Positions 1 through 64,000 of a stretch of DNA of 64,000 nucleotides are shown here, one piece after another. The position numbers and the translations under genes were made by a program. This DNA is from Clostridiales bacterium (GTDB taxonomy: Bacteria; Bacillota; Clostridia; Oscillospirales; CAG-272). The notes beneath the pieces were generated by a model. It made no database searches and was not told the DNA's origin. It worked only from the letters and a program-made list of their open reading frames with translations. The DNA is taken from assembly GCA_016288155.1 (NCBI GenBank), contig JAEEYP010000034.1, forward strand, positions 9,136-73,135, read 5' to 3'. Within the stretch, counting starts at the first letter, position 1; each line of letters begins with the position of its first letter.

Positions 1-2
1 AC

Positions 3-512
3 GGCGCGGACGTGACGCGCGGCGAGGTCGGCGAGCTTGCCGTCCGCGGACCCGGCGTGATGCTCTGCTACTACAAGAATCCTGCCGCGACCGAGGAGGT
101 CAAGCGGGGAGAGTGGCTCCTCACGGGCGACATGGCGCGGGAGGACGAAGAAGGCTTCATTTATCTGGTCGACCGCAAGAAGGACGTGATCATCACCGGC
201 GGTGAGAATCTGTATCCGGTGCAGATCGAGGATTATCTGCGCGCGCATGACAAGATCAAGGACGTGGCGGTGATCGGTCTGCCGGACGCCCGTCTCGGCG
301 AGATCGCCGCGGCGATCATCGAGGTGAAGGAAGGCATGACGATGACGGAGGACGAGGTGAACGAATTCTGTCTCGGGATGCCGCGCTACAAGCGCCCGCG
401 GAAGATCATTTTCGCGTCCGTGCCGCGCAATCCGACCGGGAAGATCGAGAAGCCGCGTCTGCGCGAGACGTACCGCGCGTCCCGCCTCGTGGAAGCCGAA
501 ACGACAAAGTAA
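3..512 (+). CDS. AMP-dependent acyl-CoA synthetase/ligase (ANL family), C-terminal fragment; gene starts upstream of window
   Basis: Frame is open to the 5' edge. Translation has TGDMAREDEEGFIYLVDRKKDVIITGGENLYP and PRNPTGKIEK, typical C-terminal motifs of adenylate-forming enzymes. Stop TAA at 510-512. Confidence 0.85.
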   Translation, partial: GADVTRGEVGELAVRGPGVMLCYYKNPAATEEVKRGEWLLTGDMAREDEEGFIYLVDRKKDVIITGGENLYPVQIEDYLRAHDKIKDVAVIGLPDARLGEIAAAIIEVKEGMTMTEDEVNEFCLGMPRYKRPRKIIFASVPRNPTGKIEKPRLRETYRASRLVEAETTK

Positions 513-513
513 A

Positions 514-689
514 GGGGGCGAAGCCCCCGTTGCCGCAATTACCTCCTCAGCGGGAGCGGGAGACAGCCCTCCCGGGGGGGAGTAAGGCGGAGAAATGCCG
601 GGGCAAAGCTCCGAGAGTTTATTTGATTCGGGGGCAAAGCCCCCGTTGCCGCAATTGCTTCTTCAGCGGGAGCGTGAGACAGCTCTCCC
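514..689. repeat. Two direct copies of a 60-bp unit (514-573 and 630-689, period 116 bp), each starting with a GGGGGC-NAA-GCCCCC hairpin
   Basis: Hand alignment gives 54/60 identical: gggggcGaagcccccgttgccgcaattAcCtcCtcagcgggagcgGgagacagcCctccc versus the same string with the capitalised positions changed. Confidence 0.8.
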
Positions 690-1108
690 TGATATAGCAG
701 GAGCGGATTTGACGATCCGGGAGCGCACACGGCGCCCGCCGAATGACCCGGCTCAGGCTTGACGCCTATGACTTACGATCCTTCGCGAGATGATTCTCCC
801 CCGTTTGCCCCTGTCCCCGATCGGGGGACTTGGGGTGCTCCCCCGCCGCTGCACGTTTGGCTGCCGAGGGGGGCGGGGGATCCGGGCCGTCAGACCCCGT
901 TACGGGATCCCCCCGGCGGGATGATTCACAAGAAGGGCGGGGAGCCCTTCTTGTGCGCCGTCCGCACAGGACAAAAAAACGATATTTGATCGGAACACCT
1001 ACGGGTTCCGACAGCATATCTCCTTCCGGGCGGCGCTCGCCGCCCCCCATTTCCTCCCCGCAGGAGAGGCGAAGATCAAATTAAAGTACCACAGAAAAGA
1101 GAAAAGCC

Positions 1109-2836
1109 ATGAAAAAACTGCTGATCGGCAACGAGGCGCTTGCCCGCGGATTCTACGAGGGCGGGATCGGTCTCGTATCCAGTTATCCGGGCACGCCGTC
1201 GACGGAGATCACGGAATGTCTCGCCGAGTACCGTGATATCGCCTCCGAATGGGCGCCCAACGAAAAGGTGGCGACGGAGGTCGCCTTCGGCGCGTCGCTC
1301 GGCGGGAAACGTTCCGTCTGCGCGATGAAGCACGTTGGGCTGAACGTCGCCGCGGATCCCGTGTTCACGATGTCCTATACCGGCGTCAACGCCGGGATGG
1401 TGCTCTGCGTCGCCGACGATCCGGCGATGCATTCTTCGCAGAACGAGCAGGACTCCCGCCATTACGCGATCGCGGCGAAGCTGCCGATGCTCGAGCCGGC
1501 GGATTCCGGCGAGGCGTACGCGTTCGCGCGCGCGTCCTTCGCGCTCTCCGAGCGCTTCGACACGCTCGTGATGATGCGCATGTGCACGCGCATCGCGCAC
1601 TCGCAGTCGATCGTGGAGATCGGCGAGAGGGAGGAGGCGCCCGCGCGTCCGTATACGAAGGACCCGAAAAAATATATCATGATGCCCGCCTACGCGAAGG
1701 CGCGCCATCCGGTCGTCGAGGCGCGGACGGCGGCGCTGACGGAATACGCGGAGGATTGCCCCTTCAACCGCGTGGAGAAGGGGACGGACCGCTCTCTCGG
1801 CATCATCACGTCCGGCACCTGCTATCAGTATACGAAGGAAGTCTTCGGCGACCGCGTGCCGGTGCTCAAGCTCGGCATGGTGAATCCGCTCCCGCCGAAG
1901 ATGATCCGTGATTTCGCCGCCTCCGTCGATCGGCTCGTCGTGATCGAGGAACTCGACGGCGTGATCGAGACCTTCTGCCGGACGCTGGGACTCGCGGTGG
2001 AGGGCAAATCGCTCTTTTCGCCCATCGGCGAATATTCGCAGGCGGTGATCGCGCGCGCGTTCGGGCTTCCGGAAAAGGAATACGTGCCGGCGCTGTCCGA
2101 GCTGCCCGGCCGCCCGCCGATGATGTGCGCGGGATGTCCGCACCGCGGCATGTACTACGTGCTCGCGAAGAACAAGGTGACGGTGCTCGGCGACATCGGC
2201 TGCTACACGCTCGGCGCGCAGCCGCCGCTGAACGCGGTGGACTCCGTGCTCTGCATGGGCGCGTCCGTCTCCGGTCTGCACGGCTTCAACCGCGTCGGCG
2301 GCAGCGAGACGGAGAAAAAGACGGTCGCCGTGATCGGGGATTCGACTTTCATGCACTCCGGCGTGACCGGGCTGATCGACATCGCCTACAACGGCACGAA
2401 TTCCACGGTCATCATCCTCGACAATTCGATCACCGGCATGACGGGACACCAGCAGAACCCGACGACGGGGCTCGATATCCACGGCGATCCGGCGGGGAAG
2501 ATCGATCTCGAAGCGCTTTGTCACGCGATCGGCATCCGCCGCGTGCGCGTCGTCGATCCGTACGACCTCGCCGCGTGCGACGCGGCGCTGAAGGAGGAAC
2601 TGGCGGCGGAGGAACCGTCCGTCATCATCTCGCGCCGTCCGTGCGTTCTGCTCAAGAACGTGAAGAAGAATCCGCCGCTCGCGGCGGACGCGGACAAGTG
2701 CCGCGGCTGCCGGTCGTGCATGCAGCTCGGCTGCCCGGCGATCAGCTTCAAGGGCAAAAAAGCGGTGATCGACGCGACGCTGTGCGTCGGCTGCGGCGTG
2801 TGCCGCCAGAAGTGCGCGTTCGACGCGATCGGCTGA
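1109..2836 (+). CDS. iorA: Indolepyruvate:ferredoxin oxidoreductase alpha subunit
   Basis: 575 aa. N-terminal SSYPGTPSTEI; TPP-binding GDIGCYTLG...GDSTFMHSG; C-terminal ferredoxin-type clusters CRGCRSCMQLGCP and CVGCGVCRQKC. Confidence 0.9.
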   Translation: MKKLLIGNEALARGFYEGGIGLVSSYPGTPSTEITECLAEYRDIASEWAPNEKVATEVAFGASLGGKRSVCAMKHVGLNVAADPVFTMSYTGVNAGMVLCVADDPAMHSSQNEQDSRHYAIAAKLPMLEPADSGEAYAFARASFALSERFDTLVMMRMCTRIAHSQSIVEIGEREEAPARPYTKDPKKYIMMPAYAKARHPVVEARTAALTEYAEDCPFNRVEKGTDRSLGIITSGTCYQYTKEVFGDRVPVLKLGMVNPLPPKMIRDFAASVDRLVVIEELDGVIETFCRTLGLAVEGKSLFSPIGEYSQAVIARAFGLPEKEYVPALSELPGRPPMMCAGCPHRGMYYVLAKNKVTVLGDIGCYTLGAQPPLNAVDSVLCMGASVSGLHGFNRVGGSETEKKTVAVIGDSTFMHSGVTGLIDIAYNGTNSTVIILDNSITGMTGHQQNPTTGLDIHGDPAGKIDLEALCHAIGIRRVRVVDPYDLAACDAALKEELAAEEPSVIISRRPCVLLKNVKKNPPLAADADKCRGCRSCMQLGCPAISFKGKKAVIDATLCVGCGVCRQKCAFDAIG

Positions 2837-2838
2837 GG

Positions 2839-3789
2839 ATGCGGCGGCTCGTCTTCGGGATCTTTTCCGATTACCACCTGTGGCGGGGCAGCCACCCGCA
2901 GTCCGCCGCTCCGCTCGAAGAGATCGTGCGCCGCGCGCACGAGGGCGGCGCGTCGTTTCTGATCCACTGCGGGGATCTGTGCCACAACGCGCCCGACGAG
3001 CCCGCGGTGCGGACCGTGCTGCGGGAGAATCCGTTCGGCATGCCGGTGTACGGCTGCCTCGGCAATCACGAGCTGGAGGATGCGGGGTCGCTCGAAGCCG
3101 TGCTCGCCGCCTACGGGATGCCGTCGCCGTATTATTTCACGGACAGACCGGAGGGTTTCCGCGTGATCGTGCTCGACACGAATCACGGAAAGGGATCGGA
3201 CGGAGCGCTGTGCCATTATCCGCCGTATGCCAAAAGGCTGCCGGACGGCGACCGTCTCGGCGGCGCGCAGCTCGATTGGCTCGAGGAGGCGGTCCGTACT
3301 TCGCCGCTGCCGTGTCTGCTCTTTTCGCACGCGTCACTGGAGGAGCCGGCGGGATCGCCGGACGGCGCGCGCGTGCGGGCGCTGATCCGGGAGGAGAACG
3401 CGCGCCGTCCCGGTCGCGTGCTCCTCTGCGCGAACGGACACAATCATACGGACAGCCTTCGCCTCCGCGACGGCGTTCTGTGGTTCGACGTGAACGCGGC
3501 GCTCCTTCTCTACTGGTCGCGGACGATCAATCCGGGACTGCCCGAGGATTTCCGCGCGTCCGCGCGGATGGCAGGCAACTACGCGTATGCGAGCGAGCCG
3601 CTTTCGGCGCTCGTGGAGATCGCGGAGGAGGCGGATCGTTGGACGATCCGCGTGCGCGGCCGCGAAAGCACGTATCTTTTCGGCGCGCCGCCGGATCCGA
3701 TGGGCGGGGACGTCCCGAACGGTTTCGGGCGCCTGCCGTCGCCGCGCATTTCCTCCGGCGCGTGGGATATATCGAAAAAACCGATCTGA
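2839..3789 (+). CDS. Metallophosphoesterase (calcineurin-like) family protein
   Basis: ATG at 2839 lies 3 nt after the iorA stop, in frame with ORF 2125..3789. Motifs HCGDLCHN, GCLGNHE and CANGHNH. The part of that ORF upstream of 2839 overlaps iorA and is not coding. Confidence 0.75.
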   Translation: MRRLVFGIFSDYHLWRGSHPQSAAPLEEIVRRAHEGGASFLIHCGDLCHNAPDEPAVRTVLRENPFGMPVYGCLGNHELEDAGSLEAVLAAYGMPSPYYFTDRPEGFRVIVLDTNHGKGSDGALCHYPPYAKRLPDGDRLGGAQLDWLEEAVRTSPLPCLLFSHASLEEPAGSPDGARVRALIREENARRPGRVLLCANGHNHTDSLRLRDGVLWFDVNAALLLYWSRTINPGLPEDFRASARMAGNYAYASEPLSALVEIAEEADRWTIRVRGRESTYLFGAPPDPMGGDVPNGFGRLPSPRISSGAWDISKKPI

Positions 3790-3833
3790 CAGAACGAATC
3801 TGAACGAATCTGATAGAATGGAGAATTTCCGCC

Positions 3834-4403
3834 ATGGTGAAAAGCGTTATGATCGTCGGCGTCGGAGGGCAGGGCTCCCTGCTCGCCTCCAAACTGCTCG
3901 GACGTCTTCTGACGGAGGAAAAATACGACGTCAAGGTGTCCGAGGTACACGGCATGAGCCAGCGGGGCGGCTCGGTCGTGACGTACGTGAAATTCGGAGA
4001 GAAAGTGTACTCGCCCATCGTCGATCTCGGCGAAGCGGATTACATCGTTTCCTTTGAGAAGCTGGAGGCGGCGCGGTACGCGCCGTACCTGAAAAAGGGC
4101 GGGCGGATCATCGTCAATACGCAACAGATCGATCCGATGCCGGTCATCACGGGGGCGGCGCAGTATCCGTCCGACGTGCTCGAGCGGCTCGCCGCCGAGG
4201 GGATCGAGGTGGACGCGGTCGACGCGCTCGCGCTCGCCGAGAAGGCGGGATCCGCGAAGACGGTCAACATCGTGCTGATGGGACGGCTCGCCCGCTGCTT
4301 CTCCATCCCGCCGGAGAAGTGGCTCGCCGCGATCGAGGCGACCGTCGCGCCGAAGTTCGTCGAGTGGAACCGGAGTGCGTTCCGGCTCGGATACGAGGCG
4401 TAA
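3834..4403 (+). CDS. iorB: Indolepyruvate:ferredoxin oxidoreductase beta subunit
   Basis: 189 aa. MVKSVMIVGVGGQGSLLASKLLG...VSEVHGMSQRGGSV is typical of the IorB/2-oxoacid oxidoreductase gamma-type domain. Confidence 0.85.
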   Translation: MVKSVMIVGVGGQGSLLASKLLGRLLTEEKYDVKVSEVHGMSQRGGSVVTYVKFGEKVYSPIVDLGEADYIVSFEKLEAARYAPYLKKGGRIIVNTQQIDPMPVITGAAQYPSDVLERLAAEGIEVDAVDALALAEKAGSAKTVNIVLMGRLARCFSIPPEKWLAAIEATVAPKFVEWNRSAFRLGYEA

Positions 4404-4429
4404 GAGATAGTGAGAACGGGGACTGAACC

Positions 4430-4960
4430 GTGCACGTACTGTATATCATCTTTTTGATCCTGACGATCCTGATCGGCGCGCCGACGCTCGTGTTTGCCGT
4501 TCGGCTGATGAGCTGGAACAGCAGAATAACGAAAAAAACACAGGGGAAAATCTACAGTTATCCGACGGTGGAAGGCGGATCGTTTTTCCAGGATACTTTT
4601 TTCGTGAATTATCCGAATTACGAGTTTTTCGTTGACGGCAAAGAGTACTTGTCCGCCCTGAAATTTGCGCACGTCAAGCTGGTGGATAAGAAAGAAGACG
4701 GCCGCGTCGTTTTTGACGGCTCCGGGAAACCGAAGCAAAAGATCTATCTGTACGTGGAAGACCGCGTGGCGGACGAAGGTCCGATACGAAAAGCTTTTCC
4801 GTCTAAGTCTGTGGCGGACGTGTACTATGACCCGGAGGATCCGGAACATAATTACGCGATCCGGCGGCCGCACGAGCATCCGGCGTTCCGCTTCTTTCTG
4901 CTCCTCACCGCCGTAAATATCGCGCTGACGGTGCTGTTCCGTTATCTGAGTCAGACGTAA
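4430..4960 (+). CDS. Membrane protein, DUF3592-like (N- and C-terminal TM helices flanking a beta-rich domain)
   Basis: GTG start. N-terminal TM helix ILTILIGAPTLVFAV, C-terminal TM helix FFLLLTAVNIALTVLF, and VADVYYDPEDPEHNYAI resembling the DUF3592 V-x-V-x-YDPxxP signature. Visibly lower GC than its neighbours. Confidence 0.55.
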   Translation: MHVLYIIFLILTILIGAPTLVFAVRLMSWNSRITKKTQGKIYSYPTVEGGSFFQDTFFVNYPNYEFFVDGKEYLSALKFAHVKLVDKKEDGRVVFDGSGKPKQKIYLYVEDRVADEGPIRKAFPSKSVADVYYDPEDPEHNYAIRRPHEHPAFRFFLLLTAVNIALTVLFRYLSQT

Positions 4961-4987
4961 AGAAGCCGTTTCCCGCCCGGAACGGAA

Positions 4988-5027
4988 AACAGGCGCGCCC
5001 GCTGCGGCCGCGCCTGTTTTTGTTTTG
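4988..5027. terminator. Bidirectional rho-independent terminator between convergent genes
   Basis: caggcgcg-N-cgcgcctg stem, flanked by an A-run upstream and tttttgtttt downstream. Confidence 0.7.
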
Positions 5028-5094
5028 CAAAGCGATGATCGCCCCGCCGAGGCGGATGCCTTGACGGGGCGTTTTTGCGTGGGATGCGGTGCCA

Positions 5095-5658
5095 TCACGT
5101 CTCCGCCTTCTTCTTTCCCGTCAGAAGATCGCTCAAGCGGGAGAGCAGGAGCGTGAGCGGCGTGGCGAGCACCAGCGCGAGACAAAAATTGGCGATCATG
5201 TGCGTGACGTCGAACGGCAGCCCGGAGACCGTGTAGGCGACGGCGGTCTTCCAACCGCCGCGTACCAGCCACGGGATCGCGGTGAGCGCGCCGAACGCCA
5301 TGCCGTACGCGCCGGACAAAACGGCCCACAGCACGGTGGAGATCACGATGCGGCGGGGCTCGGCGGGCACGGCGCCCGGAAAGAGCATGACGAGCCCCCA
5401 CAAAATGAACCATATGTAGAGGTACGAGACGAACCAGATGCCGAAGCCGTAAAGAAGCCCCTCAAGCAGCACGAACACGGCGATGCCGGGGACAGCGTAC
5501 TGCCGGAACACCCGCGTCCATACGATGATGAAAAGCGTGACCACCTCAATGTTGGGCAGCGGGGCGAGCGCGACCTGCGAGGCGAAGAGGAGCGCGCCGA
5601 ACAGGGCGCCGAGCACGAGCCGCAGGATCCGCACGTGGATCGCGGAGACGGCGCGCAT
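5095..5658 (-). CDS. ECF-transporter substrate-specific (S) component-like membrane protein, putatively cobalamin-related
   Basis: 187 aa and almost entirely hydrophobic, with about 6 TM segments. Its start ATG overlaps the stop of the upstream lipoprotein gene by 1 nt (TGATG). It lies downstream of a cobalamin riboswitch. The family assignment is an inference. Confidence 0.55.
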   Translation of the reverse strand: MRAVSAIHVRILRLVLGALFGALLFASQVALAPLPNIEVVTLFIIVWTRVFRQYAVPGIAVFVLLEGLLYGFGIWFVSYLYIWFILWGLVMLFPGAVPAEPRRIVISTVLWAVLSGAYGMAFGALTAIPWLVRGGWKTAVAYTVSGLPFDVTHMIANFCLALVLATPLTLLLSRLSDLLTGKKKAET

Positions 5659-6068
5659 CAGAAGTCGTAGCCGACCGTCAGCGTGAGCTCAAAATGATCG
5701 CCGTCGGCGATCGGCGTCGAATCGGCGCCGGTGAAGAGCGTTTCGCCGCCCTTCGTGATGCACCACCACTCCTGATTCGCTTCATTGGCGGTGATGCCGT
5801 CGACGGTCTTGATGTAGATGCCGTATTCGCTCTCGTCGCCCGCGATCAGCTTCTCCTGATCGAGCGCGCCGCGCAGGAATTCGGCGTCCGTGTGGATCGT
5901 CACGGTCTTCGTCGTGGTCGTCTCACCGGCGGGCGTGACGATGTCCACCGTGATCGTTTTTGCGCCCTGCCGGGTCTCTTTCTTGCCGCAGCAGGTCAGT
6001 GCCATAGCCGCGATCAGCACCGCAAAAACAACGAGACAGAACCGGAACGCATGCGATGTTCTGTTCAT
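5658..6068 (-). CDS. Small secreted/lipoprotein with DUF4430 (transcobalamin beta-domain-like) fold, putative corrinoid-binding
   Basis: Start taken at MNRTSHAFRF (6068), preceded by the RBS gaaaggaag. Signal peptide ends in LTCCGKK. C-terminal GIYIKTVDGITANEANQEWWCITKGGE...GADSTPIADGDHFELT matches my memory of DUF4430. Confidence 0.6.
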   Translation of the reverse strand: MNRTSHAFRFCLVVFAVLIAAMALTCCGKKETRQGAKTITVDIVTPAGETTTTKTVTIHTDAEFLRGALDQEKLIAGDESEYGIYIKTVDGITANEANQEWWCITKGGETLFTGADSTPIADGDHFELTLTVGYDF

Positions 6069-6079
6069 GTTTTTTCTTC

Positions 6080-6335
6080 CTTTCTTTTTGATTGTGGATC
6101 TGCCGGCACGTGCGGCTGCGGCACGGGGCCGCCCGACGCTCGCGGATACCGCACAACGGAAGTACACCTCCGCGGAGCAAAGTCTTTCGGCTGAGGGGCA
6201 TGGTCCGTCTCCGTCTTCCCACGCCAACGGCGCAGTGACAGCGGTATCCGCGGCGGATACCGGGAAACGGACGTCCCATCACGGCGACGGGTTCGCGGCG
6301 GATTCGCACCGCCTTCCTTTTTCTCCTGTCCGGCA
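6080..6335 (-). promoter_or_regulatory. Cobalamin (B12) riboswitch
   Basis: The minus-strand transcript contains aaaaGGAAggcGGTGcGAAtCCgccgcgaaCCCgtcGCCGTGA, then CACTGcgccgttggcgtGGGAAGaCGG, then a B12-box-like gAGACGGACCATGCC. It sits between a sigma-A promoter and the RBS of the 6068 gene. Confidence 0.75.
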
Positions 6336-6340
6336 ACAAA

Positions 6341-6369
6341 AGTATAGCATGACGGTGCGCGTTTGTCAA
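6341..6369 (-). promoter_or_regulatory. Sigma-A-type promoter for the riboswitch operon
   Basis: Minus strand reads TTGACA, 17-nt spacer, TATACT. Confidence 0.7.
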
Positions 6370-6456
6370 GTGTTCCGGCACCGTATAAAAAAAGCACAAA
6401 AGACCGCCCGGCCGCTTGGACGAAATGACAAAATTCGGGAAATCGCGCCGCGGCTC

Positions 6457-6485
6457 TTTACAAAGGGCGCGATTTGTGGTATCCT
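6457..6485 (+). promoter_or_regulatory. Sigma-A-type promoter of pyrR-pyrP
   Basis: TTTACA, 17-nt spacer, TATCCT, with TGG immediately upstream (extended -10). Confidence 0.55.
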
Positions 6486-6504
6486 ATTACAAGAAAAACA
6501 GATC

Positions 6505-6594
6505 TTTAAGAGCGGTACAGAGATGCCGACAAGATTCGATCATAACAGCCCCGCCGCAGCGGGGGAATCTTGTCGCGGGACAGGATTTTTTTTT
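6505..6594 (+). promoter_or_regulatory. PyrR-binding transcription attenuator (binding loop, antiterminator, terminator)
   Basis: ACAGAGAUGCCGACAAG resembles the PyrR loop consensus CCAGAGAGGCUNGCAAG. gacaagatt (6528-6536) is perfectly complementary to aatcttgtc (6566-6574). The latter alternatively pairs with gacaggatt (6579-6587), forming a hairpin followed by a T-run (6588-6594). Confidence 0.7.
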
Positions 6595-6631
6595 GGGATT
6601 TCGCGCCGGAGCGGCGCGCGGGGGCGGGGAC

Positions 6632-7201
6632 ATGTTTCAGTTCAAAGCGCAGATCATGGACGAAGGCGCCGTCGTGCGCGCCATGAAGCGGATCTCCTAT
6701 GAGATCCTTGAGCAGAACCGCGGCCCCGAAAAGCTCATCCTCGTGGGGATCCGCCGCCGCGGCGTGCCGCTGGCGGAGATGATCGCCGCGAACATCGCGC
6801 GGACGGAAAACGCCGTGATCCCCGTCGGTCAGCTCGACATCACCTTCTACCGCGACGATATCACCGAGAAAAAGAACACGGAGCCCGTCGTCGGCGCGAC
6901 GCGGATCCCCGCGGACATCACCGGGATGCACGTCGTGCTCGTGGACGACGTGATCTACACGGGACGCACCGCCCGCGCCGCCATCGACGCGCTGATCGCG
7001 CTCGGCCGCCCGGCCGCCGTCCGGCTCGCCGTCCTCTGCGACCGCGGCCATCGGGAGCTGCCGATCCGCGCCGATTATATAGGAAAGAATCTCCCCACCT
7101 CGCAGTCGGAGATGGTCGTGGTCCGCATCCCGCCCTACGACGAGGATATCTGCGTCCAGCTCCATGAAAGAGTCCCCTGCGGCAACGCGCCGAAAACATA
7201 A
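6632..7201 (+). CDS. pyrR: Bifunctional pyrimidine operon regulator / uracil phosphoribosyltransferase
   Basis: Start at [18 protein letters not shown]-binding [17 protein letters not shown]. Followed by a uracil permease gene. Confidence 0.9.
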
Positions 7202-7215
7202 ATATTCAGGAGGAA

Positions 7216-8601
7216 ATGATCTTGAAACTCGTCTACAACGTCAAAGACAAGCCCCCGGTCGGTCAGACCATCGTCTTCGCGTTCCAGCAGCTTTTGGCGA
7301 TTCTTGCGGCAACGATTGCGGTACCGGCAATCGTTGAAAACGGCATGTCTCAGTCCGCCGCGCTCTTCGGCGCCGGTGTCGGCACCATCGTATATCTGCT
7401 TTTCACCAAATTCAGAAGTCCGGTCTTCTTGGGCTCTTCATTCGCCTTTCTGCCTTCCATGACGGCGGCATTCAGCGGCGCCTATGCGAATTCCGTCGGC
7501 GGATATGCCGGCCTTCTTCTCGGTGCGGCCTTCGCAGGCATCGTCTATGTGGTCATTGCGCTGGTAGTTAAATTCGCCGGCGTCAAATGGATCGACAAAT
7601 TAATGCCCGCGGTCGTCATCGGACCGACTGTCGCCATTATCGGTCTCTCTCTGGCCGGAAACGCCATTGGCGACGCGGTCGGTAAAAAGGTTGAGGGTGC
7701 GAAATGGGACGGGGATGCTTCCGCTTGGATCATGAATCCGAAGGCCTGGATATGCCTCATCTGCGCGATCGTAACGCTCGTCGTTGTCATCCTTTGCTCT
7801 GTCTACGGCAAGAAAATGATGAAACTCATCCCCTTCATCATCGGTATCGTGGCCGGTTATATCGTCGCGACGATTTTCACGCTCATCGGAAAGGGAGTCG
7901 GCAATGAGGCTTTGATCATCATCGACTTCTCCAAGTTCGCGGATATGCAATGGTATCCGGATTTTACTTTTCTGAAAGCATTTCAGGGCTTCAAAGATCT
8001 GACAGGCGAATATATTGCTTCCATTGCGGTTGCTTACATTCCGGTCGCATTCGTCGTTTTCGCGGAGCACCTTGCAGATCATAAAAATCTTTCCACCATT
8101 ATTGATCAGGATCTGACCAAGGATCCGGGCCTTCACAGAACGCTCCTCGGCGACGGCGTCGGTTCCATTGCGGGCGCCTTCTTCGGCGGCTGCCCGAACA
8201 CGACCTACGGCGAGTCCATCGGCTGCGTCGCAATCACCCGTAATGCCTCTGTTATCACGATCCTTTGCACGGCTATTCTGGCGATCGTTGCTTCCTTCTT
8301 CGCACCCTTCGTTACCTTCCTTGCCACTATTCCCGGCTGTGTCATGGGCGGTGTCTGCATTACCCTGTACGGTTTCATCGCCGTCTCCGGTCTGAAGATG
8401 CTTCAGAAGGTCGATCTGAACGACAACAGAAATCTCTTTACGGCATCCGTCATTCTGATCGTCGGCATTGGCGGCATGGCACTTCTGATCGGGCAGATAA
8501 AATTGACTGCTATCGCCTGCGCGCTCATCCTCGGTATCCTGACGAACTGGATGCTCTCCGGCAAGAAGGATAAGGAAGAAAAAGCGGCGGACGAGAAATG
8601 A
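7216..8601 (+). CDS. pyrP: Uracil permease (NCS2 family)
   Basis: 461 aa polytopic protein. N-terminal VKDKPPVGQTIVFAFQQLLAILAATIAVP and GCPNTTYGESIGCVAITR are typical of UraA/PyrP. Confidence 0.9.
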   Translation: MILKLVYNVKDKPPVGQTIVFAFQQLLAILAATIAVPAIVENGMSQSAALFGAGVGTIVYLLFTKFRSPVFLGSSFAFLPSMTAAFSGAYANSVGGYAGLLLGAAFAGIVYVVIALVVKFAGVKWIDKLMPAVVIGPTVAIIGLSLAGNAIGDAVGKKVEGAKWDGDASAWIMNPKAWICLICAIVTLVVVILCSVYGKKMMKLIPFIIGIVAGYIVATIFTLIGKGVGNEALIIIDFSKFADMQWYPDFTFLKAFQGFKDLTGEYIASIAVAYIPVAFVVFAEHLADHKNLSTIIDQDLTKDPGLHRTLLGDGVGSIAGAFFGGCPNTTYGESIGCVAITRNASVITILCTAILAIVASFFAPFVTFLATIPGCVMGGVCITLYGFIAVSGLKMLQKVDLNDNRNLFTASVILIVGIGGMALLIGQIKLTAIACALILGILTNWMLSGKKDKEEKAADEK

Positions 8602-8614
8602 TCCGTGTTTTCGG

Positions 8615-8650
8615 GAAGGACGCCTCGCACGGGGCGTCCTTTTCCGCTTT
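8615..8650 (+). terminator. Rho-independent terminator after pyrP
   Basis: aaggacgcc-tcgcacg-gggcgtcctt followed by ttcc...ttt. Confidence 0.65.
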
Positions 8651-8728
8651 ATCGCGTTTTTGCAGGGAACATTTTCGGGATCTGCGCGTCTAACGGGCAG
8701 TATGATCCGGAAAGGTAGGAAAACGATC

Positions 8729-11700
8729 ATGAAAAACAGCAGTATCCGCAGACTCGGCGCCGTGCTTCTGGCGCTGGTGCTCTGCCTGCCGCTCGTCGCC
8801 TCCTGCGCGCCGGGAACGCCCGGCGCGGGCGGCGGGACGGACGTCGCAGGGAAGGGAGAGAACACGACGGTGCCCGTTCTTCATACGCACACGGCCGCCG
8901 CGGCCGGGATCCCCGCCGCGCTGCGGTCGCTCACGGTCTCCAATGCCACGGAGGTCGGAGGCATCATCGGCACGGACAGCGCTTTTACGGTGACGACGGC
9001 GGAGGCGACGGACGCCGAGACGCTCGCCCGGTACCTCACCGTCACGCCGTCGGCGGACTGGGAGATCACCGGCGAGGGGACGGAGTTTACCATGCGCCCG
9101 CGCACGGCGCTGGAGGCGAACACCGTGTACCGCTTCCGCATCGCCGATCCGGAGGAGACGGCGCCTTCGCTGCTTTCCCCCGCCGCCTTCGTCTTCCAGA
9201 CGGAGGACGTGCCGCGCGTCGCCTCCGTCTTCCCGGCGGACCGCGCGACGGACGTCCCGGTCAATACGGGGATCGAGTTCACTTTCAGCGAGCGCCTGTC
9301 CGATAAGGCGGATCTCGCGCGTTTCGTGACGCTCGAACCCGCCGTTTCGTTCCGCGTGGAGCTGTACGCGCACGGGCTCACCTTCGCCGTGATCCCGACG
9401 GAGCCGCTCCCCGAGGGAGAGACGGTGACGGCGACTCTCGCGCCCGGCGTGCCGCTGGCAAGCGGGAGGACGGTGACCGTCGGCGCGTCGACGACCTTCC
9501 GCACCGCGTATACGGTGCCGGAAAAGTCGTTCACCTTTTCGTATTCCTTGAGAGAGCTGACCGTCCGGCCGGAAGAACAGGCGACGCTCGGCTATTCCGT
9601 CTATTATTCCGGCGAGGCGGCAAAGGACGCCGAGGTCCGGTCGTCCGTCGACGTGACCGTATACCGCTACGCGGACGCGGCGGCGGCCGCCGCCGCGCTG
9701 CTCGACTATGAGAAGCGCGCGGGCGACGACGCCGTTCCCGGCCGCGAGGTCGTCTTCCCCGTCGAGGGACTGAAGAAAGTCGGCACGTACACGCTCGATG
9801 CGGAGTGCGTCTTCAGTCAATACTGGAACAACAGCGGCAACATCCGGTGTTCGTTCACGCTGCCGTCCCTCGGCGCGGGCTGCTATCTGATCGTGTACGA
9901 CGCCGAAGGCGCGCTCGGCAAGGAGGAGTTCTCCTTTGCCGGACGGCAGGCGATCGTGCAGGTGACGGATATCTCCGTCTCCACCGTCGCCGCCGGCGAC
10001 GATCTCGTCGTGTGGCTCCAGCGGGACGGGCAGCCGTGCGCCGGCGCGTCCGTCGACGCGTCGCTGTACAGCCGCGTCGTCGGCTGGAACCTCACGGCGC
10101 CCGCGGAGGGCGAGGAGGAGATCGTTTCCGTCTCCGCCGCGGCGGACGGGAACGGACTCGTCCGGCTCGGCACCGGCGGGCGGAACGCGGCGCTCCTCGT
10201 CGTGAAGACGGGCGACGATTCCCGTTGCGTCTGCGTGCAGAACAGCGCGAAGGACAACGTGCGGCGGCGCGTGTACCTGTACACGGACCGCGAGGAATAC
10301 TTCCCGACGGACCGCATCTCCTTCTGGGGCGTCGTGACGCCCGCCGCCGGGCTCGATTCGCTCACGTATTCCTCGAACGCCGCGGACGGCGGCCGCGTGA
10401 GCGTGTCGGAGGACGGCACGTTCAGCGGCAGCCTCTCCTATGCGGACTACGTCGGATACGGCGTCAGCCTCACCTTCACCGACGCGGACGGGAACGCGCT
10501 CCTCTCGGCGTACAAGACGATATCGCGGGAGGAGAAGCCGGTCTACACGGCGTCGCTCTCCTTTGATAAGAACTATTACCGCCGCGGCGAGACGGTGACG
10601 GCGACGCTGCGCGCGACGTTCTTCGACGGGACGCCGGCCGGCGGGATGCGTTTTCTCTACAACGCGTACGGCTTCGGTTCCGGCGAAGTCACGACGGACG
10701 AAGACGGCTGCGCGGTGATCGCGCTGCACGAGACGTCGCTGGACCCGCGCTCGACGGATCCCGTGCGGGGCTGGGTCTACTGCGAGCTGATCGGCGACGA
10801 GATCTCCTCGCTGTACGTAAACGGGAGTTTCCTGTATTTCCACAGCGACCGGATCCTTGAGACGGAACGGACGGCGGACGGCATCCGCATGACGCTGTAC
10901 GCGCTCGACACGACTGCTCTCGACGACCCGGAGACGTGGGAGGAGTACAGCCGCAATACGTATTCCTTCGACCGCGCGCTCCTGCGCGGCGCGCCGGAGG
11001 AGGGGACGGTCTCCTACACGCTGCGCCGCTACTGGACCGAGCGCGTCTCCACGGGCACCTACTACGATCCGGTCGAGAAGGTGACGCGGGAAACGTTCGA
11101 GTACCGGGAGCACGAGGAGTACCTTGAAAAAGACGGGAGCAAACGCTTCGTCAACGGGGAACTGCTCCTTCCGTACGTGACGGATCCGATCGAGGGATCG
11201 CGCTACCAGTACGAGATCTGGTTCTGCGAGAACGGGCGCTCGTATCCGTACTACCAGAGCGCGGTGCGGTACGAATACGAGCAGACGCCGGACGATGACG
11301 CGCCGACCTTCTCGCTGTACGTCCTCCGCGAGGACGGCACGGGATCCGCGTCGTACGGCCGCGGCAGCTTCGTGCCCGGTGAGGCGGCGCGCTTCACCGT
11401 ACTGTACGGCGACAAGCCGTACACGGAGGGCAAGGTGCTCTTCGTGACGGCGTCGCCGGACGGGATCGTCGGCACGGCGGTCTCGGCGGACGCGAGCGCG
11501 GAGATCGCCTTCGACGGCGCGCTCGTCCCGAACGGGCGGCTCGTCGCGCTCGTCTCCGACGGCGTGACGGATCCGGCGGCGTTCACCTACGATCTGACCT
11601 ACGATTACGAGAAACTCAACCAGCTCACGGTGACGCTGACGCCTTCGGCGGAGAAGGCGCTGCCGGGCGAGACCGTCGATACCGCCGTGGAGGTCCGTCT

Positions 11701-13939
11701 GCCGGACGGGACGCCGCTCGCGGGCGCGGAGGTGGTCCTCAGCGTCGTCGACGAGGCGGACTTCGCGCTGCGGCAGCAGACGCTGGAGCCCTCGACGCCG
11801 CTGTCGGCGCTCATCGCGTTCCGTTCCGTCAATACGTCCGTGAACGGCCGCTACTCCGTCCTCGACGACGTTCGCTTCTACGGGGACGGGATACGCAACG
11901 GATCGAAGAGCGGCGGGATGTACATGGACGGCGCTCAGATGGAAGCGGAGATGCCGACGGCCGTTGCCAACGACACCGGCATGGGAGGCGGCGACGAGGG
12001 CGGCTCCGACGTCTACGTGCGGGAGACCTTCCTTGACAATCCGGTCTTCGTGACCGTGCACACGGACGCGGACGGCCGCGCTTCGGCGGCGATCCGCCTG
12101 CCGGACAACATCACGACCTGGCGCATCAGCGCCGTTGCCGCGGCGCGCGGCAACGCGGCGTCGCCGGTCGACGTCCTCATGGGCGCGTCGAAGGACGCCG
12201 TGGTCGTCACCCTGCCGTTCTTCGTGACGACGACGGTCGGATCCGTCTACCTGACGGGCGACGATATCGCGCTCAGCGCGAAGGTCAGCGGCGTCGGCGA
12301 TTTCGCGGACGCGGCGTTCACCGCGCAGCTCGTCGCGGCGGACGGGACCGTCGTGCGCGAGGCGGCGGGCAGCGCGAAGAAATTCGCCGCGGCGTACCTG
12401 AACCTCGGCAAGGCGGAAGCCGGCGAGTATACCGTGCGCGTCACGGCGCGTTCCGGCGACTACGCGGACGCGGTGGCGCAGACGTTCACCGTCGTCGATT
12501 CCGCGATCCTGCTCCGGGTCAACAAGGTGATCGGCGCGCTGGAGACGGCGTCTCTCAGCCCGTCTCTGTACCCGGTCGCGCTGACCTTCTTCGACGACAG
12601 CCATCCGCTCGTGCAGCGCGCGGTCGGTCAGCTCCTCACGGGACGCAGCGGCCGCACGGACGCGAAGGCGGCGTACCTCGCGGCGCTGCTCGTCTGCGGG
12701 AAGCTGTACGGCGCCTCCGCGCTGTACGCGGACGAGATCGCCTCGCTCCTCGCCGAGCTCGAGCAGAGCGGCGGCGCGTGGGGGATCTTCCAGTACGCGG
12801 AGCCGGATCCGGCGGTGACGGCGAAGATCTGCCTGCTCCTCGCCGATCAGCTCTCCTATACGGTGAAAAAAACGGCGGAGGAATATCTGCGCGGCGTCGT
12901 ATCGAGCGCGCAGGACGCGCAGTCCGCCGCGTCCGGCCTCCTCGGACTGGCGGCGCTCGGCTGCCCGATCCTCGGCGATCTCCACTACGCGGCGCAGCAC
13001 TGGGATGAAATGAACAAGCCGACCCCGGCCGCGCGTCTGACGCTCGCGGCGGCGTTCGCCGCCATGGGCGACGGCGCCTCCGCCCGCGCGCAGTACGACG
13101 CGGTCGCCGCAGAGTACCGCGTGACGCAGAACGGCGAGACGTACTTCACCGACGGCGGCACGTCGGAGGACGCGCTGGCGCTCACGAACGCGGCGCTGCT
13201 CGCCGCCTCGCTCATCTCGCCCGAGGAAGCCGCGGCACTCATGGAATACTGCTCTGCGCGCACCTCGGCGTATGAACTGTACGCGCTGGAGAAGGCGATC
13301 TTCGCCTGCGCCTACGCGCCGGATACCTACACGCCGAAGACGCTTACCTATCGCCTCGGCGGAGAGGAGAAGACGGTCGAGATCGACGGACGGCATCCGC
13401 TCACGCTGACGCTGAACCGCGATTCCTTTGCCTCCTTCGCCGTCACGGCGGCGGAGGAAGGGATCGCCGTGCGCGCGATGTACTGGGGCACGCCGGCGGA
13501 ATCGGCGTCGCTTAAAGCGGAGAACATGACGGTCAAGAAGACGATCGAGGCGAGCGACCCGGCGCGCGGCTTCTACCGCGTGACGGTCACCGTCTCCGGC
13601 GAGACGGACCGCGAGTCCTTCTTCGCCTCGCTGACGGACCGCATCCCGACGGGCGCGCGCTTCGTGCGCCTCGAGTCCTCCTCCTTCTCCGGCTCCGATC
13701 GGTATGTGTACGGTTGGATCGGCGAGGACGGCGGACAGATGCTCGGCTCGATCTACGTGAGCAATCCGACGCGCCCGTCGACGGCGGGACGCACGGTGCG
13801 GCAGTTCACCGGGACCTTCACCTACGTCATCCGCGCGTACACGCCGGGCGAATTCGTCGTCGAGGCGGCGTACGTGACGGACGGCGCGCTGAACACCTGC
13901 GCCGTGAGCGAGCGGAGCACGGTACGCTTCGTGAAATGA
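8729..13939 (+). CDS. Alpha-2-macroglobulin family lipoprotein with N-terminal SbsA/Big_5-type Ig domain; no thioester motif
   Basis: Start MKNSSIRRLG is preceded by aaaggtagga. Lipobox LVASC. VASVFPADRATDVPVNTGIEFTFSERL (Ig-like), LPDNITTWRISAVAA (A2M signature) and a helical TED-like region ELEQSGGAWGIFQYAEPDPAVTAKICLLLADQ. None of the Cys residues lies in a CxEQ context. Confidence 0.8.
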   Translation: MKNSSIRRLGAVLLALVLCLPLVASCAPGTPGAGGGTDVAGKGENTTVPVLHTHTAAAAGIPAALRSLTVSNATEVGGIIGTDSAFTVTTAEATDAETLARYLTVTPSADWEITGEGTEFTMRPRTALEANTVYRFRIADPEETAPSLLSPAAFVFQTEDVPRVASVFPADRATDVPVNTGIEFTFSERLSDKADLARFVTLEPAVSFRVELYAHGLTFAVIPTEPLPEGETVTATLAPGVPLASGRTVTVGASTTFRTAYTVPEKSFTFSYSLRELTVRPEEQATLGYSVYYSGEAAKDAEVRSSVDVTVYRYADAAAAAAALLDYEKRAGDDAVPGREVVFPVEGLKKVGTYTLDAECVFSQYWNNSGNIRCSFTLPSLGAGCYLIVYDAEGALGKEEFSFAGRQAIVQVTDISVSTVAAGDDLVVWLQRDGQPCAGASVDASLYSRVVGWNLTAPAEGEEEIVSVSAAADGNGLVRLGTGGRNAALLVVKTGDDSRCVCVQNSAKDNVRRRVYLYTDREEYFPTDRISFWGVVTPAAGLDSLTYSSNAADGGRVSVSEDGTFSGSLSYADYVGYGVSLTFTDADGNALLSAYKTISREEKPVYTASLSFDKNYYRRGETVTATLRATFFDGTPAGGMRFLYNAYGFGSGEVTTDEDGCAVIALHETSLDPRSTDPVRGWVYCELIGDEISSLYVNGSFLYFHSDRILETERTADGIRMTLYALDTTALDDPETWEEYSRNTYSFDRALLRGAPEEGTVSYTLRRYWTERVSTGTYYDPVEKVTRETFEYREHEEYLEKDGSKRFVNGELLLPYVTDPIEGSRYQYEIWFCENGRSYPYYQSAVRYEYEQTPDDDAPTFSLYVLREDGTGSASYGRGSFVPGEAARFTVLYGDKPYTEGKVLFVTASPDGIVGTAVSADASAEIAFDGALVPNGRLVALVSDGVTDPAAFTYDLTYDYEKLNQLTVTLTPSAEKALPGETVDTAVEVRLPDGTPLAGAEVVLSVVDEADFALRQQTLEPSTPLSALIAFRSVNTSVNGRYSVLDDVRFYGDGIRNGSKSGGMYMDGAQMEAEMPTAVANDTGMGGGDEGGSDVYVRETFLDNPVFVTVHTDADGRASAAIRLPDNITTWRISAVAAARGNAASPVDVLMGASKDAVVVTLPFFVTTTVGSVYLTGDDIALSAKVSGVGDFADAAFTAQLVAADGTVVREAAGSAKKFAAAYLNLGKAEAGEYTVRVTARSGDYADAVAQTFTVVDSAILLRVNKVIGALETASLSPSLYPVALTFFDDSHPLVQRAVGQLLTGRSGRTDAKAAYLAALLVCGKLYGASALYADEIASLLAELEQSGGAWGIFQYAEPDPAVTAKICLLLADQLSYTVKKTAEEYLRGVVSSAQDAQSAASGLLGLAALGCPILGDLHYAAQHWDEMNKPTPAARLTLAAAFAAMGDGASARAQYDAVAAEYRVTQNGETYFTDGGTSEDALALTNAALLAASLISPEEAAALMEYCSARTSAYELYALEKAIFACAYAPDTYTPKTLTYRLGGEEKTVEIDGRHPLTLTLNRDSFASFAVTAAEEGIAVRAMYWGTPAESASLKAENMTVKKTIEASDPARGFYRVTVTVSGETDRESFFASLTDRIPTGARFVRLESSSFSGSDRYVYGWIGEDGGQMLGSIYVSNPTRPSTAGRTVRQFTGTFTYVIRAYTPGEFVVEAAYVTDGALNTCAVSERSTVRFVK

Positions 13940-13967
13940 TCCGGAAATGATCCATTCCCCCGTCAGG

Positions 13968-14008
13968 GGAAGGACGGACGGTCTTCGTCCGTCCTTTTCC
14001 TTTTTTTG
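13968..14008 (+). terminator. Rho-independent terminator after the A2M gene
   Basis: aaggacggacg-gtcttc-gtccgtcctt followed by ttcctttttttg. Confidence 0.8.
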
Positions 14009-14231
14009 ATGTTTTTGATGTCTCCCGTCGGCGGGCACCCCGCGGGACGCCGGGGAACAGGTTTTTTTCTTTTTTTGCACGCCGATACGCCATCACGCGG
14101 CATAATGTGTTATAATATACGCGTATACGCGGCATCCGACCGCAGCGTGCCGCGGTCCCGCGGGATCGTGACGGCTGTGACGGCGGCGGGATCGGAACAC
14201 GCCTGTGCCGGGGGAACGGAGAGGGCAGGAT

Positions 14232-16478
14232 ATGAGGATCAGCGATCACGTCTCAACGAAGATCGGCACGATCGGCGACATGACCGAGACCAGCTGCCAC
14301 GGGGGCGGGAAAACGCATCCGGGCGCGGTGTATCCGTTCGGCATGACGGCGTTCGGTCCCGATACGCTGGAGGGCGGCGACAACGGCTCCGGCTACAGCT
14401 ACCACCACACCACCATCGACGGCTTTTCGATCAATCATATGTCGGGCGTCGGCTGGTACGGAGATCTCGGCAATTTTCAGGTCATGCCGACCGTCGGTCC
14501 GCTGAACCTGCTGTCCGGGACGTACCGGGACGCGCTGACCGTCCGTTCCGACCGCGGATACGAATCCGATTTCCGCCACGAAACGGAAGTGACCGGGGCG
14601 GGGTATTACGCCGTCACGCTCGATACCTACGGGATCCGCGCCGAAACGACGGCGTCGCTGCATACGGGCATGATCCGCATGACGTATCCCGCCGGGAAGG
14701 CCAGACGGGTACAGATCAATCTCGCGCGGCGCATCGCCGGGCGTTCCCCCCGCCAGGAAGTCCGTCTGATCGGCGGCCGCATCCTGGAGGGGTGCATCCA
14801 CTGTCCGGCGACGCACGGCGGCTTTGGACGCGGTGCGGGACACGTCAGTTATGACCTTTACTTCCATGCGGTCTTCTCGGAGCCGTGGAAGGATTTCGGC
14901 ATATGGGACAAAAACGCGCCCGTGCACGGCGTCACGGATGCATACGACGGGGAAGAGGTGTGGTTTTACGCCGACTTCGCCGCGGACGGCGGTCCGATCA
15001 GCCTGAAGGTCGCCGTATCCTACATCAGCATCAAGGGCGCGCGGAACAACTATGCGGCGGAAGCGGCGGACGTATCCTTCGACGGGATGCGCGAAGCGGC
15101 GGGGACGGCGTGGGACGAGGCCCTTTCCGTGATCCGGGTGGAGGACACGCGCGAGGATCCCGATCTGCTGACGGTCTTTTATACGACGCTGTATCACGCG
15201 CTCCTCGATCCGCGCGTATATTCGGACGCTGACGGCAGTTACCTTTCTGCCGACGGTACGGTCCGGCATGCGAAGGATTTCGTCAAGCGCACCGTGTTCA
15301 GCGGATGGGACGTTTTCCGCAGCGAGTTCCCGCTTCTGACGATCGTCCGGCCGGACGTTGTGCGCGACGTGATCCGCTCTCTCATCGATATCGCGGAGCA
15401 TGAAAACGTTTCCTTCCCGCGCTGGGAACTGCTCGGTCATGATACGGGATGCATGCTCGGCGATCCCGGCGTCATCGTGACCGTCGACGCGTACCGGAAG
15501 GGGATCCGGGATTTCGACGTGCAAAAGGCGTACGGGATCTGCCTGAGAACGGCGTTCGATCCGGCTTCCCGCCGCACGGGCGGCGCGGAATACGGCCGAT
15601 ACGGTTACGTTCCGCACAGCGTTTCGGCAACGCTCGAAAACGCGTTTGCCGATCATTGTATTTCGGCTTTTGCCGAAGAGCTCGGCGACGAGGCGAACGC
15701 GCAGCGGTTTCGCGAACGCGCGCAGAATTACCGAAAGATTTTCTCGCCGGAGGTCGGCTGGATGCGCCCGAAGGACGAGAACGGGAACTGGGAAGAATGG
15801 CGCGGGATCTATGACACGGGCGGATGCGTGGAAAGCAATATTTTCCAGCAGTCGTGGTTCGTTCCGCACGACCCGCAGGGGCTCATATCCCTGATGGGAC
15901 GCGAGACGTTCTTGAAAAATCTTGACCGCTTCATGGAAGAAAGCGATCTTTCCGCCATGTGGAACGAGGCGTACAACCACCCGAACGAGCCCTGCCACCA
16001 TCTGGTACATATTTTTACGGACGCCGGTCAGCCGCACAAGACGCAGTACTGGGTGCGCAGGATACAACAGGAGGCGTACAATACCACGGAATACGGCTTC
16101 TGCGGCAACGAGGACGTCGGACAGATGTCCGCGTGGTTCGTCCTTACCGCGCTCGGTTTCCACATGATGGCTCCCGGAAGCAATATTTTCCACGTGAACA
16201 CCCCGCTGTTCCGCCGCGCGGAGATCCGCCTCGACGGGACGTATCATTCCCGCTCCGTCTCCGATACGCTCGTCGTCGAATGCGATCGCGATCCCAAAGA
16301 CTTCCTTTATATATATGGCATCGACGTGAACGGCAGACCCGTCCGCCGCGCGTGGCTGACGTGGGACGAGATCGCGTCCGGCGGCGTGATCACGTACCAT
16401 CTGACGGATACGCCGGACGACGCATGGGCGGCTCAGCTGCCGCCTTCTCCGAGCCTTCCTGGCGGGACCCCGACGTGA
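14232..16478 (+). CDS. Glycoside hydrolase family 92 alpha-mannosidase-like, no signal peptide
   Basis: Start MRISDH after ggagagggcagga. GGGKTHPGAVYPFGMTAFGPDT matches the GH92 N-terminal signature (PGA-x-x-PFGM-x-x-x-PDT). Confidence 0.8.
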   Translation: MRISDHVSTKIGTIGDMTETSCHGGGKTHPGAVYPFGMTAFGPDTLEGGDNGSGYSYHHTTIDGFSINHMSGVGWYGDLGNFQVMPTVGPLNLLSGTYRDALTVRSDRGYESDFRHETEVTGAGYYAVTLDTYGIRAETTASLHTGMIRMTYPAGKARRVQINLARRIAGRSPRQEVRLIGGRILEGCIHCPATHGGFGRGAGHVSYDLYFHAVFSEPWKDFGIWDKNAPVHGVTDAYDGEEVWFYADFAADGGPISLKVAVSYISIKGARNNYAAEAADVSFDGMREAAGTAWDEALSVIRVEDTREDPDLLTVFYTTLYHALLDPRVYSDADGSYLSADGTVRHAKDFVKRTVFSGWDVFRSEFPLLTIVRPDVVRDVIRSLIDIAEHENVSFPRWELLGHDTGCMLGDPGVIVTVDAYRKGIRDFDVQKAYGICLRTAFDPASRRTGGAEYGRYGYVPHSVSATLENAFADHCISAFAEELGDEANAQRFRERAQNYRKIFSPEVGWMRPKDENGNWEEWRGIYDTGGCVESNIFQQSWFVPHDPQGLISLMGRETFLKNLDRFMEESDLSAMWNEAYNHPNEPCHHLVHIFTDAGQPHKTQYWVRRIQQEAYNTTEYGFCGNEDVGQMSAWFVLTALGFHMMAPGSNIFHVNTPLFRRAEIRLDGTYHSRSVSDTLVVECDRDPKDFLYIYGIDVNGRPVRRAWLTWDEIASGGVITYHLTDTPDDAWAAQLPPSPSLPGGTPT

Positions 16479-16543
16479 CGCTTTCGTAATCCCGCGGTCC
16501 CGGATAAGAATAAAACAAATATACACACCAACAGGAGGAACTC

Positions 16544-17308
16544 ATGATGAAGGATTTTTCAAAGGAAACGTTCGATATCCTGATCCAGGCCGGTCAGTCG
16601 AACAGTGAGGGGTACGGGTTCGGGAACGTCTGCGGCCCGTATCAGCCGGACGAACGCGTCTGGTACTTCAACGGAGACGGGACGTTTCAGGTCGCGCAGG
16701 AAAAAGTGGCGAACAACGGCGTGCAGAGCAATTTCTCGCTGACGTTTGCGCGGAAGTATATCGAATCGGGCATGCTCGCCGAGGGCAGGAAGCTGCTCAT
16801 CCTCCGCACCGCGGTCGGCGGCACCGGTTTTTCCGACAATCACTGGAAGAGCACGGACGATTTGTATCTGCGCATGATGGATATGATCCGGGAATCGCTG
16901 GCGCTCAACCCCGAAAACCGCCTGAAAGCGCTGCTCTGGCATCAGGGCGAAACGGACGCCTGCAATAAGATGACGTACGACTACTACCGCGGTCATTTGT
17001 CCGCGCTGGTCGAGAGCGTGCGCGGCACGTTCGGCGTGCCGGAGCTTCCGTTCATCGCCGGCGACTTCGTACAGGATTGGGAGAACGACAACAAGGAGAT
17101 CTGCGCGCCGATCATCGCGGCGCTGCGGGAGGTCTGCAAGAGTCCCTTCAGCGCGTTCGTCGAGACGGACGGGCTCGATTCCAACCGTCAGGACGGCTAT
17201 CCGCATCCGCTCGGATGGACCGACAGCATCCATTTCTGCCGCCGCGCGATCTACGCGCTCGGCGAACGGTATTTTGCCGCGTACGCCGCGATCGTCGGAA
17301 AAGAATAA
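16544..17308 (+). CDS. SASA-family (sialate O-acetylesterase-like, DUF303) carbohydrate esterase
   Basis: 254 aa. ILIQAGQSNSEGYG (catalytic Ser block) and LLWHQGETD. Confidence 0.75.
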   Translation: MMKDFSKETFDILIQAGQSNSEGYGFGNVCGPYQPDERVWYFNGDGTFQVAQEKVANNGVQSNFSLTFARKYIESGMLAEGRKLLILRTAVGGTGFSDNHWKSTDDLYLRMMDMIRESLALNPENRLKALLWHQGETDACNKMTYDYYRGHLSALVESVRGTFGVPELPFIAGDFVQDWENDNKEICAPIIAALREVCKSPFSAFVETDGLDSNRQDGYPHPLGWTDSIHFCRRAIYALGERYFAAYAAIVGKE

Positions 17309-17465
17309 AGGGCGGCGGCGTCTTTTCGTATAATACAAACGCCTTATACAAACGCAGAAAATCGCGTTTCGGCACGTGTCGGAACGCGATTTATCGGTTT
17401 TATGCATGTTTTTTAATATTAAACACAGTGTAGTATTACAAAGAGATTGCATATTGAAAAATCGC

Positions 17466-17494
17466 TTGCAATCGCGCATGGAATGCGGTATGAT
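17466..17494 (+). promoter_or_regulatory. Sigma-A-type promoter of the S-layer gene
   Basis: TTGCAA, 17-nt spacer, TATGAT, in an AT-rich region. Strong RBS aaggagaag before ATG 17558. Confidence 0.65.
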
Positions 17495-17557
17495 ATTGTC
17501 CGCAGGGAAATCCGTTTGGACGACCATGCAAAATTCACATAAGGAGAAGAGAAAAAG

Positions 17558-20500
17558 ATGAAAAAGATTCTTTCTCTCGTCCTCGCTCTGGTTCTGACGC
17601 TCAGCTTCCTGCCGATGGCGTTTGCTGCTGAAGAACCGTCCGAGGTTTCCCCGTATCAGGAGGCCATCGACTTCTTGAAGAACGAGAAGATCTGGCTGTA
17701 CCACGGGGATGGCACCGGCGACGCTGCCCTCGAGGATGTCACTCGTTGGCAGATGGCGCTGTTCGTGGCCCGTTTCATCACCGGCGAGACCGAGGATGCA
17801 TTCTGGAACACGGACGAAAACGCTTCCGGTTTCACGGATGTCGAGGAGTTTGAGGGCAGCAGCCCGGCGACTCTCGGCGCGATCTCCTTCGCTTCCCAGA
17901 AGGGTATCGTTAACGGTATCGGCGGCGGTCTGTTCGACCCCACCTCCAACGTTACCTATCAGGACGCGATCGTCATGGTCGTTCGTTCCCTGGGCTTCAA
18001 CTACAAGTCCAGCCAGTATCCGTGGAGCTACATCAACAAGGCGCGTGAGCTCGGACTCCTTGCCGGCATCTCCGGCATCCAGTACACCGAGGCTGCTCCG
18101 CGCGGCGTGGTTGCTCAGCTTCTCTACAACGCTCTGTTCGCGGACGTTCCGAGCCTGAGCGGCGACAACTTCACCGTTGGTGAGACCGTGTTCGGCGTGA
18201 CCAGAGGCGTTGCCATGGTTACCGCTTCCAACCGCGTTGTCTTCACGAACACCGGCAAGAAGGTCACCCGCGCTAACTGCGTAGAGATCAAGTTCCTCAA
18301 CGAGGACGGCATCCCTGCGGGTCCCGCGTACTACGTACCGGCCTTCAATCTCGACCAGAACCTCACCAGCGATGCGAAGATCGACGCTGCTGTCGGCACC
18401 ACCTACTATGTGTACTATGCTGACGGCGAGATCATCAAGGCTGAGCCCCTGTCCGAGGTCTTCTGGAACAACGCTCTTAAGGACCTGACTCAGATCGCCG
18501 ACTTCAAAAACGGCTCTCTGAAGGTCAACGGCATCACCTACAACCTCAAGACCGCGTTCTCTGATCTCCAGCATGCCAACGGCACCGACTACTCCTCCGC
18601 CAAAGAGATGGTCCTCTACCAGGTGGACGCTCTTCAGGGTGAAGGCGGCGACGTGATCGGCTACAGCAAGTATCTTGCTACCGGCGATCCCGGCGACATC
18701 TACGACATCACGTGGTCCCTTGTCGACCCGGTCGTGTATTACAACGATGAACTCGGCATTTACTACGAGAAGGACGGCAACGGCGGCTTCAATCTTCTCT
18801 CTGAGGACTATGTCAGAGCGAAGTATCTCGTCAACGCTCAGGTCGTCAACTCCGGCTTCAGGAGAATTACCGACGCCAGCAAATACAGCAACAGCTTCGC
18901 TAAGATCGTTGTCTCCGACGTGAAGGGCGCCAACGGCGAGAAGATCGCTTACATCCAGCAGTACTACTTCGGTCAGCTCTGGACGGACGGCAACGGCAAG
19001 CTTCATGCCACTATCGGCAACGACGGTAAATGGGGCTTCAATAACTACGTCAACGGCACCGACGTGTACACGCAGATCGGCGATCTCACGATCACTGCGA
19101 AGAACAGCGGCGTGAAGATCGGTATCTATGCGCTCAACCAGGCTACCAAGACGCTTGAGATCCTCGCTCTCGAAGATCCGGATACCGTTTCCGGTTATCT
19201 CCGCGGCTGGAACCTCAACGAAAGCATGGTCAAGATCGGCGACACCGAGTACACCTACGGTTACGACAATGTGAAGTCTCCCGCGATCAAGTCCAAGGTC
19301 AACGTTGATAACCTTAAGAACATCAGCGGCATGATCAACCAGTACGTCACCGCTCACTTCTTCCAGGGCAAGATCGTCTGGCTCGAAGTGACCGGCATCG
19401 GCACCAACGATTTCATCGTGGCTGACCAGATCGTTGCTTACGGCCAGGACGGCATCACCGTCAAGGCGTACACCACGATCGACAACGCCTACAAGGAAAT
19501 CAAGATCACCCACATCAACGGCTGGCAGCTCGGCGGCTATGACGCTGACTACTACCTCAAGTATCTTGCCGGTATCATCACGGCCAACCCGCAGAACCTG
19601 ACGGCCCCGATCGATACCTACACGCTCTACAGCGTCATCAGCGCTGCGAACGACGAGTACAACATCACTGTTGTCGGCGATCCGCGCGTTGAGAATGCGA
19701 ACTTCAAGGTCTACGACAGTGACTACATCACCGGCGTGGATGAAGGCGGCAACTTCGACTCCACCAAGCTCTGCACCAAGAAGGACAACGACTTCTGGCT
19801 CATCCTTATCCCTGAGTACAAGCTCGAGAAGGACGGCGAGACTTATCCTGCTCAGATCATCAGCTACAACGGCAAGCTGAGCGCGATTGATCTCTCCGCC
19901 GACGCTTACGATCCGAGCGGTCTCGACAACTACAAGTGGAAGACCGAAGGCGGTCAGGCTGACCGTGTCTTCATCGCCGGTCTTGATGACGATGGAGTTC
20001 TCATCAATCCTGATCTCCTCGACATGTTCGCGGATCTCACCGCTTCCTCTGTCGAGTACGTCCTCTACTCCTACAGCCCGTACAACCTCGGCTACTCGCT
20101 GGTTTACAACTACGGCAGCGCGTTTGGTTATGCGGTTCTGGTCTACAACTTCAAGGACGGCGCTGCTCTGAACGTCAAGCTTGATCCTGTGAAGGCTACC
20201 ACTTACTACAACGAAGAGCTCCAGGTCATCCCGGTTGGTCCGGATGGCATGGAAGACGGTGAGATCTACGTCGTCAGTGACGGCGAGATCCTCGGCAAGT
20301 ACGCCGGTGCGGTGGAAGACATCGTGACGAAGGCTTATATGCCGTCTGATGCCCGCAACAAGGGCGGCGACCAGGTCTTCAACATCGAAGCTTCCAACAA
20401 CTTCGACGCTGTCGCTACGAAGATCGCTGAGCAGATCGCGGCCATGAAGGCTGAGATCGATGAGATCGACGATGCGAACATCCCGTCTTACGTCCCGCTC

Positions 20501-21079
20501 TTCAAGGGCAACGTGACCATTCATGCTGCCTACAAGGAGAACAGCTACGTCACGAGACTCCACGTTGCGAAGTACAACGCCAACACGTGGAAGGCCAACA
20601 TGATCCCCGGCGGCACGATGTGGACTGTTGCGTACATCATCGACAAGGACTACAACGTTGACGCGTGGATCATCCCGGGCGACGCTTCCTCTGAGGGCGA
20701 AGGCACCGTGGTCAGCTTCACTACTGATAAGGGCGCTGATCTCCTTCAGTACGTTGACAACGAGGACGATGACGACACGAACGATATGACGGTCACCATC
20801 GAAACCGACAACATTGCCGGCACGGCGGTCTACACCGTCACGATCCCGACCGAGAACGGTCACCCGCTCGCGTTCGTTTCTCCTGACGATGACGCCATGG
20901 CCATCGAAGCGGAAGACGAGAACGGCGTCGTTTATGCCGGCTCGTACACGCTTGACGACAGCGGTAAGCGCATCGCTTCCGTGACGATCGAGGACGTCGA
21001 TGCGGCTGCTACGCAGCTGACCATCTACTCCCTTGACCGCATCGCTTGGGGCAACTTCACCATCGTCGTCACTCCGTAA
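17558..21079 (+). CDS. SLH-domain cell-surface protein (probable S-layer protein)
   Basis: Signal peptide MKKILSLVLALVLTLSFLPMAFA|AEE. Three N-terminal SLH-like repeats (e.g. FTDVEEFEGS...ISFASQKGIVNGIGGGLFDP...VTYQDAIVMVVRSLG). Codon usage and GC differ from the neighbours. Confidence 0.85.
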   Translation: MKKILSLVLALVLTLSFLPMAFAAEEPSEVSPYQEAIDFLKNEKIWLYHGDGTGDAALEDVTRWQMALFVARFITGETEDAFWNTDENASGFTDVEEFEGSSPATLGAISFASQKGIVNGIGGGLFDPTSNVTYQDAIVMVVRSLGFNYKSSQYPWSYINKARELGLLAGISGIQYTEAAPRGVVAQLLYNALFADVPSLSGDNFTVGETVFGVTRGVAMVTASNRVVFTNTGKKVTRANCVEIKFLNEDGIPAGPAYYVPAFNLDQNLTSDAKIDAAVGTTYYVYYADGEIIKAEPLSEVFWNNALKDLTQIADFKNGSLKVNGITYNLKTAFSDLQHANGTDYSSAKEMVLYQVDALQGEGGDVIGYSKYLATGDPGDIYDITWSLVDPVVYYNDELGIYYEKDGNGGFNLLSEDYVRAKYLVNAQVVNSGFRRITDASKYSNSFAKIVVSDVKGANGEKIAYIQQYYFGQLWTDGNGKLHATIGNDGKWGFNNYVNGTDVYTQIGDLTITAKNSGVKIGIYALNQATKTLEILALEDPDTVSGYLRGWNLNESMVKIGDTEYTYGYDNVKSPAIKSKVNVDNLKNISGMINQYVTAHFFQGKIVWLEVTGIGTNDFIVADQIVAYGQDGITVKAYTTIDNAYKEIKITHINGWQLGGYDADYYLKYLAGIITANPQNLTAPIDTYTLYSVISAANDEYNITVVGDPRVENANFKVYDSDYITGVDEGGNFDSTKLCTKKDNDFWLILIPEYKLEKDGETYPAQIISYNGKLSAIDLSADAYDPSGLDNYKWKTEGGQADRVFIAGLDDDGVLINPDLLDMFADLTASSVEYVLYSYSPYNLGYSLVYNYGSAFGYAVLVYNFKDGAALNVKLDPVKATTYYNEELQVIPVGPDGMEDGEIYVVSDGEILGKYAGAVEDIVTKAYMPSDARNKGGDQVFNIEASNNFDAVATKIAEQIAAMKAEIDEIDDANIPSYVPLFKGNVTIHAAYKENSYVTRLHVAKYNANTWKANMIPGGTMWTVAYIIDKDYNVDAWIIPGDASSEGEGTVVSFTTDKGADLLQYVDNEDDDDTNDMTVTIETDNIAGTAVYTVTIPTENGHPLAFVSPDDDAMAIEAEDENGVVYAGSYTLDDSGKRIASVTIEDVDAAATQLTIYSLDRIAWGNFTIVVTP

Positions 21080-21097
21080 TCCCTCAACCAATGCAAG

Positions 21098-21128
21098 AAA
21101 AGGCGCCTTCGGGCGCCTTTTTCTTTGC
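21098..21128 (+). terminator. Rho-independent terminator after the S-layer gene
   Basis: aaaggcgcc-ttcg-ggcgccttt followed by ttctttg. Confidence 0.85.
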
Positions 21129-21198
21129 CTATGCGCATATTTGTCCGCGCCGGGGCATATCTTGCAGCAACAATGAATCGGACAGGAAAGGAATCATT

Positions 21199-22704
21199 AT
21201 GGAATCAACCGCTGTGCTGCACGTCCCCGCGCTGCTCGCCTCTGTCTCCCATGAGGTAAGTGAGGACTTCCTTCTGCCGGAATACCTCCCGGCGATCCGC
21301 CGCATCGTCACCGTCGAGGCGACGCCGCTCCCCGAAAACCGCTATCTGAGCGGCGGCGCGATCGAGTTCGGCGGGACCGCCGCGTACTCCGTGCTCTATC
21401 TCGGCGAGGACGGCGGCGTGAGCTGCGTGCCGCTCACCTCCGAGTACGTCGTCTCCTCGGCGCTCGGCGACGCGGAGGTCTCCGACGCCTCCTCCGTCGG
21501 GATCGACACGGCGGCGGAGAGCGTGACCTGCCGCGTCACGGGACCGCGCCGTCTCTCGATCCGCTGTCGGATGCGGACGAATCTCTGCGCGCTCGCGCCG
21601 CGCGCGCTGCGCGATCCCGCGCAGGATGCCTCCGGCGCGGAGGAGATCGTGCAGCGGCTGTACGCGGAGGCGCCGGACACGGAGTTCTTTCGCGGCGAGC
21701 TGACCGCGTCGGCGTCCGGTACGCTGACGCCCGGCGCGGGCGCGCGCGTGATCCGCTGTACGGGTGCGATCCATATCGAGCAGGCGACGGCGACGGCGGA
21801 TGCGGTCACCGTGCGCGGCGCGGCGATCCTGCACGCGCTGTGCCTCATGCCGGACGGCGGTTTTTCCGTCCTGACCGCACGCGCGCCGATCGAGGATACC
21901 GTGACGGTGCCCGGCGCGCAGGAGGGCGATGCGGCGCGCGCCTGGGGACGGAGCGCTGCCGTGACGCTCAAATCCGCCTCCGGCGAGGCGGACGGGGAGG
22001 TCTCCTGGGAGATCGAATACGATCTGGAGGCGGAGGCGGCGCGCGCCGGGCACTGTCCCTTTACGGCGGACGCCTATGCGATGGGCTGTCCCGCTGAACT
22101 GAAATACACGGAAACGGAGGGCGTGCGCCTGCTGCGCTGCGGATGCTCCGCCGTGACGGTGAGCGGAGAGAGCGGGCGGCAGAGCAAGCCCGCGCCCGGC
22201 GAGCGCGTGATCGACGTCGGCGCCGTTCCTTCGGCGACGCAGCTCGAGCGGGCAGGCACGCGGCTGTCACTGCGCGGCGAGTGCGCCGTCAGCGTGCTGA
22301 TCGCCGCGGACGGCGACGTCGTAAGTGAGGAGTTCACGCTGCCGTTCCGCTGTGACGTGCCGGCGCTCGCGGAGAGCGGCGGCGAACTGCTCTGGCGCGC
22401 CGCGGTGAGCGTCTGCTCCGTGACCGCGCGGACGGAGGGGGATCGGATCACCGCCGACCTCGACCTCGACGTCAGCCTGCTCGCGATGGCGCGCGAGCCG
22501 GTGCGCGCGGTGGAAGCCGTCGTGCCCGACCGCGCGTCGCCGTATCCGTCCTTCGACGGGACGCTGCGGATCTGCTATCCGGACCCGGGCGAGACCGTAT
22601 GGTCGGTCGCGAAGCGGTACGGCGCCGCGCATGAGGCGCTCGCGGAGGCGAACGGTCTCGAACCCGGCGCGCCGTGCGCCGGTCCGGTGCTCATCGGGGG
22701 ATAA
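21199..22704 (+). CDS. DUF3794-type protein with C-terminal LysM domain (SipL/SpoVID-like spore morphogenetic protein candidate)
   Basis: Start MESTAVLHVP. LPEYLPAIRRIVTVEA...GGAIEFGGTAAYSVLY is typical of DUF3794 repeats. The C-terminus RICYPDPGETVWSVAKRYGAAHEALAEANGL is a LysM motif. Confidence 0.6.
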   Translation: MESTAVLHVPALLASVSHEVSEDFLLPEYLPAIRRIVTVEATPLPENRYLSGGAIEFGGTAAYSVLYLGEDGGVSCVPLTSEYVVSSALGDAEVSDASSVGIDTAAESVTCRVTGPRRLSIRCRMRTNLCALAPRALRDPAQDASGAEEIVQRLYAEAPDTEFFRGELTASASGTLTPGAGARVIRCTGAIHIEQATATADAVTVRGAAILHALCLMPDGGFSVLTARAPIEDTVTVPGAQEGDAARAWGRSAAVTLKSASGEADGEVSWEIEYDLEAEAARAGHCPFTADAYAMGCPAELKYTETEGVRLLRCGCSAVTVSGESGRQSKPAPGERVIDVGAVPSATQLERAGTRLSLRGECAVSVLIAADGDVVSEEFTLPFRCDVPALAESGGELLWRAAVSVCSVTARTEGDRITADLDLDVSLLAMAREPVRAVEAVVPDRASPYPSFDGTLRICYPDPGETVWSVAKRYGAAHEALAEANGLEPGAPCAGPVLIGG

Positions 22705-22711
22705 GCGGCAA

Positions 22712-22762
22712 AAAAGAAAAGCACTTTTGACGACCGTGCGGTTATCAAAAGTGCTTTTTGCG
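22712..22762. terminator. Bidirectional terminator between convergent genes
   Basis: aaaagcacttttga-N14-tcaaaagtgctttt, with A-run and T-run flanks. Confidence 0.8.
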
Positions 22763-22771
22763 CGATGCGGG

Positions 22772-23734
22772 TTATCTGCCGAGGGAGGCGGCGCCGATGA
22801 TGCCGGCGTCATTGCCGAGCGCGGCGATGCAGAGCTTCGTCTTCGGCTCGCGGTCCTTCGTATAGACTTCCTTGAAGACGCGCTCGTTCAGCGGGTTGAG
22901 GAGGTAATCGCCCTCATGGCAGATGCCGCCGCCGATGGAGAGAACGTCCGGCTGGAAGATGTTGATCATGTTCGCAAGCCCGCAGGCGAGGGAATCGATA
23001 TACTCGTTCACGACCTCGAGACCTGCTTCGTCGCCCTGGCGGGCGGCGGCGAAAGCGGTCTTGCCGCTGATCTTCGTGAGATCTCCGCCGATCATCTCTT
23101 CCATGATCGTCTTGCGTCCGGCGGCGCGGCACGCTTCCAGCTTGTCCTTCGTCATGTTGATGAGTCCGGTCGCGGAGGAGTACGCTTCCCAGCAGCCGCG
23201 GCGTCCGCAGGAGCAGGGACGTCCGCCCTCGCGGATGACGGTGTGACCGAGCTCCGTTCCGGCGTAGTTGAAGCCGGAAAAAACCTTGCCCTCGAGGATC
23301 ACGCCGCCGCCGACGCCGGTGCCGAGCGTGATCATCACGGAATAGCGCGCGCCGCGGGCGACGCCTGCCATCGCTTCCGCTTTCGCCGCCGCGTTCGCGT
23401 CGTTCTCGATATAGACCTTCGTGCCGCCGAGGAGAGCGCTGAGTTTTTCGCACATCGGATACATGAAGAACGGGATGTTGTTCGCATACTCGATGACGCC
23501 GGTGGCGGTGTTGGCGGTACCGGGCGTCGCCATGCCGGCAAAGGAGATCTGATCCATCGTGAGACCGGCGTCCGCGACGATCTGCTTGCAGAGCGCGGCG
23601 ATATCGGCGGTGATCTCATCCGCAGGACGCTGGGCGTTCGTCGGGATGCTGCTCTTCTTGAGGATCCGGTAATCGGAATCCACGATACCGACGGCGATGT
23701 TCGTGCCGCCGAGGTCGATGCCAATACTGTACAT
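22772..23734 (-). CDS. glcK: ROK-family glucokinase
   Basis: Start MYSIGIDLGGTNIAVG after aggtga. ROK signature and zinc motif GHTVIREGGRPCSCGRRGCWEAY. The longer ORF-track N-terminus is not used. Confidence 0.85.
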   Translation of the reverse strand: MYSIGIDLGGTNIAVGIVDSDYRILKKSSIPTNAQRPADEITADIAALCKQIVADAGLTMDQISFAGMATPGTANTATGVIEYANNIPFFMYPMCEKLSALLGGTKVYIENDANAAAKAEAMAGVARGARYSVMITLGTGVGGGVILEGKVFSGFNYAGTELGHTVIREGGRPCSCGRRGCWEAYSSATGLINMTKDKLEACRAAGRKTIMEEMIGGDLTKISGKTAFAAARQGDEAGLEVVNEYIDSLACGLANMINIFQPDVLSIGGGICHEGDYLLNPLNERVFKEVYTKDREPKTKLCIAALGNDAGIIGAASLGR

Positions 23735-24303
23735 ACGTGTCACCTCATTTTCGTATTTCTTGGGGGCTGTGTTCATTATATATGTTTTTGAGGCGGCTGT
23801 CAACGGGTTTTGCAAAAAAGCGCGCCAAAGTAGCGGCGCACCGGCGCGGCATACGGCGAAAGCGACGAAAAACGGAAAAGAACAGGAAATACTGGGTGAA
23901 TATGGAAACAGACAGCCAAGCGAGGCCGACGAACAAATGATTTGTTTATTCTGTACATGTGTAGAAAAAACGGATCGGAAATTGTGCAATATGTACACAA
24001 CGTAAATTTTCCTCTGTTTTCCACAGGGAAAAGAGGGGAAAAGTCGAGCCCTGAATTATCATAATGATATTTACTATTTGTGATCGCATTGTGAATGACG
24101 CGCACAAGGCATGTGAAACGGGCGTGTATCCGGAATGAACGGTGAATGTCTCTCTTGTAATGATAAATACAATTTACCGCGTGCAGAAGACACGGGCTGT
24201 CGGGGGAAAAGGGGGAATTGAGCAAAAGTGACAACCGGGGCAAAAGCCGTCCGCGGGCAAACGGCGGGGCGGATCCGCCGCTTTCGGCGCATTTTCGCCG
24301 TTA

Positions 24304-24332
24304 TTGACTTTTGTACGATCTTGTGTTATGAT
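24304..24332 (+). promoter_or_regulatory. Sigma-A-type promoter of the 24.5-37 kb operon
   Basis: TTGACT, 17-nt spacer, TATGAT with TGT extended -10. This leaves a leader of about 230 nt before ATG 24567. Confidence 0.6.
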
Positions 24333-24566
24333 ATAGCATATAAAATGGTGGAGGAATCTGACGATTTTCCATCGTTTTCAGCGTGTCCGACCGAGCCGGG
24401 AGGCCCGGCGGCGCGCCCGCGTTCCCCGTTTTTCCGCCGACGCGCCCTTATTGTTGCGCGGCGGCACGCAAAATCCCTGAGTCAGTGGTCCGGCGGTCCC
24501 GGATCTCCGCCCTCGGGCGGTCCGCAGCCATTTCGCGCCGGATCAAAACAAGAGGAGGAAGCTCGT

Positions 24567-27500
24567 ATGAAAAACACCCGTTTCGGCAGGCTGATCGCGC
24601 TTTTGCTCGCCTTGCTGACGACGTTCGGCTGCGTCGTTCCGATCGCAGCCGCCGACGAGGATTCGTCGCAGTCGTCCGGCACGACGCTGAAGGAGATCAG
24701 CGAGACCCTGAATGCCATTTCCTACGCGCAGTACATGGAGCGCCATCCCGACGCCGTACGCGCCTCGAAGGAACTCAGCATTCCCATCACCGGTTTCAGC
24801 GCGGCGCTGACCACCGCCGCGGTGGAGGTACGCGCCAGCGTGACCGACGGCAACGGCGATTCGAGAACGAACTGCCTGTACGTCGGCGACACCGGGCGCG
24901 TCGTGTGGGAGATCGACGTTCCCGAGAGCGCGCTGTATGCGCTGGAGGTCGAGTACTGCTCGGAGTCCGAAAAAACGAACTCCATCGAGCGTATCCTATA
25001 CATCAACGATAAGGTGCCTTTCGCAGAGGCGCGTTATCTTCAGCTGACCAAAAACTGGGTCCACGGTTACCAGGAGGGCGTGTCCGGCTGGTACAATGCG
25101 GCGGAAGACATCAAGAAACAAAACGACAACCGTTCGGATCCGTCCGTCCTCGAAGGCATCCCGTTCAAGCGCGATACGCTCGGCAACGAGCTGCGCCCGA
25201 AGACGGTATGCACGCGCAAGTGGATGAAGCAGTCCTTCTACGATCCGAACGGCTGCTACCAGAATCCGCTGGAGTTCTACCTGGAGAAGGGAAAGAACAC
25301 CATAGCGTTTGAGTCCGTGCGCGAGGATATCGTCATCTCGGCGGTCCGCCTCTATCCGTACGAGCCGCTGCCGACGTATGCCGAGCTGGCGGGTCAGTAC
25401 TCTTCCAAGGGCTACAAGGAAGGATCGGATGAGATCTACATCGTCGGGGAGATGCCGTCTGCCGTAGCGCAGTATACGCTGTACCCCGTGTACGACCGCT
25501 CCTCCGCCATCACCGAGCCGCAGCACCCGACGAAGGTGCTTCTGAACACCATCGGTTCCGGCGGTTCTTCAGGTTCCAATAAATGGTCGACGTCCGGCGA
25601 GTGGATCGAATGGGAATTCGAGATCACAAGCGCGGGGCTTTATACGATCGCGCCTCGTTTCCGCCAGGCGGAAATGGACGGTCTGTACGTGTCCCGCCGC
25701 CTGTTCATCGACGGCAAGGTCCCGTGCGAGGAAGCGAACGCGTTCCGCTTCGGCTATTCCTCCGACTGGCAGATCGCCGCGCTGGGCGACGGCAACGGCA
25801 ACGCCTATCAGTTCTATCTTGAACCGGGCGTGCACACCATCCGCCTTGAGGTCACGCTCGGCGACATGGGCGTCATCGCCCGCCGCGTCAACGAGATGCT
25901 GAACAGCATCAACAAGTCCTACCTTGAGATCCTGAAGCTGACCGGCGCGGTCCCGGACGAGTACCGCGACTACGGCTTCAACCGCGTCATGCCCGATACG
26001 ATCGCCAACCTGCTCACGCAGAGCGTCGCGCTCCGCGAGATCATCGACTATCTGGAGATGATGAACGGCATCAAGAGCGAGTACTCCTCTACGCTCGAAC
26101 AGATCGCCAACCTGCTGGAGAAGATGGGCACGGACGAGGACGAGATCGCCAAGAACGTCAGCGACCTGAAGAGCTACGTCGGCTCTCTCGGTACGTGGGT
26201 CGCCAACATCTCCAAGCAGCCGCTCGAGATCGACTATATCCTCGTGCAGGCTGAGTCGAAGTCTTTGCCGAAGGCGGTCGCCGGGTTCTTCACGAACTTC
26301 TGGCATGAGATCAAGATGTTCTTCGGCTCTTTCTTCACCGATTACAACTCCCTCGGCGGTGAGACGTCGGTCGAGGAGCAGGGCTCCGTGATCGCATGGG
26401 TCTCGACCGGCCGTGACCAGGCGCAGATCATGCGCAGTCTGATCGACAACAAGTTTACGCCGACCTCCAACATCGCCGTCAGCCTGAAGCTCGTCGCGGG
26501 CGGCACGCTGCTTCCGTCCGTGCTCGCGGGCGCCGGTCCGGACGTCGCGCTGGACGGCGCGGACCCGATCAACTACGCGATCCGCGGCGCGGTCCTTCCG
26601 CTCAACGATTTCGATACGTTCGACGAGGTCGTCACGCGCTTCACGGAGGCCGCGCTGATCCCGCTGTCGCTGTACGGCAAGACCTACGCGCTGCCGGAAA
26701 CGCAGACCTTCTCCATGCTCTTCTACCGCAAGGACATCCTCGCGGACCTCGGCCTCGAGATCCCGAAGACGTGGGACGACATGCTCGCGATGGTCCCTGT
26801 CCTTCAATTTAATAATATGACGATCGGCCTGCCGAACGACTACACGCTCTTCATGTATCAGCGGGGCGGCGAGCTGTGGGTGGACGACGGCATGCGCATC
26901 AACCTCGACGCGAACACGTCGCTCGAGGCGTTCGAGGACATGTGCAACATGTTCACGCAGTATTCGCTGCCGTACTCCTACGACCTGGCGAACCGCTTCA
27001 AGACCGGCGAGATGCCGATCGGCATCGCCGGCTACACGACGTACAACCAGCTGATCCTCTTCGCCACCGAGATCGCCGGTCTGTGGGAGATGGCTCCTCT
27101 GCCCGGCACGATGGACGAGGACGGGAACATCAACAATCTTTCGATGTCCGGCTCCGCCGGTATCGTCATGATGAAGGACGCCGAGAGGACGGACAACAAG
27201 GAGAACGCGTGGCGCTTCATGGACTGGTGGGTCTCCCGTGACTTCCAGGTCGACTACGCGAACGAGCTCGTCGCCGTGCTCGGCCCCGCCGGCAAGCACG
27301 CGACCGCCAACGTCGAAGCGCTCGAGGAGCTGCCGTGGTCTTCCGAGGAATACAAGAACCTGCACGCGCAGATGATGAACCTCGCCGCGGTCACTCCGTA
27401 TCCGGGCAGCTACTTCGTCGGCCGTTATACGGGCTTCGCGTTCACCGACGCGTACAACAAGCATCTGGATCCCGTGGAGTCCCTGCTCAACTACATCAAC

Positions 27501-27794
27501 ACGATCAACAAGGAGATCACCCGTAAGAGAACGGAGTTCGATTTCGAGACCCTTGAGATCGGCCAGAAGCTCTCCGACAAGCGCATGGGTCAGGCTGAAG
27601 AGCTGATGAGCACGCTGAGCGGCTACGACGCGCAAATCGCCGCCGCCCGCGAAGCGATCGCCGCTTCCAGCATCGAAGGGCTGGATGCCGCCGCCGCCGC
27701 CTTCCGCGCGGCGGGCAGCGACGAGGCGGTGCAGCAGATCGCGACCTACCTCGAGGACGCCGCAGCGGCGCTCCGCTCCTATGAGAAGAACTGA
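24567..27794 (+). CDS. Giant (1075 aa) extracellular solute-binding protein: signal peptide, two CBM-like beta-sandwich modules, helical linker, family-1 SBP domain, C-terminal Ala-rich helices
   Basis: RBS aagaggaggaa. Signal peptide MKNTRFGRLIALLLALLTTFGC. Internally duplicated modules (VVWEIDVPESALYALEVEY...ILYINDKVPFAEA...FYLEKGKNTIAFE versus IEWEFEITSAGLYTIAPRF...RLFIDGKVPCEEA...FYLEPGVHTIRLE). The C-terminal half (GSVIAWVSTGRDQAQIMRSLIDNKF...YGKTYALPETQTFSMLFYRKDIL...) is typical of sugar SBPs. Confidence 0.8.
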   Translation: MKNTRFGRLIALLLALLTTFGCVVPIAAADEDSSQSSGTTLKEISETLNAISYAQYMERHPDAVRASKELSIPITGFSAALTTAAVEVRASVTDGNGDSRTNCLYVGDTGRVVWEIDVPESALYALEVEYCSESEKTNSIERILYINDKVPFAEARYLQLTKNWVHGYQEGVSGWYNAAEDIKKQNDNRSDPSVLEGIPFKRDTLGNELRPKTVCTRKWMKQSFYDPNGCYQNPLEFYLEKGKNTIAFESVREDIVISAVRLYPYEPLPTYAELAGQYSSKGYKEGSDEIYIVGEMPSAVAQYTLYPVYDRSSAITEPQHPTKVLLNTIGSGGSSGSNKWSTSGEWIEWEFEITSAGLYTIAPRFRQAEMDGLYVSRRLFIDGKVPCEEANAFRFGYSSDWQIAALGDGNGNAYQFYLEPGVHTIRLEVTLGDMGVIARRVNEMLNSINKSYLEILKLTGAVPDEYRDYGFNRVMPDTIANLLTQSVALREIIDYLEMMNGIKSEYSSTLEQIANLLEKMGTDEDEIAKNVSDLKSYVGSLGTWVANISKQPLEIDYILVQAESKSLPKAVAGFFTNFWHEIKMFFGSFFTDYNSLGGETSVEEQGSVIAWVSTGRDQAQIMRSLIDNKFTPTSNIAVSLKLVAGGTLLPSVLAGAGPDVALDGADPINYAIRGAVLPLNDFDTFDEVVTRFTEAALIPLSLYGKTYALPETQTFSMLFYRKDILADLGLEIPKTWDDMLAMVPVLQFNNMTIGLPNDYTLFMYQRGGELWVDDGMRINLDANTSLEAFEDMCNMFTQYSLPYSYDLANRFKTGEMPIGIAGYTTYNQLILFATEIAGLWEMAPLPGTMDEDGNINNLSMSGSAGIVMMKDAERTDNKENAWRFMDWWVSRDFQVDYANELVAVLGPAGKHATANVEALEELPWSSEEYKNLHAQMMNLAAVTPYPGSYFVGRYTGFAFTDAYNKHLDPVESLLNYINTINKEITRKRTEFDFETLEIGQKLSDKRMGQAEELMSTLSGYDAQIAAAREAIAASSIEGLDAAAAAFRAAGSDEAVQQIATYLEDAAAALRSYEKN

Positions 27795-27834
27795 TCCCGC
27801 GCTTTCCGAATAATCTGATAAAGGAGAAAACGCT

Positions 27835-28782
27835 ATGGCTAAAGATTCCCCCAAGAAGGAATTGACGCGCAACGAGATGACCAAAGCGCAGTGGACATGG
27901 TTCCAGATGAAGCGCTACAAGATCGCGTATTTCATGGTCGCGCCCTTCTTGATCCTCTTCTTCCTGTTTACCATCATTCCGGTCGCAGCCTCCCTGCTTC
28001 TGAGCCTGACCTCCTTCAACATGCTTCAGATGCCGAAGTTCCTCTTCCTTGATAACTACATCACGCTGTTCCTTGACGACGATCTGTGGATCATCGCGCT
28101 GAAGAATACGCTGATCTTCGCGGCGATCACCGGTCCGGCGTCGTACATCATCTCCTTCCTCGTCGCGTGGTTCATCAACGAGCTTTCCCCGAAGATCCGC
28201 GCGGTCGTCGTCCTGATCTTCTACGCGCCGTCCATTTCCGGACAGGTGTACCTGATCTGGCAGACGCTCTTCTCCTCGGACGCCTACGGCTGGGTCAACG
28301 CCCGCCTGCTCTCAATGGGGTTGATCGACGCGCCGATCCTGTGGTTCCAGAACGAAAGCTACGTCATGCCGCTCTGTATCATCGTTTCGCTCTGGACCTC
28401 CCTCGGCACCGCGTTCCTCTCCTTCATCGCAGGTCTTCAGGGCATCAACGTCAGCCTCTTCGAGGCGGGCGCGATGGACGGCATCAAGAACCGCTGGCAG
28501 GAACTGTGGTACGTGACGCTGCCGTCCATGAAGCCGCAGCTCGTGTTCGGCGCCGTCCTTTCCATCACCGGCGCGTTCGGCTACGGCGGTATCGTGAGCG
28601 CTCTCGCCGGCAGCCCCTCCGTCAACTACGTGGCTTATACGATCTCCCATCACTTGGCCGAATACGGGAGCACACGGTGGGAGGTAGGGTACGCCTCCGC
28701 GATCTCCTTCGTGCTGTTCTTACTCCAGATCGGGTCCAATATGGCGGTCAAGAAGCTGCTTGATAAGCTGGGTGGTGACTGA
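27835..28782 (+). CDS. ABC sugar-transporter permease (MalF/CUT1-type), pair 1
   Basis: 315 aa, about 6 TM segments. EAA loop FEAGAMDGIKNRWQELWYVTLPSMKP. Confidence 0.9.
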   Translation: MAKDSPKKELTRNEMTKAQWTWFQMKRYKIAYFMVAPFLILFFLFTIIPVAASLLLSLTSFNMLQMPKFLFLDNYITLFLDDDLWIIALKNTLIFAAITGPASYIISFLVAWFINELSPKIRAVVVLIFYAPSISGQVYLIWQTLFSSDAYGWVNARLLSMGLIDAPILWFQNESYVMPLCIIVSLWTSLGTAFLSFIAGLQGINVSLFEAGAMDGIKNRWQELWYVTLPSMKPQLVFGAVLSITGAFGYGGIVSALAGSPSVNYVAYTISHHLAEYGSTRWEVGYASAISFVLFLLQIGSNMAVKKLLDKLGGD

Positions 28783-28784
28783 TT

Positions 28785-29657
28785 ATGAAAAAACTGAGAA
28801 CAAGAAAACACCGCGTCGTTCTGAACCGCTCCGTCGGCGGCGACACGGGCATCACCATCGTCCTTGCGATCATGGGCGCGTTCATGTTCCTGCCGATGCT
28901 CTACACCGTCATGACCTCGCTCAAGCCGATCGATGAATTCTGGATCTTCCCGCCGCGTTTCTACGTGGTCAACCCGACGCTCGATAACTTCCGCAGCCTG
29001 TTCGCTCTGATGGGCGACTCCACGGTCCCGTTCTCCCGCTACATCTTCAATACGGTCTTCATCTCCGTGGCGGGCACGTTCGGCAACCTCGTGCTTTCCT
29101 CCATCGCCGCGTACGCGCTCGCAAAGATCCCGTTCCCGGGTCAGGGATGGATGTTCCGCCTGATCCGTACTTCCCTGATGTTCTCCTCCACTGTCGGCGG
29201 TATCGCGAGCTTCATCATCATGTCCATGCTCCACTGGATCGACACGTACTACGCCATCATCGTCCCGGCGTGGTGCTCGAGCCTGGGACTGTTCCTGATG
29301 AAGCAGTTCATGGATTCCCACGTCACGGCGGAGATCCTCGAGTCGGCACGCCTCGACGGCGCCACCGAGTTCAAGACCTTCTGGTCGATCGCCATGCCGA
29401 TGGTCAAGCCGGCGTGGCTGACGCTCATCATTTACTGCTTCCAGGGACTGTGGAACTCCGGCGCCTCGATCTTCATCTACAGTGAGCAGCTCAAGACGCT
29501 GAACTACGCCATCGGCCAGATCACGGCGGCAGGTTACGCGCGTGCGGGCGCTTCCGCCGCGGCGACGGTCGTCATGATGGCGGTCCCGATCATCGTCTTC
29601 GTCATCTCTCAGAGCAACATCGTGGAAACGATGGGTTCCAGCGGCATGAAGGACTAA
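28785..29657 (+). CDS. ABC sugar-transporter permease (MalG/CUT1-type), pair 1
   Basis: 290 aa. EAA loop ESARLDGATEFKTFWSIAMPMVKP. Starts 2 nt after the previous stop. Confidence 0.9.
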   Translation: MKKLRTRKHRVVLNRSVGGDTGITIVLAIMGAFMFLPMLYTVMTSLKPIDEFWIFPPRFYVVNPTLDNFRSLFALMGDSTVPFSRYIFNTVFISVAGTFGNLVLSSIAAYALAKIPFPGQGWMFRLIRTSLMFSSTVGGIASFIIMSMLHWIDTYYAIIVPAWCSSLGLFLMKQFMDSHVTAEILESARLDGATEFKTFWSIAMPMVKPAWLTLIIYCFQGLWNSGASIFIYSEQLKTLNYAIGQITAAGYARAGASAAATVVMMAVPIIVFVISQSNIVETMGSSGMKD

Positions 29658-29670
29658 GGAGGATAATAGA

Positions 29671-31812
29671 ATGAAAAGATTGGCAAGCATTCTGCTCTCC
29701 GTCATGGCGCTGATGACCGTGTTCTCCGCCGTGGCGGGCGCCGCGGCCCCCTATGCGACCTACACGTACTCGGCGGGCGGCTTCGTTCTGAACTCTCCGG
29801 AAGCGTACGTGCCGGACCGCGTGGTGGATTCCGTGTACATCGGCCTGCTCGATGAGGATGACGAGCTGCCGTTCGACGATCCGCGTGACCTCTTCGTCGA
29901 CCGCGACGAGAACGTCTACCTCGTCGATGCGAAGAACAACCGCGTCATCTGCATGGATCGGTACTACAAGTGGAAACTCATCATCAAGGATTTCGTCAAC
30001 GAGCAGGGCGTTCCGGACTCGTTCGCTGAGCCCTCCGGCGTCTTCGTCAACGAAAAGTACATCTACGTATGCGATACGAACAACAACCGCATCGTCATGT
30101 TCACCCGCGACGGTGAGTACTACCGGATCATCCCGCAGCCGGTCAGCGAGCTGTTCGACGAGGGCGCGATCTACAAGCCGATCGCCTGCGCGGTCGACAC
30201 CTACGGACGTCTCTTCGTCGTCTCCTCCACGACCTATCAGGGCATCATCGTCATGAGCGAGGACGGCGGCTTCTACGGCTTCATCGGCGCGCAGAAGGTC
30301 GAGATCTCCGCGCTGGAGGTGCTGTGGAGAAAGTTCCAGACGGACGCGCAGCGCGCCTACTCCCAGCGCTACGTCTCCACCGAGTTCAACAACATCACGA
30401 TCGATAAGGACAACTTCCTGTACGTGACGACCTCCTCCATCAGCGAGAGCTCGCAGCAGGCGGCCATCGAGAGCAAGGACGCGACGAACGCGCCGGTCAA
30501 GAAGCTCAACGCCTCCGGCGCGGACGTCATGAGACGGAACGGCTTCTTTGCTCCGGGCGGTGAGGTCAAGGTCTCCTACTCTCAGCTGGACGAGATCAAC
30601 GGTCCGTCCAAGATCATCGACGCGGCGTGCGGCCCGGAGGGCACGTGGTCCATCATCGATGAGAAGCGCTCGAAGATCTATACCTACGATAAAGACGGCA
30701 ACATGCTCTTCATCTTCGGCGACAAGGGCGTGCAGACCGGCAACATCGACTCCATCGAGGCGATCGCGTATCAGGGCGACAAGATCCTGGTGCTCGATAA
30801 GTCCAAGGACTGCTTCACCGTATACCGCCGCACCGAGTACGGCGATCTGCTCATCAACGCGCTGTACAACCAGAACCACCGCGTCTACGATTCCGCCGTC
30901 AGCGACTGGACGGAGATCCTCAAGCGCAACAACAACTACGACGCCGCCTACATCGGCATCGGCAAGTCGTTCTACCGCAGCGGCGATTACGAGCAGGCGA
31001 TGCACTACTACGAATACGCCTACGAGACGGAGAACTACTCCGCGGCGTTCAAGGAGATCCGCAAGAACTTCCTTTCCAAGTGGCTCGTGCCCGTCCTGAT
31101 CGGCTTCGTCCTCCTCATCTGGCTCATCACGAGATTCTTCGGCTACGCCGCCAAGATCAACAAGAAGGCGCAGCTGAAGGTGGGACGCAAGAGTCTCAAG
31201 GAGGAAATGCTCTATCCCTTCCACCTGATCTTCCATCCGTTCGACGGGTTCTGGGATCTGAAGCATGAAAAGCGCGGGTCGGGGCGCAGCGCCTTCCTCA
31301 TCCTCGTCATCACGGTCCTCGCGTTCTGCTATCAGTCCATCGGGACCGGCTACATCTTCAACCCGCGTCAGTCCGCGTATCTGAATGTCTTCGCACAGAT
31401 CCTCGCCGTGGTCGTACCGCTTGTGCTCTGGTGCGTCGCGAACTGGTGTCTGACGACGCTGTTCGAGGGCGAGGGCAGCCTCAAGGATATCTTCGTGGCG
31501 GCCTGCTACTCCCTCACGCCGCTGCCGCTGCTCATCATTCCGTCCGTCATCCTCTCCAACTTCCTGGCGCTGAACGAGGGACAGCTCATCACGCTGATGA
31601 ACTCCATCGCCTTCGTCTGGATGGGACTGCTCCTCTTCTTCGGAATGATGGTCACGCACGACTATTCCATCATCAAGAACATCACGACCTGCATCGCTAC
31701 GATCGTCGGCATGGCGTTCATCATGTTCATCGCCATCCTGTTCTCCACGCTGATGGCAAAGATCGTCAGCTTCATTTCCAGCATCGTGATCGAAATCAAC
31801 TACCGTCTATAA
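29671..31812 (+). CDS. Membrane protein: signal peptide, NHL-repeat beta-propeller, TPR, TM helix, Yip1-type polytopic domain
   Basis: NHL-like blades (DENVYLVDAKNNRVICMD; KYIYVCDTNNNRIVMFTRDGEY; GRLFVVSSTTYQGIIVMSEDG; GNMLFIFGDKG). TPR-like AYIGIGKSFYRSGDYEQAMHYYEYAY. C-terminal YPFHLIFHPFDGFWDLKHEKRGS followed by 5 TM helices is typical of Yip1-domain proteins. Confidence 0.7.
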   Translation: MKRLASILLSVMALMTVFSAVAGAAAPYATYTYSAGGFVLNSPEAYVPDRVVDSVYIGLLDEDDELPFDDPRDLFVDRDENVYLVDAKNNRVICMDRYYKWKLIIKDFVNEQGVPDSFAEPSGVFVNEKYIYVCDTNNNRIVMFTRDGEYYRIIPQPVSELFDEGAIYKPIACAVDTYGRLFVVSSTTYQGIIVMSEDGGFYGFIGAQKVEISALEVLWRKFQTDAQRAYSQRYVSTEFNNITIDKDNFLYVTTSSISESSQQAAIESKDATNAPVKKLNASGADVMRRNGFFAPGGEVKVSYSQLDEINGPSKIIDAACGPEGTWSIIDEKRSKIYTYDKDGNMLFIFGDKGVQTGNIDSIEAIAYQGDKILVLDKSKDCFTVYRRTEYGDLLINALYNQNHRVYDSAVSDWTEILKRNNNYDAAYIGIGKSFYRSGDYEQAMHYYEYAYETENYSAAFKEIRKNFLSKWLVPVLIGFVLLIWLITRFFGYAAKINKKAQLKVGRKSLKEEMLYPFHLIFHPFDGFWDLKHEKRGSGRSAFLILVITVLAFCYQSIGTGYIFNPRQSAYLNVFAQILAVVVPLVLWCVANWCLTTLFEGEGSLKDIFVAACYSLTPLPLLIIPSVILSNFLALNEGQLITLMNSIAFVWMGLLLFFGMMVTHDYSIIKNITTCIATIVGMAFIMFIAILFSTLMAKIVSFISSIVIEINYRL

Positions 31813-31831
31813 CAGGGAAAGGAGTAAAGGT

Positions 31832-34800
31832 ATGAAAAAGTTCAATAAGATCATTTCCGCTGTCCTGTCCCTGATTATGGCGCTCGGTACGCTGATACCG
31901 ATGACCGTGCAGCAGCCCGCGTACGCGGCGTACGCAGACAAGATCAACGAAGACGGCGACCCGATCATCAACTACATCACGAAAGCGTACCGCTCCCCCG
32001 AGGAAAAGCTCAGCGACATGATCTGCGTCAAGAAGCAGAACGGCCGCGAGATCTGGTTCGAGGAATTCACCGGCGAGATCTGCTTCGTCAATACGGAGAC
32101 CGGGCAGATGCTCTTCTCCAACCCGTGGGACGTCGCGGCCGACTACAACATCGCGTCGCGCGCGACGAAGCAGAAGCTGCTCTCCCAGCTTATGATCACG
32201 TACCTCGAAAACGGCGTGACGAAGCAGATGAACAGCTATGCGGACGCCGCCCTCCGCGGTCAGATCAAGCTGAAAAACATAAAGAACGGCGTTCGCGTCG
32301 AGTACACGATCGGCGAGGAGCAGACGATCCGCCTGGTCCCGCGTCTGATCCGCAAGGAGAGATTCGAGGAATTGATCCTCGCCTACCTTGACGACGACTG
32401 GATCCGCGGCAAGGTCGAAGCATTCTACACGCTGAAGGACCCGTTCGATCTGACGCTGACGGAGCGTGCGGTCAAGGAGATGCGCGCCCGCTTCCCGATC
32501 ACCGAGAAGATGGCCGTGTACGTCTGCGACCCGGATATCAAGCCGCGTGAGCTGGCGCAGGTCGAGCAGTACATCAAGACGTACTGCGTCTCCTACTCCT
32601 ACGAGGAACTGGACCGCGACCACGCCGAGACGAACTACACCGGCATGGACGCCGCGCCGCCGCTGTTCCGCATGGCGCTCGAATATTCGATCACCGCGGA
32701 CGGCGACCTTGAAGCGAGACTTCCCGCCAACGGTATCCGCTTCGACGAGTCTACCTACCAGCTGCAGACCGTCACGGTCCTCCCGTACTTCGGCACGGGC
32801 AGCAACAACTTCACCGGCTACACCTTCATTCCCGACGGTTCCGGCACGCTGATCCGCTTCGAGGACGTCAAGGGCTCCACCTACAACGTCTCGGGCGATC
32901 TGTACGGTCAGGACTACGCTTACCACAACATCAAGAGCCAGCACACGGAGATCATGAGACTGCCGGTCTACGGCATCGTCACGAACTACGAACTGTACGA
33001 CTACGTGTACGACGAAGACGGCAAGATCCAACTCGATGAGTTCAAGGACCCGGTCATGGTTTCCGAGGATCCGAAGCCGCAGGACGTCGGCTTCCTCGCG
33101 ATCATCACGGAGGGTGACTCGCTCGCATCCCTGATGAGCGAGCACGGCGGCTCTCTCCACTCCTTCAACACCGTATATCCGATGTTCACGCCTCGTCCGA
33201 GCGACCAGTACAACCTGAGCTCGTCGAAGAACGTCGGCGCGAACGCGACGTGGACGGTCACGTCGGAGCGTAAGTACACCGGCAGCTACCGGATCCTGTA
33301 CAAGATGCTCACCGACGACACGATCGCCGCGGAGAAGGGCATCAAGAAGTACTACGGCGCCGACTACTACGGCATGGCGGAAGCGTACCGCGATTACCTC
33401 TACGGCAACGGCACGCTGACGAAGCTGGAGGATACGACGGCGGACACGCCGCTGTACATCGAGACCTTCGGCTCCATGGAGACCACGAAGCGCATCCTCT
33501 CCTTCCCGGTCAGCGTCGACACGCCGCTGACGACGTTCGATGACATCAAGTCCATGTACACCGAGCTGACCGAAGCGGGCGTCGGCAGACTGAACTTCCG
33601 TCTGACCGGCTACGCGAACGGCGGCATGATCTCGACCGTGCCGTACCGCTTGAACTGGGTCAGCGTGGTCGGCGGCGCGGACGGCTTCACCGACCTCGTC
33701 CAGTACGCGGCGGAGAAGGGCTTCGGCGTGTTCCCGGACTTCGATTTCGAGTACGTCAGGACCACCGAGCTGTTCGACGGCATGAGCTACAGAAAGTACG
33801 CGGTCAAGACGATCGACGACCGGTACACCTCCAAGCGCTACTACGACGCGGCGACGCAGTCCTTCACGACGGACCGCTCGATCTGCATTTCCGCCTCCGC
33901 CTTCGAGCATTTCTACACCGGTCTGGCGGAGAACTACAAGAAGTACAACCCGACGGCGATCTCCGTGTCCACGCTCGGCACGGAGCTGAACTCCGACTTC
34001 GACGAGGACGAACCGTACAACCGCGAGGACGCCAAGGGCTTCACGATCGAGGTGCTGAAGCTGATCGACGCCGACTATAAGGACGTCATGATCGACGGCG
34101 GCAACTCCTACGCGCTCGCATACGCCAACCACATCATGAAGCTCTCGACGAACAGCTCCCGCTTCCTGCAGGCGAGCGAGGCGATCCCGTTCATGGGCAT
34201 CGTCCTCCACGGCGCGAAGTACTTCACCGGCAGCCCGATCAACATGGAGGGCGACATCGAGTCCGCCATCCTGAAGGCGATCGAGAACGGCGCCAGCCTG
34301 TACTTCGTCCTCTCCAAGCAGAACACGAACGAACTGAAGGAATCCGTATCGCTGAGCAAGTACTATTCCGTTTCCTACGACATCTGGAAGGATGAGGTCA
34401 TCAAGTACTACACGATCCTCAACGACGCACTGAAGGATCTGCAGACCTCGCTGATCGTCGAGCACGAGTTCCTCTACGGCGAGCGCATCCCGGATCCGGA
34501 TGAGCAAGAGGCCGATCAGATCGCCCTCGAAGAGCAGATGGCTGAGGAAGCCGCCGCGGCTGAGAAGCAGAAGAAGGACGAGGAGCGCGCCGCCAAGTAC
34601 GCGGAGCTGCACGGAACGTCGGTTTCTTCCGGTTCTTCCGGCGTCGGCGTGTACGTTCCCGTGGAAGAGGAGACGGAGACGGAGACTGAGGAGGTCAAAG
34701 AAGCTTACGTGAAGACCAAGTACACGACGACGAAGGGTTCCGTTATCCGCGTCGGGTACGAGGGCGGCACGAACTTCCTGCTCAACTACAATTCCTTCGA

Positions 34801-34867
34801 CGTTACCGTTCAGTATAACGGCACGACCTACACGATCGCCGCGCTCGGCTTCGTGAAGATCGGCTGA
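31832..34867 (+). CDS. 1011-aa secreted protein of unknown function (from memory resembles proteins annotated DUF5696)
   Basis: Signal peptide MKKFNKIISAVLSLIMALGTLIPMTVQQPAYA. I recognise no catalytic motif. Acidic, coiled segment near the C-terminus (EQEADQIALEEQMAEEAAAAEKQKKDEERAAKYAE). Confidence 0.6.
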   Translation: MKKFNKIISAVLSLIMALGTLIPMTVQQPAYAAYADKINEDGDPIINYITKAYRSPEEKLSDMICVKKQNGREIWFEEFTGEICFVNTETGQMLFSNPWDVAADYNIASRATKQKLLSQLMITYLENGVTKQMNSYADAALRGQIKLKNIKNGVRVEYTIGEEQTIRLVPRLIRKERFEELILAYLDDDWIRGKVEAFYTLKDPFDLTLTERAVKEMRARFPITEKMAVYVCDPDIKPRELAQVEQYIKTYCVSYSYEELDRDHAETNYTGMDAAPPLFRMALEYSITADGDLEARLPANGIRFDESTYQLQTVTVLPYFGTGSNNFTGYTFIPDGSGTLIRFEDVKGSTYNVSGDLYGQDYAYHNIKSQHTEIMRLPVYGIVTNYELYDYVYDEDGKIQLDEFKDPVMVSEDPKPQDVGFLAIITEGDSLASLMSEHGGSLHSFNTVYPMFTPRPSDQYNLSSSKNVGANATWTVTSERKYTGSYRILYKMLTDDTIAAEKGIKKYYGADYYGMAEAYRDYLYGNGTLTKLEDTTADTPLYIETFGSMETTKRILSFPVSVDTPLTTFDDIKSMYTELTEAGVGRLNFRLTGYANGGMISTVPYRLNWVSVVGGADGFTDLVQYAAEKGFGVFPDFDFEYVRTTELFDGMSYRKYAVKTIDDRYTSKRYYDAATQSFTTDRSICISASAFEHFYTGLAENYKKYNPTAISVSTLGTELNSDFDEDEPYNREDAKGFTIEVLKLIDADYKDVMIDGGNSYALAYANHIMKLSTNSSRFLQASEAIPFMGIVLHGAKYFTGSPINMEGDIESAILKAIENGASLYFVLSKQNTNELKESVSLSKYYSVSYDIWKDEVIKYYTILNDALKDLQTSLIVEHEFLYGERIPDPDEQEADQIALEEQMAEEAAAAEKQKKDEERAAKYAELHGTSVSSGSSGVGVYVPVEEETETETEEVKEAYVKTKYTTTKGSVIRVGYEGGTNFLLNYNSFDVTVQYNGTTYTIAALGFVKIG

Positions 34868-34883
34868 GAAAGGGGAGCCAGCT

Positions 34884-35861
34884 ATGAATGCATCGAAATC
34901 CAAGAATGACGATATCTTCACCGGTTCGTCAAAAAAGAGGAAACGCGGCGCTTCCCTGGACGTAAGGAAAGCGCGTGCCGGCTGGTGGTTCGTGATGCCG
35001 TTCATCATCGGCATCGTGATCCTCTACATCCCGATCGTGTTCGACTCGATCAAGTACAGCTTCCATGAGATCAAGATCCTCACCGGCGGCGGCTTCAAGC
35101 TCAACTGGGTCGGCCTCAAGAACTACAGCGACGCGCTGTTCGTCGATCCCACCTACGTACAGACACTCGTGACCGGCATCAAACAGCTCATCGTCGACAT
35201 CCCCGCCATCGTGATCTTCGCGCTGTTCGTGGCGATCCTCCTCAACGGGAAGATCGCCGGACGCGCGGCGTTCCGTGCCATCTTCTTCATCCCCGTCCTT
35301 CTGACGACCGGTCTGATCGCGGACATCGACAACCAGAACATCCTGGCGACCGCGATGGAAGGCGCGGAGATCGACACCGGTACCGGAGAAAGCGCCGTTG
35401 CGCAAATTGTGTCGGTCATGGACGTGCAGGCACTGTTCAGCAACATGATGGTCGGTACGGAACTCGTTGAATACGTTGTCAACCTCGTCAACAACATCTT
35501 CAACATCATCAACCGCTCCGGCGTCCAGATGATGATCTTCCTCGCAGGCCTCCAGTCCATCTCCCCCGCGATCTACGAGTCTTGCTCCATCGACGGCGCG
35601 TCCGGTTGGGAAACCTTCTGGAAGATCACGCTCCCGATGGTCAGCCCGATGATCCTCGTCAACACGGTGTACACGGTCATCGACTCGTTCACCTCGTCGT
35701 CCAACCGCGTGATGTCGTACATCAGCAGCGTGTACGCATCCTCGAGCGGGCAGGTCCTCTCCTCGGCGATGTCCTGGATGTACTTCCTCATCGTTATGAT
35801 CATCATCGCCGCGGTAGCCGGACTGCTCAGCCTGTTCGTGTTCTATCAAAGAAGAGATTAA
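34884..35861 (+). CDS. ABC sugar-transporter permease (MalF-type), pair 2
   Basis: 325 aa. EAA loop ESCSIDGASGWETFWKITLPMVSP. Confidence 0.9.
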   Translation: MNASKSKNDDIFTGSSKKRKRGASLDVRKARAGWWFVMPFIIGIVILYIPIVFDSIKYSFHEIKILTGGGFKLNWVGLKNYSDALFVDPTYVQTLVTGIKQLIVDIPAIVIFALFVAILLNGKIAGRAAFRAIFFIPVLLTTGLIADIDNQNILATAMEGAEIDTGTGESAVAQIVSVMDVQALFSNMMVGTELVEYVVNLVNNIFNIINRSGVQMMIFLAGLQSISPAIYESCSIDGASGWETFWKITLPMVSPMILVNTVYTVIDSFTSSSNRVMSYISSVYASSSGQVLSSAMSWMYFLIVMIIIAAVAGLLSLFVFYQRRD

Positions 35862-35879
35862 GGAAAGGAGGAGCATAGA

Positions 35880-36944
35880 ATGAATAAGGTCGAAACCGCA
35901 CCGAAGATCACAAAGGAAACGAAGAATTCGATCCGCGTGGATTTTGAAAGGACGCCGCTTCTCGAACGCCTCAAGGCGCGCTTCGTGAACGTGTACTTCT
36001 TCCAGAAGGTCCTGGTCTACGTTTTCAAGTTCCTCTTCCTGCTCGGCATCTCGTACGTCATCCTGTTCCCGTTCTACTCGAAGATCTCCTCCTCCTTCAT
36101 GAGCGCCGAGGACTTCGTCGACGTCACGGTCAACATGGTGCCGCGTCACCCGACGCTCGCCACCTACAAGGCGATCATCCTGGACAACAACTACTGGAAG
36201 GCGTTTCTGAACACGCTGCTCCTCGCGGGCTCCTGCGCGATACTGCAGACGTTCGTCTGCTGTCTCGTCGGCTACGGCTTTGCGAAGTTCAAATTCAAGG
36301 GCAACGGAATTCTGTTCCTGGTCGTCATCTTCACGATGATCGTCCCGCATCAGACGCTCCAGCTCTCCATGTTCATGAAGTTCCGCTACTTCGACATAGG
36401 CATCGGGAAGTTCAGTATCTTCAACTTCCTCGGCGGAGGCTTGATCGACTCAGTCAACGTATTGAAGGATCCGTGGCTGAGGCTGATCAATACCTTCTGG
36501 CCGCTCATCATCCTCTCCGCCACCGGTCTTGCCTTCAAGAACGGTCTGTACATCTTCATGATGCGCTCGTTCTTCAAGGGCATCCCGGATGAGCTCGAGG
36601 AATCCGCCTACCTGGACGGCTCCGGCACGTTCCGCACCTTCGTGCAGATCATCCTGCCGCTGTCCATCCCGATGCTCATCACGGTCTTCATGTTCGCCTT
36701 CTCCTGGCAGTGGACGGACAACTATTACACGACCGTTTTCTTCACGACGACCGGTCCGCTGCTGATGCCGAAGATCGTCAAGGTGCCGAAATCGCTGAAC
36801 ACCGCTTACGCCGGCTCGAACATGTATGAGGCCGCGATCCGCAACACCTGCGGCATCCTCATCCTCCTGCCGCTGCTCATCCTCTACACCTTCATGCAGA
36901 GGTTCATCGTGCAGGGCATCGAGCGTTCCGGCATCACCGGCTGA
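35880..36944 (+). CDS. ABC sugar-transporter permease (MalG-type), pair 2, with extended N-terminus and an extra loop
   Basis: 354 aa. EAA loop ESAYLDGSGTFRTFVQIILPLSIP. Segment FRYFDIGIGKFSIFNFLGGGLIDSVNVLKDPWLRLINT has no counterpart in the pair-1 MalG-type protein. Confidence 0.85.
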   Translation: MNKVETAPKITKETKNSIRVDFERTPLLERLKARFVNVYFFQKVLVYVFKFLFLLGISYVILFPFYSKISSSFMSAEDFVDVTVNMVPRHPTLATYKAIILDNNYWKAFLNTLLLAGSCAILQTFVCCLVGYGFAKFKFKGNGILFLVVIFTMIVPHQTLQLSMFMKFRYFDIGIGKFSIFNFLGGGLIDSVNVLKDPWLRLINTFWPLIILSATGLAFKNGLYIFMMRSFFKGIPDELEESAYLDGSGTFRTFVQIILPLSIPMLITVFMFAFSWQWTDNYYTTVFFTTTGPLLMPKIVKVPKSLNTAYAGSNMYEAAIRNTCGILILLPLLILYTFMQRFIVQGIERSGITG

Positions 36945-36976
36945 CGCGTCGTCTGCCGCTTACCGCATCCCATCTC

Positions 36977-37010
36977 AGAGGAGAGACCGTCCGGTCTCTC
37001 CTCTTTCTTT
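36977..37010 (+). terminator. Rho-independent terminator closing the operon
   Basis: gaggagagaccg-tc-cggtctctcctc followed by tttcttt. Confidence 0.85.
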
Positions 37011-37080
37011 GCGGCACGGACGCGGATATGGGGAAAACGGGGCGCGCGGGAGCGCGCGGCGGTAAATTGTCGCCAAACAC

Positions 37081-37109
37081 TTGATTTATCGGGAAATTTT
37101 TGCTATACT
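37081..37109 (+). promoter_or_regulatory. Sigma-A-type promoter of hisS-aspS
   Basis: TTGATT, 17-nt spacer, TATACT. The leader to ATG 37158 is only about 45 nt. Confidence 0.65.
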
Positions 37110-37157
37110 TATTAGATAGAATATCCGACAGAAATCAACTCATCGGGAGAAACCGAC

Positions 37158-38525
37158 ATGGAAAAGATCAAACCGAGAACACTCTCGGGATTTATGGAAC
37201 TGCTTCCTCCGCAGCAGCAGCAGATGGAAGCGATGATGGAGATTCTGCGCCGCACGTACGCGCTGTACGGCTTCACGCCGATCGACACACCGGCGATCGA
37301 GGCGGCGGAGGTGCTGCTTGCCAAGGGCGGCGGCGAGACGGAGAAACAGATCTACCGCTTCACGAAGGGCGACGCCGATCTGGCGCTGCGATTCGACTTG
37401 ACCGTGCCGCTCGCCAAGTACGTCGCCATGCACTACGGGGAGCTCGCCTTCCCGTTCCGCCGCTATCAGATCGGGAAGGTGTACCGCGGCGAGCGGGCGC
37501 AGCGCGGCCGCTTCCGCGAATTCTATCAGGCGGATATCGACATCATCGGCGACGGACAGCTCGACGTGCTCAACGAGGCGGAGATCCCCGCGATCATCTG
37601 CCGCACCTTCACCGCCATGGGTCTGCGCCGCTTCTGCATCTGCGTCAACAACCGCAAGATCCTGAACGGATTTTATGAGATGCGCGGGCTCGGAGAGAAG
37701 GCGGGCGACGTCATGCGCACCGTGGACAAGCTTGACAAGATCGGCGCGGACGCGGTGCGGGAGATCCTCGTCGATGAGATCGGCGTTCCCGCCGCCGACG
37801 CGGACGCGGTGCTCGCGTTCATCGCCATCACCGGGGACAACGCCGCCGTACTCTCGGCGCTCGACGGATACGCCGGACAGAACGAGACCTTCGACACGGG
37901 GCTCGCGGAGCTGAAGGCGGTCACCGCCAATCTCACCGCGTTCGGCGTGCCGCAGGAGAATTTCAGGATCGATCTGACGATCGCACGCGGGCTCGATTAC
38001 TATACGGGCACCGTGTACGAGACGCTGCTCCCGGATCACCCGGAGATCGGCTCCGTCTGCTCCGGCGGACGGTACGACAATCTGGCGGAGTATTACACCG
38101 ATCGGCCGCTGCCCGGCGTCGGGATCTCCATCGGGCTGACGCGCCTGTTCTACGTGCTGGGCGAGCAGGGCTATCTGAATCCCGCGATGAACACCGCGCC
38201 CGCAGACGTTCTGGTCCTGCCGATGACGGACGCGCAGGAACCGGCCGTCCGCCTCGCGACCGTATTGCGCGGCGCGGGGATCCGCACGCAGCTGTACAAC
38301 GAGAAAAAGAAATTCAAGGCAAAACTCGCCTACGCCGACCGGCTTGGGATCCCCTACGCCGCGCTGCTCGGCGAGGATGAGATCGCCGCCGGGAAGGTAT
38401 CGCTCAAGGATCTGCGCACCGGCGAGCAGGTCACCGTAACGCCCGAGGAGGCGCCGGAGCGGATCCGGCGCGGGCTCGGCAGCGCCGGCCCCGTCATCGT
38501 GGAGCCGGACGGAACGAAGGCGTGA
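37158..38525 (+). CDS. hisS: Histidine--tRNA ligase
   Basis: 455 aa. LRFDLTVPLAKYV, FRRYQIGKVYRGERAQRGRFREFYQADIDIIG and GGRYDNL class-II HisRS motifs. Confidence 0.95.
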   Translation: MEKIKPRTLSGFMELLPPQQQQMEAMMEILRRTYALYGFTPIDTPAIEAAEVLLAKGGGETEKQIYRFTKGDADLALRFDLTVPLAKYVAMHYGELAFPFRRYQIGKVYRGERAQRGRFREFYQADIDIIGDGQLDVLNEAEIPAIICRTFTAMGLRRFCICVNNRKILNGFYEMRGLGEKAGDVMRTVDKLDKIGADAVREILVDEIGVPAADADAVLAFIAITGDNAAVLSALDGYAGQNETFDTGLAELKAVTANLTAFGVPQENFRIDLTIARGLDYYTGTVYETLLPDHPEIGSVCSGGRYDNLAEYYTDRPLPGVGISIGLTRLFYVLGEQGYLNPAMNTAPADVLVLPMTDAQEPAVRLATVLRGAGIRTQLYNEKKKFKAKLAYADRLGIPYAALLGEDEIAAGKVSLKDLRTGEQVTVTPEEAPERIRRGLGSAGPVIVEPDGTKA

Positions 38526-38561
38526 GAGAGTACCGCTGATAATACGGAAGGAGACGGTTTT

Positions 38562-40328
38562 ATGATGCAAATGCGTACGCACACCTGCGGGGAGCTGCGG
38601 CTCGCCGACGCGGGGAAGAAGGTCCGGCTGGCGGGTTGGATGGAGAACGTCCGCGAGGTCGGGGGAAATCTGGCGTTCGTCGTCCTGCGCGACTTCTACG
38701 GCACGACGCAGCTCGTGATCGAGACGGAGGAGCTGAGGCGCGCCGTGACGGAACTCAATAAGGAATCGACGATCGCGGTGAGCGGCACCGTCCGCGAGCG
38801 CTCGTCCAAGAATCCGAAGCAGCCGACGGGCGACGTCGAGGTCGTCCCGGACGCGATCGAGGTGCTCGGTCGCTGCCGGTACGCGAGCCTCCCCTTCGAG
38901 ATCAACCGCAGCCGCGAGGCGGACGAGACGCAGAGACTGAAGTACCGCTATCTCGATCTGCGCAATCCGGAGGTCAAGAAGAATATCATCCTGCGCTCGA
39001 ACGTCGTGGCGGCGCTCCGCCGCGCGATGACGGAGCACGGCTTCCTTGAGATCACGACGCCGATCCTCACCGCGTCGAGTCCCGAGGGCGCGCGCGACTA
39101 TCTCGTGCCGTCCCGCAAGCATCCCGGAAAATTCTATGCGCTGCCGCAGGCGCCGCAGCAGTTCAAGCAGCTGCTCATGACCTCCGGCTTCGACCGGTAT
39201 TTCCAGATCGCTCCGTGCTTCCGCGACGAGGACGCGCGCGGCGACCGCTCTCCGGGCGAGTTCTATCAGCTCGATATGGAAATGGCGTTCGCCTCGCAGG
39301 AGGACGTGTTCGCCGTGCTCGAGGACGTGCTGCCGCCGGTCTTTGCCGAATACGGGACGTATCATATCGCCTCAAGGCCTCCGTTCCGCCGCATCGCGTA
39401 CCGCGACGCGCTCGAGACGTACGGCACCGACAAGCCGGATCTCCGTATCGATCTGACGGCCGTTAACGTGACGGCGCTCTTCGAAGGGACGGAGTTCGCG
39501 CCCTTCGCGGGACAGACGGTCCGCGCCGTCGCCGTTTCCGGCTGTGCGCTGACGCGCAAGCAGATCGAGAAGCTGCTCGCCGACTGCGAGGTGCAGAGCG
39601 GGGAGAAGGGGTACTGGTTCAAAGTCGACGAGAGCGGTGCGCTCGCGGGCGGCGTCGCCAAATTCGTCGAGAGGGAGAAGGCCGAGACGCTTCTGCCGCT
39701 CGCGCCGAACACGCTCGTGCTCCTCGCCGCCGGACCGCAGTCCGTCAAGAACGTCGGCGTCATGATCAAGATCTTCGGGCGCGAGTGCCCGGGACATATG
39801 GACAAGGAACGGTACGAGTTCTGCTGGATCGTCGATTTCCCGATGTACGAGATCGGGGAGGAGAGCGGCGAGCTCGAGTTCTGCCACAACCCGTTCTCCA
39901 TGCCGAAGGGCGGTCTTGAGACGCTGCTCGCGGCGGAACGCGGGGAGATCGACCCGCTCTCCGTCACGGCGGATCAGTACGACCTCGTCTGCAACGGCGT
40001 GGAGCTTTCCTCCGGCGCCGTCCGCAACCACGATCCGGAAATCATGGTCAAGGCGTTCGAACTCGTCCGTCTCGGCGAGGAGGACGTGAAGGCGAAATTC
40101 CCGGCGATGTACAACGCGTTCTGCTACGGCGCGCCGCCGCACGCGGGGATCGCGCCCGGCGTGGACCGGATGGTCATGCTGCTCGCCGGGGAGGAATCGA
40201 TCCGCGAGATCATTCCGTTCCCGATGAACAAGAACGCGCAGGACGTGATGATGGGCGCTCCCTCCGAGGTGCTGCCGAAGCAGCTGGAGGAATTGCACAT
40301 CGCCGTCACAAAACAGGAAGAGGAGTAA
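38562..40328 (+). CDS. aspS: Aspartate--tRNA ligase
   Basis: 588 aa. RTHTCGELR..., [55 protein letters not shown]. Confidence 0.95.
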   Translation: [588 protein letters not shown]

Positions 40329-40364
40329 GGGACGCCGTCTGATCGGCGTCTTCGCCCGAGAGAC

Positions 40365-40877
40365 GTGATATTCGAACGATTTCTCATCCCGGATCTCATG
40401 GTGGAGCACTACAGCAGTGTGACGCCGGAGTTTCTTGTACAGACGGGGATCCGCGGTCTGATCTGCGATATCGACAATACGCTGGCGCCGTATGAGGAAG
40501 CGGAGCCGGACGCCGCCGCGCTGCGCTGGTTTTCCGCGCTGCGCGAGGCGGGGATCCGCGTTGCTTTCGTTTCCAACAACAGCGCCGGACGGGTCGCGCG
40601 CTACAACCGTTCTCTCGGCTATCCGGCGTTCCCCCGCAGCAAGAAGCCGCTGACCGGCGCGCTGCGCCGCGCGATGGCGGTCATGGGGACGGACGTGACC
40701 TCGACCGCCTCTCTCGGCGATCAGCTTTTCACCGACGCCGCCGCCGCGCGGCGGTGCGGGATCCTGACGATCATCGTGCCCCCGATCCGGGACAGAAGAT
40801 CGCTGTTCTTCCGCTGCAAGCGTTTTCTCGAACGACCGTATCTGGATCAGTACCGCCGCCTGCACGGGATCCTGTGA
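40365..40877 (+). CDS. yqeG: YqeG-family HAD-IIIA phosphatase
   Basis: GTG start. GLICDIDNTLAPY (DxDxT motif), VSNNS, GDQLFTD. Confidence 0.75.
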   Translation: MIFERFLIPDLMVEHYSSVTPEFLVQTGIRGLICDIDNTLAPYEEAEPDAAALRWFSALREAGIRVAFVSNNSAGRVARYNRSLGYPAFPRSKKPLTGALRRAMAVMGTDVTSTASLGDQLFTDAAAARRCGILTIIVPPIRDRRSLFFRCKRFLERPYLDQYRRLHGIL

Positions 40878-40904
40878 GCGCGGCGCCCCGAAAGGAAGCA
40901 TACC

Positions 40905-41978
40905 ATGAACGAAAGACTGACCCGACTGCGCGCGGAGATGGAGCGGCGCGGTCTGGACGCCGTGTGGATCACGTCGGCGGAGAATCATCTGTATTTCTCG
41001 CTTTTCGACAACCCGGACGGCTGGATGCTCATCACGCGCACGAAAGCGTACGTGTTCGCCGATTTCCGTTATATCGAGGCGGCGCGGCGCGAGGCGTCGC
41101 CGGACTGCACCGTCATCGAGCCGCCGCGTCGGCGCACGGATTATCTGCCGCCGCTGATCGAGGAGGAGAACGTCCGCGTGATCGGCTACGAGGACGAACG
41201 GCTGAGCTGCCGGGCGCTCGCGTCGCTTGAGGAGGATCTGCCGCAATGCACGTTCGTCCCGCTCGGACGGCTGTGCATCGAGCTGCGCACCGTGAAGACG
41301 GAAGCGGAGGTCGAGCATATCGTCGCCGCGCAGCGGATCGCGGAGGACGCGCTCGCCGCCGTGCTCGCGCTCATCCGTCCGGAGATGACGGAACTCGAGG
41401 TGGCGGCGGAGCTTGAGTATCAGATGAAGAAGCGCGGCTCCCGCAAGCCGAGCTTCGACACGATCGCCGTGTCCGGTTCCGCCTCCTCCAGCCCGCACGG
41501 CGTGCCGCGTCCCTGCCCGCTTGAGCGCGGCTTTCTGACGATGGACTTCGGTGCGATGGTGGACGGGTATCATTCGGACATGACGCGCACCGTCGTGATC
41601 GGCCGCGCGGATACGGAGATGAAGCGGCTGTACCGCACGGTGCTGGACGCCCAGCTTGCCGCACTCGCCGCGCTCCGTCCCGGCGCGCGCAACGCCGACA
41701 TGGACAAGATCGCGCGGGATCTCATCGACGGCGCGGGCTACGCCGGATGCTTCGGACACAGCCTCGGCCACGGCGTCGGGCTGGAGATCCACGAGGCGCC
41801 GAACCTGTCGGCGTTCTCCGGCGATCTGACGCTCCGTCCCGGCGAGATCGTCACCGTGGAGCCGGGCATTTATCTCGAAGGGAAGTACGGCTGCCGCATC
41901 GAGGACATGGCGTGCATCACGGAGGACGGGTACAGGAACCTGACGGCGGCGCCGAAGGAGCTGACGGAGATCCTCTGA
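40905..41978 (+). CDS. Xaa-Pro aminopeptidase (M24B family)
   Basis: 357 aa. DFGAMVDGYHSDMTRT, GHSLGHGVGLEIHEAP, VTVEPGIY...RIED. Confidence 0.9.
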   Translation: MNERLTRLRAEMERRGLDAVWITSAENHLYFSLFDNPDGWMLITRTKAYVFADFRYIEAARREASPDCTVIEPPRRRTDYLPPLIEEENVRVIGYEDERLSCRALASLEEDLPQCTFVPLGRLCIELRTVKTEAEVEHIVAAQRIAEDALAAVLALIRPEMTELEVAAELEYQMKKRGSRKPSFDTIAVSGSASSSPHGVPRPCPLERGFLTMDFGAMVDGYHSDMTRTVVIGRADTEMKRLYRTVLDAQLAALAALRPGARNADMDKIARDLIDGAGYAGCFGHSLGHGVGLEIHEAPNLSAFSGDLTLRPGEIVTVEPGIYLEGKYGCRIEDMACITEDGYRNLTAAPKELTEIL

Positions 41979-42020
41979 CGGAAAAAATCCGCCGCGGGCG
42001 AAAAAAATCCCGTTTCCTAC

Positions 42021-42049
42021 TTGCAAAACGGGAAAAAATACGCTACAAT
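42021..42049 (+). promoter_or_regulatory. Sigma-A-type promoter of efp
   Basis: TTGCAA, 17-nt spacer, TACAAT. Confidence 0.6.
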
Positions 42050-42130
42050 ATATTGTAAGTGTTTTTCGGCATTTTAATCTTAGAAAGGAGATGCACGGGG
42101 AGCCGCGGAGGCTGCCCGTGCGGAGAAAGA

Positions 42131-42688
42131 ATGGTAGTCGCAGGAGATTTCAAAAACGGAGCAACGTTCGATATGGACGGATCGGTTATGCAGGTGATCG
42201 AGTTCCAGCACGTCAAGCCGGGCAAGGGCGCGGCGTTCGTGCGCACGAAGCTGCGCAACGTCATCACCGGAGCGGTCATCGAGAAGACGTTCAATCCGAC
42301 CGATAAGTTCCAGGATGCCCGCATCGACCGCAAGGAAATGCAGTATCTGTACAACGACGGCGATCTCTATTACTTCATGGATATGGAGTCCTACGAGCAG
42401 ATCCCGCTGAACAAGAGCCTTCTCTCCGAGAACTTCAAGTTCGTCAAGGAAGAGATGATCTGCCGCGTCAACTCGTACAAGGAGAACGTGTTCCTCGTCG
42501 AGCCGCCGATGTTCGTGGAGCTGGCCGTCGCCGAGTGCGAGCCCGGCGTCCGCGGCGATACCGCGACCGGCGCGTCCAAGAACGCGACGCTGGAGACCGG
42601 CGCCGTGGTCCGCGTGCCGCTCTTCATCAACGAAGGAGAAAAGATCCGCATCGACACGAGGACCGGCGAGTATATCGAAAGAGCGTAA
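42131..42688 (+). CDS. efp: Elongation factor P
   Basis: Start [17 protein letters not shown]; [23 protein letters not shown]. 185 aa. Confidence 0.95.
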
Positions 42689-42722
42689 ACGGTTTTTCGT
42701 CGATCGAAAGGAGCGAGCAGGG

Positions 42723-43184
42723 ATGAATATCACGGAAAAGAGCGCGTATCTCAAGGGGCTGGCGGAAGGGCTGCAGCTGGATGCGGCGAAGCCGGAGACG
42801 AAGCTGATCTCCGCGCTGATCGATCTTGTCTCCGAGCTGAGCGAGAAGGTCGCCGAGCTGGAGCATGACGTGGAGACCCTGAACGATTATGTCGACGAGG
42901 TGGACGAGGATCTCGGCCGCCTGGAGGAAACGCTGGACGTCGGAGACGACGAGGACGACGATTCCGAGACGTGCGATCATGACTGCGATCGTTGCCTGTT
43001 CCCGGAGGACGAGGACGATTTCGAGGACGATGAGGACGAGGACGAAGGCTTTCGGTGCCTGACGTGCCCCTCCTGCGGCGAGAAGATCTATTTCGACGAG
43101 TCGATGGATCCGTCCGATCTTCTCTGCCCCGCCTGCGGCAAGCCCGTGAGCGAGGAGGAGGAAGAAGGTCAGAGCGAGGTTTGA
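42723..43184 (+). CDS. Acidic zinc-ribbon protein (CD1247 N-terminal-domain-like)
   Basis: MNITEKSAYLKGLAEGL..., a long D/E-rich tract, and CLTCPSCGEKIYFDE...LLCPACGKPV (two CxxC pairs). Confidence 0.6.
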   Translation: MNITEKSAYLKGLAEGLQLDAAKPETKLISALIDLVSELSEKVAELEHDVETLNDYVDEVDEDLGRLEETLDVGDDEDDDSETCDHDCDRCLFPEDEDDFEDDEDEDEGFRCLTCPSCGEKIYFDESMDPSDLLCPACGKPVSEEEEEGQSEV

Positions 43185-43193
43185 TCCGCTGTC

Positions 43194-43228
43194 AAAAAGA
43201 GGGCGCTTTCCGCACCCTCTTTTTCTGA
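43194..43228 (+). terminator. Rho-independent terminator
   Basis: aagagggcg-ctttcc-gcaccctctt followed by tttctg. Confidence 0.6.
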
Positions 43229-43372
43229 CGCCGTGAGTCCGTATCTGCAAAGGAACGGCTCATGGCGATTTTGAAGGGGCGGACGCCGCTTTATGTATGA
43301 TGACCGATGCCGCGCGAACGATTTTTCTGATTCTCCGGCGCCTGACGCCGGATATGGAAAGGACTACAGGAT

Positions 43373-44500
43373 ATGGGACACGCAGAATTGAAGGAATGGA
43401 CGCTGCTCTCGCCGCTGCCGGATCTGTTTGAGAAGGACGACGGCGGACGCATCGCGGCGCCGGAGGAATGGGCGGCGCAGCGCGAGCGGATCTATCGCCT
43501 GGGCGTCGGCATGCAGTACGGCGGGATGCCGCCGGAACCGGAGTTCGTCGAGGTCGAGCTTCTGCATCCCGGCTCGTCGCTGAACACGTATCGCATCCAT
43601 ACGGGAAAGCGGGAGAAGCCGGTCACCTTTATCATGCAGACGATCGTCCCGAAGGACGCGAAGAATTGCCCCGTCGTCATCGACGGCGACGGCTGCTTCC
43701 CGTACGTGTACCGGGACGACGTGCTGAAAGAATTTGAGAACGCGGGCGTCGCTTTCGTCCGCTTCAACCGGACGGAGATCGTGCACGACGACTATAGGGC
43801 GGACCGAAATCACGGGCTGTACGAGGTCTATCCGGAGTACACGTTCAGCGCGCTCGCCGCGTGGGCGTGGGGCTTCCACCGCTGCACGGACGCCGTTCTG
43901 CAGCTCGGATTCGCCGATCCGAACTGGATCGCCTATACGGGACACTCCCGCGGCGGGAAGACGGCGCTCCTCGCGGGCGCGACGGATCCGCGCGCGGCGG
44001 TCGTGAACCCGAACGGGAGCGGCACCGCCGGCGCGGCGTGCTACCGCCTCCGCTCAAAGACTCTCGCCGAGGACGGGAGCGAGGAAGTGAGCGAACCGCT
44101 CTCCTACCTTCTCGGCGCCGTTCCGTACTGGCTCGGGCCGGAAATGAAGGAGTACGGCGACCGGGAGGACGAGCTTCCTTTCGACTCGCATTTCCTCAAG
44201 GCGCTCGTCGCTCCGCGCATCCTGCTCTGCACGGACGCGCTTTCCGACGGCTGGGCGAATCCGCTCGGCACCTATATGACGTCGAAGGCGGCGAAGGAAG
44301 TGTTCCGCTTCCTCGGCGCGGAGGATCATATCATGAACCGCTACCGCGAGGGCGTCCACTGCCACACGCCGGACGACGTGCGGATCCTGCTCAACGTGAT
44401 CGCGCATTTCCGCTCCGGCGCGCCGCTGGACGAGACGATCAACCATACGCCCTTCGACGCGATCCCGCCGGTGCACACGTGGCATTGCCCGGAAAAATAA
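43373..44500 (+). CDS. CE15-like glucuronoyl esterase / alpha-beta hydrolase, no signal peptide
   Basis: 375 aa. AYTGHSRGGKTALLAG matches the CE15 G-x-S-R-x-G-K nucleophile motif. C-terminal histidine region REGVHCHTPDD. Confidence 0.6.
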   Translation: MGHAELKEWTLLSPLPDLFEKDDGGRIAAPEEWAAQRERIYRLGVGMQYGGMPPEPEFVEVELLHPGSSLNTYRIHTGKREKPVTFIMQTIVPKDAKNCPVVIDGDGCFPYVYRDDVLKEFENAGVAFVRFNRTEIVHDDYRADRNHGLYEVYPEYTFSALAAWAWGFHRCTDAVLQLGFADPNWIAYTGHSRGGKTALLAGATDPRAAVVNPNGSGTAGAACYRLRSKTLAEDGSEEVSEPLSYLLGAVPYWLGPEMKEYGDREDELPFDSHFLKALVAPRILLCTDALSDGWANPLGTYMTSKAAKEVFRFLGAEDHIMNRYREGVHCHTPDDVRILLNVIAHFRSGAPLDETINHTPFDAIPPVHTWHCPEK

Positions 44501-44520
44501 GATCCTGTCATCGATCGGCA

Positions 44521-44558
44521 AAGGACTGCCGCGCCGAGGCGCGGCAGTCCTCTTTTTA
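44521..44558 (+). terminator. Rho-independent terminator
   Basis: ggactgccgcgcc-gag-gcgcggcagtcc followed by tcttttt. Confidence 0.85.
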
Positions 44559-44569
44559 TCCCTTCCGTC

Positions 44570-44598
44570 TTGCATCCGGTGGAAAAATCTGTTATAAT
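44570..44598 (+). promoter_or_regulatory. Sigma-A-type promoter
   Basis: TTGCAT, 17-nt spacer, TATAAT. Confidence 0.65.
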
Positions 44599-44629
44599 AA
44601 ACACAGACGATATCGAAGGAGGGTATGCC

Positions 44630-44869
44630 ATGAAGTGTCCTTACTGCGGCGGCGAGATGGAACGCGGGCTGATCCAGAGCCGGCAGGAACTGTGCTGGAT
44701 CCCGGGCGAGGATCGGAAGACGTTCGTGCGTGCCGAATTTCACGAGGGGGCCGTCGTGCTCTCAAAGCTTTCCTTTTTGAAGGGTTCGGCGGTGACGGCG
44801 CATCTGTGCCGTGCGTGCCGGAAGGTCGTCATCGACTGCGCCGACGGGACGTCCGATAAGAACGGATAA
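44630..44869 (+). CDS. Small zinc-ribbon protein (DUF6487-like)
   Basis: MKCPYCGGEMERGLIQS...HLCRACRKVVID. Two CxxC pairs, 79 aa. RBS gaaggaggg. Confidence 0.55.
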   Translation: MKCPYCGGEMERGLIQSRQELCWIPGEDRKTFVRAEFHEGAVVLSKLSFLKGSAVTAHLCRACRKVVIDCADGTSDKNG

Positions 44870-44921
44870 GAACGGAAGCGGACGCAGAGTCCGCGGCGCG
44901 GGCATTGTCGGATATTACCGC

Positions 44922-44951
44922 TTGCCGAACGCGCCGCACGTGTGTTATAAT
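44922..44951 (+). promoter_or_regulatory. Possible sigma-A promoter of the tilS-hpt-ftsH operon
   Basis: TTGCCG, 18-nt spacer, TATAAT with TGT extended -10. Confidence 0.45.
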
Positions 44952-44994
44952 AATAACGTATCCCATACCGTAGAAAACATAAGGACGCGCGCCG

Positions 44995-45270
44995 ATGAGA
45001 TCTGCCATGTCTGAGAAAAAACGATTCGCTCGCCGCTTTACGCTGTGGTTCCGCCTCTTCTGGCTCGCCGCCGCAGCGGACGCGGCGTACATACTGCACA
45101 GCGTCCGCCTCCTCGTGCAGGATCCGGCTGCCGCGCTGCGCGCCGGACTCGGTACCGGCGCGGTCGCGGCGATGACGGAGTCCGTCGCGGCGGGGGCGGC
45201 GATGCTGGTGCTTTGTGCCGTCGCGGCCGAGTCACTTCTGCGGGAGGCTGACGGGAGGGCGCCGCGGTGA
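44995..45270 (+). CDS. Small hydrophobic protein (2 predicted TM helices), unknown function
   Basis: RBS aaggacg about 9 nt upstream. FTLWFRLFWLAAAADAAYIL and AAGAAMLVLCAVAA. Stop overlaps the tilS GTG start (GTGA). Confidence 0.4.
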   Translation: MRSAMSEKKRFARRFTLWFRLFWLAAAADAAYILHSVRLLVQDPAAALRAGLGTGAVAAMTESVAAGAAMLVLCAVAAESLLREADGRAPR

Positions 45271-46658
45271 GAGAGACGTCGGATCCGGTACGCGCCGCAT
45301 TCCGGCGGGCGATGACGGAAGGCGAGATCGCCGGGGCGCTCGCGGGCGCGCGCCGCATCGTCGTCGGCTATTCCGGCGGCGCAGATTCCTCGGCGCTGCT
45401 CGCTTTGACGGCGGAATTCTGCCGCGGGCGCGCCTGGGAGGTCTCGGCGATCCATATCCATCACGGGATCCGGGGCGAGGAAGCGGATCGGGACGCGGCG
45501 GCGTGCCGCGCCTTCTGCGAGGCGCGCGCCATCCCGCTGACGGTGCGGTATCTCGACGTCCCCGCTTCCGCCGCGCGGGAGAAACGCGGCGTCGAGGAGA
45601 CGGCGCGGCGGCTCCGTTTGGCGGCGTTTGAGGAAGCAGCCGGGGAGGACGGCGTCGTCGCCGTCGCGCACTCCGCCGACGACAATCTCGAAACGGTGGT
45701 GCAGAGGCTGGCGCGCGGCACGGGCCTGCGCGGCCTCGGCGGCATCCCGCCCGTCCGCGGACGACTGATCCGCCCGCTGCTTTCCGTTTCCGCCGCGCAG
45801 ATCCGCGCTTTCTGCCGCGCGGAGGGGATCCCCTTCGTGGAGGACAGCACGAACGCCGACACGGCGTATACGCGCAACTATATCCGCGCGCACGTCCTGC
45901 CGGCGCTGCGCGCGATCACTCCGGCGCCGGAGGCGTCCGCCGCGCGCATGTGCGCCGCGCTCCGTGCCGACGAGGCATATCTGCGTCAGCAGACGGAGAG
46001 GGCGCTCGGCGAATGGAGCGGCGGGACGTCCGCGCCGACGGCGCTGCTCAGAGAACTGCCGCAGCCGCTTCTGTTCCGCGCCTGCGCGATGCTGTACGCG
46101 AACGCCCGCGGCGACGGGACGGATCTCGGCGCCGTGCATCTGTACGATACGGCGCAGCTCGTTGTGCGGGGGACGGCGGCGTCGCTCGATCTGCCGGGCG
46201 CCGTCACCGCGCGGGTATGGGACGGGACGCTTTCCTTTTCCCGGGAGGAGCGGCGCGCGGCGCCGCCGGCGGATTTCCGCTTCCCGCTCGGCATCGGGAC
46301 GTTTTCTTTCCCGGAATACGGCTTTTCCCTTTGCGTTTCGCCGGAATCGGAGCAAAAGCGGACGGATGAGAAAAATATTTACAAATTATCTATATGTACG
46401 ACGCTCTCTTTTGATACAATACAAGGTAGTTTTTTCCTTCGCTTCCGACGTGAGGGAGACACCGTGCGCTTCGGCGGCATGACGCGCGAGGTGCGCAAAC
46501 TCCTGTGGGCACAGAAGATCCCGGCTGCCCGCCGCCCCTTCGTCCCGCTGTTCTGCGACGGGGCGGGGATCGTGTGGGTGCCCGGCTGTCCCGTGCGCGA
46601 CGGATGCGCCGACGGAGGAAACCGGATACGTCTCGAAGTTGCGTATCATAACGGATGA
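45267..46658 (+). CDS. tilS: tRNA(Ile)-lysidine synthetase
   Basis: PP-loop VVGYSGGADSSALL. Conserved tilS-hpt-ftsH order. The exact start (GTG 45267 or a downstream ATG) is uncertain. Confidence 0.85.
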   Translation: MRETSDPVRAAFRRAMTEGEIAGALAGARRIVVGYSGGADSSALLALTAEFCRGRAWEVSAIHIHHGIRGEEADRDAAACRAFCEARAIPLTVRYLDVPASAAREKRGVEETARRLRLAAFEEAAGEDGVVAVAHSADDNLETVVQRLARGTGLRGLGGIPPVRGRLIRPLLSVSAAQIRAFCRAEGIPFVEDSTNADTAYTRNYIRAHVLPALRAITPAPEASAARMCAALRADEAYLRQQTERALGEWSGGTSAPTALLRELPQPLLFRACAMLYANARGDGTDLGAVHLYDTAQLVVRGTAASLDLPGAVTARVWDGTLSFSREERRAAPPADFRFPLGIGTFSFPEYGFSLCVSPESEQKRTDEKNIYKLSICTTLSFDTIQGSFFLRFRREGDTVRFGGMTREVRKLLWAQKIPAARRPFVPLFCDGAGIVWVPGCPVRDGCADGGNRIRLEVAYHNG

Positions 46659-46690
46659 ACGGATCATCATTTTCATCGGAGGGGATCGCT

Positions 46691-47254
46691 ATGTATACCT
46701 CGGTACTGGATCGGGACGTGGATCATATTCTTGTGTCGGCTGAGGAGATCGACCGCATCACGACGCATATCGCCGCGCGGATCGACGAAGACTATCGGGA
46801 GACGGAGGGAAAGCTTCTCCTGCTCGGCATCCTGAAGGGAAGCGTCGTATTCATGGGCGATCTGATGAAGAAGATCACCGTGCCGGTGGAGATCGATTTC
46901 ATGAAGGTCTCCTCCTACCGCGGCGACACGAAAACGAGCGGCCGCATCAAGATCTACCTCGATCTCAACCGTACCGACATCAGCGAGTGCAACATCCTGA
47001 TCATCGAGGACATCATCGACAGCGGTCGGACGCTCTCCTATCTGACCGAGTATCTCCGGCTGAACGGTGCGAAGAGCGTGCGCACCTGCACGCTGCTCGA
47101 CAAGCCGTCGCGGCGGGAGGTCGATTTCGAGGCGGATTACGTCGGCACGACGATCCCGGACGAATTCGCGATCGGATACGGTCTGGACTATGCGGAGAAA
47201 TACCGCGCTCTGCCGTACGTCGGCGTACTGAAGCCGGAGATATACACGAAATAA
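46691..47254 (+). CDS. hpt: Hypoxanthine phosphoribosyltransferase
   Basis: LLLLGILKGSVVFMGDL, ILIIEDIIDSGRTLSYL, VGYGLDY-type C-terminus (AIGYGLDYAEKYR). Confidence 0.9.
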   Translation: MYTSVLDRDVDHILVSAEEIDRITTHIAARIDEDYRETEGKLLLLGILKGSVVFMGDLMKKITVPVEIDFMKVSSYRGDTKTSGRIKIYLDLNRTDISECNILIIEDIIDSGRTLSYLTEYLRLNGAKSVRTCTLLDKPSRREVDFEADYVGTTIPDEFAIGYGLDYAEKYRALPYVGVLKPEIYTK

Positions 47255-47312
47255 AAAGACGCTCACCCGAAATCCACAGCCCGCCTCGGACGGGCGTTGA
47301 TGCGGAGGATCC

Positions 47313-49352
47313 ATGAAAAATAATCTGAAAGTCGCGATATTCTATATACTGCTGATCGGCGGGATCATCATCATGGCGACGGCGCTTCTGCGCAGCGTGC
47401 CGCAGGATACGCTCACCTACAGCGAGGTGATCCGCTATTTCGAGGACGAGGAGGTCAAGTCCTTCGTCGTCGACGAGGACAACGTGCTCCAGATGATCGT
47501 CCGCGTCACGCAGCAGGACGGCAAGGTCCAGGAGCGTCTCGTCGAATACGAGCTGCGGGATCTCGGACTCTTTCTCGACGATCTCGGCGATACGATCCGC
47601 GATCAGTTCGACCGCGGCGTGATCGAGGAATACGACATCCCCGCGCCGCGCTCGATCCCGTGGTGGGTCGGACTGCTCCCGTACGTGATCGTCATCGTCC
47701 TGTTCGTCGTCATGTGGTTCTACGTGATGAACCAGACGATGGGCGGCAAGGGCTCGAAGATCAATTCCTTCGGGCGTGCCAGAGCGAAGCTCGTCACGGC
47801 GGATAAGAACCGCGTGCTCTTTAGCGACGTTGCCGGCGCGGATGAGGAGAAGGCGGAACTTGAGGAGATCGTGGAATTTCTGCGCGATCCCGCTTCCTTT
47901 ACGAAGCTCGGCGCGCGGATCCCGCACGGCGTGCTTCTCGTCGGTCCTCCCGGCACGGGCAAAACGCTTCTTGCGAAGGCGGTCGCCGGCGAGTCCGGCG
48001 TGCCGTTCTATTCGATCTCCGGTTCGGATTTCGTGGAAATGTACGTCGGCGTAGGCGCTTCCCGCGTCCGCGATCTGTTCGAGGTGGCGAAGAAGTCTCC
48101 CGCCGCGATCGTCTTCATCGATGAGATCGACGCGGTCGGGCGTCACCGCGGCGCCGGTCTCGGCGGCGGTCACGACGAACGCGAGCAGACGCTCAACCAG
48201 CTCCTCGTAGAGATGGACGGCTTCGGCACGAACGACGGCACGATCGTCATGGCGGCGACGAACCGTCCCGACATCCTCGACCCGGCGCTGCTCCGTCCCG
48301 GCCGTTTCGACCGGCAGATCACCGTCAGCTATCCCGACGTGAAGGGGCGCGAGGACATCCTGCGCGTCCATTCCCGCAACAAGCCGCTCGGCGGCGACGT
48401 CGATCTTTCCGTGATCGCGCAGACGACGGTTGGCTTCACCGGCGCGGATCTGGCGAATCTGCTCAACGAGGCGGCGCTCCTCGCCGCCCGCCGCGGCAAG
48501 AGCCTGATCGGGATGGAGGATATCGAAGACGCGATGATGAAGGTCGTCGTCGGTCCGCAGAAGAAATCCCGGAAGGTGACGGAACGCGAAAAGAAGCTGA
48601 CCTCTTACCACGAGGCGGGTCACGCGATCGTCAACAAGATCCTCAACGACAACGATCTGGTGCACCAGATCTCGATCATCCCGGCGGGCAGCGCGGGCGG
48701 ATATACCTACTTCCGTCCGAAAGAGGACCGCTCCTTCGCGTCCCGCACGGAAATGAAGAACAATATCGCCGGACTGCTCGGCGGCCGCGTTGCCGAGGCG
48801 CTCATCATGGACGATATCTCCAGCGGCGCGTCGAACGACATCCAGCGCGCTTCGCAGATCGCCCGGACGATGGTCACCCGCTACGGCATGTCCGATCTGC
48901 TCGGACCGATCCAGTACGGCAGCGAGTCCTCCAGCGACGAGATCTTCCTCGGCCGCGATTTCAACAACACGCGCAACTATTCGGAGGAGACGGCGGCGGA
49001 GATCGACCAGGAGATCAAGCGGATCATGCGCGAGGCGTACGAGGAAGCGGAGCGGATCCTGCGCGAGAATATGGAGAAACTGCACTTTATCGCCGGCTTC
49101 CTCTTCAAGAATGAGATCATGGAGGAGGAACAGTTCCGCCGCGCTATGGAGGAGGACGGCATCACCTTCGAGGAGCTCGAGGCGATGGTCGCCGAGAAGC
49201 GCAGAAAGAGCGAGGAAGAGAACAAGGCGCGCGCCGAACGCCTCGCCGAAGAAGAAAAGAAACGCGAGGAGGAGCGCGCCCGCGAGAACGCGCGCCATCC
49301 GTCAAAGGACGATCCCAATCCCTACAGCGGGGACGATCATCAGGCACTGTGA
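47313..49352 (+). CDS. ftsH: ATP-dependent zinc metalloprotease FtsH
   Basis: Two N-terminal TM helices, Walker A GPPGTGKT, Walker [10 protein letters not shown], zinc site HEAGHA. Lys/Glu-rich C-terminal tail. Confidence 0.95.
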
Positions 49353-49363
49353 GGGGGGACACG

Positions 49364-49541
49364 CCGGGAGGGACTTTTTGAAAAAAGTCCCTCCCGGACC
49401 CTCTTCAAAAACCTTTATACAAAAAGAATGACAAGGTGAAGCGAAAACCAGAGACAAGAATCTTCGCTTCACCTTGTTTTGTTTTTGCCATTAAGGTTTT
49501 CGAGGGGTCTGAGGGGGACCTTTTCTCAAAAGGTCCCCCTC
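49364..49541. repeat. 178-bp three-hairpin palindromic intergenic element, copy 1
   Basis: Hairpins at 49364-49397 (ccgggagggacttttt/aaaaagtccctcccgg), 49431-49477 (acaaggtgaagcgaa/ttcgcttcaccttgt) and 49511-49541 (gagggggacctttt/aaaaggtccccctc). The reverse complement aligns along its full length with 63410-63587. Confidence 0.85.
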
Positions 49542-49579
49542 GTCGTGCCTCCCTCGTCGTGCCTCCCTCATCGCGTCTC
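49538..49579. repeat. Three tandem 14-bp units
   Basis: cctcgtcgtgcctc, cctcgtcgtgcctc, cctcatcgcgtctc, adjacent to the last hairpin of the element. Confidence 0.8.
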
Positions 49580-49679
49580 TCTTTTTTTCGCGGATCCTGT
49601 CGCGGGATCGCGGACGGAGGAATATACTGGAGTGAGGCGGCGGACGCTGCCTCAATGAGAAAGAAACGGAGACAGGAAA

Positions 49680-50543
49680 ATGGCACAGACGATCACGAAT
49701 CAGGCTTCTCTCAGTTTTCAGGTGGGCGCCGTTACCTCCAGCGTCCGTTCCAATATCGCAACGGCAACGGTCTCGCAGGCGCTGAACGTCACGAAGACGC
49801 CGCTGAACGAAGAATACCGCGCGGACGGGACGGTCACGTACGTGGTCTCCCTGACGAACGCGGGCACGTCGGCGCTTTCCGATATTACGGTCACCGACAC
49901 GCTCGGCACGTACGAGACGGAGAGCGGTACGACCGTCACTCCGCTCACGATCGACGGGGATGCGCTGCTTCTGACGGACGGCACCGTGACGAGCCGCCCG
50001 ACGCCCGTCGTCGGGGAGGGAAGCGTAAGCTTCACGATCCCCGCGCTGGCGGCGGGCTCGACCGCGCAGCTCATCTACGCCGCGCTGGCGAACGGGACGG
50101 CGCCGCTCGCGCCGGGCAGCACGATCGACAATACGGTCACGGCGGCGGCCGCCGGGATGACCGATCCCGTCACGGCGACGGCGACGGTCACCGCGGCGGA
50201 GTACGCGGACGTTGCCGTCGTGAAGGCGATGAGCCCGGCGACGCTCTCCGACGGAGATCCGCTCACCTACACCTTCACCCTGACGAACAATGGCAACACG
50301 GAGGCGACGCAGCTGACGCTGACGGACGCCTTCGATCCGGCTCCCGCCTCGATCACCGTCACGGTGGACGGCGAGACGCTGGTGCCGACGGAGTACACCT
50401 ACGAGACCGGCGTGCTGACGCTCCCGTCGGAGACGGGAACGCCGATCTCGCTCCCTGCCGCCCGGATCACGCAGGACGAGACGACCGGCGAGGTGACGGT
50501 CGTTCCTTCGACGGTGACGGTCACCGTCATCGGGACCTTCTGA
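49680..50543 (+). CDS. DUF11 / 'conserved repeat domain' protein with two tandem Ig-like modules, no signal peptide
   Basis: MAQTITNQASLSF... Two modules share GTVTYVVSLTNAGTSALSDITVTDTLG and DPLTYTFTLTNNGNTEATQLTLTDAFD. Very Thr/Ala/Val-rich. RBS ggagacagg. Confidence 0.65.
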   Translation: MAQTITNQASLSFQVGAVTSSVRSNIATATVSQALNVTKTPLNEEYRADGTVTYVVSLTNAGTSALSDITVTDTLGTYETESGTTVTPLTIDGDALLLTDGTVTSRPTPVVGEGSVSFTIPALAAGSTAQLIYAALANGTAPLAPGSTIDNTVTAAAAGMTDPVTATATVTAAEYADVAVVKAMSPATLSDGDPLTYTFTLTNNGNTEATQLTLTDAFDPAPASITVTVDGETLVPTEYTYETGVLTLPSETGTPISLPAARITQDETTGEVTVVPSTVTVTVIGTF

Positions 50544-50555
50544 AACCGAAAGGGG

Positions 50556-50584
50556 AAAGGCAGGGGCTTGCCCCTGCCTTTTTC
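50556..50584 (+). terminator. Rho-independent terminator
   Basis: aaaggcagggg-cttg-cccctgccttt followed by ttc. Confidence 0.8.
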
Positions 50585-50607
50585 GCGGGATCCGACGCTG
50601 CCGGGAT

Positions 50608-50641
50608 AAAAAAGCCGTCCGCGGCTTTGCCCGCGGACGGC
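50608..50641 (-). terminator. Rho-independent terminator for the minus-strand oxidoreductase gene
   Basis: Minus strand reads gccgtccgcgg-gcaaag-ccgcggacggc followed by tttttt. Confidence 0.8.
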
Positions 50642-50662
50642 CTGTCGATGCAGGGAGAGGGA

Positions 50663-51901
50663 TCAGCCCGGTTCGCCCACCGTCCAGCGGCGGCGCACCT
50701 CATCAAAGACCTCGTCCGGAATATCGATCTTTTCCTGGACGTTGTTGGAAACGTACATGTCTCCCGCGCTCTCCGGGAAGGTGCAGAAGGTGTCGTGACG
50801 CCACGCGTCGCGCTCTTCCTTGTTGCGGAGATTGGGAAGCTTGATGGGCTGGTTGCCGTTCACGATGGAGCGGTAGCCGAGCGTCCCGGGCATGCACATA
50901 TCGACCGCCTGATAGACGTCGATGGTGCGTTCCTTCGCCACCTCGTCGCCGAGGATGGAGCCGATGAAGTAATGGGTCGTGAAATAGTCGCCGCCGCCGT
51001 GGCCGCTGTTCTCCGTCCCGGCGATGATCGGATCCGGCTTGTACACCTTCCGTTCGCCGCGGCAGTTCTGATCCGGCTTCTCCAGATAGACGCCGATCTC
51101 GCCGCTTCCGAGATCGTGCGCGCCGCCGAGATCGCCGTTGATCTGGTAGTTGGAGTGGCGGTAGGATTTGATATTGAAGTGCAGGGACTTGAGGATCGCG
51201 CCGTTCTCCAGCGTGACGATCTCCATGCCGAGCGTGCCGGAGGAGGTGCCGAGCTTGCGCATGAAGGGCATGTTCGGCGTCTCAAAGGCGCTGACCTGTA
51301 CCGGACGGAGTCCCGTCATGTAGAGGATCGGGCCGATGGAGTGCGTGCAGTAGAAGGTGGAAGGCATGATGTTGCGCCAGTGGTTCCGCTCCCCGTAGGT
51401 GATCTGCGGCCAGATGGAGGAACAATCGTGGAGGTACTCGCCCTCGGCGTACATGAGCTTGCCGAGCACGCCGGAGCGGTAGAGATTCCGCATCTCCCAG
51501 CGGACCGGGGTGTAGCAGTAGTTTTCCGCGTAGGAATAGACCTTGCCGGACTCCTCCACGGCTTCGATGAGCTCGACGGCTTCCGCCATGTTCGCCATCG
51601 TCAGGCACTCGGTCATGATGTGCCGACCGCTGCGGAGGAGGCGGATGCCGAATTTCGCGTGCTCATGCGCGTAGTTCGCGCAGATGACCGCGTCCATGTC
51701 GTGCTCGAAGAAATCGTCGAAGCGCTCGTAGTACTTGATGTTGTACAGACCGTGCGCTTCCGCCTGCTTCCTGCAGTTGTCGAGAAGCGGCTTGTATTTG
51801 TCGCACACGGCGACGAGTTCCGCTTCCGGATGATCGAAGATCTGGTGTACCGCCGACATGCCTCTGCCCGCGCCGAACACGCCGATTTTCAATTTTGCCA
51901 T
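50663..51901 (-). CDS. Gfo/Idh/MocA-family NAD(P)-dependent oxidoreductase
   Basis: Start MAKLKIGVFGAGRGMS (Rossmann GxGxxG) after aaggagaa. 412 aa. The ORF-track N-terminal extension is rejected. Confidence 0.8.
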   Translation of the reverse strand: MAKLKIGVFGAGRGMSAVHQIFDHPEAELVAVCDKYKPLLDNCRKQAEAHGLYNIKYYERFDDFFEHDMDAVICANYAHEHAKFGIRLLRSGRHIMTECLTMANMAEAVELIEAVEESGKVYSYAENYCYTPVRWEMRNLYRSGVLGKLMYAEGEYLHDCSSIWPQITYGERNHWRNIMPSTFYCTHSIGPILYMTGLRPVQVSAFETPNMPFMRKLGTSSGTLGMEIVTLENGAILKSLHFNIKSYRHSNYQINGDLGGAHDLGSGEIGVYLEKPDQNCRGERKVYKPDPIIAGTENSGHGGGDYFTTHYFIGSILGDEVAKERTIDVYQAVDMCMPGTLGYRSIVNGNQPIKLPNLRNKEERDAWRHDTFCTFPESAGDMYVSNNVQEKIDIPDEVFDEVRRRWTVGEPG

Positions 51902-52022
51902 GTCTGTTCTCCTTCTGATTTTTGAATGGGGGACAAGGTCCGCTTGTGGGGTCGAGAGTATTATAACACAGGACGACGGGGGTGTCAAGGGAAAAAGCGG
52001 AATACGCGCGGCAGCTTCCCCG

Positions 52023-53951
52023 TCATTCCCGCGCGTCCCGGCGGAATGCGAGCCCGTCGTACAGCTCGTGCACGGTCCTGTCGTATAGGTTCAGGATCGC
52101 CTCGCGCTTTTCCTTCGTCATGGGACGGAACTCGTGCCGGTCGAAGGGGAGCGTGCGCCGGAGCGCGGCGGTCTGAGCGGCGGAAAGGATCTCCCCGAGC
52201 TGTGCCGCGAGCAGAGGATCGTGGGCTTCCTCGAGCCGCTTTCTGCATTCCGCGCAGATCCCGGCAAGGTCTTCCGGCACGTCCGCGGCGTCTCCGGCAA
52301 GGACCGTCCGTCCGCCGTCCGGGGCCCGATCGGCCGAAGCGACGACGCATTCGCCGCCCCGGATGCTCACGCATACCTTCCCGCCGCGCGCCATCAGCGC
52401 CGCTGGGATACGGAACCGGCCCGTTTCGTTCGCTGCCAGTTTCGTGCCGCGCACGTCTTTCGCGGCGGGTCCGCCGTTCCTTGAAAAACGGAGATATACC
52501 GCACAGCCGCCGAAGTAGATCGGCTCGTTCTGGACGTAGTCCGTGACGTCGTCCGGGAGCAGGGGACGGATGTTCAGTCCCTCCGCGTCGGCGGAATAAT
52601 CGAACAGCCCGCGCAACAGGCAGGTGATCGGCGCGAAATTGTCGATCATGACGGAGACCGGACGCTCGCAGACGGTATGATCGTCGTTCTCCTTCTGCCA
52701 CGGATTGTTGGTGTTGTATCCCCACTGGGACATCGGCGCGTCCTGCCGGTATTCCTCCGCCCAGCGCATGGTATAGTCCGCCGCCCGGAAGGCGTCCTCG
52801 GACGCGCCTACCTTCAGGTACGCGAGGATCGCCCGGCCTTCCACCGTCGCCCAGCAGCCGCCGTCGACCCAGTCGCCGGAGCGGAAGCTGAAGGAGTCCG
52901 GCCCGCGCGTGTGCCTCCGATAGCAGTTCAGCGTGTCGTCCAGATGCGGGTAGTTGGTGCAGAGGATCCCGGCCGGGCGGATGCCCGGAACGGACGCGAT
53001 CTTCTCATAGATCGAGCGGGCGACGTCCTCCCCGACGACGTCCCACGCGACGGCGTCGACGTTGCATACGCTTTCAAGATAGCCGTACCGATCCGCGCCG
53101 TATACGCCGTGCTTCGTTCCGTCCGGGTCCATGGATTTGACGAAGTATCCCTCTTCCGTGAGGAGCAGCGGCAGCGCGTCCAGCGTGCGCGCGCGGCGCG
53201 CCTCGTATTCGCCCGCCGTCGCCTCGTCCCCGATCATCCGCGCCAGCGCGGCGCATTTTCCGAGCGCGGCGGCGGCCGTGATCGCCAGACCGGTCAGGTA
53301 CCCCTTGTTCGGGTCCCCGTTCTCATCCGCGGGACTTCCGCCGTAGCTCGGCGCCAGAAGATTCGCCGAAGGACCGACGAGGAACAGGCCGTTTTCCGCG
53401 CGCGCGGATTCGATATGATCGAGCGAGCGGCGCATGAGCGGCATATACTTCTTTATCTGTTCGGGACGCCGGTCGAAGAGAAGGATCTCCGCCTCCATGA
53501 GCACGCCGGCCGCCGTCGCCTCGTAGAACCAATCATAGGCCTTCACGTCTCCGTCGCCTTGCTTGTACACGATCCCGTCCCGGAAAACGCAGTCGCCGAG
53601 AGAGCCGTCCGGGGCGCAGAAGGACAGACTCAGTCTGTCCGTGACGCCGCTGTCCGCGCCGATCCGTTTTCCGTCGCCGATCCGCCGCCAGAAGGCGTCG
53701 TAGGAATTCTGGAGGATGCGCGACCAGAACGGATCGAGCAGCGGCACGGCGCCCATCGTGAAGCCGAAGCTGTTCTGGATCCACCAGCCGTCGCCCCAGA
53801 TGAAGCCCTCGCTGAGCATGTCCGTCGAAGATTTGTAGAGCATCCTCAGATTGGGGAGCGTCGGGGAATCGTGCAGCGCGGCGAAGCTTTTCTCGATGAG
53901 AGCGAGCTTTTCCTCGTTCCCCTCGCCGGTGATGTACGTGCCTTGAAACAT
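52023..53951 (-). CDS. 642-aa cytoplasmic protein, possibly (alpha/alpha)6 six-hairpin glycosidase-like; family not recognised
   Basis: RBS ggaggg. W/G/Y-rich motifs IWGDGWWIQNSFG and GDWVDGGCWATVEGRAILAY. No signal peptide. The fold assignment is a guess. Confidence 0.4.
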   Translation of the reverse strand: MFQGTYITGEGNEEKLALIEKSFAALHDSPTLPNLRMLYKSSTDMLSEGFIWGDGWWIQNSFGFTMGAVPLLDPFWSRILQNSYDAFWRRIGDGKRIGADSGVTDRLSLSFCAPDGSLGDCVFRDGIVYKQGDGDVKAYDWFYEATAAGVLMEAEILLFDRRPEQIKKYMPLMRRSLDHIESARAENGLFLVGPSANLLAPSYGGSPADENGDPNKGYLTGLAITAAAALGKCAALARMIGDEATAGEYEARRARTLDALPLLLTEEGYFVKSMDPDGTKHGVYGADRYGYLESVCNVDAVAWDVVGEDVARSIYEKIASVPGIRPAGILCTNYPHLDDTLNCYRRHTRGPDSFSFRSGDWVDGGCWATVEGRAILAYLKVGASEDAFRAADYTMRWAEEYRQDAPMSQWGYNTNNPWQKENDDHTVCERPVSVMIDNFAPITCLLRGLFDYSADAEGLNIRPLLPDDVTDYVQNEPIYFGGCAVYLRFSRNGGPAAKDVRGTKLAANETGRFRIPAALMARGGKVCVSIRGGECVVASADRAPDGGRTVLAGDAADVPEDLAGICAECRKRLEEAHDPLLAAQLGEILSAAQTAALRRTLPFDRHEFRPMTKEKREAILNLYDRTVHELYDGLAFRRDARE

Positions 53952-53987
53952 GATCTCGTCCCTCCGTTCGGCGATTTCGTCTGCTTT

Positions 53988-54016
53988 ATGATATCATGTT
54001 CCACCCCGGATGTCAA
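53988..54016 (-). promoter_or_regulatory. Sigma-A-type promoter for the 53951 gene
   Basis: Minus strand reads TTGACA, 17-nt spacer, TATCAT. Confidence 0.6.
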
Positions 54017-54045
54017 GAGGCGGCGTAAAACAAAACGCTTCCCTC

Positions 54046-54074
54046 TTGACAGAGCCGTTTCGGCGGTTTATAAT
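54046..54074 (+). promoter_or_regulatory. Sigma-A-type promoter for the C-N hydrolase gene
   Basis: TTGACA, 17-nt spacer, TATAAT. Confidence 0.7.
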
Positions 54075-54107
54075 GAAAACGATACGGAAATCACGGAGGA
54101 TACAATC

Positions 54108-54866
54108 ATGCGGATCGGACTCTTGCAGACGACGCCGCGGGATCTCGACCCGGCGTACAACGCGGCGTTTCTTGAAAAGATGGCGCGCCGTGCCGCCGAG
54201 GACGGCGTGGAACTGCTCATGACCTGCGAATGCTATATGGACGGGTACTGCGCCCGGCTGGAGGAGGTCGACGCGGCGCGGCTGCGCACCGTCGCGCTGC
54301 CGGCGGACAGCCCGTATCTCGCCCGCGTGCGGGCGCTGTGCCGGGAGTTGAAGATGGGGATGATCCTCGGCTATACGGCGCTCGAGGGAGACGAGATGAA
54401 GAACACGGCGCTGCTCCTCGGCCCGGACGGGGAAGAGATCGGACGTTACTGCAAGATGCACCTGCACGCGCACGACAAAAAGTTCGCGCCGGGGGATTCC
54501 TTCCCGGTGTTCGACACGCCGTGGGGGCGGGTCGGGATGCTGATCTGTGCGGATCGGCGCTGGCCGGAGGCGGCGCGCTCGCTGCGCATCCAGGGCGCGG
54601 AGATGATCCTCATCCCGACCTACGGCGTCTGCCATGAGCGGAATTTCGCGTGGATGTGCACGCGCGCCTACGAGAACGAATGCTACCTGGCGTTCTGCCA
54701 TCCGCAGCAGTCGTTCGTCTTCGATTCCGGCGGACACGTGCTCTCATTCCTTCAGACGAACGTGCCGAGCGTGCTCGTGTGCGACATCGACGTCGAAAAC
54801 CGCGACAGCGGGATGTTCGAGCTCCGCCGCACGGACGCCTACGTGTGGGACGGGGAGATCCGCTGA
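54108..54866 (+). CDS. Carbon-nitrogen hydrolase (nitrilase superfamily)
   Basis: Start MRIGLLQTTP. Glu-Lys-Cys triad contexts LMTCECYMDG, YCKMHL, MLICADRRWPE. Only the last 252 codons of ORF 52677..54866 are coding. Confidence 0.8.
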   Translation: MRIGLLQTTPRDLDPAYNAAFLEKMARRAAEDGVELLMTCECYMDGYCARLEEVDAARLRTVALPADSPYLARVRALCRELKMGMILGYTALEGDEMKNTALLLGPDGEEIGRYCKMHLHAHDKKFAPGDSFPVFDTPWGRVGMLICADRRWPEAARSLRIQGAEMILIPTYGVCHERNFAWMCTRAYENECYLAFCHPQQSFVFDSGGHVLSFLQTNVPSVLVCDIDVENRDSGMFELRRTDAYVWDGEIR

Positions 54867-54944
54867 CCGCATCTCAAAACGATCGCCCGGACGGGAAATC
54901 CCGTCCGGGCGGTTTTGTACTGTGCGCCCTCGTGCGGCCGCCGC

Positions 54945-57068
54945 TTATCCGATCACGATATCCTTGTGCTGACGCAGTACGTGAATCGGTTCACCGGGAC
55001 CGCAGCCGATAAGATCGTCGGCGCCCCGGATCTCGCGTTCTCCCCAGTGGAGCAGCACGTCGCCCCGTTGGATGCCGAAGTGCTCGGCGGGAGAATCGGG
55101 GAGCATGGACAGTACCAGCGCGCCGGTGTGTCCCGGCGTACCGAAAACGGACATTTCGTCGTCGTTGTCGATATCCTTGACGGTCATGCCGAACAGTGTC
55201 AGCGGATGCGCGCCGTCACCCGGAAGCCGGGGGTCTTTTTGGATGGCGGGAATGGCGGGCGTATCGGCCACGGCGCGCAGCGGCGCATAGCGGACGCCGA
55301 ATTCCGTCGGGAAATCGGCGAACGCGGGAAGATCCGCGACCCGGAAGTCTCCTTCTTCCGGCGCGCGGAACGTCAGCGCCCTCTGCACGGAATCGCCGTC
55401 CTGTCCCGACTGGGAAGCGAGCACCGCGGCGGGGGCGGGCTCTGCCGCATCCGGTGCATACAGAATGTTGCGGTTGACCGAGCGCCCCCACCCTTTCGGC
55501 ATTTCCACGGGTGCATACGGAGTGAACAGGATATTCTCTTCGACCGTATCCTCGCTGTCCGGATGCCATACGTGGAGGTGAACGGTGTTGTTCAGAAGAA
55601 TATTGTGCCGTGCCGTACGGTACCAGCCTTCCCGGAGCTTCAGGCCGCCGCTCAGGCAGAGATTTTCTGTGATGACGTAATCGGACGAGCCGTCGTCGAG
55701 ATCGATGTCCCATCCGTGATCGCAGCGGAAGCGGTTGCGGGTGATGACGGTGGGGGAGAGCACGTCGTATCGGACGAACGGTTTGCTGTCGGCGAGCGTG
55801 TCGCCCAGTTCCAGATACCGGTCCCGTCCCCAAGAGTTGAAACTGCCGTGATCGCCCGTTTCCCGGACCGTGTCAAACACGTCGCATCCTTCGATCCGAT
55901 GGCCGCCGAAGGTCCCCTCGGAGATATTGATGCCGGCGCGCGGTGTGTGGCAGATGGTGCAGTTTTTCACCGTAATGCCGTAGGACATGTATATCTGGAC
56001 GCCGGCCGATTGTTTTTCCGTCGTTCCGATGTGATCGATCAGGCAGTCCTCGACGGTACAGAATTTCGGAAAAGCGTCCGATCTCGGCCCCGGGGTCCGG
56101 TCGATCTCTTCTTTCGGCGGACGGGGCGCGTACAGAAACATCGGGCTGCGCACCGCGTCCGTACGCCCGACAAAACAGACGCCGGAGGCGCCGATCCCGG
56201 TGAAGCGCGACCGTGTCACCGCAACGTCCCGGCAGTTCCCGTCTGCGAAGACGCAGTTGGAACCGATATCCCGGAAAGTACACCGATCGATCCGGCAGCG
56301 GACCGCGTCGCGGAGCAGGACGGCGCCGCCGCGGAAAATGGTCCAGTCGCTGCGGAGCAGCGGCTCCTTTGTCTCCATGAAGGTGCGGGAGGTCCGCTCG
56401 AACGTGATATTCTCAAGGGTGACGTCCTCGCATCCGTCGAGCGTGAAGAAGCTGTGCGCAGCGGCTGCCTCCGCCTCGTCCGGATCGTCGCCGGGAACCG
56501 GCCGCACGAGGATCCGCATGTTTTTCTCGTCAAATACCCATTCTCCCGGTTCGGTCATCTCTTCCGGGATATTCTCGACAAACCGGATGGAGGCATGCAT
56601 TTCCGCGCGCTGGTTGTTCTGCCAGCCGCCTGAAAGCCGGAGCGTTCCGTCGCTGTTTTTTCCATCGATCCGGTAGGAGAATCCGCCCCAGAGAAAACGG
56701 TGCATGGCGTGCAGATAGCCGCCGTATGGATCGGCCCAGTCTTTTGTTTTTTCGGGATCCGTACAATCCGCCGCCCATCCGCCGAACGGGGCGTCGGGAT
56801 CGGTCGCCTTGGGATAGCGGGCCATTTTGTACTTTCGGTTCCCGATATAGAACGCGTCGACGGGCTGCGGGACTTTGGCCGCGAAGACGCCGGGCCGGAT
56901 CTGTGTAAAGTCTTTCCGCCTGAGAGGGATCGTTCCCCGCAGGACGGCGCCCTCCTCTCCGACGATACGGATCCTTTTTCCCGTGATCCGGACAGGTGCG
57001 GAGAAGCGGTGAACTCCGGCGGGAATATGCAGAGTGGTTCCGTCGGCAAGATGTTCAAAATCGATCAT
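54945..57068 (-). CDS. Right-handed parallel beta-helix repeat protein with C-terminal PDZ domain, no signal peptide
   Basis: RBS aaggag. Repeated ...NCTI.H....GI.I...-type turns (ITVKNCTICHTPRAGINI; IEGCDVFD; ITENLCLSGG). The C-terminus GALVLSMLPDSPAEHFGIQRGDVLLHWGEREI is PDZ-like. Confidence 0.65.
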   Translation of the reverse strand: MIDFEHLADGTTLHIPAGVHRFSAPVRITGKRIRIVGEEGAVLRGTIPLRRKDFTQIRPGVFAAKVPQPVDAFYIGNRKYKMARYPKATDPDAPFGGWAADCTDPEKTKDWADPYGGYLHAMHRFLWGGFSYRIDGKNSDGTLRLSGGWQNNQRAEMHASIRFVENIPEEMTEPGEWVFDEKNMRILVRPVPGDDPDEAEAAAAHSFFTLDGCEDVTLENITFERTSRTFMETKEPLLRSDWTIFRGGAVLLRDAVRCRIDRCTFRDIGSNCVFADGNCRDVAVTRSRFTGIGASGVCFVGRTDAVRSPMFLYAPRPPKEEIDRTPGPRSDAFPKFCTVEDCLIDHIGTTEKQSAGVQIYMSYGITVKNCTICHTPRAGINISEGTFGGHRIEGCDVFDTVRETGDHGSFNSWGRDRYLELGDTLADSKPFVRYDVLSPTVITRNRFRCDHGWDIDLDDGSSDYVITENLCLSGGLKLREGWYRTARHNILLNNTVHLHVWHPDSEDTVEENILFTPYAPVEMPKGWGRSVNRNILYAPDAAEPAPAAVLASQSGQDGDSVQRALTFRAPEEGDFRVADLPAFADFPTEFGVRYAPLRAVADTPAIPAIQKDPRLPGDGAHPLTLFGMTVKDIDNDDEMSVFGTPGHTGALVLSMLPDSPAEHFGIQRGDVLLHWGEREIRGADDLIGCGPGEPIHVLRQHKDIVIG

Positions 57069-57094
57069 GACGGGTGTTATCTCCTTTTTTGAAT

Positions 57095-58687
57095 TCAGTC
57101 CGGCTTCGTCCCGGCGCCGGTATCCGGATCGAACATCCGGCGGTATGCTTTCATATCGCCGAGACAGTACACGTTTTCATACTGCATTCTTTTCAGTTCA
57201 TGGAACGCCTGCGCGCTCCGCTTCCCTCCGTCGCAGTACACGACGAGATGCGCCTTCTTGTCCGACGGGAGCAGGTCCGGAGAGAAGACGAGATCGCTGT
57301 ACTCGATGTGGACGGCGCCGGGCAGATGGTACGCGTCGTACTCCTCCCGCGTCCGCACGTCGATGAGGATCGCGCCGTACTGCTCCTCGTACAGCCGGAC
57401 GGAGACGGGGGTGAGAAGCTCCGGGTTCGCCTGGGGGATCTCGACCTCCTCCTCCCGGACGGCGCCGAAGTCACGGCACACGAAGCCCTCCTTCGCGCGG
57501 ATCCGCCAGACGGCGACGGCGTGCGGCGGGAGCGTAACGGTGAGGGTGCGGAGCGTCCCGAGGTCCCGGTGCTCCGTCAGGTCGCGCACGGACGCTTCGC
57601 CCCCGATGCAGAGGCGGGAGAGATCGAGCGTTACGGTCTCCTCCTTGTCTCCGCGGTTGAAAAGCGCGGCGGCGCCGTCTGACCCGTGGAGCGGTGCGGT
57701 GTGCTTGAACCAGAGTTCCGCGGCTTCACCGAGCGTCCCGAGGCAGACGGCGGCGCGGGCGAGCGGATCGTCGTTCAGCGCGAGCAGCTCCGGATCCGTG
57801 ACGAGCGCGACGGTCTCGGGCGTCATCGTCGTGAGATCGCACCCCATGACGAGCGGCGCGGAGAACATGCACCACATGACGAAGTGGGCGCGGTCCTCCG
57901 TCGGCGTCAGGTGCTTGCCGACGATCATCATGTCCGGGTCGGCGTAATGGCCGGGGACGGTGAAGCGGCCGAGCGTCTTCATGACGTCGATGCATTCCAT
58001 GACGGAGCCGAAGCGGGTCCCGCCCTGGTCGATGTCCCCGCCGCAGCGCCAGGAATCGCCGACGCGCTGCATCCACGGGCCGAAGTAGCCCCAGCAGCAG
58101 ATGTTGAACACTTTATCCTTGCCGGTGTGCGCCTCGATGTCGCGGATGATGCGGTCGTAGCAGGTGTAGCGCTCTTCCTTGTCGAGATTGTGATCGCGTC
58201 CGCCGCACCAGTCGACCTTGATGAAATCGAATCCCCAGCATTCGACGCCCGGGTCCTCGGGATGCTCGCGCGTGTAGGCGTCCGGATACCTGCCGTCGCT
58301 GAGGTACATCCACAGGTCCTCCTCGTGCCGGTAGAGGCCGACGCCGCGCCCATAAGGACGCCTGCCGCTGGAGGAGCCGCAGAGATTGTCGCCGCCGTCG
58401 GTGTAAAGGCCGACCTTGACGCCTCTCTCATGCGCGTAGTCCGCGAGGTATTTCATGCCGTGCGGAAAAAGCTCGGGCATGGCGAGCACGCGCCCCGTCA
58501 CCGGATCGCGACCGTTCTGCCAGAAATCGTCGATGTTGATCGTGTCGTAGCCCGCCGCCAGGAGCCCGCTGGACACGAGCGCGTCGATCTGCGAGAGGAT
58601 CTTTTCCTCGCTGATCTGCTTTCCGAAGGCGTTATAGGACGACCAGCCGCGCAGCGGCCGATGCTGCTTACTGAAATCCGGCGTCAT
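57095..58687 (-). CDS. GH27-type alpha-galactosidase/alpha-N-acetylgalactosaminidase-like enzyme fused to a C-terminal rhodanese domain
   Basis: GWSSYNAF, INIDDFW, GVKVGLYTD, FIKVDWCG, SWRCGGDID (GH27-like blocks). The last ~115 aa, AILIDVRTREEYDAYHLPGAVHI...VVYCDGGKRSAQA, form a rhodanese fold with the active-site loop. Start chosen at ATG 58687 (GGAG 7 nt upstream). ATG 58702 is an alternative. Confidence 0.75.
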   Translation of the reverse strand: MTPDFSKQHRPLRGWSSYNAFGKQISEEKILSQIDALVSSGLLAAGYDTINIDDFWQNGRDPVTGRVLAMPELFPHGMKYLADYAHERGVKVGLYTDGGDNLCGSSSGRRPYGRGVGLYRHEEDLWMYLSDGRYPDAYTREHPEDPGVECWGFDFIKVDWCGGRDHNLDKEERYTCYDRIIRDIEAHTGKDKVFNICCWGYFGPWMQRVGDSWRCGGDIDQGGTRFGSVMECIDVMKTLGRFTVPGHYADPDMMIVGKHLTPTEDRAHFVMWCMFSAPLVMGCDLTTMTPETVALVTDPELLALNDDPLARAAVCLGTLGEAAELWFKHTAPLHGSDGAAALFNRGDKEETVTLDLSRLCIGGEASVRDLTEHRDLGTLRTLTVTLPPHAVAVWRIRAKEGFVCRDFGAVREEEVEIPQANPELLTPVSVRLYEEQYGAILIDVRTREEYDAYHLPGAVHIEYSDLVFSPDLLPSDKKAHLVVYCDGGKRSAQAFHELKRMQYENVYCLGDMKAYRRMFDPDTGAGTKPD

Positions 58688-58720
58688 ATGTTTACTCTCC
58701 ATTCTGTTGTCATTACGGGA

Positions 58721-58749
58721 ATTATAGCATATCTTCGGCGGCGTGTCAA
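58721..58749 (-). promoter_or_regulatory. Sigma-A-type promoter of the GH27-rhodanese / beta-helix-PDZ operon
   Basis: Minus strand reads TTGACA, 17-nt spacer, TATAAT. Confidence 0.7.
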
Positions 58750-58832
58750 CGGAAAAGAGCGATCTCGCAGTCACAGGGACGTGCCGCCGCGCATACAGAT
58801 AGAAGGCAGAACCAACAAAAGGGGGGGATCCG

Positions 58833-59234
58833 ATGGATCATCAGAACGAAGGCTGCGCCGGATCACTGCGCGTGACGGTACGTTCCGCGAACGGCGCGTT
58901 CCCCGTCGCGGGAGCGACGGTCGTCATCACGGAGGACGGCACGGAGGGCGGCGCGGTGCTGTATACGCTGACGACGGGGGAGGACGGGAGCACGCCGACC
59001 GTCGTGCTTTCCGCGCCGCCGCGGGAGAATTCACTGCAGCCGGGGCATCCGGCGCCGTGCGCGCGGTACAATATCGAGGTGCGGCGGCACGGATACGGCA
59101 CGGTAACGAATCTCGGCGTGCCAATCTTCGAAGGGGTCGTTTCCACGCAGCCGGTGCTCCTGATCCCGGTCGGCGGCTCGGGCAGACGCGGGGACGAGGT
59201 GCTGGAGACGGCGCCGACCCCGCCTCTGACGTGA
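58833..59234 (+). CDS. Carboxypeptidase-regulatory-like (CarboxypepD_reg) domain protein
   Basis: SLRVTVRSANGAFPVAGATVVITEDG...YNIEVRRHGYGTVTNLGVPIFEG is typical of the transthyretin-like fold. Confidence 0.6.
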   Translation: MDHQNEGCAGSLRVTVRSANGAFPVAGATVVITEDGTEGGAVLYTLTTGEDGSTPTVVLSAPPRENSLQPGHPAPCARYNIEVRRHGYGTVTNLGVPIFEGVVSTQPVLLIPVGGSGRRGDEVLETAPTPPLT

Positions 59235-59241
59235 GGCGGTC

Positions 59242-60603
59242 ATGAACGGCGGCTATATTCCGGTGATCCCGGAAACGATCACCGTCCATCTCGGCACGCC
59301 GTCGCAGGCGGCGCCCAACGTCACCGTGCCGTTCGTCGACTACATCAAGAACGTCGCGTCCAGCGAGATCTATCCGACCTGGCCGGAGGACGCGATCCGC
59401 GCCAACATCCTCGCGCAGATCTCCTTTGCCTTGAACCGCGTATACACGGAATACTACCGCTCGCGCGGATACGACTTTGACATAACGAACACGCCGGCAA
59501 ACGATCAGTCCTTCGTATACGGGCGGGACATCTTCGAGAACGTCTCGCAGATCACGGATGAGATCTTCAACACTTACATCCGCCGCGTAGGGAAGGTGGA
59601 GCCGCTCTTCGCGCAGTACTGCAACGGGACGACGGTACAGTGCGGCGGCCTTTCCCAGTGGGGGACGGTCTCTCTGGCGGATCAGGGATACGGACCGCTC
59701 GATATCCTCCGCTTCTATTACGGAGACGATATCGAGCTCGTGGACGACGCGCCGGTCGCCGGCGTCCGCGAGAGCTATCCGGGGGCGGCGCTTTTCCCCG
59801 GCAGCTTCGGCAACGACGTCCGTCGGCTCCAGATCCGCCTCAACCGCATCGGCGCCAATTATCCGTCCATTCCGCGCATCCCGTCCCCGAACGGGATCTT
59901 CGAGGCGGAGACGGAGGCGGCGGTGCGCGAATTCCAGCGGATCTTCGGGCTGGAGACCGACGGGATCGTCGGGCGGGCGACGTGGTACGCCGTCGAACGG
60001 ATCTATGCCGCCGTGACGCGGCTCTCCGAATTGAACTCGGAGGGGATCGCGCCGGAGGACGTGGCGGACGTCTTCCGGGGGGAATTGTCGGAGGGCGACA
60101 CGGCGCCGGAGGTGCGGGAGCTGCAGTACCTGCTCTCGTTTATCTCCAATTTCGTCGAGGCGGTGCCGGGGCTGGAGATCGACGGGATCTTCGGCCCGCG
60201 CACGCGCGATTCCGTCGAGCAGTTCCAGTCGTACTACGGCCTCCCGGCGACGGGGACGGTCGACGCGGCGACGTGGAACACGCTTTTCCGCGTGTTCCGG
60301 GTGCTGTACGATTCGCTGCCGCCCGGATATTTCGACGGGGTGACGGCGCCGTACCGCGGCACGCCGCTCGCCGTCGGGAGCCGCGGCGAGGAGGTGCGGA
60401 CGCTCCAATCCTATCTGAACCGGATCGCCGAGGCGTATCCTTCCGTCGCGCCGCTGGCGGAGGACGGGATCTTCGGAGAGAAGACGGCGGCGTCCGTCCG
60501 CGCGTATCAGGAACTGTTCGGGATCCCGGCGACGGGGATCGTCGGCGGGGCGACGTGGAACGCGATCGCGGAGACGTACCGCGAGCTGGTCGAGGGCGCG
60601 TGA
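59242..60603 (+). CDS. SpoIID-like domain protein with three PG_binding_1 repeats (SleC-type spore-cortex lytic enzyme candidate)
   Basis: The N-terminal 170 aa resemble SpoIID/LytB (YIKNVASSEIYPTWPEDAIRANILAQISFALNR...). Three repeats follow the pattern G..V..LQ..LN.I....P......DGIFG..T..AV..FQ...GL..TG.V...TW. Confidence 0.65.
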   Translation: MNGGYIPVIPETITVHLGTPSQAAPNVTVPFVDYIKNVASSEIYPTWPEDAIRANILAQISFALNRVYTEYYRSRGYDFDITNTPANDQSFVYGRDIFENVSQITDEIFNTYIRRVGKVEPLFAQYCNGTTVQCGGLSQWGTVSLADQGYGPLDILRFYYGDDIELVDDAPVAGVRESYPGAALFPGSFGNDVRRLQIRLNRIGANYPSIPRIPSPNGIFEAETEAAVREFQRIFGLETDGIVGRATWYAVERIYAAVTRLSELNSEGIAPEDVADVFRGELSEGDTAPEVRELQYLLSFISNFVEAVPGLEIDGIFGPRTRDSVEQFQSYYGLPATGTVDAATWNTLFRVFRVLYDSLPPGYFDGVTAPYRGTPLAVGSRGEEVRTLQSYLNRIAEAYPSVAPLAEDGIFGEKTAASVRAYQELFGIPATGIVGGATWNAIAETYRELVEGA

Positions 60604-60622
60604 GTACCGAAAGGAGAGCATT

Positions 60623-60943
60623 ATGGATCACGTGAGGGAACATACGGACGATCCGCGGGAGACGCCGCGTCCGATCCGTCCGTTCTTGCCGGGGAGAGTG
60701 ATATCCCCCGGTGAGGAAAGCGATCTTGTGACGATCGTGCAGATCATGCTGAACGCGGTCACGCTCGTCTGCGACCGCTGGGAGCTTTTGCCGCTGAGCG
60801 GCGTATACGACGAGACGACGCAGGCGGCGGTGCGCGGCTTCTGCCGCGCCGTCGCCATGGAGGAGCACGAGGAGACGGACGGCGCGGTGTGGGACCGGCT
60901 GGCGGCCGCCTACAACGCCTGCGTGCGCGATACGGAACAGTAG
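60623..60943 (+). CDS. Small PG_binding_1-like domain protein
   Basis: RBS gaaaggagag. GEESDLVTIVQIMLNAV...SGVYDETTQAAVRGFCRAV...GAVWDRL. Confidence 0.5.
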   Translation: MDHVREHTDDPRETPRPIRPFLPGRVISPGEESDLVTIVQIMLNAVTLVCDRWELLPLSGVYDETTQAAVRGFCRAVAMEEHEETDGAVWDRLAAAYNACVRDTEQ

Positions 60944-61005
60944 CGCTGCATGAAACGGCGCCGCCCGGGAAACAATGACCGCAGAAACGAAAAAGGCGGT
61001 CGGTC

Positions 61006-63411
61006 ATGATCCATCACTTTACTGAGAAAGCGCAGAACGCGTTTTACGCCGCGCTCCGGTGCGCGGGAGAAATGGGGCATCCCTGCGTCGGCACGGAGCA
61101 TCTGCTCCTCGGACTGCTTGCGGTGCCGGACGGGATCGCGGCACGTCTGCTCGGCGGGCGCGGGGTCCGTGCCGAGGCGGTACGGCGCTGTATCGCCGCC
61201 CGCAGCGGGACGGGAGGACCGTGTGCGGTGAGCCGTGCTGACCTGACGCCGCGCGCGAAGGCAGTGCTCGAGAACGCGGCCGAGGTATCCCGCCGGGCGG
61301 GGCACGGATTCGTCGGTACGGAGCATCTGCTGTCCGCGCTCGCGGCGGAGGCGGACAGCGAGGCGGCGCGGGTCCTCGAGGAACTCGGCGTCAGCGCCGA
61401 TTCGCTGCGCGCCGACATGGAGGCGTATCTCGGCGGGGACGGGGCGTCCGTCCCCGCCGCGCGGGAGGAGGCGACGACGCGCCGGACGCCGTATCTCCGC
61501 GCGTTCGGACGGGATCTGACGGCGGCGGCGGGGAGCGGACGGACGGATCCGGTCATCGGACGGGAGGCGGAGACGGAGCGCGTGCTCTGCATCCTCTCCC
61601 GCCGCACCAAGAACAATCCCTGTCTGATCGGCGAGCCCGGCGTGGGCAAGACGGCGGTCGTGGAGGGGATCGCGCGCAGGATCGCGGAGGACAGCGTTCC
61701 GGACAGCCTGCGCGGATCGAGGATCGTACAGCTCGATATCGCGGCGATGATCGCCGGCGCGCGGTACCGCGGGGAATTCGAGGAACGGATGCGGGGTGTG
61801 TTGGCCGATGCGGCACGCAGCGGTCGGGTGATCCTATTCATCGACGAACTGCACACCATCGTCGGAGCGGGCGGCGCGGAAGGCGCGCTCGACGCGGCGA
61901 ATCTTCTCAAACCGGCGCTGGCACGCGGGGAGATCCAACTGATCGGCGCGACGACGCGGGAGGAATACCGCCGCCGCATCGCGCGGGACGCGGCGCTGGA
62001 GCGCCGGTTCCAGACGGTCGTCGTCGACGAGCCGGACGAGGAGGCGGCGTGCGCGATCCTGCGGGGGCTGCGCGGCCGCTACGAGGCGCATCACCGCCTG
62101 ACGATCACGGACGAAGCGATCACGGCGGCCGTCCGGTATTCCGTGCGGTATATTCCCGGACGGTATCTGCCGGACAAGGCGATCGATCTGATGGATGAGG
62201 CGGCGGCGCGCAAGCGGCTGGCGTGCGAAGCGCCGCCGGAAGCGGCGCGCCGCCTTGCGCGCTCTCTCAAGACGGCGGCAAAAGAAAAGGAGGAGGCGAT
62301 CCTGGCGCAGGATTTCGAGAGCGCCGCCGCCGCGCGCGACAGGGAGGAGGATCTGCGGCGTGCCGCCGATAAGCAGCACGCCGCCGCGCCGCACAAGGAT
62401 CGCTCCGTGACGGAGGAGGACGTGGCGGCGGTCGTTGCGGCATGGACGGGGATCCCCGCCGCACGGCGGGAGGCGCGGGAGGCGGAACGGCTTGCCCGGC
62501 TGGAAGAGCTGCTCCGCGAGCGCGTCGTCGGGCAGGAGGCGGCGATCCGCGCCGCGGCGCAGGTGATCCGCCGCGGCCGCGCCGGACTGCAGGATCCTCG
62601 CCGTCCGCTCGGCTCTTTTCTCTTTCTCGGTCCGACCGGCGTCGGAAAGACGGAGTTGTCCCGCGCGCTCGCCGAGACCGTCTTCGGCGCGGACGCTCTC
62701 ATCCGGATCGACATGTCGGAGTATGGGGAGCGCTTTGCCGTCTCCCGTCTGATCGGCGCGCCGCCGGGATACGTCGGCTACGGAGAGGGCGGCGAGCTGA
62801 CGGAGCGCGTCCGCGCCCGACCGTATTCCGTCGTGCTCCTCGACGAGATCGAGAAAGCGCACCCGGACGTGTTCCATCTGCTGCTGCCGGTGCTCGAGGA
62901 GGGCGTTCTGACGGACGCGGAGGGACGGCGGACGGATTTTTCCAACACCGTCGTCATCATGACCTCCAACTTCGGCGCGGAAAAATTGTTTTCCCCGGTC
63001 TCCGTCGGTTTCGGCGCGGACGGAGCGTACGAGCGGATACAGCGGGACGTGCGCGCCGCGCTTCGGGAGACCTTCCGCCCGGAATTCATCAACCGGATCG
63101 ACGAGATCGTGATTTTCGATCGTCTCGGTACGCCGGAGCTTCGTGCCATTGCCGGGCGGATGCTGGATCAGGTACGGGTGCGGCTGGCGCAGCTCGGGAT
63201 CACGGCGCGTTTTTTGCCGGAGGTACCCGATGCCCTGGCCGCGGCGGCGGCGGATCCCCGTTGGGGCGCGCGGCCGCTGCGCCGCGCCGTCACGACACAG
63301 GTGGAAGACCCCCTTGCGCAGGCGATCCTCGAAGGAGCCCTGAAGGCGGGAGACCGCGTGGAGATCGGCTGGGGAGACCGGGGGTGCCTTTTGAGAAAGG
63401 AAGCGACTTGA
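61006..63411 (+). CDS. clpC: ATP-dependent Clp protease ATP-binding subunit ClpC-type (class I AAA+)
   Basis: Clp_N repeats ([10 protein letters not shown]; GTEHLLSAL), Walker A GEPGVGKT and GPTGVGKT, a UVR-like middle segment, RPLRR near the C-terminus. Confidence 0.9.
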
Positions 63412-63587
63412 GGGGGACCTTTTGAGAAAAGGTCCCCCTCAAACACTCCTCGAAAACTCTAATGGCAAAAACAGAACAAGGTGAAGCGTAGATCTAGGTC
63501 CAACGATCTTCGCTTCACCTTGTCATTCTTTTTGTTCAAAGGTTTTCGCGGGGGTCCGGGGGCGCCTTTTTCAAAAGGCGCCCCCGG
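63410..63587. repeat. 178-bp three-hairpin palindromic element, copy 2 (inverted relative to copy 1)
   Basis: Hairpins at 63410-63440, 63476-63533 and 63556-63587. The first 31 nt are identical to the reverse complement of 49511-49541. It starts inside the clpC stop codon. Confidence 0.85.
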
Positions 63588-63599
63588 ACCGTTTCCCCC

Positions 63600-64000
63600 T
63601 CACAGCTTGACGATCCGCGCGCCGGCGGCGGAGGCGAGCGTCCCTTCGAGCGAGCGGCAGGTGAAGAGGATGCTCTGCGCGTCCTCCTCGGAGGGAGCGC
63701 CCAGCATGTCGAGGATCCGTGTCAGGCGTTCCTCGTCCACGCGGGCGAAGCTCTCGTCGTAGAGGAGCGGCGGGCGTTTCCCGCCGAACAGCACGTCGCT
63801 CAACGCCCGGCGCAGGCTGATGTAGGCGACGTCCTTCGTTCCCTCGGAAAGGTATTCGACGTCGTAGGTCCTTCCGCCGCGCGTGAAGGACATAGACAGC
63901 GCGCGGTCGACGCCGATCGCCTCGAACGCGCCGTCGCTGATCCGGTTCGCGGAGGCGCAGGCGTCGGCGACGATCTCCGGCAGCACCTGCTCGCGCATGG
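63600..64000 (-). CDS. C-terminal fragment of an SMC/RecF-like AAA ATPase (YhaN/SbcC-like); N-terminus lies beyond the window
   Basis: ABC signature-like YLSEGTKDVAYISLR and Walker B/D-loop PPLLYDESFARVD. The frame is open to the 3' edge. Confidence 0.6.
   Translation of the reverse strand, partial: MREQVLPEIVADACASANRISDGAFEAIGVDRALSMSFTRGGRTYDVEYLSEGTKDVAYISLRRALSDVLFGGKRPPLLYDESFARVDEERLTRILDMLGAPSEEDAQSILFTCRSLEGTLASAAGARIVKL

Follow-up and report, generated by a model that had tools for sequence, protein, structure and literature searches.

Importers of the carbohydrate uptake transporter 1 (CUT1) type, such as MalEFGK2, MsmEFGK and UgpBAEC with a shared MsmX-type ATPase, combine a family-1 (cluster B) solute-binding protein (SBP) with MalF/UgpA- and MalG/UgpE-like permeases, in which the EAA loop couples the permease to the ABC ATPase. 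In Firmicutes, it is established that MsmX-type ATPases serve several independent importers. Gram-positive polysaccharide utilisation loci (gpPULs) bring together genes for a degradative enzyme, for a transporter and for a regulator, in arrangements that are usually mosaic and lineage-specific. In the Sus-like "utilisomes" of Bacteroidota, SusCD is joined by a glycosidase and glycan-binding proteins at the cell surface. In B. subtilis, the Yip1-family membrane protein YknW works with the ABC transporter YknXYZ, which is exporter-type and has a membrane-fusion protein.

The seven genes described here (G1 to G7) reside in the window, i.e. the whole 64-kb stretch of DNA that was analysed, and constitute one operon spanning positions 24567-36944. 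A literature search retrieved no published study of this operon. Its components are:

24304-24332, + strand: sigma-A-type promoter, TTGACT-17-TATGAT, with an extended -10 TG
24567-27794, + strand: G1, secreted receptor of 1075 aa (Pfam SBP_bac_1 and SBP_bac_8, PDB sequence matches, AF2 and Foldseek)
27835-28782, + strand: G2, permease 1a, 315 aa, MalF/UgpA-type, 6 TM, EAA loop FEAGAMDG
28785-29657, + strand: G3, permease 1b, 290 aa, MalG/UgpE-type, EAA loop ESARLDGA
29671-31812, + strand: G4, membrane protein of 713 aa; signal peptide, predicted NHL beta-propeller, putative TPR, TM, Yip1
31832-34867, + strand: G5, secreted DUF5696 protein of 1011 aa (Pfam, Foldseek, barrel profile)
34884-35861, + strand: G6, permease 2a, 325 aa, MalF/UgpA-type, EAA loop ESCSIDGA
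35880-36944, + strand: G7, permease 2b, 354 aa, MalG/UgpE-type, EAA loop ESAYLDGS
36977-37010, + strand: intrinsic terminator, hairpin at 36977-37004 plus a T-run; 12-bp stem with 7 G-C pairs, loop of 4

The seven genes share one strand, and their coordinates and lengths in the list of open reading frames match exactly those of the original prediction; the gaps, the single promoter and the single terminator, from which a tightly coupled operon had been proposed, were all found again. From G1 to G7 the gaps measure 40, 2, 13, 19, 16 and 18 nt, and each gene has its own Shine-Dalgarno, a GGAGG-type ribosome-binding site. G1 starts with the ATG at 24567, which is preceded by an AGGAGGA Shine-Dalgarno and opens a signal peptide, whereas the reading frame called mechanically extends back to a GTG at 24228. 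The promoter block CTTGACA...TATGnTATTAT is kept across an alignment of 36 related loci, and the terminator is the best in 18 kb. Terminator-like matches total 22, against 13 +/- 4 expected by chance; those inside the operon are weak (5-8 pairs, poor T-runs), and no credible promoter or terminator was found within it. The following gene, hisS, starts at 37158 and has a promoter-like site of its own at 37081-37109. The composition of the operon is that of the host genome (GC3 0.84-0.89).

Compared with the CUT1 importers, the operon encodes the same family-1 SBP domain and, twice, a MalF-like and a MalG-like permease with EAA loop, and the window holds no ATP-binding subunit. It differs from them in having a single SBP alongside two permease pairs that are not identical, and in the fixed order in which two large non-transporter proteins lie between the pairs. 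The SBP itself also departs from those of CUT1 systems: it is 2.5 times as large as usual, contains a helical bundle and two CBM-like modules, and in most lineages is apparently not a lipoprotein. In G1, a family-1 SBP for sugars is joined to two modules of the CBM6/35-like type. After the signal peptide come beta-sandwiches at about residues 50-265 and 345-430 and a helical bundle (432-549); the CUT1 family-1 solute-binding domain lies at about residues 600-990, and the C-terminal tail is helical. Pfam bore out the original SBP call, as SBP_bac_1 matches residues 621-892 (E 1e-20, 75 bits, cut-off 26), and both SBP_bac_1 and SBP_bac_8 fall within residues 621-910; PDB sequence matches are to sugar SBPs, e.g. 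Lin1841, MBP and NagB2. The CBM-like modules, also part of that call, are supported at the fold level, the beta-sandwiches of the AF2 model being matched by Foldseek to CBM35, CBM6 and CBM22, in models of poor overall quality (mean pLDDT 55 and 60 for the two models made). Some G1 homologues match the Pfam models CBM_35, CBM_6 and Golvesin_C. CBM6/35-like modules are typically found in proteins that bind glycans of plants or algae. A lipobox-like TFGC is found at residues 19-22 of the window G1; an LxGC motif of this kind is present only in the 8 closest homologues, absent in the other 18 of 26 aligned sequences, and no lipobox occurs in the Butyrivibrio or Paenibacillus orthologues. A lipobox is present in the ordinary SBPs adjoining the Butyrivibrio cluster.

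G2/G3 and G6/G7 are distinct MalFG-type permease pairs, both of which have kept the EAA loop. All four proteins score above the cut-off for BPD_transp_1 in Pfam and match UgpA/UgpE/MalF/MalG-type NCBIfam models, and the four EAA loops are, as previously noted, readable directly in the sequence. Identity is 29% over 107 residues between G6 and G2, and 23% between G7 and G3; in addition, G6 carries an additional extracytoplasmic loop at about residues 147-205, and G7 an additional loop at about residues 156-205. By sequence comparison, the pairs are ancient separate lineages, and not the outcome of a recent duplication; the term duplicated translocator, used in the original prediction, is misleading for pairs sharing just 23-29% identity. 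Neither LSGGQ nor Walker A, the motifs of ABC ATPases, is found anywhere in the 64-kb window, nor does an ATPase gene adjoin any of 80 loci from metagenome-assembled genomes (MAGs). In the orthologous cluster of Paenibacillus, where the ATPase is in cis, a ugpC gene (MsmX/UgpC-type) lies directly 5' of the big SBP gene. Because of this position, supply in trans of a MalK/MsmX/UgpC-type ATPase, as in CUT1 importers and as anticipated earlier, is plausible.

The hydropathy profile and domain matches identify G4 as a polytopic membrane protein of the Yip1 type, with a predicted extracellular NHL propeller and putative TPR. The NHL-TPR-Yip1 architecture had been proposed beforehand: Yip1 (PF04893, residues 518-688, 54.1 bits versus a cut-off of 28.6, E 2e-14) and NHL (30.3 bits versus 20) stand above the Pfam cut-offs, while the TPR matches are weak and below them. 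A TM helix (472-490) is followed by a conserved cytoplasmic motif, HPFDGFWDLKxEKRGS, and by the five-TM Yip1 domain, in keeping with five hydrophobic segments within residues 536-691 of the hydropathy profile. PDB matches include the NHL propellers of TRIM71, Brat, Thin and PknD over residues 62-241, as well as TPRs. The length of homologues is nearly constant, about 695-712 aa. G4 resembles YknW in being a bacterial membrane protein that has a Yip1 domain and is linked genetically with an ABC transporter; YknW, however, is devoid of a propeller or TPR ectodomain, and the permeases of the operon are importer-type.

G5 had been presented as an orphan, in an operon with no recognisable glycoside hydrolase. 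The DUF5696 call (PF18952, 460.7 bits versus a cut-off of 25.6, E 1e-137) was confirmed, and hmmscan at E <= 10 returned for G5 DUF5696 alone, with no GH family or other Pfam; weak DUF6259 matches were seen in 5 of 22 homologues. The absence of a glycoside hydrolase is true of domain names only, and G5 is no complete orphan, being GH129/GH101-like by fold. In Foldseek searches of the PDB with the AF2 model, the best 11 matches all belong to GH129 (probability 1.0, E 7e-16 to 2e-11), GH101 coming next, with about 10% identity in the structural alignments; the best relatives are the alpha-glycosidases NagBb of B. bifidum (5WZN), DagB/ZgGH129 of Zobellia (5OPQ) and EngBF (2ZXQ). Because the TM-scores are low (0.29-0.40, in a model of mean pLDDT 55), the assignment of the barrel rests on the E-values and on a modest profile match. 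A profile of the barrel only retrieved NagBb as the sole significant match in the PDB (E 7e-5), with a collinear second segment; the single G5 sequence gave zero PDB matches. The motif around barrel strands 2-3 (NFRLTGYANGG versus LHLDGWAQPGYDNG) and one further strand (VLHG / VYHD) align collinearly.

G5 has a cleavable signal peptide and no recognised membrane or wall anchor. The predicted model shows the fold layout of GH129, with a (beta/alpha)8-barrel set between a beta-rich domain at the N-terminus and a small beta domain at the C-terminus, but G5 is longer, has an acidic coiled linker after the barrel, and does not conserve the acid/base position of NagBb. The same three-domain layout is found in ZgGH129/DagB, which likewise is without the NagBb acid/base (PMC5698469). 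Across 60 G5 sequences of 37-52% identity, D335, D361, D458, R731, N758, H793 and N804 are invariant, and E544, D638, D662, D722 and E818 nearly so. The nucleophile D435 of NagBb (D486 in ZgGH129) maps, by collinear spacing, near the SDFD motif of G5, where D722 is Asp in 56/60 sequences. The region equivalent to the acid/base Glu (E478 of NagBb), around D755, is variable (D in 29, S in 12, E in 11, N in 6). By sequence, G5 is not a member of GH129. These data suggest that G5 is a remote GH129/GH101-type glycosidase candidate, and that the cluster likely contains an enzyme; DUF5696 would form a family apart from GH129. DUF5696 is a very large family, of 5025 clusters at 50% identity, and no paper mentioning DUF5696 or PF18952 emerged from the literature search. 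Annotation of the large proteins by HMMs and AlphaFold/Foldseek, recommended at the outset, confirmed the domain calls and indicated CBM-like folds in G1 and a GH129-like barrel in G5.

All seven genes are collinear on one strand in 63 of 80 related genome loci, i.e. in all those whose contigs span the operon; the remaining 17 are interrupted by contig ends and are consistent with the same order. The order recurs in a divergent metagenome lineage and in two cultured organisms, Butyrivibrio fibrisolvens and Paenibacillus cellulosilyticus; in both, the best match to every gene of the window operon is the gene at the corresponding position. Identity of G5 falls to 25-27% across Bacillota classes, and the order is still strict. 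Sequence comparisons indicate that the seven genes have stood together in this order since before the divergence of Bacilli and Clostridia, a cassette retained in full by soil Paenibacillus and gut Clostridia alike. The co-occurrence of oversized SBPs, Yip1 and DUF5696 in other Firmicutes, mentioned in the original prediction, was verified and goes far beyond this: in the neighbourhood comparison that the prediction had called for, the conservation extends to the full gene order. Three observations had been named as fatal to the prediction, namely characterised orthologues, an unconserved order and an internal split of the operon; none of them was made. Among related loci, median identity is 65-74% for the permeases, 61% for G4 and 52-53% for G1 and G5; the extracellular G1 and G5 diverge fastest, as one would predict for parts in contact with a substrate. 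The genes on either side have mostly housekeeping functions and are not kept among loci. The start of the SBP gene is overlapped by a GH43 gene in Butyrivibrio, and 5' of the cluster there are divergent genes for a histidine kinase and a response regulator; glycan-utilisation loci are usually composed in this way. Directly 3' of the second permease pair, the same organism has two genes for lipoprotein SBPs of ordinary size, a more conventional answer there than non-canonical receptors for this pair. Such receptors and the threading of a polymer through the propeller, both put forward in the original prediction, are speculative.

On balance, we favour the view that the operon is a deeply conserved "extended CUT1" ABC system for carbohydrate capture, trimming and import, whose substrate and physical assembly we infer; the carbohydrate probably carries alpha-linked sugars. 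At the cell surface, a glycan, either a polymer or an oligosaccharide of large size, would be bound by the CBM-like modules of G1, and G5 would hydrolyse the bound glycan extracellularly. The SBP domain of G1 would hand the products to the translocators, which may import two product classes or sizes, both energised by one MsmX/UgpC-type ATPase encoded elsewhere. G4 could act as a membrane-embedded organiser holding the unanchored G5, and in most lineages also G1, near the permeases. The closest functional analogy, in capture, cleavage and coupled import, is with the Sus-like utilisomes, but the proteins are unrelated, there is no outer membrane, energy would come from ATP instead of TonB, and a complex is here hypothetical. 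As in gpPULs, a candidate glycosidase and a sugar ABC transporter share a single transcription unit, and the Butyrivibrio copy is also adjoined by GH43, histidine kinase and response regulator; in contrast to gpPULs, the window locus has the candidate enzyme G5 and the transporter without a regulator gene, and a fixed seven-gene core is conserved across classes.

Two ordinary, functionally independent ABC importers might simply share a transcript, G1-G3 being complete, G6-G7 using an SBP encoded elsewhere, and G4 and G5 being loose accessories. The SBP genes trailing the second pair in Butyrivibrio fit this scheme, as do the established sharing of MsmX-type ATPases and the low identity of the pairs, so that substrates and partners could differ. 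It is nonetheless unlikely. An SBP-like match 3' of G7, a weak one, is present in just 1 of the 80 related loci, and the strict order of G1-G7, with near-zero spacing, persists across Bacillota classes despite the divergence of G5; functional coupling is favoured because such order is hard to explain otherwise. We consider quite unlikely that the module recycles a glycopolymer of the cell's own envelope, be it wall polysaccharide, S-layer or a spore glycan, which G5 would cut back while the transporters salvage its sugars. Around the operon, in the window and in many MAG loci, lie core genes for housekeeping and sporulation (ROK kinase, nifS/nifU-like, SipL, hisS/aspS, alaS), neither a dedicated regulator nor conserved neighbouring CAZymes are seen, the composition is host-like, and the module is apparently widely inherited in the lineage, a G5 relative being carried by 386 species genomes. 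Yet in cultured hosts the module is located on a plasmid or megaplasmid, the surroundings of the Butyrivibrio copy are typical of nutrient loci, and CBM6/35-like modules point to plant or algal glycans. Moreover, G5 homologues on two contigs (L022 and L080) of the MAG assembly JAFUQN01 hint at paralogous specificities, as in utilisation loci.

Least probable of all is that G5 and/or the G4 ectodomain are non-catalytic, lectin-like or sensor modules gating or regulating the transporters, so that the whole would serve as a device for reception or signalling. In mycobacterial PknD the extracellular NHL propeller, weakly matched by G4, is a sensor domain; in B. subtilis an ABC transporter is modulated by YknW; and G5 has no mapped catalytic residues, the acid/base-equivalent position being variable. 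Against this, the seven invariant polar and several near-invariant acidic residues of G5 make up an active-site-like pattern, its nearest structural relatives are all active glycosidases, and Pfam recognises no cytoplasmic output domain on G4.

For the capture, trimming and import system favoured here, candidate control sites are found upstream of the promoter:

23959-23988, + strand: conserved DNA element, GTGTAGAAAAAA-n9-AAATTGTGCA, candidate regulator-binding site
24163-24177, + strand: operator-like palindrome, ATAAAT-ACA-ATTTAC, fitting a conserved GTAAAT-n3-ATTTAC block

No regulator gene is encoded in the operon, and the upstream ROK gene (start 23734) encodes a kinase-type protein, in which an HTH was sought and is absent. 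The alignment consensus of the 36 loci has two GTAAAT-n3-ATTTAC blocks between the upstream element and the promoter; the window has one match, by itself not above chance (at least one match in 31 of 100 shuffles). The 23959-23988 element belongs to a longer block, aATTTGTGCA..GTGTAGAAAA..AAATTTGTGCA, and in most of the related loci lies about 520-720 nt 5' of where G1 starts; it occurs once in the window, against 0 matches in 100 shuffles. A trans-encoded regulator would probably control expression via these conserved DNA blocks 5' of the promoter.

The seven genes at 24567-36944 form an operon whose domains can be recognised and whose order is kept in relatives. All are plus-strand ORFs, spaced by 40, 2, 13, 19, 16 and 18 nt, and a GGAGG-type ribosome-binding site lies 5' of every one of them (G1 to G7, in order). 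By mechanical call the G1 ORF opens at GTG 24228; as ATG 24567 is preceded by AGGAGGA and begins a signal peptide, the product is 1075 aa long. The unit carries the following signals:

24304-24332, plus strand: sigma-A-like promoter, TTGACT-17-TATGAT with TG
36977-37004, plus strand: terminator, the strongest of an 18-kb scan

Terminator-like matches inside the operon are weak, barely above shuffled expectation, and the downstream hisS and aspS have a promoter-like site of their own at their start. ORF positions, gaps, promoter and terminator were thus all found as the original prediction had described them. The G+C content of the window is 62%, and the GC3 of the operon (0.84-0.89) is the same as that of neighbouring genes, and therefore gives no sign of recent import.

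The domain identities proposed earlier were confirmed by Pfam and NCBIfam searches, membrane topology being read from hydropathy. G1 carries a family-1 sugar solute-binding protein (SBP) domain in its C-terminal portion, and G2, G3, G6 and G7 carry BPD_transp_1 (UgpA/UgpE/MalF/MalG-like); EAA loops are readable in all four permease translations. G4 has Yip1 and NHL matches, plus weak TPR matches below cut-off, and G5 matches DUF5696. An N-terminal signal sequence is the sole hydrophobic feature of G1 and G5, and G4 has a signal peptide, one transmembrane helix past the propeller/TPR region, and then five Yip1 helices. No ABC ATPase motif occurs anywhere across the 64-kb window, in line with the original prediction, which saw no ATPase in the operon.

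A pattern scan considering one genome per species identified 386 genomes with a G5 relative, and the best 80 loci of these were fetched. In 63 of the 80 the complete set of seven genes occurs collinearly on a single strand, and the remaining 17 end at contig edges, with no contrary gene order. Gene order is identical in a divergent metagenomic lineage in which G5 hosts a ~530-aa insertion. The cassette resides also in two cultured organisms of different classes, Butyrivibrio fibrisolvens D1 (plasmid pNP243) and Paenibacillus cellulosilyticus (megaplasmid); the proposed seven-gene arrangement is hence conserved in relatives. Among the 80 best loci, proteins of permease pair 1 (G2/G3) have median identities of 70-74% with those of the window; the values are 65-67% for pair 2 (G6/G7), 61% for G4, 53% for G5 and 52% for G1. 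Flanks of loci from metagenome-assembled genomes hold housekeeping genes differing from locus to locus, and no conserved ATPase, GH or regulator gene was found in the flanks of the 80 loci. In Paenibacillus, an ugpC/MsmX-type ATPase gene lies directly 5' of the G1 counterpart. In Butyrivibrio, the SBP gene overlaps at its start with a GH43 gene, divergent histidine kinase and response regulator genes lie upstream, and the second permease pair is followed by two ordinary lipoprotein SBP genes. A full bacterial cassette is also found in a contig (L011, JAGARL010000319.1) whose label is that of the archaeon Methanocorpusculum sp.; gene coordinates and window identities nearly equal those of an Oscillospiraceae locus (L009), and the contig is almost certainly mis-binned. 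The metagenome-assembled genome JAFUQN01 has G5 homologues on two contigs (L022 and L080), 53% and 57% identical to the window G5, which could denote two paralogous cassettes within this one genome, or strain heterogeneity.

The translocator had been described as duplicated. Yet, the two permease pairs are only 23-29% identical within the window, and each window gene finds its best match in its positional counterpart in the Butyrivibrio and Paenibacillus cassettes. For G2, identity with the first MalF-like gene is 53% in B. fibrisolvens and 41% in P. cellulosilyticus; for G6, identity with the second is 40% and 33%, respectively. The two pairs thus represent distinct lineages of long standing, and the notion that pair 2 is a recent duplicate of pair 1 is ruled out.

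The family of G5, DUF5696, is very large, comprising 5025 clusters at 50% identity (E <= 1e-3). The AF2 model of the protein is poor (mean pLDDT 55), and overall confidence is low for the G1 model as well, because both were built from shallow alignments (22 and 26 sequences). The top 11 Foldseek matches of the G5 model in the PDB are GH129 structures, among which Zobellia DagB/ZgGH129 (E 7e-16) and Bifidobacterium NagBb (E ~1e-12), followed by GH101 endo-alpha-GalNAcases, and then by GH13, GH36 and GH31 barrels. NagBb is also the sole significant match in the PDB (E 7e-5) of a profile restricted to the barrel (residues 505-885, 15 sequences), and in a second collinear segment the invariant VLHG strand of G5 is aligned with VYHD of NagBb. 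Significance is reached with the barrel-restricted profile only, full-length profiles matching NagBb at E 0.03-0.09, and a single-sequence search of the PDB gave no match. G5 resembles DagB in layout, which includes an N-terminal beta domain, a TIM barrel and a C-terminal beta domain (PMC5698469). In 60 family members, 37-52% identical, residues D335, D361, D458, R731, N758, H793 and N804 are invariant, and E544, D638, D662, D722 and E818 nearly so; collinear spacing points to D722, within SDFD, as the most likely equivalent of the nucleophile in GH129, and the site corresponding to the NagBb acid/base varies among family members. This 1011-aa protein had originally been labelled an orphan. 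Since a Pfam search at E <= 10 matched nothing beyond DUF5696, glycoside-hydrolase models included, G5 is placed outside GH129, and the most fitting description is that of a candidate alpha-glycosidase from a new family akin to GH129/GH101. Many DUF5696 members (P0368-P0510) are 1200-2500 aa long, with large C-terminal or internal extensions, in which Pfam found almost nothing (one HL_N-beta and one Big_2 match); the extensions add to the uncharacterised sequence of the family. B. subtilis YetA, from the rhamnogalacturonan locus adjoining lplABCD, may be a DUF5696 protein.

The G1 model is confident for a helical bundle and for two beta-sandwiches (residues ~50-265 and 345-430, pLDDT 80-90), which in Foldseek match CBM35, CBM6 and CBM22 modules, and some G1 homologues match CBM_35, CBM_6 or Golvesin_C Pfam models. 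The CBM-like modules earlier assigned to the SBP are supported at the fold level. The window G1 shares a lipobox-like xxGC with the eight homologues closest to it; the motif is absent from the remaining 18 of 26 aligned sequences and from the Butyrivibrio and Paenibacillus orthologues; the ordinary SBPs neighbouring the Butyrivibrio orthologue, unlike it, carry a lipobox. The length of G4 homologues varies strikingly little (~695-712 aa), and they share the conserved cytoplasmic motif HPFDGFWDLKxEKRGS. On pNP243 (L083, 9690-11785) the NHL/TPR ectodomain and Yip1 are encoded by two genes overlapping by 22 nt, either a true split or a frameshift. The split coincides exactly with this motif, which in the fused form belongs to a conserved loop on the cytoplasmic side.

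The best-supported explanation, which we regard as probable, is that the cassette is an extended CUT1 importer operon, combining glycan capture, extracellular trimming and import by two translocators. The CBM-bearing receptor G1 would capture the glycan, the GH129-like enzyme G5 would trim it extracellularly, and the products would enter through two different translocators, both driven by a shared MsmX-type ATPase. The Yip1-propeller protein G4 may act as a membrane organiser for partners that are themselves unanchored. Domains, operon structure and synteny are shown directly, and we infer what the importer takes up, how the two translocators share the work and whether the seven products associate physically. 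That they form, with the trans-encoded MsmX-type ATPase, one surface supercomplex, the Gram-positive counterpart of the Bacteroidota utilisome, is a tentative and rather unlikely proposal. In such a complex the Yip1 membrane domain of G4 would bridge the two ABC translocators, the NHL propeller and TPR would dock G1 and G5, and G5, as an alpha-glycosidase of novel specificity, would found a new GH family (DUF5696) in the GH101/GH129 lineage.

Three other readings are less likely. The extra SBP genes in Butyrivibrio support two independent importers sharing one transcript, a view weakened by the invariant order of the cassette. Alternatively, the module may recycle the envelope glycan of the cell itself; the housekeeping neighbourhood of the operon supports this hypothesis, but plasmid-borne copies adjoining GH43 and two-component system genes weaken it. 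G5 or G4 may also be a non-catalytic sensor or lectin.

All parts of the cassette come from known superfamilies. Literature searches found no mention of DUF5696 or PF18952 in searchable papers, and nothing relevant for Yip1 with SBP or sugar ABC components, or for "YIP1 family protein". The constant seven-gene architecture, its occurrence across Bacillota and the candidate glycosidase family hidden at its centre make the system worth experimental pursuit, DUF5696 being central to a cassette whose gene order is kept in organisms ranging from Paenibacillus to Clostridia of the rumen and the human gut. If the importer hypothesis is true, the gains would be a new family of glycoside hydrolases, a new class of ABC receptors that are fused to CBMs and mostly not lipoproteins, a first nutrient-uptake role for a bacterial Yip1-propeller protein, and a concrete model of how surface glycan processing is coupled to import in many gut Firmicutes that are uncultured and have no Sus systems. 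Orthologous clusters reside in the culturable B. fibrisolvens and P. cellulosilyticus, and the question is therefore directly testable.

The region 5' of G1 was aligned in 36 loci. It includes, along with the divergent upstream ROK gene of the window:

23959-23988: conserved upstream element, window copy
24163-24177: GTAAAT-n3-ATTTAC palindrome, window copy
22772-23734, minus strand: ROK gene, true start ATG 23734, GAGGTG ribosome-binding site
23803-23775, minus strand: ROK promoter, perfect consensus sigma-70, TTGACA-17-TATAAT

Conserved in the alignment are the promoter block, two GTAAAT-n3-ATTTAC palindromes and, farther upstream, a block with two TTTGTGCA boxes on either side of GTGTAGAAAA; the ribosome-binding region GCAGGAGGAAGGTTCTATG is highly conserved. 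In the window, the non-coding block aATTTGTGCA-n-GTGTAGAAAAAA-n9-AAATTTGTGCA (23935-24000) occurs once, followed by the palindromes, 5' of the promoter; it is common to most related loci, ~520-720 nt 5' of G1 in L001-L077. Block and palindromes look like a putative multi-site operator for some regulator, and the simplest reading of these motifs is that the operon would be controlled by a trans-encoded DNA-binding protein. The ROK product (~320 aa, the 408-aa mechanical ORF being over-extended) is kinase-type, glucokinase-like, with a ROK domain alone and no HTH or other DNA-binding domain, and is ruled out as the missing regulator; its gene adjoins the operon in only 16 of the 80 loci. A riboswitch or leader RNA is unsupported, as the 235-nt 5' UTR matches no Rfam family at E <= 1 and its fold is not significant (z-score -1.45). 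The G1 ribosome-binding/start region (24548-24569) reads GCAGGAGGAAGGTTCTATG in 36 of 63 loci, an unusual DNA conservation given that G1 proteins are only ~50% identical. A minus-strand terminator-like hairpin (23842-23819) lies just upstream of the ROK promoter, with no obvious gene to terminate.

Upstream plus-strand genes (8660-22704) encode a bacterial alpha-2-macroglobulin-like protein of 1759 aa that includes a Big_5 domain, a GH92 alpha-mannosidase, a SASA-type acetylesterase, a 1173-aa protein in which only SLH is recognised, and a SipL/LysM sporulation protein. Apart from SipL and ROK, which adjoin the cassette in some other genomes, the genes of this stretch are not conserved beside it elsewhere. 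The host looks like a plant-glycan degrader. Other CAZyme-like genes of the window, at 57095-58774 (minus), 43373-44500 (plus) and 54945-57068 (minus), are a GH27 alpha-galactosidase that is, unusually, fused at its C-terminus to a rhodanese domain, a glucuronyl esterase of CE15 type and a beta-helix protein.
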